Shown here: positions 1 to 64,000 of the stretch, in pieces
How the letters are laid out: the number at the start of each line of letters is the position of its first letter
How positions within the stretch are numbered: position 1 is the stretch's first letter
Assembly: GCA_040218735.1 (NCBI GenBank)
Contig: JAVJQW010000007.1
Span: forward strand, 96,001 to 160,000
DNA: 64,000 nucleotides
Source: Deltaproteobacteria bacterium
GTDB taxonomy: Bacteria; Myxococcota; Kuafuiibacteriia; Kuafuiibacteriales; Kuafuiibacteriaceae
Reading direction: 5' to 3'
Program-made: the position numbers and the translations under genes
Notes under the pieces: generated by a model
Database searches by the model: none
The model's input: the letters and a program-made list of their open reading frames with translations, nothing else
Told to the model about the DNA's origin: nothing

Positions 1-1
1 G

Positions 2-433
2 ATGCGCGAGCAGGTCCGCGTCACGGCGCGCCTCATCCGCGCGTCGCACGATCCGAACATCGCGTGGCGGCACACGGTCGGGTTCCTCAGCCACCTCACC
101 TGCCAGGAGGTCCGACTCTCCTGGCACCTCGCGAGCCCCGACGGTGAGCTGCGCGAGTCGGTGTTCAAGTGGCGCGAGCAGGGCGAGCGCCCGTGGCTCC
201 TGTCGACCGGCGGCGCGCCCGAGAACCGCACCATCCGTCTCCCGCTGGAAGAGGCCGGGCGTATCTTCGGTGAGCTGACGATCCTGCGTCGCGGACCGAA
301 CGAGACGACGCTCGAGCAAGAGATCACCTGCGAGCTGCTGCGCGTCGCGCTGATCGATTTCTGCGTCGCGAACGAGGAGCGCAACCAGGACACCGCGCGG
401 ATCGTCCAGCTCCCGACCGGCACCCGGAGCTGA
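2..433 (+). CDS. Probable C-terminal part of a gene starting before the window; possibly the soluble tail of a myxobacterial MraY/WecA-type sugar-phosphate transferase
   Basis: Open frame from the window edge with plausible codon usage, ending 3 nt before the next gene. The product guess is weak inference from the polysaccharide context. Confidence 0.4.
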   Translation: MREQVRVTARLIRASHDPNIAWRHTVGFLSHLTCQEVRLSWHLASPDGELRESVFKWREQGERPWLLSTGGAPENRTIRLPLEEAGRIFGELTILRRGPNETTLEQEITCELLRVALIDFCVANEERNQDTARIVQLPTGTRS

Positions 434-436
434 TTC

Positions 437-688
437 GTGGCGAAGCTGTCGCTGTACCACTACGTGGGCTGCGGATTTTGCGCGCGGGTCTGGCACGCGG
501 CGCAGTCGTTGGGCGTCGAGCTGGAGGGTCGCAACATTCACCGCGACGCCGACGCACGCCAGGCGCTGATCGCCGCACGCGGCCGCCAAACGGTCCCGGT
601 GCTCAAGATCGAGCACGACGACGGACGCGAAGAGTGGCTCCCGGAGTCCCGCGACATCATCGCGTACCTCCAGGCCCAGTACGGCTGA
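437..688 (+). CDS. Glutaredoxin-like protein
   Basis: LYHYVGCGFCARV (CxxC) and GRQTVPVL (cis-Pro motif); 83 aa thioredoxin fold. Confidence 0.85.
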   Translation: MAKLSLYHYVGCGFCARVWHAAQSLGVELEGRNIHRDADARQALIAARGRQTVPVLKIEHDDGREEWLPESRDIIAYLQAQYG

Positions 689-795
689 AAACCCGTCCTC
701 GAAAAAATATCGCTCAAGCTCTCGGGCGAACCCGACGAACGAGACGTTCAGGGGGAGGTCCACAGCCGTAGACCAGGTGGGCCTAGGGGAGAGTC

Positions 796-1239
796 ATGAT
801 CTACAGTCATTCCATGGAACGACCATTCGGCTCGCAGTCGTCGGTCACGCCCGGTGGACGGGTCCTCATCATCGACGATGAGCTCGCGCTCTTGCGTTCG
901 TACAAGCGGACGTTGCGGCGCCTCTTCGACGTGGTGCTCGTCTCGGATCCACGCGAGGCGATCGAGCTGATCGAGAAGGACCGCGCGTTCGACGTCATCG
1001 TATGCGACGTCCGAATGCCGCACATGAACGGCGCGGCGGTCTACGCCGCGGTCGCCAAGATCGCGCCCGAGCTGCTCGAGCGCATCATCTTTTGCAGCGG
1101 GGGCCCCGGGAGCAACAACGACACCGTGATCGAATGGCTCACGACGATCGACAACGTGCAGCTCCTCAAGCCGGTGTCCATCGAGGCGCTTCGCGCCACC
1201 ATCGCGAGCGTCCGCGACGCGCACACGCTCATCGGCTGA
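796..1239 (+). CDS. Single-domain response regulator (start may be 814)
   Basis: VLIIDDE, VIVCDVRMPHMNG (phospho-Asp) and LLKPVS receiver motifs. Confidence 0.85.
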   Translation: MIYSHSMERPFGSQSSVTPGGRVLIIDDELALLRSYKRTLRRLFDVVLVSDPREAIELIEKDRAFDVIVCDVRMPHMNGAAVYAAVAKIAPELLERIIFCSGGPGSNNDTVIEWLTTIDNVQLLKPVSIEALRATIASVRDAHTLIG

Positions 1240-3094
1240 GCCACAGCTCGATCTGCAGCATCAAGAAGATGCGCTGCGCGTGATCGCGTGTGCCCGTCCG
1301 GTGTTCATCGACGATGCGACGAACCGTCGTCGGATCCAGCCAGCGGTGTTTCGACCCCAACAACACGTCGTCGACGAGGCCCGCGAGGGGCCCCGACCAC
1401 CACTTCGCCATCGGGACTCCGAAGCCGTGTTTCTTGCGGTCGAGGATCTGAGCGGGGAGCACGTCGCGGTACGCCTCGCGCAGCAACCACTTGAGCTGGC
1501 CGTGGCGCATCTTCAGGGCGCCCGGGATGCGGAACGCGAGCTCGACCAGCGCCGTGTCGAGGAACGGCGATCGCGCTTCGAGTGACGCGGCCATCGTCAT
1601 GCGGTCCGTCTTCACGAGCAGATCGTCGAGCAGGTACGTGCGGAAGTTGTGGCGGAGGATCTGGTCCAACCGGTCGCGTCCGGCGTCGCGCTCGTGTTCG
1701 AACATCGCGAGCTGGTCGTCGTAGACCGACCACGGTGACAGGCCCGCGCGCAGGTCGGGGTGGAGGACGTCCGTGAGGAGGTCCCCCGCGAAGAACGAGT
1801 TCCACGCGAGCAGCTGTTCGTCGGGTGAGCGCCCGCCGTGTTGGAGGAAGCGGCGCAGCAGCGCGACGGGGTTCTTGTAGCCGCGCGGCTCGGGGAGCTT
1901 GGCGAGCGCGCCGTAGAGTCCTTTCGCGACGGGCGCGGGGACGACGCCGGAGAAGAGGCCGCCGAGAAAGCGTGTGTAGCCGGCGAAGACTTCGTCGCCG
2001 CCGTCGCCGGTGAGCGCGACGGTGACGTGTTCGCGCGTCGCTTTCGCGACGGCGTACGTCGCGAGCGCGGAGGAGTCGCCGTACGGTTCGTCGTGGTGAT
2101 CGAGGAGCTTCTCGAGGAGGCCCTCGGGCGATGACGAGACGACCAGCTCGGTGTGGTCGGCGCCGAACTGCTCGGCGATCTGCCGGGCGTAGCTCGTTTC
2201 GTCGTAGGTGGCGTCGTCGAAGCCGACCGCGAACGTGCGCACGGGCTTCGACGAGCGAGCCGCCATCTCCGCGACGATGATGCTGGAGTCGACGCCGCCG
2301 CTGAGGAACGCGCCGAGCGGGACGTCGGAGATCAGGCGTCGTTCGACCGCTTCGCCGACGGCGAGGCGCACGCGGGTCTTGGCGTCCTCGAGCGACATCG
2401 GCGTCGCTTCCGCGGCGGCCTGGTCGAGTGACCAGTAGCGGTGGATCGACACGTCGCCGCGGGTGAACGTCAGCCGCGACGCGGGTTCGAGTTTGTGGAT
2501 GCCGGCGAACATCGACGTCGGCGTCGGCGCGTAGCCGTAGGCGAGGAGGGCGGGGAGGGCGTCGGCGTTGGGGCGGATCGTCACCCCCGGGTGCTCCGCG
2601 AGCGCTTTGACCTCGGAGCCGAAGACCAACGCGCCGTCCGAAGTCCGCGTCCAGTACAGCGGCTTCTTGCCCGCGCGGTCGCGCATGAGGAGCAGGCGGT
2701 CGTCGCGCGCGTCGTAGATCGCAAACGCGAACATGCCGTCGAGCGCGTCGAGGCCGGCGGCGCCGTGTTCCAGATATTGCGCGAGGATCACCTCGGTGTC
2801 GCAGTCCGAGCGGAACCGAAACCCGCGCTGTTGGAGGCGTTGGCGCAGATCGAGAAAGTTGTAGATCTCCCCGTTGAACGAGAGGACGACGCGGCCGTCG
2901 TCCGAAACGAACGGCTGTCGGCCGCGCTCCGAGAGGTCGATGATCGCGAGGCGCGTGTGCGCGAAGACGCCGCGTTCGTCGGGGAGCACCTCCACACCGG
3001 CGCCGTCCGGGCCGCGGTGGTGGAGGCGCTCCGTCATGTGAACGCCGATCGCCCGGTCCGCTGGTCCGCCCACCCATCCCGCGATGCCACACAT
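1229..3094 (-). CDS. asnB: Asparagine synthase (glutamine-hydrolysing) family amidotransferase
   Basis: N-terminal MCGIAG, HRGPD, FNGEIYN, LSGGVDSS, GDGGDEVFAGY, RSPFLD. Confidence 0.92.
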   Translation of the reverse strand: MCGIAGWVGGPADRAIGVHMTERLHHRGPDGAGVEVLPDERGVFAHTRLAIIDLSERGRQPFVSDDGRVVLSFNGEIYNFLDLRQRLQQRGFRFRSDCDTEVILAQYLEHGAAGLDALDGMFAFAIYDARDDRLLLMRDRAGKKPLYWTRTSDGALVFGSEVKALAEHPGVTIRPNADALPALLAYGYAPTPTSMFAGIHKLEPASRLTFTRGDVSIHRYWSLDQAAAEATPMSLEDAKTRVRLAVGEAVERRLISDVPLGAFLSGGVDSSIIVAEMAARSSKPVRTFAVGFDDATYDETSYARQIAEQFGADHTELVVSSSPEGLLEKLLDHHDEPYGDSSALATYAVAKATREHVTVALTGDGGDEVFAGYTRFLGGLFSGVVPAPVAKGLYGALAKLPEPRGYKNPVALLRRFLQHGGRSPDEQLLAWNSFFAGDLLTDVLHPDLRAGLSPWSVYDDQLAMFEHERDAGRDRLDQILRHNFRTYLLDDLLVKTDRMTMAASLEARSPFLDTALVELAFRIPGALKMRHGQLKWLLREAYRDVLPAQILDRKKHGFGVPMAKWWSGPLAGLVDDVLLGSKHRWLDPTTVRRIVDEHRTGTRDHAQRIFLMLQIELWLSR

Positions 3095-3191
3095 CGTTGG
3101 CCGGAAGCAGACGCCGCGACGGGGTGGGGGTCAACAGCGTCGGGGATTTTGGGTACGGTCCGAGGCCGTGCCCCGCCGGTCCGAGCACCCC

Positions 3192-5621
3192 ATGGCGCGC
3201 GTGTCCGAGCGGCTGCTGGCTGCGACGATCATCGCCGCTCCCCTCGCCGCCGGTGGTTTTCGCCTTCAGGTCCTGCCGGTCCTCGCCGCGCTCGCGCTCG
3301 CCGCGTTTGCGACGATGGTCTACGCGCTTCGCAAGAGCGGACGCCCGCTCCACGCGACGGTGTTCGTCGTGTCCCTCGTCGTGCTCGCCGGCTTCACCGC
3401 GCTGCAGGCGATACCGCTCCCGGCCGGACTGTTGGAGACACTCTCGCCGCACGCGGCCGAGGTTCGTGCGTTCGTGGCGCCGGGCGGCTCGCTCTCCTAC
3501 GAGCCGGGCGCGACCTGGCGGGAGGCCGCGAAGCTGATCCTCTACGCGATCGTCGCGATGGTCGCGTTCGAGCGGGCGCGTGTGAACAAGTCGGTCGCGG
3601 TGGTGGCGTACCCGCTGATGATCGCCGCGGTCACGACGGCCTTCATCGCGATCGTTCACCGCGCGCTCGGCATCGAACGGATCTTCGGTCTGATCGAAGC
3701 GCGCGGCGGTTCTACTCAAAAGATGCTCACCACGTTTGTGAACCCCAACCACGCGGCGGGGTTCATGGCGCTATGCGCGCTGACCGCGGTGGGTCTCGCG
3801 CTCGACAGCGATGAGCGTCCGCGTCGCGTCGGGTTCCTCGCGCTCGCCGGCGTCTTCGGTGGGGTGAGTGTGCTCGTGTTGTCGCGGGGCGGTCTGGTCG
3901 CGTTGGCGTTCGGGCTGCTGTTGTTCGGCGCGATCGCGTTCGTGCGTTCCCGTCGGGAGCGGGGGAAGGGGCGCCTCAGCGCGTCACTCCTCGTCACGGC
4001 GTTGGTGATCCCGACGCTCGGCGTCGTGTGGCGGATGCGTGATGTCCTCGCGGACTTCGGGTTCGGGCGGGACCGCGCGACGCTCGGGTTCGACGAAAAG
4101 CTCGCGGCGGTCCGCGATGCGGTGCCGATGGTCGAGGATCACCTCTGGCTCGGCATCGGCCGCGGCGCGTACGCGTCGGTGTACACCGGATACAAGACGT
4201 CGCCGCTGCAGCTCACGTTTGCTTTCCCCGAGAACCTCGTGGCGCAGCTGCTCGGGGAGTGGGGCGTCGTGGTCGGCGTGGCGGCGCTGGTCGGGCTCGC
4301 GGTGTTGGTCGTCGTGCGCCTCCGCCTCGCACCGACGTGGACCGCCCTCGGCGCGACGTGCGGTGTCGCGGCCATCGTCGTGCAGAACGCCGTGGACTTC
4401 TCACTCGAGATGCCCGGCGTCGCGATCCCCGTCGTGGCGATCCTCGCGGCGACCGGCGCGCGCGCGGTGAAGACGAAGCGCATCGACCTCCGTCGCCGGT
4501 GGGGGGCGTTCGCGGCGATCGCCACCGTGGTCCTCGCTGCGCCGATCGCGTTGGCCGTCGTGAACGGCGACCTGTTCGACGACCTCGACAACATCTCACG
4601 CCACGACGCCGAGACGCTCCTCGCGCGTCACCCCGCGAGCGCGCTCGTCACCGCGCGCCTCGCCTACCGCGCGGAGACCGCGGAGCCGCCGCGACTCCAG
4701 GAGGCCATTCGCCTCGCGAGCCGCACCATGTATCTCGCGCCGATGTACGCCGACGGCCACGTGCTCACTGGCCGGTTGTTGATCCGCGCGAATCATCGCC
4801 GCCAGGGCTTCGGCGAGCTGCGCCGCGCTTGGGCGCTGTCCCCGTCCGCGCGCGGGCCGTTGATCGACTACGTCATCGCGCTCGCGAAGAGCGGCGGCGA
4901 AGTCGTGCGCGCGATCCCGAGGCGTGACCCGGCGCTCGACGTGCTCGACGAGCTCGAGGCGGCGCGCGCCATCACGCGACTGGTCCAGGCGAAGCGAGAC
5001 GACTGGGCCGCGCAGGTCATCGAGGCGCTCGGCCCCGTCGCGCAGCTCGAGCCGGAGTCCCTGACGGTGGTCGCGCTCGCGGCGACGAAGACCAGCTCGA
5101 CCTCCTATGCGCTCGGCGCGCTCGAGCGACGGCTCGACCTGTCGCCCGACGACGAACCCGCCCGCATCGCGATGACGCGACTGCTCCTCGAGGCGCGGCG
5201 CATCCGAGAGGCGCGGCAGATCCTCGATGGGATCGACGTCCGCGCCGACAACGCGAAGGCGGTGTTGCCACTGGCCGTGCAGCTCGCCGTCGCGGACGAG
5301 GCGTTCGACGACGCACGCGCCGCGGTCGACGACCTCGAACGGCTCGCGCCGCCCACGCGCGCCGACGCGAGTCGGTTGGCGTTGCTCCGCGCGCAGGTCG
5401 AGCAGGCGGCCGGCTCGCCGGCGCGGGCGCTGTCCGCGCTGGACGCTGCGTTGGCGCGGGACACGAGCCACATCGGCCTGAGGCTCCGGCGCGCTCAGCT
5501 CCTGCGGCAGCTGGGGCGGCTCGACGCGGCCCGGGTGGACGCGCAATTCGTGCTTCGTCGAGCTCCGGAGCATGCGGGCGCGCAGCGGCTCCTGGAGGCG
5601 CTGGGTGGGGCCAAACCCTAA
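3192..5621 (+). CDS. O-antigen ligase (Wzy_C) family membrane protein with C-terminal TPR-like helical region
   Basis: Many TM helices, TFVNPNHAAG, LSRGG, WLGIGRGAY, then an Ala/Arg-rich helical tail. Start moved from 3084 to ATG 3192 because 3084 overlaps the divergent asnB start. Confidence 0.75.
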   Translation: MARVSERLLAATIIAAPLAAGGFRLQVLPVLAALALAAFATMVYALRKSGRPLHATVFVVSLVVLAGFTALQAIPLPAGLLETLSPHAAEVRAFVAPGGSLSYEPGATWREAAKLILYAIVAMVAFERARVNKSVAVVAYPLMIAAVTTAFIAIVHRALGIERIFGLIEARGGSTQKMLTTFVNPNHAAGFMALCALTAVGLALDSDERPRRVGFLALAGVFGGVSVLVLSRGGLVALAFGLLLFGAIAFVRSRRERGKGRLSASLLVTALVIPTLGVVWRMRDVLADFGFGRDRATLGFDEKLAAVRDAVPMVEDHLWLGIGRGAYASVYTGYKTSPLQLTFAFPENLVAQLLGEWGVVVGVAALVGLAVLVVVRLRLAPTWTALGATCGVAAIVVQNAVDFSLEMPGVAIPVVAILAATGARAVKTKRIDLRRRWGAFAAIATVVLAAPIALAVVNGDLFDDLDNISRHDAETLLARHPASALVTARLAYRAETAEPPRLQEAIRLASRTMYLAPMYADGHVLTGRLLIRANHRRQGFGELRRAWALSPSARGPLIDYVIALAKSGGEVVRAIPRRDPALDVLDELEAARAITRLVQAKRDDWAAQVIEALGPVAQLEPESLTVVALAATKTSSTSYALGALERRLDLSPDDEPARIAMTRLLLEARRIREARQILDGIDVRADNAKAVLPLAVQLAVADEAFDDARAAVDDLERLAPPTRADASRLALLRAQVEQAAGSPARALSALDAALARDTSHIGLRLRRAQLLRQLGRLDAARVDAQFVLRRAPEHAGAQRLLEALGGAKP

Positions 5622-5789
5622 ATTTTACTTCTGAGGCGCGACTGTCCCTCAATGAAACGCTCGGATCGGCCGACGGGGTAGATCGTGGGACGGGCGGCGT
5701 GGACGAAACCCCTTGCTCATTGCAGCCCGGGCGCCCATGAATCCGCCTGTTTTTTGAACTCGGGCGGGGTGAAGGGGCACAGAAGGGCA

Positions 5790-6386
5790 GTGCGTCGATT
5801 CGAGACCATCGCGGCCTTCGGGCTGTTGATTTCGCTGGGTTGCGCGACCGCGCCGCCGCCGCCGGAGACGATACCGACGCCGGTCTCCACGGAGGCCAAC
5901 CAGCTCGGGCCGGGGGACGTCCTGGAGATCAAGGTCTTCCGGGAGCCGGACCTCGCGGGCACCTACCGGCTCGGGAGCGACGGCGAGATCGAGTTCCCGC
6001 TGATCGGGGCGGTGAAGGTCTCGGGCCGGATGCCGGAGGAGGTCGCGGGTGAGCTGAGGACGCGCCTCGCGGACGGCTACCTCGTGGACCCGCAGGTCAC
6101 GGTCTTCGTGAAGGAGCAGAACTCCCAGAAGATCCACGTCCTCGGCGAGGTGAAGAAGCCGGGCACGTTCGCGTACGAGAACGGCATGTCGATCATCCAG
6201 GCGATCACGTACGCCGGGGGCTTCACGAAGCTCGCCGCCGAGAACAGCGTCGTGGTGACGCGCGCCCGCGGGCCGAACGACCAACAGACCTTCAAAGTGG
6301 CGGTGGCCGACATCCAGAAGGGCCGCGCCAACAACTTCGAGCTTCGTCCGGGGGACATCATCAACGTCCCGGAAGCGATCTTCTGA
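5790..6386 (+). CDS. wza: Polysaccharide export OPX/Wza lipoprotein (short form)
   Basis: Lipobox LISLGC; LGPGDVLEIKV...DGEIEFPLIG (Poly_export); SLBB domain GEVKKPG...AGGFT; ends LRPGDIINVPEAIF. GTG start at 5790. Confidence 0.9.
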   Translation: MRRFETIAAFGLLISLGCATAPPPPETIPTPVSTEANQLGPGDVLEIKVFREPDLAGTYRLGSDGEIEFPLIGAVKVSGRMPEEVAGELRTRLADGYLVDPQVTVFVKEQNSQKIHVLGEVKKPGTFAYENGMSIIQAITYAGGFTKLAAENSVVVTRARGPNDQQTFKVAVADIQKGRANNFELRPGDIINVPEAIF

Positions 6387-6396
6387 GGAGCAGCCA

Positions 6397-8586
6397 GTGA
6401 ACAGCGAAACGCGTACGGCCGAACGGGCCGACTTGGGTTCGAGCATCGACCCGAAGGAGATCTGGCACGCCCTCGTCCGGAAGAAGTGGCTCATCCTCGC
6501 GTCGTCGCTGATCGTCGCGGGGGCCGCCGCGGCGGGGACGATGCGCCAGCCGAAGGTCTACTCGGCGATCGCGCAGATCGAGATCGAGCCGGCCATCCCG
6601 AAGGTGCTCGGCAATGACGTCGCGCTCGAGGAGCTCTCGGCGCGCTCGCGCTCCGAGCGCATCTTCAACAACACGCAGTACGACACGATCACCAACCGCA
6701 CGATGCTCCGCGACGTCGCGCAGCGGCTGAAGCTCTCCGAGGACGCAGACTTCAAGGCGACGTACGGCCTGACGCAGACCGGCGAGGCGCTCGACAAGGG
6801 CATCGAGCGCGTGCTGCGGAAGATGATCTCCGTGCAGCCGAAGACGGCGAGCCGCATCGTGAACCTGGTCGTCGAGGACCAGGACCCCTACCGCGCGACG
6901 AAGATCGCGAACACGCTGGGCGACGCGTACATCGATCACACCCTCGAGGAGCGCCTGGAGACGACGCGCGGCGCGTCGAAGTTCTTGGAGGAGCGCGTCG
7001 AGGAGTACGCCAAGAAGATCGAGAAGGCGGAGGCCGCGCTGCACGACTTCAAGGAGCAGCACCTCCTCGTCGACGTGTCCTTCGAGGACCGCCAGACGAA
7101 GACCGCGGAGAGCCTCGGCGTGCTCAACACGACGATCGTCCAGACGCGCACGAAGCTGATCGAGCTGCAGTCGAAGCGCTCGATTCTGCAGAAGGCGCTC
7201 GACGGGAAGCTCCCGATCGAGACGGTGCCGCGCGTGGCGGCGAGCGAGGTGATCGGTGAGCTGCGGTCGTCGTTGCTCGCGCTCGAAAAGCAGCGCGCGG
7301 AGCAGTCGACGCGCTACGGCGACAAACACCCGACGATGGTCGCGATCGACAAACAGGTCGAAGAGGCGAAGTCCGCGATCGACGCCGAGATCCAGGTCGT
7401 CATCGGGACCTTCGACAACGAGATCAACGCGCTCTCCGAGACGATGGCGCGGCTCGAGGCCGAGGCGTCCGCAGAGAAGGTCAAGGTCATCGATCTGCGC
7501 AAGGTCGAGCTTCGGTACGCCCAGCTGACGCGTGACTTCGGCACGCTGAAGACCACGTACCAGAACCTCCTCCAGCGGCGTGAAGAGGCCGGGATGTCCG
7601 GTCAGCTCAACTCGAGCTTCGTGGACTGGTTCCAGACCGCCGAGCCGCGGCTCGCGCCGATTCGCCCCTCCGTGCCGCAGAACGCGCTGATCGGGCTCGT
7701 CGCTGGCTTGATGATCGGCGTGTTGATCGCGATGGGCGGCGTGTTGCTCGACAACACGGTCCACGGCCAGGCCGACATCGAGCGTCTGGTGAACCTGCCG
7801 TTCCTCGGCGTCCTCCCGAAGATTCGCGAAGACGAGGAGGAGGCACGCGCGGCGGCGGCGTCCAACCCGAGGGGCGGCGCGCGGGATCTCTACATCCTCA
7901 GCCACCCGAAGAGCGGGCTCGCGGAGTGTGCGCGTTCCATTCGAACGAATCTGTTGTTCATGGGCACGGAGAAGCCGTTGTCGCGGTTGCTCCTGACGAG
8001 CGCCGGCCCGGCGGAGGGGAAGACGACGACGTCGATCAACCTCGGCGTCACGATGGCCCAGGCCGGCAACAAGGTGCTCCTGATCGACACCGACCTGCGC
8101 AAGCCGCGTCTGCACCGTGCGTTCGGCGTGTCGGGTGAGACCGGCGTGTCGAGTGTGCTCGTGGACGCCGCGACGCTCGACGAGGCGATCAAGTCGACGG
8201 ACGTCGTCGGCCTCGACGTGCTCCCGTGCGGGCCGCTGCCGCCCAACCCGGCGGAGCTGTTCCACACCGACAAGTTCAAGGCGCTGCTCGAGCAGATCGA
8301 CGAGCGTTACGACCGCGTGCTGCTGGACTCCCCGCCGATCGGCGCGGTGACCGACGCGGCGATCTTGTCGATGCTCGTCCACGGCACGCTCGTCGTGGTG
8401 CAGGCGAACAAGACCACCAAGGACGCCGTGAAGCGCGCCGTGCGTGCGCTGCGTGACGTCGACACGAACATCGTGGGTGTCGTGCTGAACGACTTCGACG
8501 TGGAGTCGGGTTCGTACGGCTACCAGCAGTACTACTACTACCGAGGCTACGGTTACGGAGACTCGGAAGAGGAGGCCAAGGCCTAA
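6397..8586 (+). CDS. wzc: Wzc polysaccharide co-polymerase / BY-kinase
   Basis: Two TM segments flanking a coiled coil; Walker A GPAEGKT, DTDLRKP, VLLDSPP; C-terminal Tyr cluster YGYQQYYYYRGYGYG. Confidence 0.93.
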   Translation: MNSETRTAERADLGSSIDPKEIWHALVRKKWLILASSLIVAGAAAAGTMRQPKVYSAIAQIEIEPAIPKVLGNDVALEELSARSRSERIFNNTQYDTITNRTMLRDVAQRLKLSEDADFKATYGLTQTGEALDKGIERVLRKMISVQPKTASRIVNLVVEDQDPYRATKIANTLGDAYIDHTLEERLETTRGASKFLEERVEEYAKKIEKAEAALHDFKEQHLLVDVSFEDRQTKTAESLGVLNTTIVQTRTKLIELQSKRSILQKALDGKLPIETVPRVAASEVIGELRSSLLALEKQRAEQSTRYGDKHPTMVAIDKQVEEAKSAIDAEIQVVIGTFDNEINALSETMARLEAEASAEKVKVIDLRKVELRYAQLTRDFGTLKTTYQNLLQRREEAGMSGQLNSSFVDWFQTAEPRLAPIRPSVPQNALIGLVAGLMIGVLIAMGGVLLDNTVHGQADIERLVNLPFLGVLPKIREDEEEARAAAASNPRGGARDLYILSHPKSGLAECARSIRTNLLFMGTEKPLSRLLLTSAGPAEGKTTTSINLGVTMAQAGNKVLLIDTDLRKPRLHRAFGVSGETGVSSVLVDAATLDEAIKSTDVVGLDVLPCGPLPPNPAELFHTDKFKALLEQIDERYDRVLLDSPPIGAVTDAAILSMLVHGTLVVVQANKTTKDAVKRAVRALRDVDTNIVGVVLNDFDVESGSYGYQQYYYYRGYGYGDSEEEAKA

Positions 8587-9602
8587 TGAAAGTCCTGGTG
8601 ACCGGCGGAGCCGGTTTCATCGGCGCGAACTACGTGCTCCGTCGTCTGCGGACCACGGACGACCAAGTGACGGTCGTCGACGCGCTCACCTACGCGGGCA
8701 ACCTGGAGAGCCTGCAGTCGGTCGAGAAGAACCCGGCGCTGAAGTTCCATCGCGCGGACATCACCGACGCGGACGCGATCGACGCGATCTTCGAGGAGGC
8801 GAAGCCGGACGCCGTCGTCCACTTCGCGGCGGAGTCACACGTCGACCGCAGCATCCTCGGCCCGCGTGTCTTCACTTCGACGAACGTGCTCGGGACGCAG
8901 GTGCTGCTCGACGCTTCGAAGAAGCAGGGCGTGCAGCGCTTCGTGATGGTGTCGACGGACGAGGTCTACGGTTCGCTCGGCAAGACCGGGTTGTTCACGG
9001 AGACGTCCCCGCTCAAGCCGTCGTCGCCGTACAGCGCGTCGAAGGCGGCGGCGGATCTGGTCGCGCTCTCGTACCACCACACGTTCGGGATGGACGTCGT
9101 GGTCACGCGGTGCAGCAACAACTACGGGCCGCTGCAGTTCCCGGAGAAGTTGATCCCGCTGATGATCATCAACGCGCTCGAGGACAAGCCGCTGCCGGTG
9201 TACGGCGACGGCATGCAGGTCCGCGACTGGATTCACGTCGAGGATCACTGCGCGGCGATCGACGCGGTCTTCGCGAAAGGCACAGCCGGCGAGGTCTACA
9301 ACATCGGTTCGCAGAACGAGCGGCCGAACATCGAGATCGTGAAGCGGATCCTCGCGCACCTCGGGAAGGCCGAGTCGTTGATTCGCCACGTCGAGGATCG
9401 CCTCGGCCACGACCGTCGCTACGCGATCGACCCGACGAAGACCGAGGGTGCGTTGGGCTGGGTCCCGGAGAAGAAGTTCGAGGACGCGCTACCCGCGACG
9501 ATCGACTGGTATCTCGCCAACCGCGACTGGTGGGAGCGCGTCCGTAGCGGCGCCTACCGCGAGTACTTCGAAGCGAACTACGCGAAGCGCCTCGCCGACT
9601 GA
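8586..9602 (+). CDS. rfbB: dTDP-glucose 4,6-dehydratase
   Basis: GGAGFIG, TYAGN, AAESHVDRSI, STDEVYG, YSASK, GHDRRYAID. Confidence 0.95.
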   Translation: MKVLVTGGAGFIGANYVLRRLRTTDDQVTVVDALTYAGNLESLQSVEKNPALKFHRADITDADAIDAIFEEAKPDAVVHFAAESHVDRSILGPRVFTSTNVLGTQVLLDASKKQGVQRFVMVSTDEVYGSLGKTGLFTETSPLKPSSPYSASKAAADLVALSYHHTFGMDVVVTRCSNNYGPLQFPEKLIPLMIINALEDKPLPVYGDGMQVRDWIHVEDHCAAIDAVFAKGTAGEVYNIGSQNERPNIEIVKRILAHLGKAESLIRHVEDRLGHDRRYAIDPTKTEGALGWVPEKKFEDALPATIDWYLANRDWWERVRSGAYREYFEANYAKRLAD

Positions 9603-9620
9603 GCTCCGAGGACCTGCCTG

Positions 9621-10928
9621 ATGACGACCTTCGCGAAGCGCGTGCCATGGATCGGGGGCGCGCTCGTCGTGCTCGCCGCGGCGTCCGCCTTCGTCGTCGG
9701 TCCGTACGGGCCGCTCGGGCTGGCCGGTGTCCTGCTCGCGGTCGTCGCCGTCGGTGCGGTGACGCGCTACACCCCGGGGGCGCGCCCGCGGGTGGTCGTC
9801 GAAGAGGCGGCCGTCGAAGAGGGCGAGGTGTCGCTTCTCCCGTGGATCATCGCGGCGATCGGCGTGCGTTGGCTCGCGGCGCTCGCGTTGAACCTCTCGC
9901 CGCTGTGGCGTCAGTTCGCGCCCGACGCGGTCTTCTACACGCTCGCAGGTGAGGCGATCCGTGAGTCCTGGAGCAGCCCGAACGTCGACCTCGCGCTGTG
10001 GTTCGGCAAGTCGAAGGCGATCTTCTATCCGTACCTAAACGCGATCTCCCACGCGGTGTTCGGGTCGTCGCGGTACCCGCTGAGTTTCCTCAACGGCGTC
10101 ATCGCGGTGGCGGCGGCGTACAACTACGGGTTGCTCGCGCGCCGGATGTACGGGCCGCGTGCGCAGCGGATCGCGTTCATGCTGTCGGCGTTCTTCCCGT
10201 CGCTGATCATCTGGACGAGCATGAACATCCGCGAGAGCTGGAGCTACTTCGCGCTCTCGCTCGTGTTGCTCGGCGCGGATCAGCTCCGCCAGCGCGTGTC
10301 GGTGTCGAGCCTCGGGATCATGTTGTCCGGGCTCGTGCTGCTGTCCGTGTTGCGCGCGTACCTGATCCCGTTGGTGGGCACAGGACTCGTGCTCTCCTTC
10401 CTCGTGGTGCGGATGCGGCAGCTCCCGTACGCGTTGATGGGGCTCGCGGTCGTGGTGGGCGCGTTTGTCCTGTTCGGTGACGCGCTCGGCGTGACCGGCG
10501 TCCTCGGTGACGATCCCCTGGAACGTGTGAACGTCATGCGCCACCAGCTCGCGTTCGGCGGATCGGCGTACGGCAGCGACGTCGACACCTCCACGCCGAT
10601 GGGCGCGCTCACCTATCTGCCGCTCGGGATCTCGCGGTTCCTGCTCTCGCCGTTTCCCTGGAACATCTCGAGTTGGCGTCAGCTCATCGCGCTCCCCGAG
10701 TCGATCGCGTTCGCCTACGTCCTCTACTACGGCATCCGCGAAGCCATCCGCACCGGGTGGCGCGAGTCGTCGAAGGGCGCGCTGTTGATCTTCGTCCTCG
10801 CCGTCACGGTGTGTGCGTACGGCCTGGCCTCGGGCAACGAAGGCACCGCGTACCGCCACCGCGGTCAGATCGTGTTCATGGTGTTCGTGCTCGCCGGTGG
10901 CGCGTTCACTCGCCGTCGCTCGTCGTGA
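9621..10928 (+). CDS. Multi-pass membrane protein, probable Wzy polymerase / GT-C fold
   Basis: About 11 hydrophobic helices, PDAVFY, FFPSLIIWTSMNIRES and NEGTAYRHR motifs; lies in the wza-wzc operon. Confidence 0.6.
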   Translation: MTTFAKRVPWIGGALVVLAAASAFVVGPYGPLGLAGVLLAVVAVGAVTRYTPGARPRVVVEEAAVEEGEVSLLPWIIAAIGVRWLAALALNLSPLWRQFAPDAVFYTLAGEAIRESWSSPNVDLALWFGKSKAIFYPYLNAISHAVFGSSRYPLSFLNGVIAVAAAYNYGLLARRMYGPRAQRIAFMLSAFFPSLIIWTSMNIRESWSYFALSLVLLGADQLRQRVSVSSLGIMLSGLVLLSVLRAYLIPLVGTGLVLSFLVVRMRQLPYALMGLAVVVGAFVLFGDALGVTGVLGDDPLERVNVMRHQLAFGGSAYGSDVDTSTPMGALTYLPLGISRFLLSPFPWNISSWRQLIALPESIAFAYVLYYGIREAIRTGWRESSKGALLIFVLAVTVCAYGLASGNEGTAYRHRGQIVFMVFVLAGGAFTRRRSS

Positions 10929-12112
10929 CCGACACCATCGTCTACCTCAGCTGCGACGGTGCGTTGCAGCCGTTGGGTTTCAGTCAGGTCGTGCGCCCGG
11001 TGCTCGGGCTCGCGGCGCGCGGGTGGCGGTATCGGTTGCTGACGCTCGAGCGCGCCGAGGATCTCGCCGACGCGTCGCGCGTGGCCACGTTGCGGGAGCG
11101 GTTGGTCGAGGCAAACGTCGAGTGGACCGCGCTGCCGTACCGACGCGGTTACGGGCCGCTCTCCGCCGGCGTGAACATCGCGCACCCGGTCGCGGTGCTC
11201 ACGCGGCTCTCGCGCGGTGCGCGGCTCGTGCACGCGCGCAGCTACGTCGGCGCGATCATCGCGCGCGCCGCGCAGCAGGTGACGGGGGTACCGTACCTGT
11301 TCGACACCCGCGGCTTCTGGTTCGACGAGCGGCGCGAGCAGGGGCGGTGGTTCGCGAACGACGCCGTGTTCGACGCGGCCAAACGCTTGGAGCGACGGCT
11401 GTACGCGGACGCCGCGGGCGCGGTGAGCCTCACGCAGCTCGGCGCGGACGACATCGCGGGCGGTGCGTTCGGGCGGTGGGGCGACAAGCCGGTGGCGGCG
11501 ATCCCGACCTGCGTCGACCAGGCGGAGTTCACGATGCACCGCACCCGCCGGCCCGAGCTCGCGGACCGGTTGGTGATCGCGTGGGTCGGCTCGATCAACA
11601 ACTGGTACTTCATCGACGAGGGCCTCGCGCTGTTCTCTCGCATCCGGGCGCGAGAGCCGCGCGCTCACCTGTTGTGGCTGACGCCGCAGGTCGACGCCGC
11701 GACCGAGCGCGTTCGTACCCACGGCATCACCGACTTCACCGTGACCGCCGCGCAGCACGACGCGATGCCGGCGTGGATGGGCACGATCGACTGGGGGTTG
11801 TTGCTGCTGGTCGAGACGTACGCGAAGCGGGCGTCGATGCCGACGAAGCTCGCGGAGTTCCTCGCGAGCGGCGTGCGCCCGATCCACTTCGGCTGCAACG
11901 CGGAGGTCGGCGCGTGGGTCGACCGAACGCGGAGCGGGATCTCGGTGCCGTCGCTCGACGGGCGCTCGCTCGACGCGGCGGCGGGGCGTGTTGCGGAGAT
12001 CGGGCGGAGCGACGCGGGTCTCGAAGCGGCGCGCTCGATCTCCGCGGAGCACTTCTCCCTCGCGGCGGGTGTCGATCGTTACGACGCGCTGCTACGCGAG
12101 GTGACGTCGTGA
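10925..12112 (+). CDS. Glycosyltransferase (GT4-like)
   Basis: VHARSY, FDTRGFW, PTCVD, PTKLAEFLASG; GTG start overlaps the upstream stop (GTGA). Confidence 0.85.
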   Translation: MTDTIVYLSCDGALQPLGFSQVVRPVLGLAARGWRYRLLTLERAEDLADASRVATLRERLVEANVEWTALPYRRGYGPLSAGVNIAHPVAVLTRLSRGARLVHARSYVGAIIARAAQQVTGVPYLFDTRGFWFDERREQGRWFANDAVFDAAKRLERRLYADAAGAVSLTQLGADDIAGGAFGRWGDKPVAAIPTCVDQAEFTMHRTRRPELADRLVIAWVGSINNWYFIDEGLALFSRIRAREPRAHLLWLTPQVDAATERVRTHGITDFTVTAAQHDAMPAWMGTIDWGLLLLVETYAKRASMPTKLAEFLASGVRPIHFGCNAEVGAWVDRTRSGISVPSLDGRSLDAAAGRVAEIGRSDAGLEAARSISAEHFSLAAGVDRYDALLREVTS

Positions 12113-13224
12113 AGCTGCTCGTCCTCACGTCCTACCCCGACCAGGCGGCGTGCACGCGGTTCAGGATCTCCGCGTTCATACCGGCGCTGGAGCGCGCCGG
12201 GATCGAGGTGCGCTCCGAGCCGTTCCTCGACAGCGATCTCTTCTCGACGTTCTACCGCGCGGGTTACCGACGGAAGAACGCGCTCGGCGTGGCGCGTGCG
12301 ATCGCCTCGCGCGTCGTGACCACGTTGCGCGCGCGACGGTACGACGGCGTGTTCGTGCAGCGCGAAGCCGCGCTCCTCGGGCCGGCCGTCACCGAGGAGC
12401 TCCTCGCGCGCGGGCTTCGGCTGCCTCTGATCTACGACATCGACGATGCCGTGTGGCTCGCCGGCCAGGGGGCCTCGACGAACGCTACCCGCTACCCGCT
12501 CCTGTCGCGGTTGCTGAAGGCGCCGAGCAAGTCGCTCCGATTGCTGAGCTTCGCGACGACGGTGATCGCCGGGAGCCGCTACCTCGCCGACTTCGCGTCG
12601 CGGTACTGCGCGCGCACCGAGATCATCCCGACGGTCGTCTCGCGCGAGACGTGGCGCCCGCTCCCCGGTCGGCTCGAGACCGCCGCGCTGTCGACGCCGC
12701 CGGTGATCGGGTGGATCGGTACCCACTCCACCGCTCCGCAGCTCGCGCTCGTGGCTCCGGCGCTCGCGAAGCTCCGCGCCGAGGGGCGCGAGTTCTCGGT
12801 GCGGGTGATCGGCGCCGGCGAGGACTTCACGCTCGACGGTGTCGAGCTCGACCGACGCCCCTGGTCGAAGGATCGGGAAGTGACTGAATTTCAGTCGCTC
12901 GACGTCGGCATCGCTCCGATGTTCAAAGACGAGTGGTCGGAGGGGAAGTGCGGCTTCAAACAGCTGCAATACATGGCCGTGGGGGTCCCGATGGTCACCT
13001 CCGTCGCCGGGGGCGCGCGCGACTTCGTCACCCACGGACAGAATGCGCTCGTCGCCGAGACCGAAGACGACTGGTATCCGCACCTCGCGGCGCTCCTCGA
13101 CGACGCAGCGCTACGGCGCCGCCTCGCCACGAATGGCCGTCAGCTGGTCGAAACGAGCTACTCCCGGGAGGCGGTCGAAGACCGCTTCGTCGCGATCGTT
13201 CGTGACACACTCGGGCGTACATGA
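12109..13224 (+). CDS. Glycosyltransferase family 4
   Basis: IYDIDDAVW, VIGWIG, GKCGFKQLQYMAVGVP; GTG start at 12109 overlaps the upstream stop. Confidence 0.88.
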   Translation: MKLLVLTSYPDQAACTRFRISAFIPALERAGIEVRSEPFLDSDLFSTFYRAGYRRKNALGVARAIASRVVTTLRARRYDGVFVQREAALLGPAVTEELLARGLRLPLIYDIDDAVWLAGQGASTNATRYPLLSRLLKAPSKSLRLLSFATTVIAGSRYLADFASRYCARTEIIPTVVSRETWRPLPGRLETAALSTPPVIGWIGTHSTAPQLALVAPALAKLRAEGREFSVRVIGAGEDFTLDGVELDRRPWSKDREVTEFQSLDVGIAPMFKDEWSEGKCGFKQLQYMAVGVPMVTSVAGGARDFVTHGQNALVAETEDDWYPHLAALLDDAALRRRLATNGRQLVETSYSREAVEDRFVAIVRDTLGRT

Positions 13225-13263
13225 ACGTCGCGTCCACCGCGTGACCCTGGCTACAATCAACCC

Positions 13264-16080
13264 ATGCGGTGGGGAGCACTCGGCGTCGTCGCTGCGCTTG
13301 CCACCGCTTGCCTCGATCCGCTCCCGCTCGCCGGAAGTGCATGTCCGTGCGCGGATGGATTTCAGTGCTGCCCCAATACGAACACCTGTGAAATCGATTG
13401 CGGATCCGATCGCGACGCGGGTCGCCGCGACACCGGCGTGCGCGACGCGGGTCGCGACGGCGGTGAACGTGACGCGGGTCGTGACGGCGGTGAGCGCGAC
13501 GCCGGTCGCGACGCCGGACCGAGAGGGGTCGACGCGGGCTTCCTCGACGGCGGCGCGCTCCCCGACGCCGGCATGCCCCCGGACAGCATCGGACCGTGGA
13601 CGTGGTCCAACATCCGCGGCACCACGGATCGAAGCGCCAACTTCACGACGACGTGGACCGGCCACGAAGTGTTGATGGTCGGCGGCCGTCAGCTCGGGCT
13701 CTGCACGATCTATCACGACCGCTACAACCCCTGGACCGACACCTGGCGCCGCTTCTCGATCGACTTCGTGTCCCGCGGCGGACACGCCTCGCTGTGGACC
13801 GGCGATCGTTACCTCGCGTGGGGCGGCGACGTGTGCGCGCTCTCGGACGACACCTTCGCCAACGGCGCCCTCTGGGATCCGTTCGGGCACACCACCACCC
13901 CGATCCCCGACGCACCGGGCGCGGCGTCGTTCCCCGTCGCGCTGTGGTTGGGGGACGCGCTCTTCGTGCACGGCGGCGAGTGCAACGCGACGTCGTGTCT
14001 GGAGCGCGGCGCGATCTACGACCCGGCGGCCGAGCAGTGGCGCTCCGTCGCCGCCGAAGGGGGGCCCGCGCCGTTCCAAGGTCGACGCACCGCCCAGTGG
14101 AACGGGAACGAGGTGATGATCTGGGGCGGCACCGTCGAGTCCTCCGGCCGCTACTTCCCCGCGGTCGACGCGTGGCAGTCGTTCCCCGAGCCGAGCTTCA
14201 CGCTCGGCGCCGGCCCCTCGGTGTGGACCGGCACGGAGCTGATCGTCTGGGACGGCATCACCGGCGGTCGCTTCGATCCGCGCACCGCGACGTGGGTCGA
14301 GACCGCCCGCGTCGGCGCCCCGGTCGGCGTCACCAACCCGCAGGCCGTGTGGACCGGCGTCGAGATGATCCTCCTCGGCGAGGACGGCGGCGCGCACTAC
14401 GACCCCGCGGCGGATCGCTGGCGCCCGGTCACCGAGAACAACGCGTACTACGCGAACTCCAACGCGAAGATCGTGTGGACGGGACGCGACGTGGTCGTAA
14501 TCGGGTCGACCGTCTCCGGTACCCACGGTGCGCGCTACGGGCCGCGCCTCTCCGGGGACGCCGCGTGTGACGGCGGCGGTCCGCCGCTCGCCGTGCAGAT
14601 CCGTCGCCCGACGGCGCGCGCGATCGCCGACGGCGTCATCCCCCTGCAGGCCGTCATCGACACCAGCGTCTCGGTGCAGCGCGTGAGCTGGTTCCTCGAC
14701 GACACCCTCGTCGCGAACAGCGAGAGCGCCACACTCGATCTCGGCAGCGCGACCTTCGGACCGCACACGTTGAAGTTCGAAGTGCAGGGCACGACGAGCA
14801 CCGTCTGCGACTCGCGCACGATCTTCGTCGACGAAGCGCCTCAGCTCGACGTCACGATGCCCGTCGACGACGAAGTCGCGACCCCCGACCTCCTCGTCGC
14901 CGCGACGTGTACGGACAACGGCCCGGAGGGCTGCACGTTGCGGGTGACCGTGCCGATCGATCCGCAGGGCTCCTTCCTCGGCGAGGACGTCGTCCTCGCG
15001 AGCTCTCCCGGCGCGGGCGTCCTCATGGCGTCCGCCGATCTCTCGGCGTACGAGGGCCGCGAGATCACGCTCGTGATCGAAGCGACCGATGCGTTCGGGA
15101 TGCGCACGGCCGTGGAGCGTCGCGTCTTCGTCGAATCCAACCCGGCGCTGCTCCCGCACGCGACGGTCGAAGACGATCTCTGCGACGTCACGCTCGGTCG
15201 GGTCCTCACCGCGGACCCCACTGGGTTCACGTTCGCCCCCGTCGGCGCCGGCGCTTCGCTCGTGGTCCCGACCGCGCAGGCCCCGAACTGCGCGACCAGC
15301 CGCATCGTCCCGCCGCAGGACGCGGTCCTCCAGGCGGGCTCGCAGATCACCGACGTCGGCGACGACACCGTACGCGGCACGTTCGCGTCGGGCGGCATCC
15401 GCGTCGCCGGCGATTCGATCGTGAGCGTCAACGGCTTCTCCCTCGAACGCCGACGCCCGCGTGTCGGCCTCGTCGAGGTCGTCGGCGACGAACCGTACCC
15501 GGGCGAGGGCTACGACATCGCGCCGAACGGCGACGTCTTCCACGTCGCGCGCGACGGCACCATCGCGCTCACGCCGGTCGGCACCACGACGCCCACCACC
15601 CTCGGTGCGCTCCCGCCGCCCGGACCGCTCGTCGGCATGGTCGCCTCCGACGCGTGGGGCCTGTGGCGCCGCCGCACGTCGACCACGACGTGGACGCTCG
15701 AGCTCTCCGACGGCACCACGACCCAGACGCTCACAGGACCCGCCGAATACGGGGCCGCCGGCCCACGTCGCGATCGCGACTATCGCGTGGCCGGTGCCTG
15801 GGTCGCGTTCGAGGGGCCCGACGCGCTCGCCATCACGCAAGTGTGGTTGCGCCGGCTGGACGGCACGGTGCTCAATGCGTCCGACACGGCGTCGGACGCG
15901 GCGCTCGTCGGTCTCGCCGCCGACGGTGGCGTGATGTTCGCGCATCAAGACCGCCTGACGCTCTTCGATCCGGCCACCGAGACGCGCAGCGACGTGGGAA
16001 GCACGAACGCCCAGGTCATCCGCAGCGACGGCACCTGGTTCCTCCGCTACGGGCGCCAGATCTTCCGGTTGAACCCCTGA
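13264..16080 (+). CDS. Large lipoprotein: Cys-rich motif, RDAG linker, Kelch-like propeller, Ig-like domains
   Basis: Lipobox LATAC; repeated xWTGxExxxWGG...YDPxxxxW Kelch-like units; VQRVSWFLDD Ig-like segment. Confidence 0.75.
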   Translation: MRWGALGVVAALATACLDPLPLAGSACPCADGFQCCPNTNTCEIDCGSDRDAGRRDTGVRDAGRDGGERDAGRDGGERDAGRDAGPRGVDAGFLDGGALPDAGMPPDSIGPWTWSNIRGTTDRSANFTTTWTGHEVLMVGGRQLGLCTIYHDRYNPWTDTWRRFSIDFVSRGGHASLWTGDRYLAWGGDVCALSDDTFANGALWDPFGHTTTPIPDAPGAASFPVALWLGDALFVHGGECNATSCLERGAIYDPAAEQWRSVAAEGGPAPFQGRRTAQWNGNEVMIWGGTVESSGRYFPAVDAWQSFPEPSFTLGAGPSVWTGTELIVWDGITGGRFDPRTATWVETARVGAPVGVTNPQAVWTGVEMILLGEDGGAHYDPAADRWRPVTENNAYYANSNAKIVWTGRDVVVIGSTVSGTHGARYGPRLSGDAACDGGGPPLAVQIRRPTARAIADGVIPLQAVIDTSVSVQRVSWFLDDTLVANSESATLDLGSATFGPHTLKFEVQGTTSTVCDSRTIFVDEAPQLDVTMPVDDEVATPDLLVAATCTDNGPEGCTLRVTVPIDPQGSFLGEDVVLASSPGAGVLMASADLSAYEGREITLVIEATDAFGMRTAVERRVFVESNPALLPHATVEDDLCDVTLGRVLTADPTGFTFAPVGAGASLVVPTAQAPNCATSRIVPPQDAVLQAGSQITDVGDDTVRGTFASGGIRVAGDSIVSVNGFSLERRRPRVGLVEVVGDEPYPGEGYDIAPNGDVFHVARDGTIALTPVGTTTPTTLGALPPPGPLVGMVASDAWGLWRRRTSTTTWTLELSDGTTTQTLTGPAEYGAAGPRRDRDYRVAGAWVAFEGPDALAITQVWLRRLDGTVLNASDTASDAALVGLAADGGVMFAHQDRLTLFDPATETRSDVGSTNAQVIRSDGTWFLRYGRQIFRLNP
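13411..13570 (+). repeat. Low-complexity RDAG/RDGG tandem peptide repeat within the lipoprotein
   Basis: RDAGRRDTGVRDAGRDGGERDAGRDGGERDAGRDAG; near-identical 27-nt units of the form cgcgacgcgggtcgcgacggcggtgaa. Confidence 0.85.
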
Positions 16081-16103
16081 CCGTTTTCACGTTCTCATGC
16101 GCC

Positions 16104-17039
16104 ATGCCCGAGGCCCCTCGGCTCGTCTCGAAGGACGGACACACGTTCGAGATGCGTCCGATCCACTGTCCGACGTGCGGTCCGCACGCCGGTGAGACCG
16201 AGCTCGGCCTGCGCGGCGGCGCGCATCACCGCTACGAGCTCGGCGTCGAGACCCGCATCGTGCGCTGCCAGCGGTGCGGCCTGATGTACCCGAATCCGTT
16301 CCCCTTCCCGACGGATCCGCAGGAGCTCTACGGCGACCCCGCGAAGTACTTCGAGCAACACGACTCGAGCGCGAAGGTCGAAGCCTCGCGCAAGCTCATC
16401 CGCGGCTTCTGCGATCACATCGGCAAACGCGACGCCTCTCTCCTCGACGTCGGGAGCGGTCGCGGCGAGATGCTCGGCGGCGCGCGCGCGGAGGGCCTGG
16501 AGCGCGTCGTCGGGTTGGAGCTGTCGCTGGCGATGGTCGAAGCCGCCAAGAAGGCCTACGACGTCGACGTGCAGCCGCTCCTCCTCGAGGACTTCGCGGC
16601 CCAGGCGGAAGAGACGTTCGACATCATCGTCCTCAACGCGGTCATCGAGCACGTCTACGATCCCGACTCGATGATCGCCGCGTGTAAGAAGCTGATCGCG
16701 CCGGGCGGTGTGCTCTACCTCGACGTCCCGAACGAAGATCACCTCCTCGCCGACGTCGCGGGCGCGGTGAACCGCATCCTCGGGCGCCCCGGTGTCTTCA
16801 AGCTCGCGCCGACGTTCCCGCCGTACCACGTGTTCGGCTTCTCCCCCGGCTCGCTCACGATGCTGCTCGCCAAACACGGCTTCGTCGTGGACCGGCTCGA
16901 GGTCCGGAGCGGCGTGCACGTCCCGTCGTCGGGCGGTGTGAAGGATCGGCTCGTCTCCCTCGCGGGGACCGCCGTGAACGTCGTCGCCAACCGCGTCGGG
17001 CGCGGGCACAACATGTTCGTCTGGGCGCGGCCCTCATGA
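16104..17039 (+). CDS. Class I SAM-dependent methyltransferase with N-terminal Zn-ribbon
   Basis: CPTC...CQRCGL, LLDVGSGRG, LNAVIEH, PYHVFGFS; ATG at 16104. Confidence 0.85.
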   Translation: MPEAPRLVSKDGHTFEMRPIHCPTCGPHAGETELGLRGGAHHRYELGVETRIVRCQRCGLMYPNPFPFPTDPQELYGDPAKYFEQHDSSAKVEASRKLIRGFCDHIGKRDASLLDVGSGRGEMLGGARAEGLERVVGLELSLAMVEAAKKAYDVDVQPLLLEDFAAQAEETFDIIVLNAVIEHVYDPDSMIAACKKLIAPGGVLYLDVPNEDHLLADVAGAVNRILGRPGVFKLAPTFPPYHVFGFSPGSLTMLLAKHGFVVDRLEVRSGVHVPSSGGVKDRLVSLAGTAVNVVANRVGRGHNMFVWARPS

Positions 17040-18091
17040 TCAAGGTCGCCGCGCTCACTGGAGGGCGCGACAAACCGTCGTCGCGTTACCGCGTCCGTCA
17101 GCACATCGAGCCGCTCGCAGCGCTCGGCGTCGAGGTGCGCGAGATGATGCCGGTCCTCGACAAACACTGGGACCTGATGTCCGTCGAGTGGCAGCAGCGC
17201 TCGCCCACGCTCCGCAAGCCGGTGAAGGTCGCGCAGCACTTCATCAAGGCGGCGATCCGCGCGCCCGGGCTCGTCGAGAGTTGGCGCTCGGACATCACGT
17301 GGTTGCAACGTGAGTTGCTCCCCGGCATCCCGAGCTGGGAGCCGATCCTCAAGGCGCCGCGGGTGTTCGACGTCGACGACGCCATCTGGCACGCACCGCC
17401 GGCGGGCGCGTACACGAGCAAGAAGGTCGCCGCGTGGAGCGACGCGACGATCGTCGGCAACGACTTCCTCGCGAACTGGTACGAACCGTTCGCGAAGCGC
17501 ATCGAGATCATCCCGACCGCCGTCGACACCGTGAAGTGGTGTCCGGACCCGTCGCAGAAGACCGACAAGTTCACGCTCGGGTGGATCGGGACGCGGCCGA
17601 GCCTCCGCTACATCAACCACATCGAGCCCGCGTTGAAGGTGGTGATGGACCGCTACCCGGACGTGGAGCTCGTCGTGGTGTGTGACCGCCCGCTCGATGT
17701 CGAGCTCCTCCCTCCGGAGCGCGTGCGGTTCGTCCCGTGGTCCCGCGAGTCGGAGCTGCCGAGCGTGCAGGCGATGGACGTCGGGATCATGCCGCTGATC
17801 GACGAGCCCTGGGTGTACGGCAAGTGCAGCTTCAAGATGCTGCAGTACATGGCGTGTGGTCTGCCGGTGGTCGTTACGCCGCTCGCGATGAACGGCACCG
17901 TGCTCGAGCACGACGACGTGGGCTACGGCCCCTCCACGTTCGACGAGTGGGTGGACGCCCTCTCGGCCCTGTACGAGGACCGCGCCGAGGCCGTCGCCCA
18001 GGGCCTCCGCGGGCGCGCGGTGGTCGAGGCCCGCTACGGCCGCGACGTCGTGGCCAAGCAGATCGCAGACCTGTTCAAGGACCTCGGTTGA
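17036..18091 (+). CDS. Glycosyltransferase family 4
   Basis: PSSRYRV, FDVDDAIW, LGWIG, GKCSFKMLQYMACGLP. Confidence 0.88.
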   Translation: MIKVAALTGGRDKPSSRYRVRQHIEPLAALGVEVREMMPVLDKHWDLMSVEWQQRSPTLRKPVKVAQHFIKAAIRAPGLVESWRSDITWLQRELLPGIPSWEPILKAPRVFDVDDAIWHAPPAGAYTSKKVAAWSDATIVGNDFLANWYEPFAKRIEIIPTAVDTVKWCPDPSQKTDKFTLGWIGTRPSLRYINHIEPALKVVMDRYPDVELVVVCDRPLDVELLPPERVRFVPWSRESELPSVQAMDVGIMPLIDEPWVYGKCSFKMLQYMACGLPVVVTPLAMNGTVLEHDDVGYGPSTFDEWVDALSALYEDRAEAVAQGLRGRAVVEARYGRDVVAKQIADLFKDLG

Positions 18092-18109
18092 CAGCCGACC
18101 TTGTAGAGG

Positions 18110-18913
18110 GTGGAAGAGACCCCGATGATCCGTGAGAAGGTCGCGACGCTGATCTGGTACCTGGAGCGCCCGCCGCTGTATCGGGAGCTCGCCCGTCGCG
18201 TCACGAAGTTCCGCGTCACGACCCAACGCGAGCGTGAGCGCGCCGCCGCCGACAAGGAGGCGGGCCGCGCCTGGTGCGAAGCGAACCGCGCCGAACACGC
18301 CGACCTGCTGAAGGACCTCGGCATCGACGCCCCCCTCGAGACGCTCGCCGCCGCCCATCCCGACTGGTGGCAGCAGGCGCACGAAGCCGTCGACGCCTGC
18401 CCGGTGAAGATGGGCGGCCCCGCGGCGACCGATCTCCTCTACCACCTCGCGAAACACCTCCCCGCGAAACACGTCATCGAGACCGGCGTCGCAAACGGCT
18501 GGTCGTCGCTCGCGTTCCTCTCCGCGATGGCCGACAACGGCGGCGGCAAACTCATCAGCGTCGACATGCCGTACGCGAAGATGAAGAACGAAGCGTACGT
18601 CGGGTGCGCCGTGCCCCATCACCTTCGCGGACCGTCGTGGAGCCTCCGCCGCCTCCCCGACCGGGACGCGCTCCCCGACGCCGTCGCCGAGCTCACGCCG
18701 CTCGACCTCGCGCACCACGACAGCGACAAGTCCTACGAGGGCCGCATGTTCGTGTACGACCAGTGCTGGGATCGTCTGCGCGCGGGCGGCCTCATGATGT
18801 CGGACGACGTCGAGGACAACCTCGCGTTCCGCGACTTCGCGGGCCGCGTCGGCCGCAAGGCGTACGTGTTCTACAAGAAACCCGGGAACTACTCGGGCGC
18901 GCTGATCAAGTAG
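18110..18913 (+). CDS. Class I SAM-dependent methyltransferase (Methyltransf_24-like; start may be 18125)
   Basis: VIETGVANGWSS, HHDSDKSY, LRAGGLMMSDD. Confidence 0.85.
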   Translation: MEETPMIREKVATLIWYLERPPLYRELARRVTKFRVTTQRERERAAADKEAGRAWCEANRAEHADLLKDLGIDAPLETLAAAHPDWWQQAHEAVDACPVKMGGPAATDLLYHLAKHLPAKHVIETGVANGWSSLAFLSAMADNGGGKLISVDMPYAKMKNEAYVGCAVPHHLRGPSWSLRRLPDRDALPDAVAELTPLDLAHHDSDKSYEGRMFVYDQCWDRLRAGGLMMSDDVEDNLAFRDFAGRVGRKAYVFYKKPGNYSGALIK

Positions 18914-20105
18914 GCCGCGGCCAGGTCCCCGGCGCGAACTTCTCGCCGTTGAGATCGTCGACGCTCGTCGACGGACACGGCGCGTCCTCGAACGACTCCC
19001 ACGGAACGTCCGGCCACCACTTCGCGGTGGGCGTCGAGGTCCGCGTGGGCTCGACCTGGCCGCCGGGCTGCGGGCTCACCACGCGCACACCTTCGCGATC
19101 CCCCGCGACGCGCACGCGTTCGATCGGCTCCGTCCACCCGTGCAGCGCGAGGTCGAACAGGCCCCAGTGTACGGGGAGGAGTGTGTCGGCGCGGACGAGG
19201 CGCGTCGCGCGCACGGCCTGCTCGGGGCCGAGGTGCACGTCGCTCCACATCGCGTCGTAGGCGCCGACCTCCATCATCGCGAGGTCGAAGGGGCCGAGGC
19301 GCTCGCCGATCTCGACGAACTCCGGATGCATCGCGGTGTCGCCGCTGTAGAAGACGCGGTGCTTCGGGCCCGCAACGGCCCACCCCGACCACAGCGTGGC
19401 GTTCGGCGTGAAGCCGCGCCCCGAGAAGTGCCGCGCCGGTGCGCAGGTGATCTCGAGGTCGCCGATCTTCTGCGCGCCCCACCAGTCGAGCTCGACGATG
19501 CGCTCCCGCTTCACGCCCCAGCCCTGGAGGTGACTCCCGATGCCGAGCGGTACGAGCCACTTCGTGTCGAGGTCGGCGAGCAGCTGCACCGTCGGGTAGT
19601 CGAGGTGATCGTAGTGATCGTGAGAGATGAGGATCGCGTCGATCGCGGGGAGCTCTTCGATCGGCAGCGGCGGGTCGTACCAACGCTCGGGGCCGATGAA
19701 CGTCAACGGCGACGCACGCGGGCCCCACACCGGATCGATCAGGATGCGGCGGCCGTCGATCTCCAGGATCAGCGTGGAGTGCCCGAGCCAAGTCACGCGC
19801 ATCCCCGACGCCGGCGGCGTCGCGAAGTCTGCCTTCGTGCGTCGCTCGATCTTCAGCGGCGCACCCGGCAAGCGGTACTCCGATCCGCCCGCGAGCCACT
19901 CCGTCGTCATGTCCCAGTAGGGCCCGTCGACCCGCGGGAGCTCGTTGTCGAAGCGCTCGCCCTTGTACTGCGGTGACTTCGAGATGCGTTCGAGGTCGGC
20001 GCCGGAAGGGTCGTGGCCCATCGCCGGGCGCGCCAACAGGTAGCCGCCGAAGCCGAGGAGCACGAACAGAAGCGCGAGGACACCCAGACGCCGAAGCCAC
20101 TTCAT
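18906..20105 (-). CDS. MBL-fold metallo-hydrolase (NAPE-PLD/RomA-like) with N-terminal membrane anchor
   Basis: WLGHST, ISHDHYDHLD, PARHFSGR, YSGDT, PVHWG; start at ATG 20105 (MKWLRR). Confidence 0.88.
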   Translation of the reverse strand: MKWLRRLGVLALLFVLLGFGGYLLARPAMGHDPSGADLERISKSPQYKGERFDNELPRVDGPYWDMTTEWLAGGSEYRLPGAPLKIERRTKADFATPPASGMRVTWLGHSTLILEIDGRRILIDPVWGPRASPLTFIGPERWYDPPLPIEELPAIDAILISHDHYDHLDYPTVQLLADLDTKWLVPLGIGSHLQGWGVKRERIVELDWWGAQKIGDLEITCAPARHFSGRGFTPNATLWSGWAVAGPKHRVFYSGDTAMHPEFVEIGERLGPFDLAMMEVGAYDAMWSDVHLGPEQAVRATRLVRADTLLPVHWGLFDLALHGWTEPIERVRVAGDREGVRVVSPQPGGQVEPTRTSTPTAKWWPDVPWESFEDAPCPSTSVDDLNGEKFAPGTWPRPT

Positions 20106-20148
20106 CGCGTCTCGTCTACCACCGCTGCGGGCCGTCGCGAAACGCAGG

Positions 20149-22182
20149 TCACGGTGCGCCGATCCGCTCCAGGAGGATTCTTGCGCGCGTCGAGCTCCGC
20201 GTCCACGAGGCACGCCGCGCGTGGAGCCGCGCGACGTCGAGCCGGCCCGCTTCGACGAGCGCCTCTGCGTAGTCCAGGCGGACGTCGTAGGGGAGCTGAT
20301 CCCCGAACGCCGCGCTGACGCCGGCGTACGCCTCGAGCGCTTCGTCCAGGCGCCCCGCGTCGCGAAGGATCCCCGCGGTCAGCAGCTGGGCCGACGGACC
20401 GGCGCCCATCGCCTCCGCGAAGTCCGCCGCGTTCAGCGCCTCGTCGTTCGACCCGGCCGCCGCCAGCGCGTTCGCGTAGATCAGCCAGGCACCGGGGCGT
20501 CGTGTTCCGTTCGCGAGCGCCGCCTCCGCGAGCGCGACCGCGCGCGCGGGATCGTTGCCGCACTTGCGCACGAGTGTGCTCGCGAGCTGGAGCGGGTAGG
20601 TCGCCTCGGGCACCACGCGGAGCATCTTGTCGAGGTCGCCGAACGCCTCCGCGCCCTTCCCGCGGGCGCAGGCTTGGTCGAGGCTCGCGTCGGGTGCGCA
20701 GGGATCGACGGTGGTCAGCCGGGCGACGTCCGGGCGGAAGCCGTCCGCGAAGAACAGGCGCCGATCGGTGTCGATGAACACGGCGCGCCACCGTCCCGAC
20801 GCCTGGAGGAAGCGGCACTGCCGCCAGCTCGCTTTCGTGAGCACCATGTTCGGTTGGTAGCGCTTCTCGAACGTCGCGAATGCGTGCGGATTCCGCTTCG
20901 CCTCGCGGATGAGGAAGTACAGCTCGTCGTCGAAGACGGTCGGCGTCCGACCGTCGATCGCGATGCGCACCTCGGGCCCGACTCGGAACGTGAGGTAGCC
21001 GCCGTCCTCGTAGACGTTGAGGACGTTGCCCTGGACCTCGATCGCCTCCAGGAAGTCGACCGCGTCGACCGGGAACGCGTCGCGTGACAGCCCGGCGCCG
21101 AAGCCTCGCGCGGGTGAGCGCTCGACGTCGTTGTACGTGACCGCCGGGACGGTGGTGAGCACGAGCGCGAGCGCGAGCCACTTGGAGGAGCGCGCGTCGT
21201 CTTCGCCGGCGGAGGGGCGCGCGACGAACGGGATGCAGAGCAGGCCCCACGCGGCGCGGAAACGGTGCGCGGTGAACGCGAGCGCCATCCCGAGGAGCAC
21301 GTAGAAGATGTCGCGGGGCCGGAACGAACGCAGCCGTACAGCGCGCACGGTGCCGACCACGAGCGCGAGATCGAGGAACGCGATCGAGTTGAGGTGCGTC
21401 GGGATGAGCTGCTGCCACTCGAGCGGGCGCATCTCGGTGATGTGGCTGGTGGCGTCGCCGAGCGCGACGTTCTCGATGAGCTTCGCGTGTTCACCGAGGT
21501 TGCCGAACGCGAGGATCAGCGCGACCTGCGCGAGGACCACGGACGAACGGATCAGCGCGGCGCGGAGCCCGTGGCGAGGGAGCGCGGAGAGCAGCGCGAT
21601 GCCGGTGACCGCGGGGAGGAGGACGAAGCTGCCGTGGATCGGGAGCCAGAACGCTTGCAGGAGGACGAGGGCACCGCCGAACCCGAGGACGGCGCGACCG
21701 GATTCCAGCGCGAGGCGTCGCGCGAGCACCAGCGCGATCGGCAAGAGCGCGAGGAAGATGATCAGCGGGCGCGGCTCGAACCGCCAGGTGACGATCGGCG
21801 TGATCAGCGCGGTGGCGATCACCGCGGTGTAGGGGCGCCGCTCCGAGAACTCCCACGCGGCCCACGCGATCGCGAGCGTGACGAAGAACCCGCAGATCGC
21901 CGCGAACCAGGAGAGCCCCGCGACCCCGCCCATACGGAACGCGGCGCGCAAGAACATCTGCCCGAGCCAAGGGTGGTCGGCGAAGGGGCGGCCCGGGACG
22001 GTGAAGGAGGTCTGGTCGGGGTACGTCGCGCTACCGTGTTCGAGGACCGCGTCGGCCGCTTCGAGGTGCCACCAGACGTCGGGGTCCGAGACGGGGCGTA
22101 GGTGTCCGAGGCCGGCGAGGAGCGCGATCGCCAAGAACAGGCCCCAGGGAACACGCGTCGCCATGCGCGACCCTTCTGCCAT
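20149..22182 (-). CDS. Polytopic membrane protein (DPDxWWHL, GT-C-like) with C-terminal TPR region
   Basis: DPDVWWHL, HPWL, RP, WLPIHGSF, FPVDAVDFL, GGYL, IDGR motifs; TPR-like tail. Confidence 0.7.
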   Translation of the reverse strand: MAEGSRMATRVPWGLFLAIALLAGLGHLRPVSDPDVWWHLEAADAVLEHGSATYPDQTSFTVPGRPFADHPWLGQMFLRAAFRMGGVAGLSWFAAICGFFVTLAIAWAAWEFSERRPYTAVIATALITPIVTWRFEPRPLIIFLALLPIALVLARRLALESGRAVLGFGGALVLLQAFWLPIHGSFVLLPAVTGIALLSALPRHGLRAALIRSSVVLAQVALILAFGNLGEHAKLIENVALGDATSHITEMRPLEWQQLIPTHLNSIAFLDLALVVGTVRAVRLRSFRPRDIFYVLLGMALAFTAHRFRAAWGLLCIPFVARPSAGEDDARSSKWLALALVLTTVPAVTYNDVERSPARGFGAGLSRDAFPVDAVDFLEAIEVQGNVLNVYEDGGYLTFRVGPEVRIAIDGRTPTVFDDELYFLIREAKRNPHAFATFEKRYQPNMVLTKASWRQCRFLQASGRWRAVFIDTDRRLFFADGFRPDVARLTTVDPCAPDASLDQACARGKGAEAFGDLDKMLRVVPEATYPLQLASTLVRKCGNDPARAVALAEAALANGTRRPGAWLIYANALAAAGSNDEALNAADFAEAMGAGPSAQLLTAGILRDAGRLDEALEAYAGVSAAFGDQLPYDVRLDYAEALVEAGRLDVARLHARRASWTRSSTRARILLERIGAP

Positions 22183-22212
22183 CCACCCTCTGCACCCACA
22201 AGCCCCGCGGGG

Positions 22213-23343
22213 TCATCGGCGCGCGACGCGGTGGTAGAGCGCGACGTGCTCTTCGGCGATGCGCTCGATGTCGAAGCGGCGGCGGGCTTCCTCTCGCGCC
22301 GCGACGCCGAGCGCGCTGGCGCGTGCGGGATCCTCGACCAGCGCGCGGAGCACGTCGCGCAGCGCGGTGACGTCGTGGAGCCCGAAGATGCGTCCGGTGC
22401 GCCCGTCGTCGACGGTCTCGGTGTGCACGTCGATGTCGCTGAGCACGACCGCCTTGCCCGCGAGCATCGCCTCCACGACCGCGCCGGGGTGGCCCTCGTA
22501 CTCCGACGTCGAGACGAAGACGTGTGACGCCGCGAGCACCGCCGGGACGTCGCGGCGCGCGCCGAGGAGCCGAACCCAGTCGGCGCCGCCCGCGGCGGCC
22601 TCCACGTGCGGTCGGTCGGGGCCGTCGCCGACGATCAGGAGCACGATCTCGGGGTGGTCCGTGACGAGGCCGCGGACCGCCTCGATGAGGTCGGCCTGCG
22701 CTTTCCGGCGCAGCAAACGTGCGACCATCGTGATGACACGTTTGTTCGCGAGGCCCAGCTCATCGACGATGCGCTGGGCGTCTTCGGGGGGGACATCGAA
22801 CTTGTCGGGGCGTCGGCCGCGGTAGATGACGTCGATGCGCTCCGCGGGGAGGCGCAGCGCGTCGACGTGCGCCGTGCGCATCGCGGCGGAGTTCGCGGCG
22901 AACCGATCCACCAGCCGCGACGTCGCGAAGTCGATCGCCTGCACGCCGCGGTTCTTGAGCAACCCCACGCGCGACAGGTGCTGGCGGTGGTTGTCGCCGT
23001 AGTTCTCGTTCACGAAGCTGCTCACCACCGGCACCCCCTCCAGCCGCGCGGCGATGCGGCCGGCGACGTCGGAGCGGAAGAGCGTGGTGTGGACGACGTC
23101 TGGTTTCAGGCGCCGGATGAGTCGCCGCAAGCGGCGCACCGCGGTGGGCCACCCGTACTTCGCGGGGATGTCGAACGCGTGGACCGGGATGTTGCGCTTC
23201 GTGAACTCGGGTTCCAGCGTGTTGCCGGGGTACAGCCGACACACAAACGGCGTGACGCCCTGGCAGGTGCTCGCGATGTCGAGGATCGAACGTTCGCTGC
23301 CACCGACCTCGAGCGTGTCGATGACGTAGAGGACCCGCAGCAC
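22213..23343 (-). CDS. Glycosyltransferase family 4
   Basis: VIDTLEVGGSE, VVHT, SEYEGHPGAVVEAMLAG. Confidence 0.88.
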   Translation of the reverse strand: MLRVLYVIDTLEVGGSERSILDIASTCQGVTPFVCRLYPGNTLEPEFTKRNIPVHAFDIPAKYGWPTAVRRLRRLIRRLKPDVVHTTLFRSDVAGRIAARLEGVPVVSSFVNENYGDNHRQHLSRVGLLKNRGVQAIDFATSRLVDRFAANSAAMRTAHVDALRLPAERIDVIYRGRRPDKFDVPPEDAQRIVDELGLANKRVITMVARLLRRKAQADLIEAVRGLVTDHPEIVLLIVGDGPDRPHVEAAAGGADWVRLLGARRDVPAVLAASHVFVSTSEYEGHPGAVVEAMLAGKAVVLSDIDVHTETVDDGRTGRIFGLHDVTALRDVLRALVEDPARASALGVAAREEARRRFDIERIAEEHVALYHRVARR

Positions 23344-23395
23344 GACGCCGAACTACCAAGGAACCAAGACAAGGGAAATGCAAGGGAACCGCGCA

Positions 23396-23440
23396 GCGCG
23401 GCGAAGCCGCGCGAAGGGCCGCAGGCGAGCTTGCCTCGCC
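23396..23440. repeat. Twin GC-rich hairpins (REP-like or terminator-like)
   Basis: gcgcggc-gaa-gccgcgc and ggcgag-cttgc-ctcgcc, in the intergenic gap just downstream of the sigma factor gene. Confidence 0.5.
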
Positions 23441-23461
23441 GATAACGGCCAAGGCCGGAAC

Positions 23462-24151
23462 TCAGGCGGCGGCGAGGCGCTTCTGGAGGCGGCGGCGGAC
23501 CTGCTTGATGATCTGGCTGACGCGCGACTGCGTGACGCCGAGGATGTCGCCGATCTCCTGCAGCGTGAGGCCGTCCTCGTAGTACATCGCCATGATCTGC
23601 TGCTCGCGCTCCGGGAGCTTCTGCAGGGCAGCCTGCAACATCGAGACACGCTGGCGCTGGATGAGGCGGCTCTCCTGGTCGATGGCGTCCTGCCACGGCG
23701 TCGCGGTCGCCTGCGTGCCGAGCTCCATCGGGTCGAACATCTGCGGCGCGGCCGCGTAGCGCTCGCTCTCACGAACCTCGGCGACGGTGACGTTCGCCAT
23801 CTTCGCGATGACCTCGTCGTCCGCGATCTGACCCTGACGCTCGAGCTGCGTGCGGCACTCGTTGACCGACTTCGCGCGACGGCGCTGGTGGCGGGTGAGG
23901 TGGTCGAGGCTGCGCAGCTCGTCCTGCAGCGCGCCGCGGACGCGGATGCGCGCGTACGTCTCGAACGGCACGCCGCGGTCGGGATCGAAGCCGTGGAACG
24001 CCTGGAGCAGACCGACCATGCCGGCACCCATCAGCGCTTCGCGGTCGACGCCGCTCGGGACGTGGTCCTGGACCTGCTTCACGACTCGCCGAACGATCGG
24101 GAGCATCCGCTGAACGTCTTGGTTGGTGGGCTGAGTCGTCGCAGTGTGCAT
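23462..24151 (-). CDS. fliA: FliA/WhiG-family (sigma-28) RNA polymerase sigma factor
   Basis: MLPIVRRV, GMVGLLQAFHGFDPDRGVPFETYARIRVRGALQDELRSLD (region 2); LPEREQQIMAMYYEDGLTLQEIGDILGVTQSRVSQI (region 4). Real gene is the last 229 aa of ORF 23462..25840. Confidence 0.9.
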   Translation of the reverse strand: MHTATTQPTNQDVQRMLPIVRRVVKQVQDHVPSGVDREALMGAGMVGLLQAFHGFDPDRGVPFETYARIRVRGALQDELRSLDHLTRHQRRRAKSVNECRTQLERQGQIADDEVIAKMANVTVAEVRESERYAAAPQMFDPMELGTQATATPWQDAIDQESRLIQRQRVSMLQAALQKLPEREQQIMAMYYEDGLTLQEIGDILGVTQSRVSQIIKQVRRRLQKRLAAA

Positions 24152-24163
24152 GTCCCTGGGTAA

Positions 24164-25798
<1,635 letters not shown>

Positions 25799-25859
25799 TC
25801 CAACCGTTCGTCGCGCGTCAGTTCCCGAGCGCGGCGACAAAACGATCCCCAGACACGTC

Positions 25860-26936
25860 CTACTGCGCTTCCGGGTCGGGCGCAGCGGCGCTGCATTCGA
25901 ACGGGTTCATCGCGACGGAGATGCTCGTGTTGTAGTACGCCGCGCGGTGCACCATCGCGACGCGCGAGCCGTCGCCGCTCAACGCGAAGCGCGCCGCATT
26001 GTGGGGCGGGTCGAAGACGACCTGCGCGGACCCGGACTGTAGATCGAAGACGTAGATGTCGACGTCGGTGTCGGTGTCGAGGGGGTCCAGCGCTTCTTCG
26101 GTGTCCGCTACGATGTAGCGACCGTCGTCGCTGATCGCCGGCGGCGATCGGTACGAACCGATCACCTGCCACAGCCGCTTCACGCTGGTGGTGAGATCCT
26201 CGCGGACCCCGGTGCCGACCTCGATGCGCACCAGGGTCTGGAAGTCCCAAGTGACGATGTAGCGCCCGTCGCCGCTGAGCACCCATTCGTAGGTCCAGGT
26301 CGGGGGCGCGGTCCACGTCGTGTTCGTGGTTCGGTCGAGGACGTACGCCTGGCGGGCGACGCCGTACAGGACGACGGTCCCGTCGTCGGACACGCCGTGG
26401 AGTCGGCCCGTCGCAATGGGTGTCCTCAGCGCCGGATCGTAGGCCGACGGTGAAGCGGGCACGGGGTAGGCGTAGATCTGCTCGGTGTCGTCCTCCTCGT
26501 AGACGACGACGCTCCCGTCGCCGGACAGGTGATAGGCCGCCGGGTCCGCGTTGGGGATCTGCACGCGATTCGAGCCGCCGACCTCGCGGACGCTCAGGTA
26601 ACTCGGGGACCCGCCGTTGCTCACGACGAGGGCGCCGCTCGCGTCCGTGTGCGGGTACAGGTGCTCGGGGACGACGTACGCCACGAAGTTTTGGACGACG
26701 GTGTCGGTGTCGAGGTCGACGATTCGGGCGCTCGGGTTGGTCGCGATGGACATGTACCGGCCGGCCTCGTCGAGCCCGACGCCGCGGACGTAGCTCGGCG
26801 CCGGGAACGACGCCGGGGCGCCGCACTGCACGGAGATGTCGGACCGCATGGCGGCGACCTCGGAGCCGGGGTCCGCGCCGCAACCGAGCGCCGGTCCCAG
26901 GAGTACAACAAGGTGAAAGCACGAGAGTCGTTTCAT
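25860..26936 (-). CDS. Lipoprotein with TolB/WD40-like beta-propeller repeats
   Basis: Lipobox ALGC; repeats LSGDGSVVVY, VSDDGTVVLY, LSGDGRYIV, ISDDGRYIV. Confidence 0.75.
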   Translation of the reverse strand: MKRLSCFHLVVLLGPALGCGADPGSEVAAMRSDISVQCGAPASFPAPSYVRGVGLDEAGRYMSIATNPSARIVDLDTDTVVQNFVAYVVPEHLYPHTDASGALVVSNGGSPSYLSVREVGGSNRVQIPNADPAAYHLSGDGSVVVYEEDDTEQIYAYPVPASPSAYDPALRTPIATGRLHGVSDDGTVVLYGVARQAYVLDRTTNTTWTAPPTWTYEWVLSGDGRYIVTWDFQTLVRIEVGTGVREDLTTSVKRLWQVIGSYRSPPAISDDGRYIVADTEEALDPLDTDTDVDIYVFDLQSGSAQVVFDPPHNAARFALSGDGSRVAMVHRAAYYNTSISVAMNPFECSAAAPDPEAQ

Positions 26937-27059
26937 GACTCCAGCCTCCCCCGGCGCCCCGAACTTCCTCGCCGAGATCCGGGTGAACGGTCGTCAGGCG
27001 AAGGTGAGTGGTCGGCCCGCGGTGGCCACCGGTTCCGCGCTCACGATACGGTCGACGCG

Positions 27060-28085
27060 TTGGGAGAGCTCGCCCGTCAGACCCTCCGCAGCCTCGTTGC
27101 GCCCCGCCGAGTCGTCGTCGCTCTTGCCGTCGTCGTCCCGATCGTCGCGGCGCAACGACGTGAGTTGGGATCGTCGGGTTGGGCGCTACCGCTGCTCGCA
27201 GCGACCGTCGTCGTGCTCCTCGTGCTGGCGCCCATCGCCTACCGCGAGCTCTTCGCGCTCGAACACCGTCGCGAGACGCTCGTGCTCCGCGTGCTGGCGT
27301 TCGGTCTCCTCGGGCTCGTCGCGCCGCTGGTGTTGAACGTGGTGCCGCTGCAGCTGGGCGTCGCTCCGTTCGTTTCGCGTACGCCGACGCTGCTGATCGC
27401 CGTCGCGATGTTCTGGGCGGCCGGCTACGCGCTCGGGCGCGACATCGACCTCGAGCGACGCTGGCAAGACGCGAGCGCGCGTGCGCTCGCTGCTTCGCGC
27501 ACCGCGGAAGACGCGCGGTTGCGTGCGCTGCGCGCCCAGCTCGACCCGCACTTCCTCTTCAACACGCTGAACGCGATCGCGGAGTGGTGCCGCGAGGACG
27601 CGCTCGTCGCCGAGCGCGCGCTGCTCAGCTTGTCGTCGCTCCTTCGGAAGGTGCTGTCGGGCGCGACCGAGGATCGTTGGCCGCTCACGTCGGAGCTCGA
27701 CGTCGTGCGCACGCTGTTCGAGATCCACCGGATCCGTGACCCGGAGAGCCTCGAGGTGCGCTGGTCGCTGCCGGAGGGGCTCGACGATCTCGTGGTTCCG
27801 CCGTTGTTGCTCCTCCCGGTCGCGGAGAACGCGATCACCCACGGACCGGGGCGCGGGCACGCGGGTGCGATCGACGTGTCCGTCGAGCGCGACGAGGAAC
27901 GCGTTCGCTTCGGGCTCGAGAACCCGGGCGCCTTCTCGGGGCGTCGGCCGGGTGGCCACGGGATCGACAACGTCGAACGCCGGCTCGCGGCGGCCTTCGG
28001 TGCCGATGCGTCATTCAAGGTCGGCGCCGCGGGACCGAACCGGACGCGGGCGGACCTCGTGTGGCCCGCGGAGGTGGCGTCGTGA
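27060..28085 (+). CDS. LytS/YehU-type membrane sensor histidine kinase (start approximate)
   Basis: Four TM helices; LRAQLDPHFLFNTLNAI H-box; LLPVAENAITHG; GHGIDNVERRL. Confidence 0.88.
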   Translation: MGELARQTLRSLVAPRRVVVALAVVVPIVAAQRRELGSSGWALPLLAATVVVLLVLAPIAYRELFALEHRRETLVLRVLAFGLLGLVAPLVLNVVPLQLGVAPFVSRTPTLLIAVAMFWAAGYALGRDIDLERRWQDASARALAASRTAEDARLRALRAQLDPHFLFNTLNAIAEWCREDALVAERALLSLSSLLRKVLSGATEDRWPLTSELDVVRTLFEIHRIRDPESLEVRWSLPEGLDDLVVPPLLLLPVAENAITHGPGRGHAGAIDVSVERDEERVRFGLENPGAFSGRRPGGHGIDNVERRLAAAFGADASFKVGAAGPNRTRADLVWPAEVAS

Positions 28086-28804
28086 TGCGCGTACTGATCG
28101 TGGACGACGAGGCGATGGCGAGGCGGCGCCTGCGCCGTCTTCTCGACGCGAACCCGGACGTCGAGCTCGCGGGTGAGTGTCAGGACGGGGCGGAGGTTCC
28201 GCAGCGGGTCGCGGCGGGCGACGTCGATCTCGTGCTCCTCGACATCCAGATGCGACAGATGAGCGGCGTCGAGGTCATGGGCCTCTTACCGTCCAACGGG
28301 CCGCTGGTGGTCTTCGTCACCGCCCACCCCGAGCACGCGGTGTACGCGTTCGACGCCGGCGCCGTGGACTACGTCGTCAAACCGGTGGAGGCGGGCCGGC
28401 TGCAGAAGGCGCTGGGGCGGGCGCGCGAGCGCATCGCGGCGCGCGCGCTGCGCGGCGGAGAAGACGAGGCGCAGACGCTCCCGGACCGCCTCCTCGTGCC
28501 GACGCGAAACGGGCTCCGCATCATCGCGCCCGAGCAGGTCCGCTACGCGATCGTCGACGGGCAGACGGTGCTGCTCCACACCGACCAGGGCTCGTTCGTC
28601 ACCGACTTCCGCCTCGTGGCGCTCGAGGAACGGCTCGGGGCGCCGTTCGTTCGTGTGCATCGCCGGGTGCTCGCAAACGTGCACCACATCGTCGCGCTGG
28701 AGCCCGTGGGCGCCGGGGTCTACGTCGCGGAGCTGTCCGACGGACAGACGGTCCCGGTGTCGCGTCAGTCGGCGAAGATCCTCCGCGCCCGCTGGAGCCT
28801 GTAG
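28085..28804 (+). CDS. LytTR-family response regulator
   Basis: VLIVDDE, LLDIQM, FVTAH, DYVVKP, FVRVHR, VPVSR. Confidence 0.92.
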   Translation: MRVLIVDDEAMARRRLRRLLDANPDVELAGECQDGAEVPQRVAAGDVDLVLLDIQMRQMSGVEVMGLLPSNGPLVVFVTAHPEHAVYAFDAGAVDYVVKPVEAGRLQKALGRARERIAARALRGGEDEAQTLPDRLLVPTRNGLRIIAPEQVRYAIVDGQTVLLHTDQGSFVTDFRLVALEERLGAPFVRVHRRVLANVHHIVALEPVGAGVYVAELSDGQTVPVSRQSAKILRARWSL

Positions 28805-28814
28805 GCTCGGATGG

Positions 28815-31739
28815 ATGGCTTCGATGAGTGACGGCGCATCCTGGTATCACGACGTCCACGACCTGATCCCCTTCCGCGTTCGGGAGGTGCTCCTCGTCGC
28901 CTCCCCTTACGACGCGTTCACGCTCGAAGAGGACGCTGGCATCGCGGACCAGCTCCTCGAGCGCTACTCCGAGCTCCGACTCACCGCTTCCCCCCGCATC
29001 ACGTTCGTCGCGAGCGGGGCGCACGCGCTCGCGTTGATCGAGCAGCGGTCGTTCGACCTCGTCATCACCATGTCGCGCATCGGCGACGTGGAGGCGTGGT
29101 CGCTCGGACGGCGTATCAAGGCGATGGACCCCGAGCTCCCCGTGGTCCTGCTCGGGTTCCGCGAAGCCGAGTTCATGCGGATGCGCGAGGACGCCGACAT
29201 CTTCGACGGCGTGTTCGTCTGGACCGGCGACGCCGCGATCGTCCTCGCGATCATCAAGCTCGTCGAAGACGCGAAGAACGTCGCGCACGACACCGAGGCC
29301 GGGGCGGTGAGTGTCATCCTCGTCGTCGAGGACTCGGTGCGGCGCTACTCGTCGTTCCTGATGCTCTTCTACGAGGAGCTCCTCAAGCAGTCCGCGTCGC
29401 TCGTCGAGGAGGGCCTCAACCGTCGCCACAAGGTGATGCGCATGCGCGGGCGGCCGAAGATCCTCCTCGCGACCAGCTACGAGGACGCCGTCGAGTGCAT
29501 CGACCGCTACGCCGACCACCTCCTCGCGCTCGTCAGCGACGTGCGCTACAGCCGCGAAGGCGAGGAGGACTCGGAGGCCGGCTACCGCCTCGTCGAGTAC
29601 GCACGCGCGCGGATCTCGGAGCTCCCGGTGCTCCTGCAGTCGGCGGAGCGCGACGTCCAGGCCCGCGCGGAGGCGCTCGAGGCGTCCTGGGCCGACAAGA
29701 ACTCCACGGAGCTGTTGCGGCGCGTGTCGCAGTTCTTCCGCGAGTCGTTGGGGTTCGGGCCGTTCGTCTTTCGGCTCCCCGACCGCACGATCGTCGGGCA
29801 GGCGGCGAACGTCTACGAGATGGAGCAAGCGCTGTTGACGGCGCCCGAGGCGTCCATCGAGTTCCACGCGGCGCACCACCACTTCTCGCGCTGGTTACGT
29901 GCGCGCAACATGCTCCAGCTCGCGCGCCGCGTGCGCCCCGTGTCGATCGAATCGAGCGGCGGCGTCGACGCCTTTCGGCGTGACCTCCGCGAGATGCTGC
30001 GCGACGCGTACGCCGAGGAGAGCGCAGCGCTGATCACGGACTACTCCGAGCGCGAGGCGTGGTTCGACTCGCCCTTCCTGCGGCTCGGGAGCGGATCCAT
30101 CGGCGGCAAGGCGCGCGGCGTCGCGTTCCTCAACGCGTTGATCAAACGGCGCGGACTCTCGGAGCGCTTCGACGGGCTGCGCATTCGCACGCCGCGGACA
30201 ATCGCGATCGGGACCGACGTGTTCGATCGATTCATGGAGTCGAACGCGCTGTACCCGGTCGTCGCGGAGGCGTCGCAGTCGCAGATCGTGGAGCGCTTCC
30301 TTCACGGGCAGTTCGACGCGGAGCTGCTGACCGACCTGCGCTCGGTCCTGTCCGAGCTGCGCGGGCCGATCGCGGTGCGTTCGTCGAGCCTGCTCGAGGA
30401 CGCCCAGTTCCAGCCCTTCGCCGGCATCTACGAGACGTGCCTCCTCCCGAACGCCCACCCGAACCCGGCGGTGCGGTTCGAACACTTCCTCGCGGCGATC
30501 AAGCGGGTCTACGCGTCGACGTTCTCGACGAACGCACGCGCGTACCTCGAAGGCACGCCCTACGCGGTCGAGGAGGAGAAGATGGGTGTCGTCATCCAGG
30601 AGGTGGTCGGGCAGCGCTACGGGCCGCGCTTCTACCCGACGATCTCCGGCGTCGGCCTCTCGTACAACTACTACCCGGTCTCGGATCAGCGCGCGGAGGA
30701 GGGCCTCGTCATGCTCGCGCTCGGCCTGGGGCGCGCGGTCGTCTCGGGCGGGCGGGTGCTCCAGTTCTCGCCGAAGTCTCCCGGGCAGCTCCCGCAGTTC
30801 CCGTCGCCGCGCGACGCGCTCGCGCTGTCGCAGAAGAAGTTCTTCGCGATCGACATGGAGCAGACGGAGTTTCAGCCCGACCCCGAGGGCACGTTGGTGG
30901 AGCTGCCCATCGAGGACGCGGAGGCCGACGGGACGCTCGCGCTCGCCGCGAGTGTCTACGACGGCGCCAACGACATCCTCCGCGACAGCTTGCGCGACAA
31001 GGGCCCGCGCGTGATCACGTTCTCGAACCTCCTCAAGTGGAACGCGTTCCCGCTCGCGGAGGCGCTCGACGAGATCCTGAGCGCGACGCGCGACGGGATG
31101 GGCTCGCCGGTGGAGATCGAGTTTGCGGTGGACGTCCCGGAGGGGTGGTCACCGGAGCTCAACCTCCTGCAGGTCCGGCCGCAGGTGACCCACGCCAACA
31201 CCGACGAGGTCGAGACGCTCCCCGAGGAGGGCCTGTGGATTCGGTCCGCGCAGGCGCTCGGCAACGGGGTCGTGCGCGACCTGCGCGACGTCGTCTACGT
31301 ACGTCCCGGCGCGACGGTGGACCGCAACACGTCGCAGATCATCGCGGACCGCGTCGGCGCCCTCAATCGCGAGCTGTCCGAGCGCGGCTACGTCCTGGTG
31401 GGGCCCGGGCGGTGGGGGACCTCGGACACGAGCCTCGGCGTCGCGGTCGCGTGGGGGCAGATCTCGAACGCCAAGGTCATCGTCGAGACGCCGTTCGACG
31501 ATCGCTCCGTCGAGCCGTCGCAGGGGAGCCACTTCTTCCACAACATCGCGTCGCTCGGGATCGGCTACATCACGGTCGCCCGCCTCGACGACACCGCGCT
31601 GTACGACGTCGACTGGCTCGAAGCGCAGCCGGCCGTATACGAGGACGAGTACCTGCGCCACGTCGCGCTCGAAGGATCGTGCACCGCCTACCTCGACGGT
31701 AGACACTCGCGCGCAGCCGTGACGAAACACGACGCATGA
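28815..31739 (+). CDS. Receiver-like domains fused to a PEP/pyruvate-binding (PPDK_N, ATP-grasp) domain
   Basis: EVLLVASPYDAFTLEEDA, ILVVEDSVRRYS, GSIGGKARG, IAVRSSSLLED, EEKMGVVIQEVVG, GPGRWG, PSQGSHFFHN. Confidence 0.85.
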   Translation: MASMSDGASWYHDVHDLIPFRVREVLLVASPYDAFTLEEDAGIADQLLERYSELRLTASPRITFVASGAHALALIEQRSFDLVITMSRIGDVEAWSLGRRIKAMDPELPVVLLGFREAEFMRMREDADIFDGVFVWTGDAAIVLAIIKLVEDAKNVAHDTEAGAVSVILVVEDSVRRYSSFLMLFYEELLKQSASLVEEGLNRRHKVMRMRGRPKILLATSYEDAVECIDRYADHLLALVSDVRYSREGEEDSEAGYRLVEYARARISELPVLLQSAERDVQARAEALEASWADKNSTELLRRVSQFFRESLGFGPFVFRLPDRTIVGQAANVYEMEQALLTAPEASIEFHAAHHHFSRWLRARNMLQLARRVRPVSIESSGGVDAFRRDLREMLRDAYAEESAALITDYSEREAWFDSPFLRLGSGSIGGKARGVAFLNALIKRRGLSERFDGLRIRTPRTIAIGTDVFDRFMESNALYPVVAEASQSQIVERFLHGQFDAELLTDLRSVLSELRGPIAVRSSSLLEDAQFQPFAGIYETCLLPNAHPNPAVRFEHFLAAIKRVYASTFSTNARAYLEGTPYAVEEEKMGVVIQEVVGQRYGPRFYPTISGVGLSYNYYPVSDQRAEEGLVMLALGLGRAVVSGGRVLQFSPKSPGQLPQFPSPRDALALSQKKFFAIDMEQTEFQPDPEGTLVELPIEDAEADGTLALAASVYDGANDILRDSLRDKGPRVITFSNLLKWNAFPLAEALDEILSATRDGMGSPVEIEFAVDVPEGWSPELNLLQVRPQVTHANTDEVETLPEEGLWIRSAQALGNGVVRDLRDVVYVRPGATVDRNTSQIIADRVGALNRELSERGYVLVGPGRWGTSDTSLGVAVAWGQISNAKVIVETPFDDRSVEPSQGSHFFHNIASLGIGYITVARLDDTALYDVDWLEAQPAVYEDEYLRHVALEGSCTAYLDGRHSRAAVTKHDA

Positions 31740-33814
31740 CCAAGACGCTCGGGGAGAAGCTCGCGCGCCGCTGGCGCGATCCGAGCGCCGTCCTCTTCGA
31801 CGAGCTGTCGCCGTCCACCCGACGCGCGCGCGCGCTGTACTGGCTCGCGCAGGGCCGGCGTCGCTCCGGGGACGAACGCGCCGAAGCGTACCGACGCGCC
31901 GAGGCGGCGGACCCGACGTACGCCCGGCCCGCGACCTTCCTCGGGTACCACCTCCTGAAGTCGAACCCGCGCGAGGCCGCGGCGGCGTTCACGCGTTCGC
32001 TTCAGTGGACGCCGACGGAGAGCGCGCGCCTCGGGCTGGCGCGGGCCCTGTGCGCGCTGGGGGAGATCGAAGAGTTGACGCGGGTCGTGGACGAAGCGGT
32101 CGCGCACCGCGAGGCGTCCGCGGCGTTCGTCGCGCTGCTCGTCGAGGTGGTCGACGACGACGTCCTCCGCGCGCGCTACGAGACACTCACGCGTTACTTC
32201 GAAGACGGCGACGCAGCCTCCGTGCAACTCCTCTTGCGGATCGCTTCGCGCCTCGACGACGCCGCCGGGGCCAAGCGACACGCCGCGCGGCTGCGGGCGA
32301 TGGGCGCCGACGGTCATTCGCTCCGCGAGCTGGTCGTCGAGCTCGCCGACGCGGAGGAGACGACCCTCGTCGTCGACAACCTCGCGGGGTACTGGCGCTC
32401 GCGCGAGAAGAAGCCGCGGGCCCCGCGGGGCGAGGCGTCCGCGGGGGAGGCGATCGACGTCATCGCGCACCTCGGTGCGATCGAACGCACGTACCCCGTC
32501 GACCGCTGGACGATCGACGGCGTGCACGTGTGGCCGATGATCCGCGGGGCGATCGGTTTCGGACGCCTGGCCGCCGCGCGCGGGCAGGCCACCTTCGACC
32601 GCGAGGCCAAGACCGCGTGGCGCCGGCGCATCGGTGATCTCCGCGGGCTCACACCGCGCGAGCTCGCACCGGCCGACGTCGTGTTCTTCGGCACCGCGAG
32701 CCAGCGCGTCGAGGTCGACGACGTGTGGATGGATCAGCTCTTCGATCCCCTCGTCGATGTCCTCGAAGCGCGCGGCGCGACGAGTGTGCACTTCGAGTAT
32801 CGGTCCGACGGACAGCGCTACCGCACCCCGCAGCTGCGGCCCTCGCTCCGCATCCGTCCGCACCTGGAGGGCCTCGTGAAGAGCGCGCCGCGCGGCCCGA
32901 CGTGGGACGTGTCGATGGAGGGCTTCGAAGCGCTCGCGGCCGACGAGCCCGCCGCGCGCAACGTCGCGTTCTACGCGCTGAAGGTGCACCAGCTCCTCCG
33001 AATCGCCGACGTCTTCGAGCGCTACCTCGTGCGCCTGAAGCCGCGCTGCGTGGTCATCAACTGCTACTTCGGTACGCTCGGGTGGTCGTTGCTGCTCGCG
33101 GCGCGGCGTCTATCGATCCCCACCGTGGACCTCCAACACGGTGTGACGAGCGGGCACCCGATGTACGAAGGCCTGACCCGCCACCCGCCGCGCGGTTACC
33201 AGCTCCTGCCCGACACCTTCTGGAGCTGGTCCGAGGAAGATCGCGATCGCATCACCGCGTGGGGCGGACGCGCCGTTACGGGCGGACACCCGTGGGTCAC
33301 GTTCTGCACCGACCAACCCACGCCCGACGCGCTCCCGCGCGGTGACTTCAACGTGCTGCTGTCGCTCAACTGGGCTTCGGGGTTCGACCGACGACTGGAG
33401 GCGCTGATCCAGAACAGCCCCCCGGAGTGGACGTGGTGGGTTCGCCTCCACCCCAAGATGCTCGATCAGCTCGACGAGATCCGTTTGCGTTGCGGCGGCC
33501 ACCCGCGAGTGTTCGTCGAGGTGCCGACGCAGCTCCCGCTGCCGGTCGTCCTGCGCGCCGCCGACGTGCACCTCACGCTGTCGTCGACCGTCACGCAGGA
33601 GGCCGCGCGCCTCGGCGTGCCCACCGTGACGCTCGACGCTCGCACGAAGCTCATCTACGCCGCGGAGATGAACGCGGGCTGGGCGCGTTACGCCGACGAT
33701 GACGTGATCGCCGCCATCCGTGCACAGGTCGCGGCGGCGAAGGGGCGGACGCCGATGCGGCCGTACCCGGGGCGCGACGCGATGTCCGACGCGTTCGACA
33801 TCTTGCTTCCCTGA
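31736..33814 (+). CDS. TPR-like N-terminus fused to a GT-B-like capsule/surface-polysaccharide biosynthesis domain
   Basis: Helical N-terminal half; TVDLQHG, LPDTFWSW, GHPW, VRLHP, SSTVTQEAARLGVP. Confidence 0.6.
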   Translation: MTKTLGEKLARRWRDPSAVLFDELSPSTRRARALYWLAQGRRRSGDERAEAYRRAEAADPTYARPATFLGYHLLKSNPREAAAAFTRSLQWTPTESARLGLARALCALGEIEELTRVVDEAVAHREASAAFVALLVEVVDDDVLRARYETLTRYFEDGDAASVQLLLRIASRLDDAAGAKRHAARLRAMGADGHSLRELVVELADAEETTLVVDNLAGYWRSREKKPRAPRGEASAGEAIDVIAHLGAIERTYPVDRWTIDGVHVWPMIRGAIGFGRLAAARGQATFDREAKTAWRRRIGDLRGLTPRELAPADVVFFGTASQRVEVDDVWMDQLFDPLVDVLEARGATSVHFEYRSDGQRYRTPQLRPSLRIRPHLEGLVKSAPRGPTWDVSMEGFEALAADEPAARNVAFYALKVHQLLRIADVFERYLVRLKPRCVVINCYFGTLGWSLLLAARRLSIPTVDLQHGVTSGHPMYEGLTRHPPRGYQLLPDTFWSWSEEDRDRITAWGGRAVTGGHPWVTFCTDQPTPDALPRGDFNVLLSLNWASGFDRRLEALIQNSPPEWTWWVRLHPKMLDQLDEIRLRCGGHPRVFVEVPTQLPLPVVLRAADVHLTLSSTVTQEAARLGVPTVTLDARTKLIYAAEMNAGWARYADDDVIAAIRAQVAAAKGRTPMRPYPGRDAMSDAFDILLP

Positions 33815-33835
33815 TGTTACCGCCTGCGGCGCGTC

Positions 33836-35533
33836 GTGGGTGAGCACTGGGCACGTCCGCGCATCCCCGGCGGAGCGCGTGTTCGCTACGTCGGTGCGTC
33901 GTCACCCGACGCGACCTGGACGGCGGAGGATCCGCAGTACGTCGTCGCGGATGTGGAGGTCGTCGACGACGTCGACACGATCGAGGTCCCCGCGGGTGCG
34001 ACGCTCGTGCTCACCGTCGCGCGCGGCGCCGCGTACGATCTCTTGGAGCGCCTGGCCGGCGCCTACGATCTCGAGTTCTTCGAGCGCCACGGCGACATGC
34101 TCCACTACGTCGGCGTTCGCGAGGCGCGCCCGACCAAGAGCCCGCTCGAAGTCGTCCAGAAGGCGCTCGCGTTCCAGCGCAAACAGGTCGCCGCGCTGCG
34201 CGTCGAGCTCGAGCTCGCGAAGCAGCAGTACGTCGACACGCGCCGCTCGAAGACCTACCGCCTCGGGTGGGCGTTCGAGATGGCGACCAAGAACCCGCGT
34301 GACGCGCTGAAGCTCCCGCTGCGGATCAAGAACCTCGACGTCCCGTACGAGCCGCCTCCGCCTCCGCCGCCGCACCCGCGGGCGGCGCAGCTCTCGGGCG
34401 CGCTGGAGCGCTTCGTCGAACACGCACGCACCGCGCCGGGGGAGGAGGTCGTCTTCCTCTTCTCGGGCACGACGTTCATCCAGCCGCGCCGCGCGAACCG
34501 GCCGATTCGACTCGCGCGCATGATGCTCGAGCGCGGGATCTTCACGCTCTTCAGCTACCACGGGACGTTGGCCGAAGATCCGCGCCCTGCGTACCAACAC
34601 GACCGGCTCCTCGAGATCCCGGTGCAGTTCACGCAACAGGTCATCGCCGACATCGCGCGCGCGGACTTCGGCGACAAACGGAAGATCCTGTTCGTCAGTT
34701 ATCCGCACGAGCTGGTCGCGTACCGGCTGAACCTCTTCAACACGCAGGGGTGGGCGTCGATCTACGACTGCCGCGACGACTGGGAGGCGTTCCACGAGGT
34801 CGGGCAGGCGGCGTGGTATCGGCCCGAGGTCGAACGTTACGTCGTCAACAACGTGGATCAGACCTACTGCGTCTCGCGTCCGCTCGCCGCGAAGATGGCG
34901 TCCCTCTCCTTCGAGCGCCCGGTCGGCGTCTCCCCGAACGCGTACGACTCGGCGTTCCTCGCCGCAGACTACGAACGCACGCCGACCGACGAGGTCGTGA
35001 TCGGCTACTTCGGTCACCTCTCGGCGGCGTGGTTCGACTGGGCGGGCCTCGCGAAGATCGCCGCCGCGCGCCCGTCGTGGCGGTTCGAGATCATCGGTCA
35101 CCTCGGCCCCGCGGATCCGGACGTACCGCCGAACGTGCACCTGCTCGGCTCGAAGACCCACTCGGAGATCTGCCGCATCGCGCGGCGGTGGCGCGTGGGC
35201 ATCATCCCGTTCTCGATCGGCCCGGTCGCGGAGGCCGTGGACCCGATCAAGATCTACGAGTACTTCGCGCTGGGGTTGCCGGTCGTCTCGTTCCGGATGC
35301 CGCAGATCGACGACTACCCGCACACCCGCACGGTCGAGTCCGTCCCGGAGTTCGTACGTGCGCTCGACGCCGCCGTCGAAGAGCCCGTCGACGCCGAGCG
35401 GCTCGCGAAGTTCATCGCCGACAACACGTGGGCGCATCGCCTCGACCAGCTGATGGGCCGCGCGCGTGAAGTGCTCGCGGCGCCGCCGTTCGAGAAGCAG
35501 CTCCACGCGAAGGGGGCGTCGTGCGAATCCTGA
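33836..35533 (+). CDS. Glycosyltransferase with N-terminal coiled-coil region
   Basis: IYDCRDDW, VIGYFG, GIIPF, VDPIKIYEYFALGLPVVS, NTWAHR. Confidence 0.82.
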   Translation: MGEHWARPRIPGGARVRYVGASSPDATWTAEDPQYVVADVEVVDDVDTIEVPAGATLVLTVARGAAYDLLERLAGAYDLEFFERHGDMLHYVGVREARPTKSPLEVVQKALAFQRKQVAALRVELELAKQQYVDTRRSKTYRLGWAFEMATKNPRDALKLPLRIKNLDVPYEPPPPPPPHPRAAQLSGALERFVEHARTAPGEEVVFLFSGTTFIQPRRANRPIRLARMMLERGIFTLFSYHGTLAEDPRPAYQHDRLLEIPVQFTQQVIADIARADFGDKRKILFVSYPHELVAYRLNLFNTQGWASIYDCRDDWEAFHEVGQAAWYRPEVERYVVNNVDQTYCVSRPLAAKMASLSFERPVGVSPNAYDSAFLAADYERTPTDEVVIGYFGHLSAAWFDWAGLAKIAAARPSWRFEIIGHLGPADPDVPPNVHLLGSKTHSEICRIARRWRVGIIPFSIGPVAEAVDPIKIYEYFALGLPVVSFRMPQIDDYPHTRTVESVPEFVRALDAAVEEPVDAERLAKFIADNTWAHRLDQLMGRAREVLAAPPFEKQLHAKGASCES

Positions 35534-36552
35534 TCGGCTACCGGTACGGCGTCGTCGGGGGCGTCTGCACGCAGCTCTTCAACCGGATGAAACACGTCGC
35601 CGACCTCGACGGCGTGGACGTGACGTTCTTCTTCGTACGCGACTACGGCGCGCAGGCGATGCTCGAGCCGTACGGGCGCGTCGTCGTCGGCGACCCCGAC
35701 GTCATGAAGTCGCTCCTGGTGCGCGAGCGGTTCGACGTCGTCGACATCATCGACACCCCCGAGCTCCTGGACGTCGCGCTCGCCGTGGATCCGAGCCGCG
35801 TCGTCGTCGAGGTCCACACGACCTACGAAGTCGCGCTCGAGTACCTCCGCGAATGCGCCGCGCGTCGGTTCATCGTCCCGTCGCAGTACTCCCGTCGACT
35901 GCTCGTCGAAGACTTCGGGGTGCCGGAGTCGAACGTCGAGGTCGTCTCGAACTGCATCGACGCCTCGTTGTTCACGGTCGAAGCCGCTCCCCTCGATCGC
36001 AAGATCGTCTCGTGGGTCGGCAAACTCGACGAACACAAGAACTGGCCCGCCTTCGTCGAGCTCGCAGGCCTGGTTGCGGCCGGGGAGCGCGACGTCGAGT
36101 TCTGGATGATCGGCGGCGAGGGCTCTTCGGAGCTCGCGAAGGCTGCGCTCCTGGAGATGGTCAGCGGCTACGGGCTCGACGGCCGGCTCCGGTGGTTCTC
36201 ACACCTCGACTACGCCGCGATGCCGAAGCTCCACGCCGCGGTCGGCGCGAGCGGCGGCGTCAACGTCGTGACCTCGCGGGATGAATCGTTCGGCATGAGC
36301 GTCGCCGAGGCCCTCCTCGCCGGCTGCCCCGTCGTTGCGCCGCGGGTCGGCGCGCTGCCCGAGCTGTGGGACGGGCCGGCGCTGCGCTTCAACGAAGCCA
36401 ACGACCAAGCCGCCGCCGGGCGTTCGATCCGGCGCGCGCTCCGCGACGACGGCGCCGCGCGTCGCGCGCTCCTCGAAGCGCGCTCCACGCTCGCCGAGCG
36501 CTGGGCGCCGTCCCGCGCGGGCGAGGCGTGGCTCGCCGCGCTCAGAACGTGA
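35521..36552 (+). CDS. Glycosyltransferase family 4
   Basis: WVGKLDEHKN, ESFGMSVAEALLAGCPVV. Confidence 0.85.
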   Translation: MRILIGYRYGVVGGVCTQLFNRMKHVADLDGVDVTFFFVRDYGAQAMLEPYGRVVVGDPDVMKSLLVRERFDVVDIIDTPELLDVALAVDPSRVVVEVHTTYEVALEYLRECAARRFIVPSQYSRRLLVEDFGVPESNVEVVSNCIDASLFTVEAAPLDRKIVSWVGKLDEHKNWPAFVELAGLVAAGERDVEFWMIGGEGSSELAKAALLEMVSGYGLDGRLRWFSHLDYAAMPKLHAAVGASGGVNVVTSRDESFGMSVAEALLAGCPVVAPRVGALPELWDGPALRFNEANDQAAAGRSIRRALRDDGAARRALLEARSTLAERWAPSRAGEAWLAALRT

Positions 36553-37663
36553 GCGTCGACGTCCCGGTGATCAGCGCCTGCATCTTCTCCGCGACGAGGT
36601 CGTTCCCCGCGCGTGAGAAGTGACCGCGACCATCCACGAACAGCGTCGCCGACTTCTTCGGATCGGTGCGGGCGATGCGGTGGAACGTGGGGTGTGTGTC
36701 GAACTTCAGCATCCCGGCGGCGGCGCCGCAATCCAGCATGCGGTGCGTCGGGTCGAGGTACTCGTTGGTGGTGGGGGCCTGCGTAGCGGGACGGCTGTAC
36801 GCCGACGTGATGATCCCGCGGATGCCGCGCGCCTTCAGCTTCTCGGCGAGGCGCTGAATGAGCATGCACCCGATCTTCTGTGCCTTCTCCCCGTCGTTGT
36901 ACGCGTAGTGCTCGGGGAAGTCGCCGATGTACCACTCCTTGGCGCGGTTCAGGCGGCGGTAGGTCCAGTCGACGAGGTAGCTGTAGCCGAACACCTTGCG
37001 CCCGAGGCCGACGTCTTCGATCGACGGTCGCGTCGGGGAGACGGGGACGTTGGTCAGCACGAGTTTGCCGTCGACGAGATCGAACAGTGGCTTCTCGACG
37101 CCGGTGCGGATCCGAAGCATCTGCCGCCACACGTCCTCCGGGACGATCATGAGGATCACCCACGCGGGATCGTGTTTCTCGAGCATCCGCTCGCCGCGCA
37201 GCACCGCCTGGTCGATGCCGTACCCGAACACCCCCGCGTTGAGGACGCGTTGGTTCAGCCGCGCTTCGAGGCGGGCGGGCATCGAGTCTTCGTCGTCGAC
37301 CTCGTCACCGAACATGAACGAGTCACCGAGCGTGATGATCGGCGGCCCCGGGAACTCACCGGGATTCGTGACGCGCAGGCCGTCGTCGTCGATCGTGACC
37401 TTCTTGTTCCACTGGTTGCGCGAGCTCGAAAAACCCGGCGTGGGGATCCAGCCCAGCTCCGGGTCGTAGGACGCGGGGAACGCGCTCTGGAAGAGGAGCA
37501 GCTTCGACAGCGCGAAGTTCTTGAACGCGAAGGTGTCGACCTCGTCGGAGAGCGCGCGCGCGCCGAGCTCCGCCGCGAGCAGGAAGAAAACGATGCTCGC
37601 GAGGACGAGCCCGATCTTCTCGAACACGTCGCGTATCCGCGACTTCTTCTTCGGCTCGGTCAT
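36542..37663 (-). CDS. SGNH/GDSL-family membrane-anchored hydrolase or acyltransferase
   Basis: N-terminal TM; YDPELGW; LGDSFMFG; NAGVFGYGIDQ; DGRGHFS. Confidence 0.85.
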   Translation of the reverse strand: MTEPKKKSRIRDVFEKIGLVLASIVFFLLAAELGARALSDEVDTFAFKNFALSKLLLFQSAFPASYDPELGWIPTPGFSSSRNQWNKKVTIDDDGLRVTNPGEFPGPPIITLGDSFMFGDEVDDEDSMPARLEARLNQRVLNAGVFGYGIDQAVLRGERMLEKHDPAWVILMIVPEDVWRQMLRIRTGVEKPLFDLVDGKLVLTNVPVSPTRPSIEDVGLGRKVFGYSYLVDWTYRRLNRAKEWYIGDFPEHYAYNDGEKAQKIGCMLIQRLAEKLKARGIRGIITSAYSRPATQAPTTNEYLDPTHRMLDCGAAAGMLKFDTHPTFHRIARTDPKKSATLFVDGRGHFSRAGNDLVAEKMQALITGTSTLTF

Positions 37664-37667
37664 CCGA

Positions 37668-38499
37668 TCAGAAGCGGCCGACGACGCCGAGCTGCGCCCC
37701 GCCGCGGGTCGGCGCGATGGAGACCGTCGCGGTCGGCTCGTCGGCGGTGTCGATCAGCAGCCACGTGATGCCACCCGCCGCCGACACGACCCCGGCTGCG
37801 ACCAAGAGTCCAGAGATGACGCGCTTCGTGTTGATCGACTGCAGCTCCGAATCCAGCTCGGCGGGGCCGATGCCCACGATGCGCCCCTGGTTGTTTCGCA
37901 TCGCCAAGCGCTCGTCGACGCTCGCGAGCTCCCCCGACGCGACGAACCACAACACGGCCCCCGCCGCGAGCACGCCCGCGCCCGCGCCGAACAGGACGTA
38001 GCCGCCGACGGGCGCGGCGTGGGTCTCGTCGACGGTGACGCGTGCGGTGTTGTTGTTGCGGGGTGCGGACGCCGCTGCCTCCGCCGCGATGCGCGCCGCC
38101 TCGGCTTCCTCGCGTGCGCGCTCGGCGGCGGCGCGGAGGTCTTCGGCGGTCTCGCGCATCTTGGCGTTCTTCTTGCGCTCGCCGATCGTCGCGAGGTGCG
38201 CCTTGGCTTCGTTGCGTTCGTCGACGCTCAAGCCGGGGAGGTCGAGGTACCGGCGCCATAGCGGTTCGGCGGCGTCGATGTCGTCGGCCTCCTGGTACGA
38301 CTTCGCGGCGTTGCGGAGCTGCGCGGGGCGCTTCGACAGCTCGTACGCTTCGAGGAACAGCGCCGCGGCGCGTTGGTACTCCGCGCGTTTGTAGAGCTTG
38401 ATCGCGCGACGGGTGAGCGCGGCCGCCTGCTTCTTCTTCGCGCGCGCTTGGACCGGTGCGGGGGCGATGGCCACGCAGAACGCGACGAGGACGAACCCG

Positions 38500-38525
<26 letters not shown>
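37668..38525 (-). CDS. Secreted/membrane TPR protein (myxobacterial type)
   Basis: Signal peptide, TPR helices (AIKLYK...YQRAAALF), two hydrophobic segments, C-terminal GGAQLGVVGRF; overlaps the kinase stop. Confidence 0.7.
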
Positions 38526-40020
<1,495 letters not shown>

Positions 40021-40137
40021 CCGCGCGCTGTAGTTGCCCCCCGCAGGCTCCACGCCTTGAGCCTATGTCAGGCAGCGAAAGGTGTCATGATCCACACCTT
40101 TACTTCCCCCTACACGTCGGGAACGCTCCTGCACCCG

Positions 40138-40977
40138 ATGCCCGAGCTGCCCGAAGTCGAACGAGGACGAAAGATCGCGGAGGGCGCTGCGCTCGGTAAA
40201 CGCGTGATCGCCTGCGAAGTCGACGAAAACGACGACATCGTGTTCGACGGCGTCGATCCCCTCGCGGTCGCCGAGCTGCTGAAGGGCGCGCGGGTCACGG
40301 CCGTGCGGCGCCACGGCAAGCAGCTGTGGTTCGAGCTCGACCGTAGGCCATTCGTCCTCTTCCACTTCGGGATGACGGGTGCGTTCGTCGTCCCGAACGT
40401 CGCGCCGCTGGTCCTGGAGTCCACGCCGAAGAAGCAGGACCTGAGCTGGCCGCCGCGCTTCTCGAAGATTCGCATGACCTTCGACGACGGCGCGGAGCTC
40501 GCGATGGTGAACAAACGGCGCCTCGGTCGCATCCGACTACGCGAGCGCCCGGAGGAGGAGTCGCCGATCCGCGAGCTCGGCTTCGACCCGTACCTGGAGC
40601 TCCCGAAGCTCGCCGACTTCCGAGCGCTCCTCGCGCGGCGCAGCGTTACACTGAAAGGATTGCTCCTCGATCAGTCCTTCGCCGCGGGGGTCGGCAACTG
40701 GATCGCCGACGAGGTCCTCTACCAGGCGAAGCTCGATCCGCGCCGCAAGGTCGACGCGCTGTCCGCCGCCGAGCAGAAGGCGCTACACGGCGCGCTGAAG
40801 AAGGTCGTGCACAAGGCCGTCGCCGTGGAGGCCGACAAGACGCGCTTCCCGAAGAACTGGCTGTTCCACCGTCGCTGGGGCAAGGACAAGGACGCGGTGA
40901 CGGTCGCGGGCGATGCGATCGTGCACGCGACGATCGCGGGGCGCACCACGGCGTGGGTGCCCGCGGTGCAGAAGTGA
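40138..40977 (+). CDS. mutM: Fpg/Nei-family DNA glycosylase lacking the Cys4 zinc finger
   Basis: N-terminal MPELPEVE, RHGK, HFGMTG, H2TH LLDQSFAAGVGNWIADEVLY; C-terminus GRTTAWVPAVQK has no Cys. Confidence 0.9.
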   Translation: MPELPEVERGRKIAEGAALGKRVIACEVDENDDIVFDGVDPLAVAELLKGARVTAVRRHGKQLWFELDRRPFVLFHFGMTGAFVVPNVAPLVLESTPKKQDLSWPPRFSKIRMTFDDGAELAMVNKRRLGRIRLRERPEEESPIRELGFDPYLELPKLADFRALLARRSVTLKGLLLDQSFAAGVGNWIADEVLYQAKLDPRRKVDALSAAEQKALHGALKKVVHKAVAVEADKTRFPKNWLFHRRWGKDKDAVTVAGDAIVHATIAGRTTAWVPAVQK

Positions 40978-41039
40978 CCGAGGGCGCGTGAGACCCGGCA
41001 CGCTGGACTAAGTCTCGCGAGTGCGTTTGTTGGACGGTC

Positions 41040-41540
41040 GTGACCCCCCTCTTTCTCCTCGCGACGCTCGCCCTGACGGCCACCCCCGAGTCGCTCGTCT
41101 TCGTCGGCGACGCGTCGGTCGACATCGAGGGCATCTACGAGAAGGCGTTCACCAAGCAGCGGCTCGACGTCACGCTCACCAAGACCGACGACGGGTGGCT
41201 CGTCGCCTACGAAGGCAACGGCGTCGCCTGCCGCGTGAAGGCGACGGGGCCGCGCGACGCGATCGTGATCGCGCCGAAGCAGTCGTGCACCACGAAGGTG
41301 AACGATCGCGAGCACCGCGGAACCCTGGTCGCCTACGCGATCACCGGCACGCTGCGACGCGACGCCGACGGCAACGAGACCTTCGCGCTGTCCGCGCGCC
41401 TGCGCGCCGAGGACGCCTCGCGACACGTCCGGAAGGAGACGGTGCTCGGCACGATCGACACCTGGCTCCCGCTCGGCACACGCAGCGGGAGCGGGCGCTT
41501 CAAGGGAACACGTCCGCGCTCCGAGTCGTCGACCGATTGA
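41040..41540 (+). CDS. Hypothetical secreted protein
   Basis: Signal-like N-terminus, two Cys, beta-rich; fills the gap between Fpg and rffA. Confidence 0.55.
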   Translation: MTPLFLLATLALTATPESLVFVGDASVDIEGIYEKAFTKQRLDVTLTKTDDGWLVAYEGNGVACRVKATGPRDAIVIAPKQSCTTKVNDREHRGTLVAYAITGTLRRDADGNETFALSARLRAEDASRHVRKETVLGTIDTWLPLGTRSGSGRFKGTRPRSESSTD

Positions 41541-41542
41541 GC

Positions 41543-42667
41543 TCAGACGACGTCGAGCACGGCGGCGGCGATGGCGTCGACGGTGGCGTCGTCGATGCCG
41601 ACCCACAACGGGAGCCGGACGAGGCGCGCCGAGAGGTCGTCGGTGTGTTCGAGCGAGCCGCTGGTTCGACCGAAGCGTTTCCCGGCCGGCGAGGAGTGCA
41701 GGGGGACGTAGTGGAAGACGGCCATGTAGCCGTCGTCGCGCAGGCGCTTGATGACGTTCGTCCGCACGTCGAGCGACTCCGCGAGCACATAGTACATATG
41801 GGCGTTGTGCACGCGACCGTCCGGGATGATCGGCCGGCGCACGCGACCGTCCGCCTCCGCGGCGGCGAACGCGTCGTGGTAACGGCGCCAGATCTCCAGG
41901 CGTCGATCCGTGATCCCACGCGCCGACTCGAACTGCGCCCACAAAAACGCCGCGACGACCTCGCCGGGGAGGAACGAGGAGCCGACGTCGACCCACGTGT
42001 ACTTGTCGACGTCGCCGCGGAAGAACGCGCTGCGGTTGGTGCCCTTCTCCCAGACGATCTCCGCGCGCTCCGCGAGCTCCGCGTCGTTGATCAACAGCGC
42101 GCCGCCTTCACCCGAGATGATGTTCTTCGTCTCGTGAAAGGAGAGCGCGCCGAGCGAGCCCATCGTGCCGAGCGCGCGGCCTTCGTAGCTCGCGAGCGCG
42201 CCCTGGGCGGCGTCTTCGATCACCATGATCCCGCGCGCGTTCGCGATCTCGAGGATCGCGTTCATGTCGCAGCCGACGCCCGCGTAGTGCACGACGACGA
42301 TCGCCTTGGTGCGTTCGGTGATCGCGGCTTCGATCTTCGACGGGTCGACGTTCAAGCAGGACGGCTCGACGTCGACGAACACCGGGACCCCGCCGCGGAG
42401 CACGAACGCGTTCGCGGTGGACACGAACGTGTACGAGGGCATCACGACCTCGTCGCCGGGCTCGATGCCCGCGAGGATCGCGCACATCTCGAGCGCGGCG
42501 GTGCACGAGTGGGTGAGGAGCGCCTTGTGCGTGCCGGTCGTGTCCTCGAGCCACTTCTGGCAGCGCTTCGTGAACTGACCGTTGCCGGCCGTCTGCCCCG
42601 CTTGGATGGCCTCCTGGATGTACTGGAGCTCCAGGCCCGTCGCGTACGGTTTGTTGAACGGGATCAT
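41543..42667 (-). CDS. rffA: dTDP-4-amino-4,6-dideoxygalactose transaminase
   Basis: MIPFNKP, SCTAALEM, TFVSTANAF, EDAAQ, SFHETKN (PLP Lys), EKGTNR, VFHYVPLH. Confidence 0.93.
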   Translation of the reverse strand: MIPFNKPYATGLELQYIQEAIQAGQTAGNGQFTKRCQKWLEDTTGTHKALLTHSCTAALEMCAILAGIEPGDEVVMPSYTFVSTANAFVLRGGVPVFVDVEPSCLNVDPSKIEAAITERTKAIVVVHYAGVGCDMNAILEIANARGIMVIEDAAQGALASYEGRALGTMGSLGALSFHETKNIISGEGGALLINDAELAERAEIVWEKGTNRSAFFRGDVDKYTWVDVGSSFLPGEVVAAFLWAQFESARGITDRRLEIWRRYHDAFAAAEADGRVRRPIIPDGRVHNAHMYYVLAESLDVRTNVIKRLRDDGYMAVFHYVPLHSSPAGKRFGRTSGSLEHTDDLSARLVRLPLWVGIDDATVDAIAAAVLDVV

Positions 42668-42704
42668 CGGCCCCAACATATCCGGGGCCCGCGCGCCGGT
42701 CGAC

Positions 42705-45482
42705 TCAGGAGCCCATGATCTCGTCCATCAGGAGATCGCCGAGCATTCGCGGCAGCTTCTCGGTGTTCTCGACCACCATGCTGTGCTCGTACGTCGTCGG
42801 CACCTGCTGACAGCCGGCGCCGATCCCGATCCCGATGATCTTGATGTCGGTCTCCTGAGCGACGGTGCGCACGGCCTGGTTGTGGTTCGCGACCGCCGCG
42901 CCGTCGGAGAGGAAGATGACGATCTTCTGCTCGGCCGGGCTGTCCTCCAGCATCTGCCGCGCGGCGTCGAGCGCGGCCGTGTCGTTGTTGCCGCCACCGC
43001 CGCGGAGCTTCCCGAGCATCTGCTCGCGCTCCTCCTTGGACTTGTCCTCCTCGATGGGCTTCAGGACCGAGACGCCGCTGTTGTACATCACGACGCCGTT
43101 GCCAACGCCGATCTCGCCGAGCGACTCGAGGAACACCACGAACGCCTCGCGCGCGAACTCCATCTTGCTGTTCGCGCCGTTACCCATCGAGCCGGAGCAG
43201 TCGATGCAGAACACGACCTCGACGCTTCGCTCGCGCGGCTCGTCGCGCTTGAGGAAGATCCGCGGGTCGCCGCGCCCCGTCGCCTGCCGTCGGAACTCAC
43301 TCTGGATCGCCTTGCGGAGATCGTAGACGCCGCCGCGGAAGTGACCGATCAGCTCCGGGATGTCGTCGCGCTGGAAGAAGTTCGTCAGCTCGTCGACCAT
43401 CTCCTGGATCGCGCGTTTGTGTTTCTTGGCGATCTGGTCGTAGGCCGTGAGGTGCGTCCCGTCGTCGCGTCGGTTGCGGATCTTGTCGTCGTAGGTCTTG
43501 AGCAGCTCGTCGAGATCGACCTCGTCGTCCCCGTCGTAGCCGAGCTCGGGCGACGCGCCGGACGCGCCGGTCGTCTCCCACTCACGCTCCGTGACTTTCG
43601 GTCCACCGCTGCGGCCGACGTCCTGGTTGCCGACGTCGCCCGGGTCGTAACCCTCGCGGTCGAGCTCGGCGTCGTGGATCTTGCCGCCCATGTCGCGCGC
43701 GTCGCTCCGTAGCGACTTCGCGAGGGCCTCCTTCGCGGCCTTCGTCGCGGCGTCGTCGGTGTCCTGCACCTCGAGCGGGTTGTCGGGGATCGTGTCGACG
43801 TCGATCGGGTCCTTCCCGTCGGCCGCCATCCCGTGCTCGCCCGTGGGGCGCCCGCCGTTCGCGGCCTTCGAGCCCGCCTTGGCGTCGCCGTCGCTCGGCT
43901 CCGCCGTCCCGGAGCCGCCGCCGCCCGCACCCTCGGACGCCTCGGCGCCCTGCGCGTTGCCGTTGCCGCCGGCGCCTTGCGACTCGCCGCTCCCGTTGGC
44001 TTGCCCCTGGCCGCTGCCCTGTGCGCCGCTCGCGTCGTCGCCGCCCTGCGCGCCCTGCGCATCGCTGCCACCCTGCGCGCCGCCGGCGTCCTGCGCGTCA
44101 CCGGGCTGTTCGCCGCCCTGCGCGCCGCCGGCGTCGTCTGCGCCGTTGGCGTCGTCGCCGCCCTGTGCACCGTTGGCGTCCTGCGCGCCATTGGCGTCCT
44201 GCGCGTCGTCTGCACCGTTGGCGTCGTCGGCGTTCTGCGCGCCGTTCGCATCGTCGGCGTTCTGCGCATCTTCGGCGCCGTTGGCGTTCTGCGCGTCGTC
44301 GGCGCCGTTGGCGTTCTGCGCGTCTTCGGCTCCGTTCGCGTCTTCGGAGCCGTTGGCGTTCTGCGCGTCGTCGGCGCCGTTGGCGTCGTCGGCGTTCTGC
44401 GCGTCGTCTGCGCCGTTGGCGTTCTGCGCGTCGTCTGCGCCGTTGGCCTCGTCGCCGTCCTGCGCGCCCTTCGTGTCCTGCGCGCCGTTCGCGTCGTCGC
44501 CCTTCTTGTCGTCCGCGCCCTGCGACGCATCACCGCTGTCGCGAGAGGACTGCTCCTGCCCGGGCACGTCGGGCGAGGCCTGCTTCTGGGCGTCGAGCCC
44601 GTCCTGCACGTCCTGGTCGAGCAGGCGCTTGTAGATCGGCCAGATCTCGTCGCGGATCACCTCGAAGGAGTGCGCCGCTTCGACGTCCGCCTCCGTCCCG
44701 TCCAGCTCGTCGAACCGCAGGTCGATGTCCGGCGGCAATCGCGTCGCCTTGGCGATCGCGTCGCGCGCTTCGTCGAGCGCCGCGATCACGTCCGGGTCCT
44801 TCACCATCGGATCGCGATCGCCGCCGCTCGCCCACTCGTAGATCGCCGCGAACCCGAACTGCTTCGACTTCGGGACCGTCTTCCCCTGCGCCGCGAACTT
44901 GTCGTACTGCTCCTGCCGTTTCTCCAGATCCAAGAAGTCGCGGTACAGCTCCTTCATCATGATCGGGACGCCCGCGTAGCGCCGGCTGATGATCCGGTTG
45001 ATCCGGATGTCCTCGAGCGAGTTCCACAGGAAGTGGAACGCGGGGTTCTTGATCCGGTCGTCCTTCGGGAGCCGCGAGTACAGCCGGTGCGCGAGCTCGT
45101 GGCAGATCACGCCCATGTTGGAGCGATCGTTTCGCTTCAACATGTCCTTCACCGGGTACGTGATCTTGTTCGAGTCGAAGTGGTACGCCCACCAGCCGCC
45201 GGGCTCCAACTTCATCGAGAAGTCCTTGCCCAGCGTCCGCGCGAGCGTCGAGAGCCGGCGGTGCATCTGCTCCTGCCGACGGAAATCCAACGTCGGATCC
45301 CCGGCGACGCCGCCGTCCTCGTCGAGCTTCGGCACGACCGGGACGGTTCCGTGGAGTCGGCGCTCGAAGCCGCCCTTCACCCCCTGCATCCCCGTCGCGG
45401 CGCGCCGAACGTCGAGCACCGAAGTCCGCGCGTTGCCGAGGTTCACGCCGCGCGTAGGTCCCTTGCCGATCGTGACCATCAC
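42705..45482 (-). CDS. vWA/MIDAS protein with HExxH metallopeptidase-like domain and acidic repeat linker
   Basis: ICHELAH...NSLEDIRI; ~250-aa D/A/N/Q/G-rich linker; C-terminal VVFCIDCSGSM...GGGNND...IFLSDG...IIGIGIG; GTG start overlaps the upstream stop. Confidence 0.88.
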   Translation of the reverse strand: MMVTIGKGPTRGVNLGNARTSVLDVRRAATGMQGVKGGFERRLHGTVPVVPKLDEDGGVAGDPTLDFRRQEQMHRRLSTLARTLGKDFSMKLEPGGWWAYHFDSNKITYPVKDMLKRNDRSNMGVICHELAHRLYSRLPKDDRIKNPAFHFLWNSLEDIRINRIISRRYAGVPIMMKELYRDFLDLEKRQEQYDKFAAQGKTVPKSKQFGFAAIYEWASGGDRDPMVKDPDVIAALDEARDAIAKATRLPPDIDLRFDELDGTEADVEAAHSFEVIRDEIWPIYKRLLDQDVQDGLDAQKQASPDVPGQEQSSRDSGDASQGADDKKGDDANGAQDTKGAQDGDEANGADDAQNANGADDAQNADDANGADDAQNANGSEDANGAEDAQNANGADDAQNANGAEDAQNADDANGAQNADDANGADDAQDANGAQDANGAQGGDDANGADDAGGAQGGEQPGDAQDAGGAQGGSDAQGAQGGDDASGAQGSGQGQANGSGESQGAGGNGNAQGAEASEGAGGGGSGTAEPSDGDAKAGSKAANGGRPTGEHGMAADGKDPIDVDTIPDNPLEVQDTDDAATKAAKEALAKSLRSDARDMGGKIHDAELDREGYDPGDVGNQDVGRSGGPKVTEREWETTGASGASPELGYDGDDEVDLDELLKTYDDKIRNRRDDGTHLTAYDQIAKKHKRAIQEMVDELTNFFQRDDIPELIGHFRGGVYDLRKAIQSEFRRQATGRGDPRIFLKRDEPRERSVEVVFCIDCSGSMGNGANSKMEFAREAFVVFLESLGEIGVGNGVVMYNSGVSVLKPIEEDKSKEEREQMLGKLRGGGGNNDTAALDAARQMLEDSPAEQKIVIFLSDGAAVANHNQAVRTVAQETDIKIIGIGIGAGCQQVPTTYEHSMVVENTEKLPRMLGDLLMDEIMGS
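44020..44500 (-). repeat. Intragenic 27/18-nt tandem repeats encoding (ANGADDAQN/D)n
   Basis: Plus-strand unit gcgccgttggcgttctgcgcgtcgtc(t/g) recurs many times with variants. Confidence 0.9.
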
Positions 45483-45892
45483 TCGACCTCACTCGCCGGA
45501 GCGACCGTCGCGCCCTCGGCCGACATCACCATCGGGAACATGGACGCCACCGGCTCGTCCGGTCGCGCCGGCGCGAGCGCCACCACGCGGAGGTCGTCGC
45601 GCACCGTCCCGTCGACGAGCTGTCCCTCCAACACCTGGGACAGCACGCCGCGCGTCGCGTCGTCGACCGACGCGCCGAGCCACACGAGGAGCGTCGAATC
45701 CTCCGCGATGCGCTCGGACACCGCCTGGTCGAGGTCGGCCTCCGACAGCTCGTCCGTCCGCAGATCGAGTGGCCGAGCGCCGGGCAGGCCCGCGCGGAGC
45801 GCGCGGTGCACGGCCTCGTTCGCGCCGAAGATCAACACGGAGCTGCGGCTGCGCAGGATCGTGTCGAGGAGCGTGGAACCCGCCGTACTCAC
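45479..45892 (-). CDS. Small protein resembling a degenerate AAA+ P-loop core
   Basis: GTGA overlaps with both neighbours; SVLIFG, LLVWL, GVLSQVLEG...LRVVALA follow AAA strand order but without GKT or DE. Confidence 0.65.
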   Translation of the reverse strand: MSTAGSTLLDTILRSRSSVLIFGANEAVHRALRAGLPGARPLDLRTDELSEADLDQAVSERIAEDSTLLVWLGASVDDATRGVLSQVLEGQLVDGTVRDDLRVVALAPARPDEPVASMFPMVMSAEGATVAPASEVE

Positions 45893-48800
45893 TTCGCGAT
45901 CTCCTGTGCCTTCTCGAGGATGACGTCGTTGTCTTCGTGGTGGCTCGATGCTGCGTACGTCGCCTGCACCGCGAGCAGGTACGCCGTCGCCGGGCCGAGC
46001 TCGCCGGAGAACTCCGAGACGAGGTTCGTCGCGTTCATCAGCTGCCGCACGGAGTAGACGGGGCGGTCACGCTCGCGCATGTCCTTGCCGAGGGTCTCGT
46101 CCTCGTACGCCGACTGAATCCACATGTGCAGATCCACGAGCGTGTCGGTGATCGCCTCGCTCACGCCCTTCGCCTTCCCGAGGGCGCGCAGGATCTCCTT
46201 CTGCTCGTCCGCTTCGTCGAGGTCCGGGACCGCGATCATCGTGAAGCGGTTCTGCATCGCCTTGCTGAGCTTCGAGCGCCCGCCGTACTCCTTCGTCGGC
46301 GGGTTCATCGCCGCGATGAACCTGAACTGCGGGTGCAGGCGAACCTCCTCGCCCTCCTTCTCCGCGAGGACGATCTTACGTTCGTCGTCGAGCACGGAGT
46401 TGAGGCGCTCGAGGAGCGCCGGGTTCGCGAGGTTGAACTCGTCACCCACGAACACCCCCGGGACGTTCTCGGGGCGCGCCGCGTCGAGGAGGAGGCCGTC
46501 CTTCCAGCCCGTGTCGTCGTAGCCGCCGATCAGCTGCATGCCGTCCGTCGAACCCGAGAGCAGCTGCCGCTGGTACGGCTGTCCGCGGAGCATCGCGAAC
46601 ATCTTGGCCATCGCCGTCTTGCCGGACGCGCGCGCGCCGACCATCGCGACGTTCTCACCCATGTCGAGCGCCTTCGCGAGGCGGTACATGATCTGCGTCG
46701 TCCGCTTCGTCATCACCAGCCGCGCCGACTCACCCGGGACGAGCGCGTGCTCCGCGTTCACCTTCGCGAGCGTGACGTCGCCGATCGTGAACGTGTCCTT
46801 GTCCTCCTTCAGCTCGAGGTCCTCGTAGAAGTCCGGTCCGGTGTACGGCATCGCCGCGGTGAGGATGTCCTTCACCGTCTGCACGTCTTCGGGATCGAAC
46901 AACCCGCCGAGGTAGAGCTCCTCGACCTCACGACGCATCGCCGCTTCGTCCGAGAGCTCCCCACCGCTGTAACGCACGAACCGATCCGCCGCGCGGAACA
47001 GGTTGCGCAGCGTGAACGCCACGCCGCCGCTCTGGCGCCCGATCTCACCCTCGTCCGCGAGACGCGAGAGGTTGTCGTGCACCGCGACCAGCTTCGCCAT
47101 CTCCTCCGTGGGGAGCTTCGAGCCGTAGACCGTGCTCATGATCTGCGTGAGATCCGAGCGGGTGAGCCCGTGCGCGAAGACGTTGTTCCAGCGCGATCGC
47201 ATCGCGTCCGACAGACGCGCGCGCCCCGAGTACGACGCGGGGTTCATCGTCGCGAACAGCCGGAAGTTGTCGTCCGGCGCGATGACCTCGTTGTGGTGCT
47301 CGGTGAGGACCACGTTGCCGTCGTCGTCGAACAGCGAGTTCAGCCGCTCGAGCACCTCCGGTCGCGCGAGGTTCATCTCGTCGAGGAGAAGCACCTCGCC
47401 CTTCTTCATCGCGCGGATGACGGGACCGTCCACCCAACGCGGCTTGAGCTGCGCGGCGAGGATCTGATCCGAGGCGACTTCGCGCGAAGCACCTTCGGGC
47501 ACGCCGTACTCTTCGGACACCGCGGCGAGCTCGGCGTCGGACATCTTGTCGAGGTCCGGCTTGCTGTACCGGTTCTCACCGCCCACGTACTTACCGAGGA
47601 GGTCCGAGACATCCGTGAAGTACGACAGGTTGATCCGGCGGTACGGCGAGTTGGTCTTGTACGCGAGGTACCGAACCGCGGACGTCTTGCCGGAGCTCGT
47701 CGGACCCTCGAGGAGGACCGGGCGCTTCTGCCGCCACGCCGCGGCCATCAGCTTCAGGTTGAGCTGCGTGGTCCGCGTCATCACGAGATCCGAGTGCTGC
47801 TTGCGCGGCACTGCGCGCGTGTCGCGATCCGTACGCGAGTTCTCGGCGACCTCGACGCCGGCCACCGTCACCGTCTTCGTCCCCTCCGGGAACGGACGCT
47901 TCGCCTCGAACAACGCCGCGGCCACGCCGCCGAGCTCCTGGTCGGCCTGCGCGAGCGGGAGCACGTTGGCGAGGTCCGCCTGGTACAGCTGACCGAGCGC
48001 CGTCCGCGCGAGCGCTTCGACGTCCGCGAACTTGCCGCCGTCGAGGACACCCTCGACGAGCGCCTTGGCGGCGTCGTCCTTCTTCGCGACGCCGGCCTTG
48101 ATGTGCGCGGTCACCGCGCCCTCGACCTTCGAGAGCGCCTCGGGCGCGAGGAGCGCGACCGTCTCCGGACGCAGCGCAGCGCGGAGGTTTTCGAGGGCCC
48201 CCTCGTCGGCGTCGGCCTTCGCCTTCAGGAAGTCGATGATCGTCTTCCGCTTGGCGCTGCCTTCCTTCGCCGCGGCCGCCTCGTCGAGGAGCGCCTCGTA
48301 GAGGCCGACCGGATCGGCCTCTGCCGATGCGTCGTGGAGGGTCTCGAGGTCCTTGGTCGTCACCTCGCTCCCCGTGAGCGCCGCGCGGATCGGGAGGCTC
48401 GTGAAGTCCGCCTCGTCGCGGATGCTCAGGAACGGCGCGAGCGTCGTGCGGAGCTCCTCGCCGCTCATGCCCTGGAGCTTGCCGGCGACGTTCGCCCAGG
48501 CCTTCGCGCTGTCTTCGTCTACGCCTTCGCGCTCCAGGGCCGTCTGGATTCGGTCGGGGGAGATTCGCGTCGTCAGCGCCAACAGGATCGGACCGACGAC
48601 CACGTGCGGCCACGCGTCGAGCACGTTCTCTGCGATCGACAGCTGCGCCTCGATGTTCACGCCCGACATCGAGCCCGGCTCGAGCTTGCCGTCGGCGATG
48701 GCGTCGATGACGCGCGGGAGGAGCTCGGACAGCTCCGGTCGCTCGTCGTCCCACGCCAACATCCCCAGCACGGCGTTGCGACGCTGCGCGTGCGAGACGT

Positions 48801-51063
48801 CGGCGGCTGGATCGAGCGCAGCGAAGTGTTCGTCGAGCTTCGTCTTCGCGGCCTTCGACAGCGAGTCGGGGCGGCGCAGCGCCTTCATCCGCGGGTCGTC
48901 GGTCAGCGGGTAGTTCGTCCCGTCCTGCCGATACAATCGAACGTGCTCGAAGTCGACGCTGGCGGCCTTCGCCATCCGCGCGATCTGCGGGATCGTGTCG
49001 TCCAGCACCATGTTGTACGGGACCTGCGCGAGGAACGCCTGCGCTTGCGCCTGCGCCTGGTTGCCGTCGGGCAGCTTCCCATCGGCGGCGAGCTCGACGA
49101 TTCGAGCGACGGCCGTGAACGCACGCGCGTCACTGCCGTAGTGGTTGAACCAGCTGCTCGGGTTCCCGACGTTGTACATGTCGCGCGCGAGCGCTTCGTC
49201 CGACGCCTCGAAGAGCTTGGGGTCGCGCGCCTGGTACGCGGCGTTCGCGTCCGGGTGGTTGCCGAGCGGCTTTCCTCCCGGGACGTCGTACTGCACGACG
49301 CGCTGGCGCGGGACCTCGCCCATCGCCCCCGCGCGGAGCTGCGCGAGACGTGACTGTCCCGCCTTGAACGCGCCGACCTGTCCGAGCGTCACGCCGACCG
49401 TCGTCGACCAGTTGATGGCCTGCGCGCCGAGGCCGGCCTTCTCGACGAGGCGCGCGACGTGCGCCATCACATCGGCGTCGTTGACCAGCGAACCCTGGAT
49501 GCGCTGCTGCACGAAGTGTTGCAGGTAGGTCGCGTCGAACTGCCCCAGCTCGATGCCGCGCTCCCAGAGCTTCAGCACGCCGACCGTCCAGCCCTTGTCC
49601 TGCGCCGAGTCGTTCGTCGACGGGAAGTGGTACGGGGACTGGTAGGTCGAACGGACGTGCGCGACCGACGCGTCGTCGATCGCGAGCGCGCTCGCGTCGT
49701 AGACGCCGAAGCGCTGCTGTACGACCTGCGCGTTCGCGAGGCTCTCGGTCCCGGCGGGGCGCTTCCCGAGCTCGACGCGCACGCGTCCGCCCGCGGTGGG
49801 GAGCGGGCGACCGTGGAACTCGGTCGACTCGATCGCGTGCTCCGCACCCGCCGCGGCCATCGCGCGCGCGAGGACCGCCGCCGCTTCCTCGGTGTCGGGG
49901 AGGACCTGCGCGATGGCCGGCCAGTCGGTCATCGGCGCCGGGTTGCCGACCTCGGCGAGCCGGGCCCACAGGCGGAGCATCGCGACGCGCACCTCGCCCG
50001 TCTTCGGCTCACCGAGCCGGACCAGCCGGTTGTCGTTCATGAAGCTCTCGTAGTTCTGCCAAGTCTGGGCGAGCGACCGCACCGCGTCGTCGCTGAGCGC
50101 GAGCTGGTCGACCTGCCCGGCACGCGCCGCGTTGATGACCGCTTGGTTGTTTCCCGTTTGCGTCCCCAGGGCTTCGCTCCGCTCCACCGTGCTTCGACGC
50201 CGGGCGCGCTTCGACGTGGCCTCGGGTAGCTGCGGCCCCCACTCGGAGAGCGGCGCGCCGTGGAAGGTCACGTTCGCGGGGTCCTCACCGCGCGCCTTCA
50301 CCAGGCGAAGCGCGACGGAAGCGCCCTCGTCGGTCTTCGGGAGCCGCGCGAGTGATTGCGCCCAGTTCGTGACGTTGCACCCGTTCTGGTTCGTGAGGCC
50401 GAGCTCGTTGACGCGGGCGAAGATCCTGAAGTGCGCGATTACCGTCGGTTCGTCCCTCGCTTCCGCCAGCGCTTGCTCGAGGTTGTTCCACCAGGAGGGG
50501 GAGATCTGCGTCCGGATGGTGTCGTCGTCGATCGCGAGTTTGTCGGCGTTACCGCCCTGCCGCGCGAAGTTGATAAGGTTGGTCGCGTTGTCCGCGGTCG
50601 TTCCGAGCGCCTCGGCGGGCTCGGCTTCGAACGGTTTGACGAAGTCGACCGACGCGCGGAGCAGGTCCGCGAGATCCTCCGGCACCGAGACGTCGCCCAA
50701 GAACTCGGCGATCGCGCGGAGCAGCTCTGGGTGGTCCGCCATGCGGCGCGCGACCTTCAGAGACGGGTAGTAGTTGCGCAGCGACGCCTGCGGATCGATC
50801 CCGGTGTTGGCGACGCGACCGCCGAACGTCATCTTGGTCGACGCCTCGGCCCGCGCGACCTGGAGCAGCTTCTTCGCCTTCGCCAGCCCGACGTCGTGCT
50901 CGAGCTTCCCGGCCGGCTCCGAGAAGAAGAGCTGGCCGTCCGACACGAAGATGTCCCCACGGTCGGGCGTCGCGCGGACACGCGCCGCGTTCTGCGCGCC
51001 GTCCGTGCCTTCGAGTCGAGCGGTGGGTCGGGGGTCGATGCGACCTGGAATGGAGGTGGTCAT
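45889..51063 (-). CDS. Giant AAA+ ATPase with two tandem midasin/dynein-related (AAA_5) modules and novel N-terminal repeats (start may be 51090)
   Basis: Module 1: GPTSSGKT, LLLDEMNLA, FATMNP, AMRSRW. Module 2: GARASGKT, FVGDEFNLA, IAAMNP, AMQNRF. Confidence 0.92.
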   Translation of the reverse strand: MTTSIPGRIDPRPTARLEGTDGAQNAARVRATPDRGDIFVSDGQLFFSEPAGKLEHDVGLAKAKKLLQVARAEASTKMTFGGRVANTGIDPQASLRNYYPSLKVARRMADHPELLRAIAEFLGDVSVPEDLADLLRASVDFVKPFEAEPAEALGTTADNATNLINFARQGGNADKLAIDDDTIRTQISPSWWNNLEQALAEARDEPTVIAHFRIFARVNELGLTNQNGCNVTNWAQSLARLPKTDEGASVALRLVKARGEDPANVTFHGAPLSEWGPQLPEATSKRARRRSTVERSEALGTQTGNNQAVINAARAGQVDQLALSDDAVRSLAQTWQNYESFMNDNRLVRLGEPKTGEVRVAMLRLWARLAEVGNPAPMTDWPAIAQVLPDTEEAAAVLARAMAAAGAEHAIESTEFHGRPLPTAGGRVRVELGKRPAGTESLANAQVVQQRFGVYDASALAIDDASVAHVRSTYQSPYHFPSTNDSAQDKGWTVGVLKLWERGIELGQFDATYLQHFVQQRIQGSLVNDADVMAHVARLVEKAGLGAQAINWSTTVGVTLGQVGAFKAGQSRLAQLRAGAMGEVPRQRVVQYDVPGGKPLGNHPDANAAYQARDPKLFEASDEALARDMYNVGNPSSWFNHYGSDARAFTAVARIVELAADGKLPDGNQAQAQAQAFLAQVPYNMVLDDTIPQIARMAKAASVDFEHVRLYRQDGTNYPLTDDPRMKALRRPDSLSKAAKTKLDEHFAALDPAADVSHAQRRNAVLGMLAWDDERPELSELLPRVIDAIADGKLEPGSMSGVNIEAQLSIAENVLDAWPHVVVGPILLALTTRISPDRIQTALEREGVDEDSAKAWANVAGKLQGMSGEELRTTLAPFLSIRDEADFTSLPIRAALTGSEVTTKDLETLHDASAEADPVGLYEALLDEAAAAKEGSAKRKTIIDFLKAKADADEGALENLRAALRPETVALLAPEALSKVEGAVTAHIKAGVAKKDDAAKALVEGVLDGGKFADVEALARTALGQLYQADLANVLPLAQADQELGGVAAALFEAKRPFPEGTKTVTVAGVEVAENSRTDRDTRAVPRKQHSDLVMTRTTQLNLKLMAAAWRQKRPVLLEGPTSSGKTSAVRYLAYKTNSPYRRINLSYFTDVSDLLGKYVGGENRYSKPDLDKMSDAELAAVSEEYGVPEGASREVASDQILAAQLKPRWVDGPVIRAMKKGEVLLLDEMNLARPEVLERLNSLFDDDGNVVLTEHHNEVIAPDDNFRLFATMNPASYSGRARLSDAMRSRWNNVFAHGLTRSDLTQIMSTVYGSKLPTEEMAKLVAVHDNLSRLADEGEIGRQSGGVAFTLRNLFRAADRFVRYSGGELSDEAAMRREVEELYLGGLFDPEDVQTVKDILTAAMPYTGPDFYEDLELKEDKDTFTIGDVTLAKVNAEHALVPGESARLVMTKRTTQIMYRLAKALDMGENVAMVGARASGKTAMAKMFAMLRGQPYQRQLLSGSTDGMQLIGGYDDTGWKDGLLLDAARPENVPGVFVGDEFNLANPALLERLNSVLDDERKIVLAEKEGEEVRLHPQFRFIAAMNPPTKEYGGRSKLSKAMQNRFTMIAVPDLDEADEQKEILRALGKAKGVSEAITDTLVDLHMWIQSAYEDETLGKDMRERDRPVYSVRQLMNATNLVSEFSGELGPATAYLLAVQATYAASSHHEDNDVILEKAQEIAK

Positions 51064-51236
51064 CCTTAAAGCGCCTACATCGGATGACATTACGGCTGCG
51101 GAAAATTCGCAAGTGACCGCGGCTGACGATGTTTGAGCGGCGTATCCGCCAAGTGCGCGAAACGACTGGGCGGAGAAGTTGCTAGAAAATACGGCGCCTG
51201 AATACGTAGGACAACGGGCGCTGCGCGGCTGCGCGA

Positions 51237-52205
51237 TCAGGTGCGCTCGGCGGGTGACCCGTGGTCAGCCCACGTTCGCTCGCGGACGATGAAGATCGGG
51301 CGACGCTTCACCTCGGTGAAGATGCGATCCACGTACAGGCCCAGGACGCCGAGCGTGAAGATGATCGCGCCCGTCGAAAAGTTCAGCGACACCATCAGCG
51401 ACGGCCACCCCATCACCGGGCTGCCGTACACCAATGCGCTGAAGAACAGGTACGCGCCCCCGAGCACCGACAGACCCGCGAGCGCGATCCCCAACCCCAC
51501 GCAGAGGCGCAGCGGTTTGTTCGAGTAGGCGAGGATGATCGGGATCGCCATCCGGAACAGCTTGAGGAGTGTGTACGACGACTCACCCGCGTGTCGCGTC
51601 GCGTGTTCGACGTCGATGTACGCCTTCTTGAAGCCCATCCAGTTGAGGAACCCGCCGTAGAAACGCACGGCTTCTTCCATCTGCAGGAGCTGCCGCACGA
51701 CCTGCCGCGACACACACGAGAAGTTCGCGACGCTGCCGTCGTAGTTCAGGTCGGTGAGGTAGTTGAACGTGGCGTAGAACATCACGGAGCTCATCTTCTT
51801 GCTCCACTTGTCCTGACGCTGCGCGCGCCGCGCGAGCACCACGTCGAAGCCCTCCTGCGCCTTCGCGTACAGGCGCGGGATCTCTTCGGGGCGATCCTGG
51901 AGGTCGCAGTCCATCACCACGATCCAGTTCCCGCGCGCCGATGCGAGGCCCGCGGTGATCGCCGGGTGCTGCCCGAAGTTGCGCGACAGCTGCTGCCCGC
52001 GCACGCGCGGATCCTTCGCGGCGATCTCTTGGATGCGCGCCCACGAGTCGTCCGGGCCGCAGTCCTCCGTGAGGATGATCTCGAAGTCCTCGGTGATCGT
52101 CTCGAGGTTTTCGACGAGCCGGCGGTGCAGCTCGTCGAGGCACCCGGCGCCGGCGTAGACCGGCACGACGACGGAGATCTCCAGCCGGTCGTCGGGCTCG
52201 GCCAT
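51237..52205 (-). CDS. Glycosyltransferase family 2 (GtrB/ArnC-like polyprenol-phosphate glycosyltransferase)
   Basis: ISVVVPVY, LSRNFGQHPAITAGL, MDCDLQDRPE, two C-terminal TM helices, EVKRRPIFIV. Confidence 0.9.
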   Translation of the reverse strand: MAEPDDRLEISVVVPVYAGAGCLDELHRRLVENLETITEDFEIILTEDCGPDDSWARIQEIAAKDPRVRGQQLSRNFGQHPAITAGLASARGNWIVVMDCDLQDRPEEIPRLYAKAQEGFDVVLARRAQRQDKWSKKMSSVMFYATFNYLTDLNYDGSVANFSCVSRQVVRQLLQMEEAVRFYGGFLNWMGFKKAYIDVEHATRHAGESSYTLLKLFRMAIPIILAYSNKPLRLCVGLGIALAGLSVLGGAYLFFSALVYGSPVMGWPSLMVSLNFSTGAIIFTLGVLGLYVDRIFTEVKRRPIFIVRERTWADHGSPAERT

Positions 52206-52247
52206 CGCGATCCAAGTCTTAGCGGAAATGAGCGGAGCGTTCACGTT

Positions 52248-53555
52248 TTAGCCGTCCTCGCGCCGCCAACGGTCCCAGCCCAGGACGATGACGTACGCCG
52301 CAAACGCGCACAGGAACAGGTAGACCGGCTGGGAGTAGCGCGGCTCCGTGCTGTGCAGCGGAAGGAAGATGAGCGTGTTGTAGACGATGGGGATCGCGAG
52401 CCACGCGAGCCAGGAGCGCCGCCAGACGGAAATGAGCAGCCCCGCCCACCCCAGCAGAACGATCGCGCTGTTGATCGCGAACAGCGCCGCCTTGAAGACC
52501 CACCACGCGGGTGCGCCGTAGGCGAGGAAGCTCGGCCGGAAGCTGAACACGTCGAAGCGCGTGCCGAACCACATCTGCGGGGCGCGGTAGAGCCAGCGCC
52601 CGAGCACCGCGAACGGCTCTTCGCGGTAGCGGTCGAAAGCCAGCTTGCGCATCGCTTTGTCACGCGGCGCGTCCTTCAGCTTCAGCGCGTCCTCGACCTC
52701 CGCCTTCTCGTCCGGGGTGCGGAACGAACCCGCGGGGGGGCCATCATCGAAGCCGCCCTTCACGAGCCAGTCGCCGTTCGTCTCCCACGTCCCGATCCAC
52801 AGCCCCTGTCCGAGGATGCCCTTGCTCACCGGGATGATCTGTCCGGAGACGTGGTGGTTGCGCGCCGTCCACGGGGCGATCGCGAGGATCGCGCCGCACA
52901 CGAGCAGCGCCGCAGAGCCCAGCCTTCTCTTGAGTGGAATCTCCTCGACCCACCCGTGCACGAAGTCGAACGGGAGCAGCACCGCCGTGAACGGGATCAG
53001 CGCGAGGTACACGTCTCGCGTGAGCGCGGCGAGGCCGAGCAGCGCACCCATCCCGAGCCACGCCGCGCGGTGTTTCCACAGCACGGGGAGGGCGACCGCG
53101 GCGACGAGGAAGAACGTCGTCAGCGTCTCGGAGAGCATCGCGCCCGCGTAGACCGCGTTGGCGGGGACGAGCGCGCCGAGCCACAGCGTCCACCGCGCGA
53201 TGCGCGTGACGAGGAGCTCCACCGTCTTCGCGCAGAGGACGACCGTCGCGGTGCTGATCACGACCTGCGCGAGCTGCACCGCGAGCGGCGCGCGCCACAC
53301 GCGGTAGAGGAGCGCGACGAAGCCGGGGAACAGCGGCGGCCGGTAGTACGTCGGCGCGATCGGCGGCTCGAGCGACAGCGAGAACGTCCCGTGGTCGACG
53401 AGGTTCTTCGCGAGGTGGTCGTACCAGAAGCTGTCGCCGGTATCGAAGCGGTAGGCGACCAGCACCAACATCACCAGACGCACCGCGAGCGCGACGACGA
53501 CCGCGAGCCAGACCTCGTTCCGATCGAGCCGGTACTGGGGGCCGTACGCACGCAC
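52248..53555 (-). CDS. ArnT/PMT-like GT-C membrane glycosyltransferase
   Basis: DSFWY, RPPLFP, LSETL, PWTARN, EPRY; multi-TM. Confidence 0.8.
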   Translation of the reverse strand: MRAYGPQYRLDRNEVWLAVVVALAVRLVMLVLVAYRFDTGDSFWYDHLAKNLVDHGTFSLSLEPPIAPTYYRPPLFPGFVALLYRVWRAPLAVQLAQVVISTATVVLCAKTVELLVTRIARWTLWLGALVPANAVYAGAMLSETLTTFFLVAAVALPVLWKHRAAWLGMGALLGLAALTRDVYLALIPFTAVLLPFDFVHGWVEEIPLKRRLGSAALLVCGAILAIAPWTARNHHVSGQIIPVSKGILGQGLWIGTWETNGDWLVKGGFDDGPPAGSFRTPDEKAEVEDALKLKDAPRDKAMRKLAFDRYREEPFAVLGRWLYRAPQMWFGTRFDVFSFRPSFLAYGAPAWWVFKAALFAINSAIVLLGWAGLLISVWRRSWLAWLAIPIVYNTLIFLPLHSTEPRYSQPVYLFLCAFAAYVIVLGWDRWRREDG

Positions 53556-53561
53556 CGGTCG

Positions 53562-54548
53562 TTACCGGGCCCGGGCGACGATCAGGCGCGACGACCCCAT
53601 GGGGAGCGTGACGCTCGGGACACCGAGGAGCAGGCGCTCGGCCTGCATCACGCGGGACAGGACCGCGTTCGTGAGGCGACCGATCTCGAACTGCTTCATC
53701 ACGTCGTCGGAGGTCTTGGTCGTGGCGTCGTTCTTCTTGCGCGAGAGGAAGAGCGCGGGGAGCAGCAGGCTCATGAACGACGTGGTGTAGAGGATCTCGA
53801 AGCCGGCGCTCTCGACCTTCGCCTCGAGCGCACCCGGTTCGTAGCGGCGCTTGTGGCCGGAGAGCGCGTCGACCTCGCTCCACAGGAACTGGTGCTGCGG
53901 GACCGTGAGCATCAGGCCGCCCTTGGGCTTCACGGCGCGGCGGATCTCGGCGAGGACGGTGTCGTCCTCGTCGATGTGCTCGATGACGTCGAACGCGCCG
54001 ATGACGTCGAAGGCCTCCGCGAACGGGAGGCGGCGCGCGTCGACCTGGAAGAACCGCGCGTCGGGCAGGCGGGACTTCGCGAACGCGAGCCCCTCCAGGT
54101 GGATCTCACTTCCGTGCAGTCGGTAGCCGAGGTTCGTATCCGCGACGCCCGTCAGGACGAAGCCCGTGCCGCAGCCGATCTCCAGGAACGCGCCGCCCCC
54201 GGGGAAGTGCTCGGCGAGGCTCCGCTGGATCAGCTTGTTGCGGTTCACGAACCAGAAGTTCTCCGCCTCGACGCGCGCCAGCTCGGGGAAGAACGCGGTG
54301 TCGTAGCCGTCGTAGGTCGCGGCGACCTCCTCCGAGAACACGCCGATGCCGTCGGCGATTCGGTAGGTCGCATCGCAGGACGTGCAGCGGTAGCCACCGT
54401 CGGGTGCGCCGAGCGCGGCGCGACAGGCGGGGCAGACGAGGCCGGGCAGATCGGCGTTCACGACGCTCGATGGTGCCGGCGGGGCGGACTCGAATTCATG
54501 GCTGGGTGACGTCACGGCCTCGGCCCGTTCATCGGCCGAATGTTCCAA
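53562..54548 (-). CDS. Class I SAM-dependent methyltransferase with Trm112-like Cys motif (start uncertain)
   Basis: CPAC...CTSC, NFWFVNR, LEIGCGTG, FDVIEHI, TVPQHQFLWS...HKRRY. Confidence 0.87.
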   Translation of the reverse strand: MEHSADERAEAVTSPSHEFESAPPAPSSVVNADLPGLVCPACRAALGAPDGGYRCTSCDATYRIADGIGVFSEEVAATYDGYDTAFFPELARVEAENFWFVNRNKLIQRSLAEHFPGGGAFLEIGCGTGFVLTGVADTNLGYRLHGSEIHLEGLAFAKSRLPDARFFQVDARRLPFAEAFDVIGAFDVIEHIDEDDTVLAEIRRAVKPKGGLMLTVPQHQFLWSEVDALSGHKRRYEPGALEAKVESAGFEILYTTSFMSLLLPALFLSRKKNDATTKTSDDVMKQFEIGRLTNAVLSRVMQAERLLLGVPSVTLPMGSSRLIVARAR

Positions 54549-54668
54549 ATCAGTACAGCGCGTTTTCGCGCGTTGTACAGCCGTTCAGTCGCATTTCGAC
54601 ACACCTCCGCAGTGCGGGCCTTCCTCGGTTGAGCCCGATGCCCATTCGAGCTAAGGCCCTCGTGCCCT

Positions 54669-55757
54669 ATGAAACTCATACTCGAAGACGGAACCGAGCT
54701 CTCCGGGGACAGCTTCGGTGCGCACCGATCCGTGGCCGGCGAAGTGGTCTTCAACACCAGCATGACCGGCTACATCGAGACGCTGACCGACCCCTCGTAC
54801 CGCGGCCAGATCCTCGTGCTGACGTACCCGCTGATCGGCAACTACGGCGTCCCACCCGATCGTGAGGCCGGGGCGATGAACCGGCCGTTCGAGTCGAACG
54901 AGATCCAGGTCATGGGGCTGGTCGTCCAGAACTACGTCGACCACCACAGCCATCACGCATCGCGTCGTTCGCTGGCGGAGTGGCTCAAGAGCCAGAACAT
55001 CCCGCTCCTGTCGGGCATCGACACCCGCCGCCTCACGCAGAAGCTCCGCGAGAAGGGGACGATGCGCGGCTGGGTCGTCGCCGGCGGCAACGTCGACTGG
55101 GAGAAGAAGAACGCCGACCGCGTCGACATGCGCAAGGAGGTCTTCGAGCTCGTCGCGCCGAAGGAGACCGTCACGCACGACGGCAAGGGTGCGCACATCC
55201 TCCTCGTCGACGCCGGCTGCAAGGACAACATCTGCCGCTCGCTCCTCGAGCGCGGCGCGAAGGTGACCCGCGCGCCCTACCACGCGGACATCGTCGCGCT
55301 GGCGCAGGAGGCCGACGGGGTGCTGCTCGGCAACGGCCCGGGCGACCCGAAGGACCTCAGCGAGCTGATCGCCAAGGTCCGCGAGCTGCTCGGCACCTAC
55401 TCGAAGCCGATGATGGGGGTCTGCCTCGGCAACCAGATCCTCGCCCTCGCGGCGGGCGGCGACACCGGGCCGCTCAAGTATGGGCACCGCAGCGTGAACC
55501 AGCCCGTGCAAGATCTGTTGACGCGGCGCTGCTACATCACGAGCCAGAACCACGGCTACCACGTGCTCGACGAGTCCCTCCCCGACGACTGGGAGCCCTG
55601 GTTCGTGAACCTGAACGACGGCACCAACGAAGGTGTTCGCCACCGGAGCAAGCCGTTCTTCTCGGTGCAGTTCCACCCCGAGGCCTCCCCGGGCCCGCAG
55701 GACACCGCTTATCTGTTCGACGACTATCTCCGCCTCGTGGCGGCGGTGAGGAGCTGA
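54669..55757 (+). CDS. carA: Carbamoyl-phosphate synthase small subunit
   Basis: GEVVFNT, TDPSYRGQI, GIDTR, NGPGDP, GVCLGNQ, SQNHGY, QFHPE. Confidence 0.96.
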   Translation: MKLILEDGTELSGDSFGAHRSVAGEVVFNTSMTGYIETLTDPSYRGQILVLTYPLIGNYGVPPDREAGAMNRPFESNEIQVMGLVVQNYVDHHSHHASRRSLAEWLKSQNIPLLSGIDTRRLTQKLREKGTMRGWVVAGGNVDWEKKNADRVDMRKEVFELVAPKETVTHDGKGAHILLVDAGCKDNICRSLLERGAKVTRAPYHADIVALAQEADGVLLGNGPGDPKDLSELIAKVRELLGTYSKPMMGVCLGNQILALAAGGDTGPLKYGHRSVNQPVQDLLTRRCYITSQNHGYHVLDESLPDDWEPWFVNLNDGTNEGVRHRSKPFFSVQFHPEASPGPQDTAYLFDDYLRLVAAVRS

Positions 55758-55761
55758 AACC

Positions 55762-58700
55762 GTGTACGGCGCCTACATCCCCAAGAAGCCCAAGCGTGTC
55801 CTGATCCTCGGGTCCGGAGCGCTCCAGATCGGCCAGGCCGGTGAGTTCGACTACTCGGGATCGCAGTGCATCAAGGCGATGCGCGAGGAGCACGTCTACA
55901 CGGTGCTCATCAACCCGAACATCGCGACGATCCAGACGAGCGAAGGCTTCGCCGACAAGATCTACCTCGCGGCGGTGACGCCGGAGTTCGTGGAGCGGGT
56001 CATCGCGAAGGAGGAGATCGACGCGATCCTGTTGTCCTTCGGCGGGCAGACCGCGCTCAACTGCGGCGTCGAGCTCGACAAGCTGGGCGTCTACGACAAG
56101 TACAACGTGCGCGTCCTCGGCACGCCGCTCACTGCGATCCGCGACACCGAGGATCGGCAGCTCTTCAAGGACCGCCTCGCGGAGATCGACGTGAAGACCG
56201 CGCGGTCGTTCGCGGCGAACAACATCGAAGAGGGGCGCGAGGCCGTGAAGAAGATCGGCCTGCCGGTCATGCTCCGCGGCGCGTTCTCGCTGGGCGGCAA
56301 GGGCTCGGCGGTCGTGCGGACCGAAGAAGAGGTCGAGACCGCGCTCAAGCGCGCCTTCGCCGCCGTGCCTCAGGTGCTCGTCGAGGAGTACCTCGCGGGC
56401 TGGAAGGAGGTCGAGTACGAGGTCGTGCGCGACTTCCGCGACTCCTGCATCACGGTCTGCAACATGGAGAACTTCGACCCGATGGGCATCCACACGGGTG
56501 AGTCCATCGTCGTCGCGCCTTCGCAGACCCTGAACGACGAGGAGTACCACGTGCTCCGCACCATCGCGATCAAGGTGGTGCGTCACCTCGGGATCGTCGG
56601 TGAGTGCAACATCCAGTATGCGCTGGATCCGTTCTCCACCGACTACCGCGTAATCGAAGTGAACGCGCGTCTGTCGCGTTCGTCGGCGCTCGCGTCGAAG
56701 GCGACCGGTTACCCGCTTGCGTACGTCGCGGCGAAGCTCGCGCTCGGTTACACGCTGCCCGAGATCCCGAACGGCATTACGCGGCGCACGACGGCGTTCT
56801 TCGAGCCGGCGCTCGACTACCTCGTGTGTAAGTTCCCGCGCTGGGACCTCACGAAGTTCAAGGGCGCCTCGATGAAGATCGGCTCCGAGATGAAGTCGGT
56901 CGGCGAGGTGATGGCGATCGGCCGCACCTTCCCCGAGGTCATCCAGAAGGCGACGCGCATGCTCGACATCGGCGTGCACGGCGTGGACCCCGAGAAGTTC
57001 GTGCGCGAGGACCTCGACACGGCGCTCTCCGAGCCGACACCGCTGCGTGTCTTCCACATCGCGAAGGCGTTGAAGGAGGGTTACACGGTCGAGCGCATCC
57101 ACGAGCTGACGCGTATCGATCGGTGGTTCCTGCACGCGCTGTCGAACATCGTCGACATGTACAAGCGCCTCGACGGTTGCAAGGCCGAGGGCCGCATCGA
57201 CGCCGACACCATGCGGCGCGCCAAGGAGCTCGGCTTCTCGGACGCCGGGATGTCGATCGCGACGGGGATCAACCACAAGAAGATCCGCCGCGACCGCATC
57301 GAGCTCGGCATCACGCCGCACATCGCGAAGATCGACACCCTCGCGGCGGAGTTCCCGGCCGAGACGAACTACCTGTACTCGACGTACCACGCGACGGCGC
57401 ACGAATCGCCGACCACCCGGAAGAAGAAGATCCTCGTGCTCGGGTCGGGCTGCTACCGCATCGGGTCGTCGGTCGAGTTCGACTGGTGCTGCGTCAACGC
57501 GGCGAAGGCGGCGGAGGAGCTCGGCTACGAGACCATCATGCTCAACTACAACCCGGAGACGGTGAGCACGGACTACGACGTCTGCGACAAGCTCATCTTC
57601 GACGAGGTGAGCTACGAGTCGGTGCTCGACGTCTGGGACAAGGAGCAGCCGGACGGCGTCATCGTCTCGATGGGCGGGCAGGTTCCGAACAACCTCGCGC
57701 TGCGGCTCGCGAAGGACGGCGTGAAGATCCTCGGCACCTCCGCGGAGGACATCGACCGCGCGGAGGACCGTTCGAAGTTCTCGGCGCTGCTCGACGAGCT
57801 CGGCGTGGACCAGCCGAGGTGGACGCACCTCACGGACATCTCCAAGGTGGACGAGATGGTCGCCGAGCTCGGCGGCTTCCCGATCCTCGTTCGGCCCTCG
57901 TACGTGCTGTCGGGCGCGGCGATGAGCGTCGCGCACGAAAAACACGAGCTGGTGCGGATCCTCGAGCGCGCGAAGGCGGTCTCGAGCGACCACCCGGTGG
58001 TGCTCACGGCGTTCGAGACAAACGCGCGTGAGGTGGAGATCGACGCGGTCGCGGACAACGGCGAGATCGTGCTGTGGGCGATCAGCGAGCATATCGAGGA
58101 CGCCGGCGTGCACTCGGGTGACGCGACGCTGATGTTGCCGCCGCAGTCCATCTCGATCCCGACGATCCACAAGGCGCGCGGCATCGCGGCGGAGCTCGCG
58201 AAGGCGCTGAAGATCACGGGGCCGTTCAACGTGCAGATGCTCGCGAAGAAGGGCGCGGTGCGGGTCATCGAGTGCAACCTCCGCGCGTCGCGCTCGCTGC
58301 CGTTCGTCTCCAAGGTCACGGGCAACAACTTCGTGTCGGAGGCGACGCGCCGGATGCTCGGCGTGAGGAAGCCGGTCACGAACCACGCGCTGGATTTGGC
58401 GTACGTCGGCGCGAAGGTGCCGATGTTCTCGTTCCCGCGCCTGGTCGGAGCGGACCCGCTGCTCGGCGTCGAGATGGCGTCGACCGGCGAGGTCGGTTGT
58501 TTCGGCGACGACGCCAACGAAGCGCTGATGCACAGCCTCCTCGCGACGGGCTTCCGCTACCCGAAGAAGGGTGTGCTGCTCTCGCTCGGCCCGGTGTCCG
58601 ACAAGTACTCGTTCACCGAGGAGGCGAAGGTCCTCGCGGAGATCGGGCTGCCGATCTACGCGACGCCCGGCACCGCGGAGATGCTCGCGTCGGTGAACGT

Positions 58701-58992
58701 GAAGTGCATCGAGCTGTCGAAGCAGGAGGGGGCCGAGGGCTCGGCGATGGACATCATCGACCAGGGCAAGGTCGACCTCGTCATCAACGTTCCGCGCTCC
58801 TACGACGACCAGGGCCGCCCGGACGGCTACTTGATTCGACGCCGCGCGGTCGACGCGGAGCTCCCGCTCATCACGGACCTGATGCTGGCGCGCGCGCTGG
58901 TCGAGGCGATTCGTGCGCGGCGCGACTCGACGTCGCTCAGGATCTTGTCGTGGGATGAGTACCTGGATCGTAAGCCGATGGCGCTGCGCTAG
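55762..58992 (+). CDS. carB: Carbamoyl-phosphate synthase large subunit
   Basis: IGQAGEFDYSG, NPNIATIQT, HTGES, SKATGYP, NPETVSTDYD, RPSYVLSG, AGVHSGD, MASTGEV, MGS tail. Confidence 0.97.
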   Translation: MYGAYIPKKPKRVLILGSGALQIGQAGEFDYSGSQCIKAMREEHVYTVLINPNIATIQTSEGFADKIYLAAVTPEFVERVIAKEEIDAILLSFGGQTALNCGVELDKLGVYDKYNVRVLGTPLTAIRDTEDRQLFKDRLAEIDVKTARSFAANNIEEGREAVKKIGLPVMLRGAFSLGGKGSAVVRTEEEVETALKRAFAAVPQVLVEEYLAGWKEVEYEVVRDFRDSCITVCNMENFDPMGIHTGESIVVAPSQTLNDEEYHVLRTIAIKVVRHLGIVGECNIQYALDPFSTDYRVIEVNARLSRSSALASKATGYPLAYVAAKLALGYTLPEIPNGITRRTTAFFEPALDYLVCKFPRWDLTKFKGASMKIGSEMKSVGEVMAIGRTFPEVIQKATRMLDIGVHGVDPEKFVREDLDTALSEPTPLRVFHIAKALKEGYTVERIHELTRIDRWFLHALSNIVDMYKRLDGCKAEGRIDADTMRRAKELGFSDAGMSIATGINHKKIRRDRIELGITPHIAKIDTLAAEFPAETNYLYSTYHATAHESPTTRKKKILVLGSGCYRIGSSVEFDWCCVNAAKAAEELGYETIMLNYNPETVSTDYDVCDKLIFDEVSYESVLDVWDKEQPDGVIVSMGGQVPNNLALRLAKDGVKILGTSAEDIDRAEDRSKFSALLDELGVDQPRWTHLTDISKVDEMVAELGGFPILVRPSYVLSGAAMSVAHEKHELVRILERAKAVSSDHPVVLTAFETNAREVEIDAVADNGEIVLWAISEHIEDAGVHSGDATLMLPPQSISIPTIHKARGIAAELAKALKITGPFNVQMLAKKGAVRVIECNLRASRSLPFVSKVTGNNFVSEATRRMLGVRKPVTNHALDLAYVGAKVPMFSFPRLVGADPLLGVEMASTGEVGCFGDDANEALMHSLLATGFRYPKKGVLLSLGPVSDKYSFTEEAKVLAEIGLPIYATPGTAEMLASVNVKCIELSKQEGAEGSAMDIIDQGKVDLVINVPRSYDDQGRPDGYLIRRRAVDAELPLITDLMLARALVEAIRARRDSTSLRILSWDEYLDRKPMALR

Positions 58993-59189
58993 CCGGCTGA
59001 CGAAGTCAGCCCTGCCCCAGCCCGAGCCCCAGCCCTCTCAGGAACGAGGGCAAGGCCCCCACCGATCACCGACCGCCGCTCCGTCATCACGGCATCGAAA
59101 CGAGTGCTTCGTCCCACTCTCCTCGACAGCCCCTAGGATCGGCCGCCGATAGCCCAGGCCGTGCAGACCTGCCTACAACAGACCTCGCG

Positions 59190-60320
59190 ATGATGCTTCG
59201 GGCCTCCTCGGTGCTCCTGTCCCTCCTCCTATGCGCGTGCGCGCAGGAGATCGTCGTGTCGAACGACGGCGGGACGAGTGACCGCGACGCAGGCGAGGGC
59301 GCGCGCGACGGCGGCCACGCCGACGCCGGTACGATCGACGGCGGCGCCCGTGACGGTGGCACCCGCGACGGCGGCGGCGCGCCCCGCGACGGCGGAAGCG
59401 TGCGCGACGCCGGGACGCCGACCGGGCCCCTGACCTGGGGCCAGGCGATCCTCCCCACCAACTCGCGCGGCGTGAATGTGATCTGGGGCCGCTCGGCGGC
59501 CGAGGTCTACGCGGGCGCGGGCCTCTACCTGCTCCGCTTCACCCCCGACGACGGCTGGACCCGCGTTTGGAACAGCCCGTCCAACTTCGACATCGTCGGC
59601 ATCGGCGGGACGACGTCGCGTCTGTTCGTCGCCGACCGCGGCGGGCTGCACGTCTTCGACGGTGACCCGGAGACGACGACGCCCGACTACTATTCCTTCC
59701 CACAGACGCAGCAGGTCGAGGCGTTGCTCGTCCGCAACGCCAACGAAGCGTACCTCACGATCACGCAGTTCAACGGGCGCGCGCTCCTGCGATTCGACGG
59801 CACCGAGCTCCGTCCGCTGTTCCAGCCGAACGACGTCTCGACGCTGACCTCCCTCGACGAGGTCGACGGCACGATCTACATGGGTGCGAACGGGCACCTG
59901 TACCGCGTCGCGACCGGCGTCGTGAGCGAAGAGACGGTCGCTTGGCCAGCGCACTGGCAGGAGATCGACCAGCTGATGTTCGAGTTCCACGGTGTCGCGA
60001 AGATTGGCGCGCGCGTGTTCGCGGTGGGCGACGACGACATGATCTTCGAGCGTGGCCAGGACGACACCTGGCGCCTCGTGCGTGGCAACGGTGCGCCGTC
60101 GATGGCGCTCGAGGACGTCGCGAGCTTCGGCAACTACGGCGTCGCGGTCGGCCAGCCGGGCCCCGACAACCGCCCCTTCCGAGTGTTCGACGGCACCGGC
60201 TGGACGAACCAAGCGGGCCCCGACGCCGTGCTCTACACGGTGTGGGCCGCCGGCCCGAACACCTGGTTCGCGGGCGGCTACGTGAGCATCGACGGCATCA
60301 TCCTGCACGGCACGCGCTGA
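59190..60320 (+). CDS. Lipoprotein with RDGG/DAG linker and beta-propeller-like domain
   Basis: Lipobox LCAC; linker RDAGEGARDGGHADAG...RDGGTRDGG; IWGRSAAEVYA and VWAAGPNTWFAGG repeats. Confidence 0.75.
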   Translation: MMLRASSVLLSLLLCACAQEIVVSNDGGTSDRDAGEGARDGGHADAGTIDGGARDGGTRDGGGAPRDGGSVRDAGTPTGPLTWGQAILPTNSRGVNVIWGRSAAEVYAGAGLYLLRFTPDDGWTRVWNSPSNFDIVGIGGTTSRLFVADRGGLHVFDGDPETTTPDYYSFPQTQQVEALLVRNANEAYLTITQFNGRALLRFDGTELRPLFQPNDVSTLTSLDEVDGTIYMGANGHLYRVATGVVSEETVAWPAHWQEIDQLMFEFHGVAKIGARVFAVGDDDMIFERGQDDTWRLVRGNGAPSMALEDVASFGNYGVAVGQPGPDNRPFRVFDGTGWTNQAGPDAVLYTVWAAGPNTWFAGGYVSIDGIILHGTR

Positions 60321-60436
60321 CCTCCGCGAATTTCATTCGTGCACGGTCGAACGCGTTCGAGGCTCGACGCGAGGCCTTCGACGAAGCGGTCGGATCCGGA
60401 ACGAAATTCGAGCCATAGATCGGCAACGATCGGTTC

Positions 60437-60784
60437 GTGCGTCGCGATGATCGATCCGTGAGCACGCGGCACGATGCACGTTACGACCCGACCGACGACC
60501 TCCTCGAGCGCCAGTGGGAGCGGCTATGGAGACAGATCCGACCGCTGCTGCTGCGGCTCCACGTCCTGTACGCGCGCGCCGAGCTACGTGGCGCGAGCCC
60601 CGTCGACGCCACGGAGATCGAGCACCTCGAACGACGTGTCGCCTCGCTCCGCCGGCGCACGCTGCGCTACCGCGAGGTGCTCCGCGACGAGGCCAACGCG
60701 CGGGTCCTCGGCCCCGTCCCGCAGGACCCGATCGACACCGTGGGTCCCGATGGAACCCCTGTGATCGAAGCGCCCCGATCGTGA
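60437..60784 (+). CDS. Hypothetical small helical protein
   Basis: Amphipathic/coiled-coil pattern and plausible codon usage; no family recognised. Confidence 0.45.
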   Translation: MRRDDRSVSTRHDARYDPTDDLLERQWERLWRQIRPLLLRLHVLYARAELRGASPVDATEIEHLERRVASLRRRTLRYREVLRDEANARVLGPVPQDPIDTVGPDGTPVIEAPRS

Positions 60785-60951
60785 CATCGGTGGGCCGTTT
60801 CACGAGGCCCGGTGGAGGCAGGCGACACGCGGGTACACCGGGGCTCGGATTCGCGCGATCCGTTTGGATTCGGGCACCTTTCGCGGATGTGCGATGCGTT
60901 GACTTGGGTGCTGATGTCCACTAACCAGAGGGTCCTTCGAGGGACGGACAT

Positions 60952-61431
60952 TTGGCCGACAGCGCGCAATTTCACGAGAACATCAGCCACGCGGACGACG
61001 AGGAGATCGGGTCCGATCGCTCGTTCGGCATCACGTTCACGGTCGTCTTCGGACTGATCGCGACGTACTTCTACTTCAAGGGCGGCCCTTCGTGGATGCC
61101 GGCCTCCGTCCAAGGCGCCTCCTGGTACGCGAAAGCATGGATGGGGCTCGCCGGTGTGTCCGGGCTCTTCCTCCTGATCGCGTTGGCAGTCCCGAACATC
61201 CTCCACCCGTTCAACGTGGTGTGGATGAAGTTCGCGATGGTGCTGAACAAGATCGTCAGCCCCATCGTGATGGGGTTGCTCTTCTTCCTCACGGTGACGC
61301 CGATGGCGCTGGTGGTCCGCGCGATGGGGAAGGATCTCCTCCGACTCAAGCTCGACAAGGACGCCAAGTCCTATTGGATCGAGCGCACCCCGCCCGGCCC
61401 TCCGCCGGACACCATGAAGAACCAGTTCTAA
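60952..61431 (+). CDS. SxtJ-family membrane protein
   Basis: SDRSFG, LHPFNVVWMKF, LLFFLTVTP, GKDLLRL, SYWIER, MKNQF. Confidence 0.88.
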   Translation: MADSAQFHENISHADDEEIGSDRSFGITFTVVFGLIATYFYFKGGPSWMPASVQGASWYAKAWMGLAGVSGLFLLIALAVPNILHPFNVVWMKFAMVLNKIVSPIVMGLLFFLTVTPMALVVRAMGKDLLRLKLDKDAKSYWIERTPPGPPPDTMKNQF

Positions 61432-61467
61432 GGGCAGCTGGGAAAGAACGAAAAAGGACTCGAGACC

Positions 61468-61617
61468 ATGGGCTTTATCAAAGAGATGTGGGCGTTCCTC
61501 AGGGTTCGCAAGAAGTTCTGGCTCTTGCCGATCATCATCATGATGGTCGTCTTCGGTGGGCTCTTGATCCTCGCGCAGGGTTCGGCCGTCGCGCCGTTCA
61601 TCTACACGCTGTTCTAA
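61468..61617 (+). CDS. SxtK/DUF5989-family small membrane protein (49 aa, absent from the ORF track)
   Basis: Manual translation MGFIKEMWAFLRVRKKFWLLPIIIMMVVFGGLLILAQGSAVAPFIYTLF*; upstream AAGGA RBS. Confidence 0.9.
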   Translation: MGFIKEMWAFLRVRKKFWLLPIIIMMVVFGGLLILAQGSAVAPFIYTLF

Positions 61618-61630
61618 GGAGCGATTGCGA

Positions 61631-63469
61631 ATGCGAATCCTCGGGATCTCGGCGTTCTATCACGACAGCGCGGCGGCGCTCGTCGCCGACGGTCAGATCG
61701 TAGCGGCCGCGCAGGAAGAGCGCTTCACACGCAAGAAACACGACGCGCGCTTCCCGCACCACGCGGTTTCGTACTGCCTCGAGGAGGCGGGCGTGAACCT
61801 CGACGCGGTCGACTACGTCGCCTTCTACGACAAGCCGTTCCTCAAGTTCGAGCGCCTGCTGGAGACGTACCTCGCGTTCGCTCCACGTGGCTTTCAGTCC
61901 TTCCGCATGGCGATCCCCGTCTGGGTGAAGGAAAAGCTGTTCCAGAAGTCGCTGCTGAAGAAGAAGCTGACGGACCACTACCCGGACTTCGACTGGGAGA
62001 ACCGTCTGCTCTTCGCCGAGCACCACCAAAGCCACGCGTCGAGCGCGTTCTTCCCGTCACCGTTCGAAGAGGCGGTCGTCCTCACGATGGACGGCGTCGG
62101 CGAGTGGGCGACGACGTCCGCGGCGATCGGGCGCGGGAACAAGATGGAGATGGTCAAAGAGATCCATTTCCCGCACTCGCTCGGCCTCCTGTACTCCGCG
62201 TTCACGTACTACACCGGGTTCAAGGTCAACTCGGGTGAGTACAAGGTCATGGGCCTCGCGCCGTACGGCCGGCCGATCTTCGTCGACAAGATCCTCGAGC
62301 ACCTGATGGACCTGAAGGAGGACGGCTCGTTCCGCTTGGACCTGTCGTACTTCGACTACTGCACGGGCCTGAAGATGACGAACGAGAAGTTCGACGAGCT
62401 CTTCGGGGGCCCGCCGCGCGGCAAGGAGAAGCTCCTCACCCAGCGCGAGATGGATCTCGCGGCGTCGGTGCAGAAGGTCATCGAGATCGCGGTCCTCAAA
62501 CTCACGAAGGCGCTCTCGGACGAGTACGGCATCAAGAACCTCTGCCTCGCCGGCGGTGTGGCGCTCAACTGCGTCGCCAACGGCAAAGTGCTGCGCGAGC
62601 AGTACCTCGACAACATCTGGATTCAGCCCGCGGCCGGTGACGCCGGCGGCGCGCTCGGTGCGGCGCTCAACGCGTACCACCAGTTCCAGGGGCAGCCGCG
62701 CAAGATCCCGAACGGCGAACGCGACCACATGAAGGGCTCGTACCTCGGCCCGCTCTACGAGACGGCGCAGATCGAGAAGGAGCTGCGCGAGGTCGGCGCC
62801 AAGTTCGAGACACTCTCCGACGAGGAGATGATCGACGCGACCGCTCAGGCGCTCGCGGACGAGAAGGCCGTCGGCTGGTTCCAGGGGCGGATGGAGTTCG
62901 GGCCGCGTGCGCTCGGTGGACGTTCGATCCTCGGCGACCCGCGTTCGCCGTCGATGCAGACCACGTTGAACCTCAAGGTGAAGTACCGCGAGTCGTTCCG
63001 TCCGTTCGCACCGTCGGTGCTGCGCGACGACGTCGCGGAGTGGTTCGACCTCGACGGTGACAGCCCGTACATGCTGCTCGTCGCGCCGGTGAAGGACGAC
63101 AAGTGCATCGAGATGACCGAGGAGCAGAAGGAGCTGTTCGGCATCGAGAAGCTGAAGATTCCGCGGTCGGAGATCCCGGCGGTCACGCACGTCGACTACT
63201 CGGCGCGCGTGCAGACGGTCCACGAGGACACGAACCCGCGCTACTACAAGCTCATTCGGAAGTTCAAAGACCTCACGGGCTGCCCGGTGGTCGTGAACAC
63301 GAGCTTCAACGTGCGCGGCGAGCCGATCGTGTGCACGCCCGCGGACGCGTTCCGGTGTTTCATGGGCACCGAGATCGAGCGCCTCGCGGTCGGCAACTGC
63401 TTCCTCAAGAAGGAAGACCAGGATGAAAAGCTCAAGCTCGACTACAAGGAAGCGTTCGAGCTCGACTGA
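61631..63469 (+). CDS. O-carbamoyltransferase (NodU/CmcH/SxtI family)
   Basis: ILGISAFYHDSAAA, EERFTRKKHD, HHQSHA, DGVGE, GEYKVMGLAPYG, GGVALNCVAN, EFGPRALG, RESFRPFAP, NTSFNVRGEP. Confidence 0.95.
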   Translation: MRILGISAFYHDSAAALVADGQIVAAAQEERFTRKKHDARFPHHAVSYCLEEAGVNLDAVDYVAFYDKPFLKFERLLETYLAFAPRGFQSFRMAIPVWVKEKLFQKSLLKKKLTDHYPDFDWENRLLFAEHHQSHASSAFFPSPFEEAVVLTMDGVGEWATTSAAIGRGNKMEMVKEIHFPHSLGLLYSAFTYYTGFKVNSGEYKVMGLAPYGRPIFVDKILEHLMDLKEDGSFRLDLSYFDYCTGLKMTNEKFDELFGGPPRGKEKLLTQREMDLAASVQKVIEIAVLKLTKALSDEYGIKNLCLAGGVALNCVANGKVLREQYLDNIWIQPAAGDAGGALGAALNAYHQFQGQPRKIPNGERDHMKGSYLGPLYETAQIEKELREVGAKFETLSDEEMIDATAQALADEKAVGWFQGRMEFGPRALGGRSILGDPRSPSMQTTLNLKVKYRESFRPFAPSVLRDDVAEWFDLDGDSPYMLLVAPVKDDKCIEMTEEQKELFGIEKLKIPRSEIPAVTHVDYSARVQTVHEDTNPRYYKLIRKFKDLTGCPVVVNTSFNVRGEPIVCTPADAFRCFMGTEIERLAVGNCFLKKEDQDEKLKLDYKEAFELD

Positions 63470-63500
63470 GCTTCCCGGGTAAACGATCCAACTATCGGTT

Positions 63501-63565
63501 CCGCAAGGAATTTCGCGGCGTGCCCCCGACGCCGCGTGCGCCCACCTCCGCGAAATTCGTTGCGG
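63501..63565. other. Intergenic 18-bp imperfect inverted repeat (stem-loop)
   Basis: ccgcaa-g-gaatttcgcgg ... ccgcgaaattc-g-ttgcgg, one mismatch. Confidence 0.6.
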
Positions 63566-63592
63566 TCGCGTCGAACGACTAGACTCCCATCC

Positions 63593-64000
63593 GTGGCGAA
63601 GGACGCCTCCACTCGGAACGCGATCCTCGTGACCGTGTTGGTCACGTTGGTGTTCCTCGCGGGCATCTGGGCCGGGCGTTTCCTCACGCGCCTGCAGCTC
63701 GAAGCCCCCATCGCCCAGTGGGACCGCGCCCGGACGCTCGGGGCGCTCGTGAAGAGCGACGAAGACCGTCGCGCGCGCGCGCAGGCGTACGACGACCCGG
63801 ACCAAGCGATCGCCGCGATGGACGGCTACGGGTGGGCGCCGCCCAACTTGCCCGCGCCGTTCGTGGGTGTCGGCCCGGCGCCGGGCGAGCACACCGGGAT
63901 CACGATCGGGGCGGGGCTCTTCCGCGGGCGCGACGGCGTCGAGATGCCGAAGCCGCCGGGGCGCTTCCGCGTCTTCGTCACCGGCGGGTCGACCGCGTTC
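63593..64000 (+). CDS. SGNH/GDSL-family protein, truncated by the window end
   Basis: Manual translation from GTG 63593: TM anchor ... PKPPGRFRVFVTGGSTAF (SGNH block I). Confidence 0.75.
   Translation, partial: MAKDASTRNAILVTVLVTLVFLAGIWAGRFLTRLQLEAPIAQWDRARTLGALVKSDEDRRARAQAYDDPDQAIAAMDGYGWAPPNLPAPFVGVGPAPGEHTGITIGAGLFRGRDGVEMPKPPGRFRVFVTGGSTAF

Follow-up and report, generated by a model that had tools for sequence, protein, structure and literature searches.

Can three adjoining bacterial genes tell us how a motor with six AAA modules in one chain was put together? To our knowledge, midasin (Mdn1/Rea1) and dynein are the only well-studied motors of that build; midasin serves pre-60S maturation through UBL-domain ligands (Ytm1/Rsa4), a eukaryotic pathway. 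Both motors have been treated as eukaryotic inventions from single-module MoxR-like bacterial ATPases (PMC3495828; PMC5100056). In the stretch of 64,000 nucleotides analysed here (the window), an original prediction had pointed to three coupled minus-strand genes, joined by GTGA overlaps, as a split bacterial counterpart of midasin. The genes and overlaps are present as described, with the following features.

45889..51090, minus strand: gene 1 (P0001), an ATPase of 1733 aa from the ATG at 51090, as an open reading frame and its translation
48481..50613, minus strand: N-terminal divergent helical repeats of gene 1, in units of ~135 aa (residues ~160-870)
46852..47793, minus strand: AAA module 1 of gene 1, core and lid (residues 1100-1413, the module HMM envelope)
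45892..46725, minus strand: AAA module 2 of gene 1, core and lid (residues 1456-1733)
45479..45892, minus strand: gene 2 (P0002), a small protein of 137 aa
42705..45482, minus strand: gene 3 (P0003), a vWA adaptor of 925 aa with CobT-like N-domain, acidic tether and MIDAS vWA
44583..45302, minus strand: zincin-like, CobT-like N-domain of gene 3 (residues 61-300), with HELAH at 128-132
43803..44582, minus strand: acidic low-complexity tether of gene 3 (residues 301-560), with tandem DNA repeats
42708..43565, minus strand: pre-vWA extension and vWA/MIDAS domain of gene 3 (residues 640-925)

Products of the three genes

Genes 1 and 2 meet at AAGTGAGT, a GTGA overlap (45889-45892), and genes 2 and 3 at GAGTGATGG (45479-45482), which is a GTGA overlap or, if the start is the ATG chosen in the Atlas record, a 1-nt TGATG overlap. 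For gene 1 the Atlas record begins at an alternative ATG, 51063, giving 1724 aa; the original prediction ended the locus at this same coordinate. GC3 is 0.92-0.93 in all three genes (0.92 in genes 1 and 2), and GC by codon position shows the pattern of real genes in this genome of 69% GC. Short metatranscriptome contigs fall on all three genes, which hints at transcription or may reflect DNA carry-over.

The large protein, taken at first as ~1720 aa with two tandem AAA+ modules, holds two intact AAA_5 modules. Its Pfam matches are AAA_5 (5.5e-39), AAA_lid_7 and AAA_lid_5, with Walker A at residues 1129 and 1485 and the Walker B DE pair at 1237/1238 and 1550/1551. In module 1 the key positions are G1129/K1135/T1136 (Walker A), D1237/E1238 (Walker B), N1283, R1290 and R1300, with an insert of ~45 aa at 1170-1217; the module's lid, at 1313-1413, is of the midasin type and scores 25.8 bits for AAA_lid_7 (cut-off 22.7). 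Module 2 carries G1485/K1491, D1550/E1551, N1596 and R1615, and its lid matches AAA_lid_5 at 23.1 bits (cut-off 22.7). The Walker A, Walker B, sensor-1 Asn and Arg residues are invariant in both modules of all 25 family members. No recognisable family was found for the N-terminal region of gene 1 in Pfam or the Atlas, and the repeats predicted there are real: local alignments of repeat units against 100 shuffles gave z=21.3 for A1/A2 and z=5.1 for A2/A3, followed by A4/B (z=3.9) and A3/A4 (z=2.8). Members of the family differ in their sensor-like regions, which bear precomputed Pfam labels of LRR, MORN and F5/8 type C. In sum, gene 1 encodes an ATPase that places an N-terminal region varying between lineages ahead of two midasin-type AAA modules whose catalytic residues are intact.

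The product of gene 2 has no match in Pfam, NCBIfam or PADLOC. Its AF2 model (pLDDT 85.2) matches AAA+ large domains in the PDB by Foldseek, with RuvB best (4.5e-4), and among the matches listed all are AAA+ proteins, dynein included. A conserved P-loop is absent from the family alignment, and a search of 1.84 billion representatives gave 15 matches, of which 14 are small proteins. The model, an AAA+ core without Walker motifs, agrees with the earlier description of a 137-aa AAA-like remnant; on this model gene 2 is a degenerate AAA+ alpha/beta core that has lost Walker A and B. Binding of the small protein to the ATPase, the one interaction examined (in silico), was predicted with an ipSAE of 0.76 (0.77, 0.75 and 0.76 in three runs), a score that may come from generic AAA-AAA packing learned from solved rings. 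The best ipSAE among three controls was 0.00, and the calibration mark is reached by 58 of 80 solved complexes and by 2 of 110 mismatched pairs. The three runs share at least 88% of contacts, and the partner has a pLDDT of 80 or more. In the predicted complex the small protein packs against the ATP-site face and lid of module 2, with an interface at residues 1487-1492, 1550 and 1674-1729; in concatenated rings this is the place of the next AAA large domain.

Gene 3 contains every element first noted in it: an HExxH motif, an Asp-rich linker and a vWA domain with DCSGS. The N-domain is modelled by AF2 with a pLDDT of about 90 across residues 61-300; its fold matches phage CobT/VWFA proteins in BFVD (2.5e-5 and 6.6e-4) and, weakly, selecase and LTA4H in the PDB, while Pfam CobT appears below threshold in three of nine adaptor family members (best E 0.013). 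Within HELAH, E129 and H132 are invariant in homologues. The idea that the machine might lead to proteolysis is doubtful, because the first His of the motif, H128, is Arg in two of the nine (L006 and L007). The tether is made up of A 23%, G 22%, D 17%, Q 10% and N 9% (D+E 21%; net charge -47), and a repeat with a 27-nt period runs for 11.4 copies at 44140-44447. Independent metagenome contigs break within this tether region of gene 3.

At the C-terminus of gene 3, Pfam matches VWA (6.2e-14, residues 756-889) and CobT_C (21.4 bits; cut-off 21). DCSGS occupies residues 761-765 (43188-43202), and the MIDAS residues D, S and S and the later D are invariant in 9/9 homologues. Against the PDB, the vWA profile matches Rea1-MIDAS (6qt8_A) at 2.2e-11 over profile positions 32-173, through the pre-vWA extension, and here the midasin reading holds for the MIDAS part; the same profile matches CobT at 1.6e-6, and gene 3 matches NorD weakly (0.0022). 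Gene 3 thus encodes an adaptor in which a long acidic tether joins a CobT-like N-domain to an intact MIDAS site with a midasin-like pre-vWA extension. MIDAS, extension and acidic tether in the midasin style lie here on a separate protein, and a tether of such low complexity cannot show homology. The midasin domain order claimed for the locus (N-domain, acidic tether and C-terminal vWA) is not unique to midasin, and the layout also fits CobS/CobT because the adaptor's N-domain is CobT-like.

Affinity of the AAA modules

In a phmmer search of the PDB, gene 1 matched midasin at 2.3e-102 in 9 stretches, CbbQ and NorQ at 1e-9, CobS at 2e-5 and dynein at 3e-5. The family HMM gave 107-167 bits to midasin D2-D5, 80-100 to CbbQ/NorQ, 71-84 to CobS-like proteins and 26-45 to the MoxR/RavA/GvpN/MadB-like proteins of the same genome (34-45 for the MoxR-like ones). 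The midasin-type AAA_lid_7 is present in P0001 and in L006. By contrast, the CbbQ_C lid, not matched in P0001 by Pfam, occurs in 7/7 CbbQ/NorQ/CobS-like outgroups (four CbbQ/NorQ, three CobS), none of which has the midasin lid. Gene 1 scored 38.6 bits against TIGR01650 (cut-off 558) and was borderline for Pfam bpMoxR (27.1 bits, cut-off 27).

A tree of cores and lids (79 modules x 273 columns) places all midasin modules in a single clade (88/93) with the two bacterial modules and further multi-module proteins from bacteria. AU tests were applied to groupings chosen after earlier trees had been seen; with core and lid, a grouping of the bacterial modules with CbbQ/NorQ is rejected (dlnL 20.3, p 0.025), a result perhaps overstated, given the poor alignment between CbbQ_C and midasin lids. 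Trees of the core only (170 columns) do not resolve the deep branches, the clade of midasin and bacterial modules having 64/64 support and the CbbQ/NorQ grouping not being rejected (p 0.259). CobS lies outside the midasin clade in both kinds of tree. An assignment of the modules to the MoxR, CobS or NorQ type was rejected on sequence scores, lid type and the core-and-lid tree with its AU test; these bear out the midasin type.

The two bacterial modules form clades of their own (99/99 and 100/99 with the core only, 100/100 and 100/99 with core and lid), outside every single midasin module clade. In the core-and-lid ML tree, midasin D2/D4/D6 are the sister group of module 2 (89/76), and module 1 stands among the odd-type modules. 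The suggested evolutionary link to midasin is favoured by the ML tree, but an arrangement that keeps all midasin modules monophyletic also passes the AU test (p-AU 0.12-0.25). Compact and insert-bearing modules alternate here as in midasin, and two module types also alternate in other bacterial proteins with 4 or 6 modules (P0037, P0019).

A candidate remodelling machine and its alternatives

We consider it fairly probable that the three genes make up one ATP-driven protein-remodelling machine of the AAA_5/vWA-adaptor class, with motor and MIDAS in the midasin branch. The AAA modules would close a six-position ring, either as 3 x (M1+M2) or as 2 x (M1+M2+small protein); the second is a possible alternative to a trimer of two-module subunits, suggested by where the small AAA-like protein is predicted to sit. 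The vWA domain would dock on this ring, as in NorQD, CbbQO and Rea1, the MIDAS ion would grip an acidic residue of the target protein, and ATP hydrolysis would pull or twist the target through the tether. Selection or anchoring of the target would fall to gene 1's variable N-terminal region. In NorQD, a vWA finger enters the NorQ hexamer pore, and the portion of the report cited here describes CbbQO and Rea1/Mdn1 as similar (PMC13036017); this finger-in-pore mechanism of CbbQ-CbbO and NorQ-NorD is our model for the bacterial module.

The pair of ATPase and vWA genes is conserved side by side in 8/9 related genome-contig loci, and a small ORF lies between them in the five loci L001-L005 (ATPase-then-vWA order, high GC), where it overlaps the ATPase stop by 4 nt. 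Since the small protein is missing from two Oligoflexales loci, it is not essential to the core mechanism. When the window and L001-L008 were compared all against all, distant loci had nothing in common beyond the ATPase, the vWA protein and the small ORF; the three genes are translationally coupled and travel together without further conserved neighbours. The midasin reading is borne out in large part, the original prediction as a whole in part. None of the three outcomes named beforehand as speaking against that prediction was observed, whether modules of another type, loss of the triad or, in silico and for the small protein only, failure to interact.

Across the phylum, 7 of 401 genomes have the module, which was not found in a same-genus genome (75% complete), and the family's hosts are Myxococcota and Oligoflexales MAGs. 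Such patchy spread of a self-contained module with varied sensor-like regions also suits a conflict system of the NTPase-vWA kind, anti-phage or anti-predator/prey, in which the N-terminal region senses an invader and the ring activates or releases an HExxH protease effector. Its counterparts would be the ternary MoxR-vWA systems known from multicellular bacteria, which, in the part of the source drawn on here, are reported from bacteria like these hosts and combine a MoxR-class AAA with a vWA partner, multicellular or predatory hosts, patchy occurrence and variable accessory domains (Kaur et al. 2020, PMC7159879); the borderline bpMoxR match points the same way. However, the third component that this part of the source describes is absent: no VMAP, iSTAND, FtsH/CCC or beta-propeller component was seen in the flanks or among conserved genes, the third gene here being an AAA-like remnant, and the motor has tandem modules of midasin type and is no MoxR in the strict sense. 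PADLOC-DB 2.0 returned only weak P-loop matches for gene 1, the best at 3.5e-4 across 40 residues, and nothing for the other two genes; a scan of ORFs near the locus in the window showed no mobile-element genes. With the first His of HExxH also replaced in some homologues, a conflict role seems on the unlikely side.

Less probable again is a divergent chaperone for metal insertion or enzyme activation, akin to CobS/CobT or CbbQ/CbbO-NorQ/NorD, with a duplicated ATPase module and some metalloenzyme client. The adaptor's matches to CobT_C, to the CobT N-domain, to phage CobT-like folds and to the CobT structure all favour it, and its layout of N-domain, acidic stretch and C-terminal vWA is that of CobS-CobT and of phage/plasmid CobS/CobT-like pairs. 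CbbQ-CbbO and NorQ-NorD likewise join an AAA_5 ATPase to a partner with a C-terminal vWA; CbbQ/NorQ, with CobS, are the nearest single-module relatives, and the core-only AU test keeps the CbbQ/NorQ grouping. Yet CbbQ/NorQ are single-module homohexamers with a CbbQ_C lid (4/4 examined) and CobS is single-module with a lid of that type (3/3), whereas the motor described here is tandem with a midasin-type lid, and core and lid together reject the grouping. Neither the ~1000-aa N-terminal region nor the extra AAA-like protein has a counterpart in CobS/CobT, CbbQ/CbbO or NorQ/NorD. CbbQ-CbbO and NorQ-NorD adjoin their own client enzymes; beside the module described here, the scanned flanks and compared loci show no conserved client gene, be it CobN, Rubisco, NOR or another, nor was CobN seen in its scanned flanks.

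That the ATPase is a recent horizontal gain of a eukaryotic midasin gene fragment, uninformative on midasin origins, is very improbable: eukaryotic midasins are its best database matches after the family's own members, and such transfers or contaminants exist (in the Cyclobacteriaceae MAG locus L009, a 738-aa ORF falls within the eukaryotic midasin D3 and D4 clades with 99/87 and 99/91 in the core-only tree and 99/89 and 98/90 with core and lid), but unlike that ORF the bacterial modules stand outside each midasin module clade, identity to midasins is only 25-32%, GC3 is host-typical, the MIDAS adaptor, encoded apart from the motor, has a CobT-like N-domain, and the family spans Myxococcota and Oligoflexales at 44-75% identity.

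Relation to the origin of midasin

The remodelling machine that we favour resembles midasin in its AAA_5 modules with midasin-type lids, in the acidic tether before a MIDAS domain with intact DxSxS, and in having midasin as the best solved-structure match for both the motor (2e-102) and the MIDAS with its pre-vWA extension (2e-11). It differs in that the bacterial protein has two Walker A sites and module envelopes, where midasin has six modules in one chain, and in that the MIDAS adaptor and the degenerate AAA domain are separate polypeptides. The midasin linker domain is lacking, the adaptor bears a CobT-like HExxH N-domain, the motor has a variable N-terminus of bacterial type, and pre-60S substrates do not exist in bacteria. 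Tentatively, the family could be a surviving bacterial relative of a pre-midasin state, in which a two-module AAA gene, one module odd-type and the other even-type, worked with a separate CobT-like MIDAS adaptor; the two-module unit would then have been triplicated and fused with the adaptor to give six-module midasin.

If this is true, the dead AAA domain, predicted to take a ring position beside module 2, would exemplify the rise of rings with degenerate positions such as those of dynein and midasin. The bacterial module offers a small, expressible model for the assembly of concatenated, partly degenerate AAA rings and for how a ring drives a tethered MIDAS domain, and makes the order of duplication, degeneration and fusion testable by structure and phylogeny. 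A rare, self-contained module of three genes may thus show how six-module motors were built; evolution aside, social and predatory bacteria have in it an uncharacterised accessory machine.

The three-gene module and its occurrence

The module lies on the minus strand of the window, in a genome of 11.6 Mb and 69% GC, and consists of three ORFs:

45889-51090, minus strand: gene 1 (P0001), tandem ATPase, ORF of 1733 aa (1724 aa from an alternative ATG at 51063)
45479-45892, minus strand: gene 2 (P0002), small protein, ORF of 137 aa
42705-45482, minus strand: gene 3 (P0003), adaptor, ORF of 925 aa

The closest homologues are in Myxococcota MAGs, and the genome is therefore probably a member of that phylum. 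The ORFs are connected through GTGA-type overlaps and show, at a GC3 of 0.92-0.93, the codon-position pattern expected of genuine genes in this genome, confirming the three-gene operon that had been read from the sequence. A spacer of 146 bp, lower in GC, separates gene 1 from an upstream glycosyltransferase gene, and a DegT-family aminotransferase gene lies 25 bp downstream of the set. Scans for regulatory signals were of no use: they gave no promoter-like site, and 2 terminator-like sites where 6.2 were expected. Searching the three proteins against their own genome (tblastn, 1e-5) returned only the genes themselves.

Within the window the module is surrounded by polysaccharide-type genes (GT2, methyltransferase, DegT, GT4, carbamoyltransferase and carAB). 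These are not conserved partners of the module, and an all-against-all comparison of the window with eight homologous loci (L001-L008) found no other genes common to distant loci. The tandem ATPase was not found in a same-genus genome (75% complete), where the DegT and GT2 orthologues sit on separate short contigs, so that the comparison did not show an insertion of the module. The window also holds several further ORFs. A 1158-aa ORF at 28263-31739 (plus strand) carries a PPDK_N (pyruvate phosphate dikinase ATP-binding) domain and a weak response-regulator receiver match, and is followed by a 703-aa ORF without a Pfam match and then by two glycosyltransferase genes. Two gene-like ORFs without a Pfam match, of 435 aa at 52248-53555 (minus strand, GC3 0.94) and 439 aa at 59001-60320 (plus strand, GC3 0.88), lie within a cluster of glycosyltransferase, methyltransferase, carbamoyl-phosphate synthase and carbamoyltransferase genes.

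Nine loci were drawn from 185,579 species genomes; in eight of them the ATPase lies next to an adaptor homologue, the ninth being L009 from a Cyclobacteriaceae MAG, and the adaptor homologues of these eight loci have both the N-domain and the vWA domain. In L001-L005 a small ORF lies between ATPase and adaptor with a 4-nt overlap with the ATPase stop; tblastn with P0002 finds only two of these ORFs, the others being positional equivalents of similar size, and the small ORF is absent in both Oligoflexales loci. In L008 the adaptor gene lies upstream of the ATPase gene. The Myxococcaceae MAG locus (L005:2741-14176) has one adaptor gene flanked by two tandem ATPase genes; its first ATPase copy is seemingly split into two overlapping ORFs, 2741-4576 and 4401-6998, which a frameshift or an assembly error might explain. 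At E <= 1e-40 the tandem ATPase occurs in 7 of 401 sampled genomes of the phylum, the window's own counted. The module is rare, self-contained and accessory.

Near-identical DNA was present in runs of eight studies, comprising sponge, aquaculture, biofloc and biofilm metagenomes and one study that is possibly the source of the window. In one sponge run, two long contigs from a near-identical strain span 41000-44099 (28 differences) and 44420-52500 (51 differences), indicating that the same gene order exists independently. These contigs break at 44099-44420, the tandem-repeat DNA of the adaptor's acidic tether, and the adaptor ORFs of L001 and L003 are likewise split in the tether region. The repeat seems to disturb assembly, and tether length may therefore vary or be misassembled. 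A biofloc metatranscriptome run (X21) gave short contigs (178-283 nt) on all three genes, none bridging a gene junction under a 31-letter rule, a weak hint of transcription.

Affinity of the tandem AAA modules

Pfam finds two AAA_5 modules in gene 1 (5.5e-39), along with two 'midasin AAA lid' families, AAA_lid_7 (residues 1313-1413) and AAA_lid_5 (1643-1697), both barely over their cut-offs. Both modules look catalytically competent, as their motor residues (Walker A, Walker B, the sensor-1 Asn and several Arg) are invariant in 25/25 family members. The first ~1090 residues have a family match in none of the libraries scanned (Pfam and Atlas), and an Atlas search with this region gave no usable match; it contains divergent repeats of ~135 aa each, with neighbouring units scoring z = 21 and 5. 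Fragments of the gene 1 family carry the automatic JGI name 'midasin (ATPase involved in ribosome maturation)', presumably COG5271/MDN1, so that annotation pipelines have already registered a likeness to midasin.

The original prediction set midasin against the single-module CbbQ/NorQ, CobS and MoxR ATPases. Against PDB sequences, gene 1 matched midasin at 2.3e-102 over nine stretches, compared with 1e-9 for CbbQ and NorQ, 2e-5 for CobS and 3e-5 for dynein. A family HMM built from the two module cores of the gene 1 family gave a more graded picture.

Scores of AAA modules against the family HMM (bits)
Midasin D2-D5: 107-167
Midasin D6: 84-103
Midasin D1: 53-89
CbbQ/NorQ: 80-100
CobS-like: 71-84
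MoxR-, RavA-, GvpN- and MadB-like proteins of the window's own genome: 26-45

By these scores CbbQ/NorQ and CobS are much nearer to the modules than MoxR proper, and sequence scores alone make no clean split of CbbQ/NorQ/CobS from the weaker midasin modules. A word-index search for module 2 by itself yielded only same-family fragments and one alphaproteobacterial BRCT-AAA protein; as it supplied no single-module outgroups, these were drawn from the window's own genome, its relatives and plasmids. A 449-aa protein from an Alphaproteobacteria MAG (P0136) has an N-terminal BRCT domain fused to a single midasin-clade AAA module (136 bits with the family HMM).

We compared two maximum-likelihood trees, both leaving out the six long-branched modules of a 4107-aa giant protein encoded elsewhere in the genome, the rows P0035, P0032, P0017, P0018, P0058, P0046, P0012 and P0023, and the Oligoflexales locus L007. 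The core-only tree (82 modules x 170 columns) left deep nodes unresolved, with midasin and the bacterial modules in one clade at 64/64, and AU tests rejected neither monophyly of the midasin modules (p 0.251), nor monophyly of modules 1 and 2 (p 0.26), nor a grouping of the bacterial modules with CbbQ/NorQ (p 0.259). As to lid type, a CbbQ_C lid is present in 7/7 CbbQ/NorQ/CobS-like outgroups and a midasin lid in 0/7, while AAA_lid_7 is present in P0001 and in an Oligoflexales homologue. In a core+lid tree (79 modules x 273 columns, RavA-, MadB- and GvpN-like rows left out), a single clade (88/93) takes in every midasin module, the two bacterial modules and further multi-module proteins of bacteria, although the alignment is poor between lids that belong to different Pfam families. 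A constraint that joins the bacterial modules to CbbQ/NorQ lowers the log-likelihood by 20.3 units (p-AU 0.025, the tested groups having been named after earlier trees were seen). On balance, both modules fall with midasin.

Modules 1 and 2 of the bacterial family each make up a separate clade with strong support, lying outside the clades of all six midasin modules, and gene 1 does not appear to be a recent gift from a eukaryote. The ninth locus differs: in a 1.07-Mb contig, L009:10028-12244 encodes a 738-aa ORF with two AAA modules and no adjoining vWA gene, and since these modules nest within the D3 (99/87) and D4 (99/91) clades of eukaryotic midasin, the ORF must stem either from a midasin fragment transferred from a eukaryote to a bacterium or from contamination of the MAG.

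In the core+lid tree midasin D2/D4/D6 form the sister group of module 2 (89/76), and module 1 falls among odd-type modules. Odd and even modules also cluster separately in P0019 (2810 aa, metagenome), with six midasin-clade AAA modules, and in P0037 (2864 aa, Candidatus Omnitrophica MAG), with four and a VWA domain; the two proteins suggest a wider bacterial radiation of concatenated midasin-type rings, although P0019 is possibly of non-bacterial origin. This alternation fits a two-module ancestral unit, which the trees favour without showing it, as core+lid AU tests reject monophyly neither of midasin (p 0.122) nor of modules 1 and 2 (p 0.0895).

The giant protein left out of the trees is a single ORF outside the window (L022:6647-18967, equal to G000:C58:46646-58966) in which four AAA_5 stretches are found and the family HMM marks six weak module envelopes. 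It also has an AAA_lid_7 of the midasin kind and, at the C-terminus, two VWA domains, a layout that reads as fused and midasin-like. Its best PDB match is midasin (8.7e-24), with CbbQ at 4e-6. It belongs to a different lineage from the three genes of the window, with which it gave no tblastn cross-match at 1e-5.

The small protein and the adaptor

Gene 2 has no match in Pfam, NCBIfam or PADLOC. Among 1.84 billion representatives we found 15 relatives at E <= 0.001, 14 of them of 132-200 aa; the remaining one, P0151 (3228 aa), was dropped as spurious, being an adhesin-like repeat protein (Calx-beta, RTX, VWA). The gene 2 model (pLDDT 85) is a five-stranded alpha/beta domain for which all PDB matches listed by Foldseek are AAA+ large domains, led by RuvB (4.5e-4) and followed by ATAD1, an axonemal dynein chain, HslU and RFC. 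The family alignment has no P-loop and no Walker B acid pair, and the AAA+ fold of the model without these motifs supports the earlier reading of gene 2 as an AAA-like remnant.

When the AAA region of gene 1 (residues 1090-1733) was folded with the small protein, three runs gave ipSAE values of 0.77, 0.75 and 0.76, against 0.00 for the best of three controls, on a calibration whose mark was reached by 58/80 solved complexes and 2/110 mismatched pairs. At least 88% of contacts agreed between runs, and partner pLDDT was at least 80. The predicted interface joins the module 2 lid (1674-1729) and residues near Walker A/B (1487-1492 and 1550) to a surface of the small protein that includes the nearly invariant R81. 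In concatenated AAA rings this site is taken by the large domain of the following module, so that the small protein may fill a third position of the ring as a dead unit, or may cap module 2. Since solved structures are rich in AAA-AAA packing, the favourable score may in part stem from likeness.

In gene 3, the C-terminal VWA (6.2e-14) is the sole domain detected by Pfam apart from a marginal CobT_C. Its MIDAS residues (DxSxS at 761-765 and the later Asp) are invariant in 9/9 homologues, and a profile of residues 640-925 matches the Rea1 MIDAS crystal structure 6qt8_A at 2.2e-11, in an alignment spanning a conserved ~85-residue extension N-terminal to the vWA core. The next match is CobT (1.6e-6), and NorD falls short of 0.01. 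Residues 301-560 form a tether rich in A/G/D/Q/N (D+E 21%, net charge -47), encoded by 27-nt tandem repeats.

The N-domain (residues 61-300) is modelled at pLDDT ~90 as a small sheet with an HExxH helix. Foldseek found no PDB match at E <= 0.001, the best weak matches being zincins, selecase and LTA4H, and a profile of the domain found nothing credible among PDB sequences (best E 0.53). The best matches in a viral library are phage 'CobT' and 'VWFA' proteins of 600-800 aa (2.5e-5 and 6.6e-4), Pfam CobT is weakly present in 3/9 adaptor members (best E 0.013), and an Atlas search also leads to CobT-like proteins; a word-index search returned only 3 proteins. The most fitting description of the adaptor combines a CobT-like N-domain and layout with a midasin-like MIDAS domain. 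Within the HExxH motif, E129 and H132 do not vary, whereas both Oligoflexales proteins have Arg in place of H128, making a peptidase role doubtful.

Possible mechanism and significance

As described in PMC13036017, the vWA finger of NorQD, CbbQO and Rea1 enters the ring pore and the ring acts on the adaptor. By analogy, a ring of gene 1 and gene 2 proteins would hold the gene 3 MIDAS domain, whose ion would grip an acidic residue of the target; ATP hydrolysis would then pull or twist via the acidic tether, and the variable N-terminal region of gene 1 would confer specificity. A serious rival is that the module acts as a conflict system, given its patchy distribution, the variable sensor-like regions of relatives (LRR, MORN, F5/8C) and the social or predatory habits of the hosts, although none of the known defence models in PADLOC matches. 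The interpretation given in the original prediction is partly supported: the midasin grouping of the modules is favoured on balance, the AAA-like remnant is supported, and a peptidase role is doubtful.

Our search of full-text articles turned up no account of a bacterial ATPase that has tandem midasin-type modules and works with a MIDAS partner encoded separately. Garbarino & Gibbons (2002) or Iyer et al. (2004) may mention bacterial relatives. Midasin itself is treated as eukaryotic, with MoxR-like ATPases as its prokaryotic precursors, in PMC3495828, PMC7159879, PMC5100056 and PMC13036017. The module belongs to the AAA_5/vWA remodeller kind, and has real value for understanding how rings of the midasin type came about.

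Follow-up and report, generated by a model that had tools for sequence, protein, structure and literature searches.

Midasin (Mdn1/Rea1) and dynein are unusual in carrying six ring modules in one giant chain. The published view, as given in the accessible part of its source, derives the six tandem domains from a single-module MoxR protein at an early stage of eukaryotic evolution (PMC3495828). For Rea1, the accessible sections of the structural work locate the density of the MIDAS domain between modules AAA3 and AAA4 (Sosnowski et al. 2018, PMC6286127). The MoxR-vWA conflict systems form a further group, for which the available excerpt of Kaur et al. (2020, PMC7159879) describes an enrichment in bacteria that are multicellular, deltaproteobacteria included.

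We analyzed a bacterial locus that bears on these systems, situated in a 64,000-nucleotide stretch of a deltaproteobacterial contig (JAVJQW010000007.1, positions 96,001 to 160,000; here called the window). Its central gene, P0001, encodes a protein with a variable N-terminal region followed by a C-terminal pair of AAA_5 modules, M1 and M2 (Table 1). We are moderately confident that P0001 represents a fixed odd-even pair of midasin-type modules, found in a rare prokaryotic family and probably assembling into a trimeric six-module ring that works with a VWA partner. Pfam assigned AAA_5 to P0001 with an E value of 5.5e-39, a module profile search found two module starts only, and at least 30 two-module homologues were present among the matches listed. 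An earlier note on this DNA had recognized, at the motif level, two consecutive midasin-like modules in the span 45889-47800, which corresponds to aa ~1097-1733 of P0001. All the strings quoted there are present in the 1733-aa translation, i.e., PVLLEGPTSSGKT, RINL, LDEMNLA, FRLFATMNP, AMRSRW, and FTLRNLFR for M1; VMTKRTTQI, WKDG, LLERLNSVLDDERKIVLAEK, FIAAMNP, and YGGRSKLSKAMQNRFT for M2; and YSKPDLDKMSDAELAAV for the insert in M1.

Table 1. Features of the P0001-P0134 locus (positions are those of the window)
Feature	Position	Strand	Basis or remarks
Partner P0134 (925 aa)	42705..45482	-	N-domain, acidic disordered linker, C-terminal VWA with MIDAS
Partner VWA domain (aa 756-889)	42816..43217	-	Pfam VWA, E 6e-14; MIDAS DCSGS, aa 761-765
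Partner acidic low-complexity linker (aa 301-640)	43563..44582	-	D+E 22%, K+R 5%, pI 4.05
Partner N-domain (aa ~62-305)	44568..45299	-	HELAH, aa 128-132; possibly zincin-like fold (model)
P0135, 137-aa ORF	45479..45892	-	4-base overlap with each neighboring gene
P0001 gene (1733 aa)	45889..51090	-	ORF list and translation, Pfam, homologues
M2, even-type module (aa 1455-1733)	45892..46728	-	Seed HMM, Pfam, invariant residues, best profile match D4
M2 residues			Walker A GARASGKT aa 1485-1492; Walker B D1550 E1551; sensor-1 N1596; R1615; sensor-2 R1682
M1, odd-type module (aa 1099-1454)	46729..47796	-	Seed HMM boundaries, invariant residues, best profile match D3
M1 residues			Walker A GPTSSGKT aa 1129-1136; Walker B D1237 E1238; sensor-1 N1283; R1300; sensor-2 R1362
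M1 lid, AAA_lid_7 "Midasin AAA lid domain" (aa 1313-1413)	46852..47154	-	Pfam, 25.8 bits, cut-off 22.7
M1 helix-2 hairpin-tip insert (aa ~1174-1217)	47440..47571	-	Hairpin-anchor spacing, AlphaFold model
N-terminal region (aa 1-1098)	47797..51090	-	Family assignment: none

Across 25 aligned family members, both modules show strong conservation at their catalytic positions. The Walker A lysine (K1135 in M1, K1491 in M2), the Walker B Asp-Glu (D1237 E1238 and D1550 E1551), the sensor-1 asparagine (N1283 and N1596), and the arginine at the xRF/W position (R1300 and R1615) are all invariant, as is the sensor-2 arginine of M1 (R1362), its M2 counterpart (R1682) being kept in at least 90% of the members. 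This is consistent with the view, taken from the residues alone, that both modules are probably active. Their lids are of different types. The lid of M1 is that of midasin modules D1, D3, and D5, whose profiles extend into it in the alignment, while the lid of M2 (aa ~1643-1697) is of the D2/D4 type, matching AAA_lid_5 at 23.1 bits against a cut-off of 22.7, with no stretch counted by Pfam as passing alone; the lid types thus alternate along the chain, and both matches lie just above the Pfam cut-off. The module pair was modeled with a pLDDT of 89.2 and a pTM of 0.85 and shows a helix-2-insert AAA+ fold in which the hairpin strands flank the insert. The ~40-aa insertion that had been reported in the helix-2-insert region of M1 is real and correctly placed: 49 residues separate the hairpin strands (48 to 57 across 20 family members), where M2 has 3, midasin D3 has 8, and five MoxR proteins from the same genome have 9, and in the AlphaFold model the insert forms three short helices.

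P0001 most resembles midasin, and within midasin its third and fourth modules. In a PDB sequence search, midasin led by far, with E values of 1e-115 (M1) and 1e-76 (M2), compared to 6e-12 and 1e-4 for NorQ/CbbQ. Profiles of the individual midasin modules, built from 81 midasin fragments each with six modules, ranked D3 highest for M1 in 19 of the 20 family members and D4 highest for M2 in all 20; conversely, the family profiles hit D3 with M1 in 80 of the 81 midasins and D4 with M2 in 79, the margins of these reciprocal matches being about 17 to 43 bits. D4 was the best match for none of the 10 modules of P0017 and P0035, two prokaryotic multi-module relatives, and hence is no general attractor. 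The predicted M1-M2 pair also superposed best on D3-D4 of Schizosaccharomyces pombe Mdn1 (Z 25.6, rmsd 4.0, 27% identity over 495 aligned residues), with a Z of 21.1 on the same modules of Rea1. The M1 profile scored M2-type modules far below M1-type ones, and vice versa. The helix-2 insert pattern is reversed relative to midasin, with median spacings of 49 in M1 and 3 in M2 versus 8 in D3 and 69 in D4.

The phylogenetic analyses agree with the midasin type of both modules and are less specific about D3 and D4. A maximum-likelihood (ML) tree built from 79 modules supported the midasin-type clade at 100/99 and M1 and M2 each at 100/100. M2 joined D2+D4+D6 at 96/88, these three forming a group without M2 at 92/78, while M1 fell among the odd modules, beside D3. 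MoxR (AAA_3), bpMoxR, and CbbQ-type proteins were all outside the midasin-type clade; addition of the three CbbQ-type proteins left the placement of M1 and M2 the same, with an SH-aLRT of 75 for the monophyly of the clade in a quick tree. None of these trees contained dynein, RavA, or yeast or human Mdn1. The proposal that both modules are of midasin type, separate from the MoxR/CbbQ types and unlike each other, is thus borne out. The more specific match to D3 and D4, offered in the earlier note, is upheld by the reciprocal profiles and the superposition and not by the ML module trees, in which M2 lies outside D2+D4+D6 and M1 is beside D3 without being its sister. Approximately unbiased (AU) tests on single modules rejected neither M1+D3 (p 0.076) nor M2+D4 (p 0.18).

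No tree recovered the arrangement set against the midasin match in that note, with M1 and M2 as nearest relatives inside a MoxR clade. A recent internal duplication in a bacterial MoxR-type lineage, with a likeness to midasin that is convergent or generic, appears very improbable to us: although a clade of M1+M2 is not formally rejected (log-likelihood lower by 11.4, AU p 0.09), the two modules are apart in every tree, their lids belong to different Pfam types, each profile scores the other type far lower, and the MoxR and CbbQ types all branch outside.

Odd and even modules were also joined into pairs. In a tree of 35 such pairs, the prokaryotic ones, including the P0001 family, formed a group apart from midasin's three pairs (100/98), and the same split was supported at 98 in a quick search of 44 pairs. 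The stem of D3-D4 was the shortest of the three midasin pairs (0.74 versus 0.98 and 1.05 in the 35-pair tree), which accounts for the D3/D4 best-match behavior; the likeness to D3/D4 most likely mirrors the fact that D3-D4 is midasin's least changed pair. An exclusive clade of M1M2 and D3D4 was rejected (AU p 0.011) because the P0001 family groups with other prokaryotic pairs, and this test covers only a family+D3-D4 clade that leaves out those other pairs. Placing D3-D4 next to the prokaryotic pairs in the 35-pair set cost only 0.55 log-likelihood units (p 0.34), so the data are compatible with an origin of the family from a D3-D4-like pair. In the 79-module tree, P0017 and P0035 have their "odd" modules in the even clade, so the joining of odd and even modules may be mis-specified for these proteins. 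Overall, as far as these sequences go, the phylogenetic signal for placing M1/M2 and the prokaryotic pairs relative to the midasin pairs is weak.

These results bear on true orthology, i.e., a pair derived from D3-D4 of a six-module midasin-like ancestor, through the loss of four modules or an ancient transfer of a eukaryotic gene piece, which would make P0001 a midasin in reduced form instead of a pair of the ancestral type. We consider this unlikely. The reciprocal matches, the superposition, the AU tests that leave D3, D4, and D3-D4 placements standing, and a four-group pair tree in which the P0001 family adjoins D3-D4 (94/80) all argue for it, but D1-D2 and D5-D6 have long branches, and long-branch attraction may be what unites them in that tree. 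Against orthology, moreover, stand the positions of M1 and M2 in the free module tree, the grouping of the family with prokaryotic pairs, the short D3-D4 stem, the long helix-2 insert, which is in M1 here and in D2, D4, and D6 in midasin, and the location of the MIDAS domain on a separate protein. In our reading, P0001 is no fragment of a eukaryotic midasin, and the proteins closest to it are prokaryotic ones that carry four to six modules of this kind.

That separate protein, P0134, lies two genes downstream of P0001 in the window, and in all eight family loci the ATPase gene is directly followed downstream by one for a partner-type VWA protein. The MIDAS DxSxS motif and the later aspartate are invariant in 7/7 partner homologues, while the linkers differ among homologues in repeat type and length. 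Between the two genes, P0135 had no match in Pfam, NCBIfam, or PADLOC; a homologue with 34% identity occupies the same place in two of the eight loci. The idea that P0135 might be a degenerate AAA-like domain was dropped, as hhalign against the family alignment gave a probability of 0.5%. A complex prediction for the module pair with the VWA region, run on alignments made for this analysis, scored 0.58 compared to 0.01 for the best control, lending weak support to the partnership; of 157 solved complexes, 116 attained the mark applied, as did 2 of 215 mismatched pairs, and scores of up to 0.60 were those of 18 of the 157 solved complexes and of both passing mismatches. The runs shared at least 62% of contacts, with a partner pLDDT of at least 73. 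Similar complexes have been solved (NorQ-NorD and the Mdn1 ring with its MIDAS domain), so the pass may reflect the predictor's prior knowledge of them.

The N-domain of the partner was modeled with a pLDDT of 79 to 98 per 10-residue block over aa 71-300. It had no match in Pfam and none in Foldseek at an E of 0.001 or below; the top Foldseek rows were small metallopeptidases, at E 0.23 to 0.35, and the HExxH motif is absent in the three Oligoflexales homologues. A metallopeptidase function, suggested by this model, is only a lead.

CobT and ChlD have a layout of N-domain, acidic stretch, and C-terminal VWA, and that of P0134 matches it. A chaperone for metal-cofactor insertion or enzyme reactivation, acting on a specific metalloenzyme like CobS-CobT, NorQ-NorD, or CbbQ-CbbO, was considered on this ground. 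Consistent with such a role, P0134 has a weak Pfam CobT_C match (E 2e-4), 20% of the members of one matching Atlas cluster have CobT, CobS is among the weaker PDB and NCBIfam matches of M1, and NorD is the best of the weak PDB relatives of the VWA region (E 0.002, with the midasin MIDAS domain at E 0.029). The modules nevertheless group with the midasin type in trees that leave the CbbQ type outside, P0001 has no Pfam match to CbbQ_C, its large variable region is unlike the small chaperones of the CobS/NorQ/CbbQ kind, and no metalloenzyme or cofactor genes adjoin it in the window. We regard this role as distinctly improbable.

The P0001 family is rare and patchy. Among 401 genomes of the phylum, 7 carry it, scattered across families; its hosts are Myxococcota and Oligoflexales, and a locus search with the family alignment returned nine loci while one with the P0001 protein alone returned none. 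The N-terminal region of P0001 had no match in Pfam or NCBIfam, and the Atlas gave nothing usable. It is homologous in close relatives only (39% identity across 1052 aa with the homologue at locus L031), and other domains take its place elsewhere in the family; according to precomputed Pfam lists, some members have LRR, MORN, or discoidin domains outside the pair, which is itself sometimes N-terminal. Repeats suspected by eye within the N-terminal region were discarded, self-BLAST giving none at E 0.01. No single-module relatives of M2 were apparent among proteins of 161 to 513 aa in a search that relies on shared 5-residue words; its 12 matches all came from contigs of at most 3.6 kb and mostly look like truncated fragments of the P0001 family. 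The genes flanking the locus in the window include a glycosyltransferase, a methyltransferase, and an aminotransferase. No target of the ATPase-VWA couple could be identified from the neighboring genes.

Such a distribution would also fit a MoxR-vWA conflict or defense system, in which the variable region would sense an invader, the ATPase-VWA couple would be a threshold switch, and the partner's HExxH domain would serve as a peptidase effector. The enrichment pattern in the excerpt of Kaur et al. (2020, PMC7159879) points the same way, as do the varied regions outside the pair, a tandem second copy at one locus (L034), and the HELAH motif of the partner with its nonsignificant metallopeptidase rows. 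In PADLOC-DB 2.0, however, P0001 drew no more than two weak P-loop matches (E 3.5e-4 and 6.4e-4), and the partner and P0135 had no match; a third component of the VMAP or iSTAND type is not recognizable, neither phage genes nor those of mobile elements were noticed alongside, and the HExxH motif is missing from the three Oligoflexales homologues. On balance, we find a defense role unlikely.

We return to the favored reading, an odd-even pair that probably works as a ring with its VWA partner. By analogy with the six-module-ring habit of the wider family, three P0001 chains would form a ring in which M1 and M2 alternate. The ATP site of M1 would be completed in cis by an arginine of M2, and that of M2 by M1 of the adjacent chain. 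The VWA partner would dock on this ring and grip a target via its metal site, ATP hydrolysis would then pull on or remodel the target, as in NorQ-NorD, CbbQ-CbbO, and midasin, and the variable region outside the pair may select the target or the site of action.

It is possible, and we suggest it tentatively, that the two-module family is a surviving form of the odd-even pair from which six-module rings arose by triplication, several times in prokaryotes (in the lineages of P0141, P0017/P0137, and P0138/P0035) and once toward midasin, the trimer of pairs with its separate acidic-linker MIDAS protein thus being a "split proto-midasin." Gene conversion among the pairs within one protein could mimic independent triplications. 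If this scenario is true, the midasin ring plan and the MIDAS partnership originated in prokaryotes, contrary to the view found in the accessible part of PMC3495828. The P0001 pair is a candidate intermediate in the history of the ring, and its prokaryotic relatives with four to six modules, beside which it stands, include an archaeal one. The ~640-aa pair and its separate MIDAS protein would also provide a small, expressible model for the cooperation between alternating modules and MIDAS, midasin itself, at ~5000 aa, being harder to handle. The likeness to midasin has already been noticed in annotation, one source naming fragments "midasin"; our literature search found no description of two-module prokaryotic midasin-type proteins.

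Compared to known systems, P0001 shares with midasin the AAA_5 modules, the midasin-type lids, the alternation of odd and even types, and the association with a MIDAS/VWA domain preceded by an acidic disordered stretch. It keeps all motifs, as do the active sites AAA2 to AAA5 of Rea1 in the accessible sections of PMC6286127. Midasin, however, has six modules per chain where P0001 has two, and P0001 is without midasin's linker domain. The stretch rich in D/E and the MIDAS domain are part of the ring chain in midasin and reside here on P0134, which adds a domain with HExxH at its N-terminus. The long helix-2 insert belongs to the even modules D2, D4, and D6 in midasin and to the odd-type M1 in the P0001 family. 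Midasin is a eukaryotic protein of pre-60S ribosome assembly, whereas P0001 is bacterial, with no known ribosome-assembly context.

The prokaryotic multi-module relatives, comprising P0017, P0035 (Candidatus Omnitrophica), P0137, P0138, P0141 (a Thermoproteota archaeon), and a 4107-aa ORF from the P0001 genome (contig C58), have modules of the same type and are the closest to the family in the pair trees. P0035, P0137, P0141, and the C58 ORF contain a VWA domain or DxSxS motif. Unlike P0001, these proteins join four to six modules and VWA in one chain of 2800 to 7600 aa and have extra insertions between Walker B and sensor-1; they are annotated merely as "AAA family ATPase" or "MoxR-like ATPase." The pair also superposes on two neighboring ring modules of the dynein motor (Z 22 to 24 over ~520 to 530 residues), and P0001 has weak matches to Pfam dynein P-loop models, but the identity is merely 13 to 18% and P0001 is without stalk, linker, or microtubule-binding parts.

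The single-module MoxR-class ATPases with VWA partners (NorQ-NorD, CbbQ-CbbO, RavA-ViaA, and CoxD-CoxE) follow the same logic of an ATPase gene paired with a VWA gene, and one P0001 module superposes on CbbQ with a Z of 22.5 (rmsd 2.2) and on NorQ with a Z of 21.8 (rmsd 2.0). They are, however, one-module chains of ~260 to 500 aa that form homohexamers and are without midasin-type lids, whereas P0001 has two unlike modules. Conjointly, P0001 and P0134 fit the broad MoxR/midasin-VWA kind in their helix-2-insert fold and conserved adjacent MIDAS gene, and differ in having two modules per chain.

The motif strings quoted in the earlier note were all recovered in the translation of the 1,733-aa ATPase gene (P0001), in which Pfam detects AAA_5 (E value, 5.5e-39) and a lid domain behind each of two modules, M1 (aa 1099 to 1454) and M2 (aa 1455 to 1733). 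The module starts were set by a seed profile around the P-loop, and the N-terminal 1,098 aa matched no model in Pfam or NCBIfam. In an alignment of the P0001 pair (M1 plus M2) with 24 homologues, the Walker A Lys, the Walker B Asp-Glu, the sensor-1 Asn, and the Arg at the xRF/W position were invariant in both modules across the 25 sequences, while the sensor-2 Arg never varied in M1 and was kept in at least 90% of the sequences in M2. The kept motifs agree with the suggestion that both modules are probably active. The window (G+C, 64 to 72%) belongs to contig C6; the whole genome comprises 11.6 Mb in 70 contigs, and the closest named relatives of the ATPase gene are in Myxococcota assemblies.

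Features of the two-module ATPase operon and of a midasin-like ORF elsewhere in the same genome
Feature	Position	Strand	Details
ATPase ORF, 1,733 aa (P0001)	45889-51090	-	ORF list and translation; AAA modules in 3' third
AAA_lid_7 ("Midasin AAA lid domain")	aa 1313-1413, behind M1		Pfam, 25.8 bits (cut-off, 22.7)
AAA_lid_5 (also "Midasin AAA lid domain")	aa 1643-1697, behind M2		Pfam, 23.1 bits (cut-off, 22.7); no single stretch passes
137-aa ORF (P0135)	45479-45892	-	Overlaps ATPase gene and partner gene by 4 bases each
Partner ORF, 925 aa (P0134)	42705-45482	-	4-base overlap with 137-aa ORF
Partner N-domain	HELAH at aa 128		pLDDT 79-98 per 10-residue block over aa 71-300 (model)
Partner linker			340 aa, low complexity; D+E 22%, K+R 5%, pI 4.05
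Partner VWA domain	DCSGS at aa 761		Pfam, E 6e-14
4,107-aa ORF, same genome	contig C58:46646-58966 (= L030:2647-14967)	+	Several AAA_5, AAA_lid_7, two C-terminal VWA matches; outside window

The earlier note had likened M1 to D3 and M2 to D4 of the six midasin (Mdn1/Rea1) AAA modules, D1 to D6. Midasin was by far the best sequence match in the PDB (E values, 1e-115 for M1 and 1e-76 for M2), followed by NorQ/CbbQ (6e-12 and 1e-4). Single-sequence comparisons left the module assignment ambiguous, as M1 aligned to D3 in two separate pieces (33 and 56 bits) and to D4 in one piece of 73 bits running across both inserts, and the top match of M2 was D3 (67 bits). The question of similarity was settled by profile comparisons, for which D1 to D6 profiles were built from 81 six-module midasin fragments (partial gene models that include the ring), while the family of two-module ATPases like P0001 supplied the M1 and M2 profiles. 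D3 was the top profile for 19 of 20 M1 sequences (mean, 134.8 bits; next, D5 with 117.3) and D4 for all 20 M2 sequences (107.8 bits; next, D2 with 79.1). Conversely, the M1 profile scored highest on D3 in 80 of the 81 midasins (mean, 176 bits; next best, 133) and the M2 profile on D4 in 79 (135 bits; next, D3 with 111). D4 was top for none of the 10 control modules from the longer prokaryotic proteins P0017 and P0035.

The lids were also compared. The D1, D3, and D5 profiles reach into the M1 lid and the D2 and D4 profiles into the M2 lid, of which the D3 and D5 profiles end short. In one midasin fragment, Pfam finds AAA_lid_7 three times (best behind D1), AAA_lid_5 behind D2, and MDN1_4th behind D4; the remaining two AAA_lid_7 stretches presumably follow D3 and D5. 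An AlphaFold model of the pair (25 aligned sequences as input; pLDDT, 89.2; pTM, 0.85) superposed best on Schizosaccharomyces pombe Mdn1 residues 866 to 1498 (Z, 25.6; rmsd, 4.0; 495 residues; 27% identity) and also on Rea1 residues 1055 to 1681 (Z, 21.1), both of which correspond to D3-D4 according to the domain positions from the PDB sequence matches. Dynein gave Z scores of 22 to 24, and CbbQ and NorQ superposed on one module only (Z, 21 to 22.5).

Phylogenetic relationships were examined in a module tree of 79 modules and 309 columns (IQ-TREE, LG+C20+F+G4 by PMSF). It comprised both modules of 12 family members, all six modules of each of six midasins (from three fungi, one plant, one flatworm, and one diatom), and P0017 and P0035; the source genome supplied the outgroups, namely five MoxR (AAA_3) proteins, two bpMoxR proteins, and two further AAA_5 proteins. 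The sequences were taken from database searches only, and the trees are without yeast Mdn1, human Mdn1, dynein, and RavA. The topology obtained was (outgroups,(D1,(D5,(D3,(M1,((P0017/P0035 modules),(M2,(D6,(D2,D4))))))))), with ultrafast bootstrap/SH-aLRT support of 100/99 for the midasin-type clade, 100/100 each for M1 and M2, 96/88 for M2 with D2, D4, and D6, and 92/78 for D2, D4, and D6. These positions identify M1 as odd type (like D1, D3, and D5) and M2 as even type (like D2, D4, and D6). The shape was unchanged in a quick tree of 115 modules and in another quick tree with three CbbQ-type proteins added; these were sister to the midasin-type clade, which has an SH-aLRT of 75 by itself and 93 together with them. 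In none of the module trees were M1 and M2 each other's closest relatives within a MoxR-type clade, the outcome that would have told against the midasin comparison, and neither fell in the MoxR or CbbQ clade. The module data are weak for finer grouping questions: approximately unbiased (AU) tests rejected neither M1 with D3 (log-likelihood loss, 6.4; p-AU, 0.076), nor M2 with D4 (9.3; 0.18), nor M1 with M2 (11.4; 0.09). The proposed D3/D4 match is real and specific as a similarity, in profiles and superposition, but the sister grouping is absent from the module trees, even if the AU tests tolerate it.

To double the data, each pair was entered as a single row joining its odd and even modules (612 columns). 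In the 35-pair tree, all prokaryotic pairs (two-module family, P0017, and P0035) lay apart from D1-D2, D3-D4, and D5-D6 (100/98), with stems of 0.74 for D3-D4, 0.98 for D1-D2, and 1.05 for D5-D6, the last two being long branches that call for caution. The module tree groups the "odd" modules of P0017 and P0035 with the even clade, and pairing them may therefore be mis-specified. A quick search of 44 pairs, with the six-module P0137, P0138, and P0141 added, gave the same prokaryotic/midasin split (SH-aLRT, 98), with the two-module family sister to the remaining prokaryotic pairs (98) and the three pairs of P0141 in one group (100), although gene conversion inside one protein could imitate such independent triplications. 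True descent of the pair from a D3-D4-like pair seems unlikely to us. An exclusive clade of the two-module family and D3-D4 was rejected (log-likelihood loss, 18.9; P = 0.011), which mostly mirrors the tie of the family to other prokaryotic pairs; in a careful search of 30 pairs without P0017 and P0035, D3-D4 grouped with the family and D1-D2 with D5-D6 (94/80), and the alternative joining D1-D2 with D3-D4 was not rejected (P = 0.15). With all 35 pairs, having D3-D4 adjoin the prokaryotic pairs costs only 0.55 log-likelihood units (P = 0.34). Most simply, the two-module family is read as part of a prokaryotic radiation of midasin-type pairs, with D3-D4 fitting best as the least changed midasin pair. 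Overall, the feature is real and the earlier interpretation stands in part: the pair is an odd-even unit resembling two consecutive midasin modules.

The insertion reported in M1 was correctly placed in the helix-2-insert region, as indicated by residue counts between the two hairpin strands and by three short helices inside the insert in the AlphaFold model. There are 49 residues between these strands in M1 (48 to 57 across 20 family members) and, as medians, 3 in M2, 8 to 11 in midasin D1, D3, and D5, 120 in D2, 69 in D4, 96 in D6, and 9 in five MoxR proteins that the source genome encodes. Midasin thus carries its long helical inserts on the even modules (named AAA2L-, AAA4L-, and AAA6L-H2alpha for Rea1 in PMC6286127), whereas the two-module family carries its own on the odd-type M1, a reversed pattern.

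A word-indexed search with the pair returned 256 matches; the 120 listed included 30 two-module proteins of 1,040 to 1,907 aa, the named ones from "Deltaproteobacteria" and Archangiaceae assemblies, the others listed being mostly midasin fragments plus a few longer prokaryotic proteins. Scanning all 1.84 billion representatives yielded 6,444, 2,553, and 861 proteins at E values of 1e-3, 1e-10, and 1e-30, respectively. Among its best 150 rows, 30 covered the query with one or two stretches and represent the two-module family, fragments included, while the other 120 had 8 to 15 stretches and lengths of about 2,000 to 7,600 aa. No single-module relative was found among proteins of 161 to 513 aa (12 matches, all on contigs of at most 3.6 kb); most of these look like truncated fragments of the two-module family, and several are labeled "midasin (ATPase involved in ribosome maturation)" in one source. 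The pair was present in 7 of 401 sampled genomes of the phylum, counting the source genome, spread over several families; the named loci comprise five Myxococcota or "Deltaproteobacteria" assemblies and three contigs from two Oligoflexales assemblies. In four members (P0025, P0027, P0028, and P0031) the AAA pair is N-terminal and precomputed Pfam lists give LRR and MORN repeats, presumably behind it; for another, P0024, the list gives a discoidin (F5/8 type C) domain. The region outside the pair is thus exchanged from one member to another.

The gene for a VWA-domain partner lies directly 3' of the ATPase gene in all eight family loci; a ninth locus, a distant Cyclobacteriaceae match (27 to 28% identity), is without it. 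The DxSxS motif and later Asp of the partner VWA domain are invariant in seven of seven homologues. Foldseek placed small metallopeptidases at the top for the partner N-domain with E values of just 0.23 to 0.35, and the HExxH motif is changed or gone in the partners of the three Oligoflexales loci. Linkers vary among homologues in repeat type and length. At two loci (L031:12252-15325 and L032:12282-14774) the partner gene is split into two ORFs in different frames, with the break within the repetitive linker, and L031 has masked letters in the linker repeat; errors of assembly or frame may arise easily in this repeat region. The 137-aa ORF belongs to no recognizable family and has a homologue in two of the eight loci (34% identity); the three Oligoflexales loci have no room for it because their partner gene and the end of their ATPase gene overlap. 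A Myxococcaceae assembly (L034:2160-11935) has two tandem copies of the ATPase gene, which flank the VWA partner gene, and another genome, G212, likewise has two matches on one contig. The flanks of the operon (36542 to 42679 and 51237 to 54548, minus strand) encode a DegT-type aminotransferase, a Ser/Thr protein kinase, a family-2 glycosyltransferase, a methyltransferase, and a GDSL-like lipase (scoring under the Pfam cut-off), together with several ORFs lacking a Pfam match.

Complex prediction with the pair and the last 286 aa of the partner, run on custom alignments, scored 0.58 against 0.01 for the best control. Of 157 solved complexes, 116 pass the mark used, as do 2 of 215 mismatched pairs; only 18 of these solved complexes, but both passing mismatches, score at most 0.60. 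Runs shared at least 62% of contacts, and partner pLDDT was at least 73; since like complexes are solved, the predictor may be reproducing known structures. The prediction hints that the VWA region of the partner may bind the pair. According to PMC6286127, the MIDAS density of Rea1 is located between AAA3 and AAA4, the pair that M1-M2 most resembles, suggesting where contact might occur.

We infer function from NorQ-NorD, CbbQ-CbbO, and midasin, whose established ATPase-VWA behavior is described in PMC13036017, PMC7159879, and PMC6286127 and from which every mechanistic step is carried over. One chain contains two unlike modules with intact motifs and a variable region outside the pair, and the conserved partner combines a MIDAS motif with a linker that is acidic and disordered. 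Three such chains would form a ring with M1 and M2 alternating, the M1 site being completed by the M2 arginine of the same chain and the M2 site by the M1 arginine of the next. The VWA domain would dock on this ring and grip a client via its metal site, and ATP hydrolysis would then pull on or remodel the client. The operon might serve in cofactor insertion or, alternatively, in conflict or defense, although no PADLOC model matched.

Four to six midasin-type modules together with a VWA domain occur in other prokaryotic relatives, namely P0035 (Candidatus Omnitrophica), P0141, and the C58 ORF of the source genome. P0141, P0137, P0138, and P0142 are giants that span 3,157 to 7,557 aa and contain five or six midasin-type modules; a DxSxS motif is present in three of these proteins. 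The six-module P0141 is labeled "AAA family ATPase [Thermoproteota archaeon]," and six-module midasin-type proteins with a VWA motif thus occur in archaea too. By its domain matches, the 4,107-aa ORF on contig C58 has a single-chain midasin-like layout; its modules have very long branches in the 115-module quick tree. No description of two-module prokaryotic midasin-type proteins was found in the literature searched, in which subscription journals were thinly covered. The two-module family bears on the origin of six-module rings and offers a small model for midasin-like mechanics. Zhang and Aravind (2012, PMC3495828) name MoxR as the prokaryotic homologue nearest to the domains of dynein and midasin; the two-module ATPase with its VWA partner is a new form of the MoxR/midasin-VWA systems.
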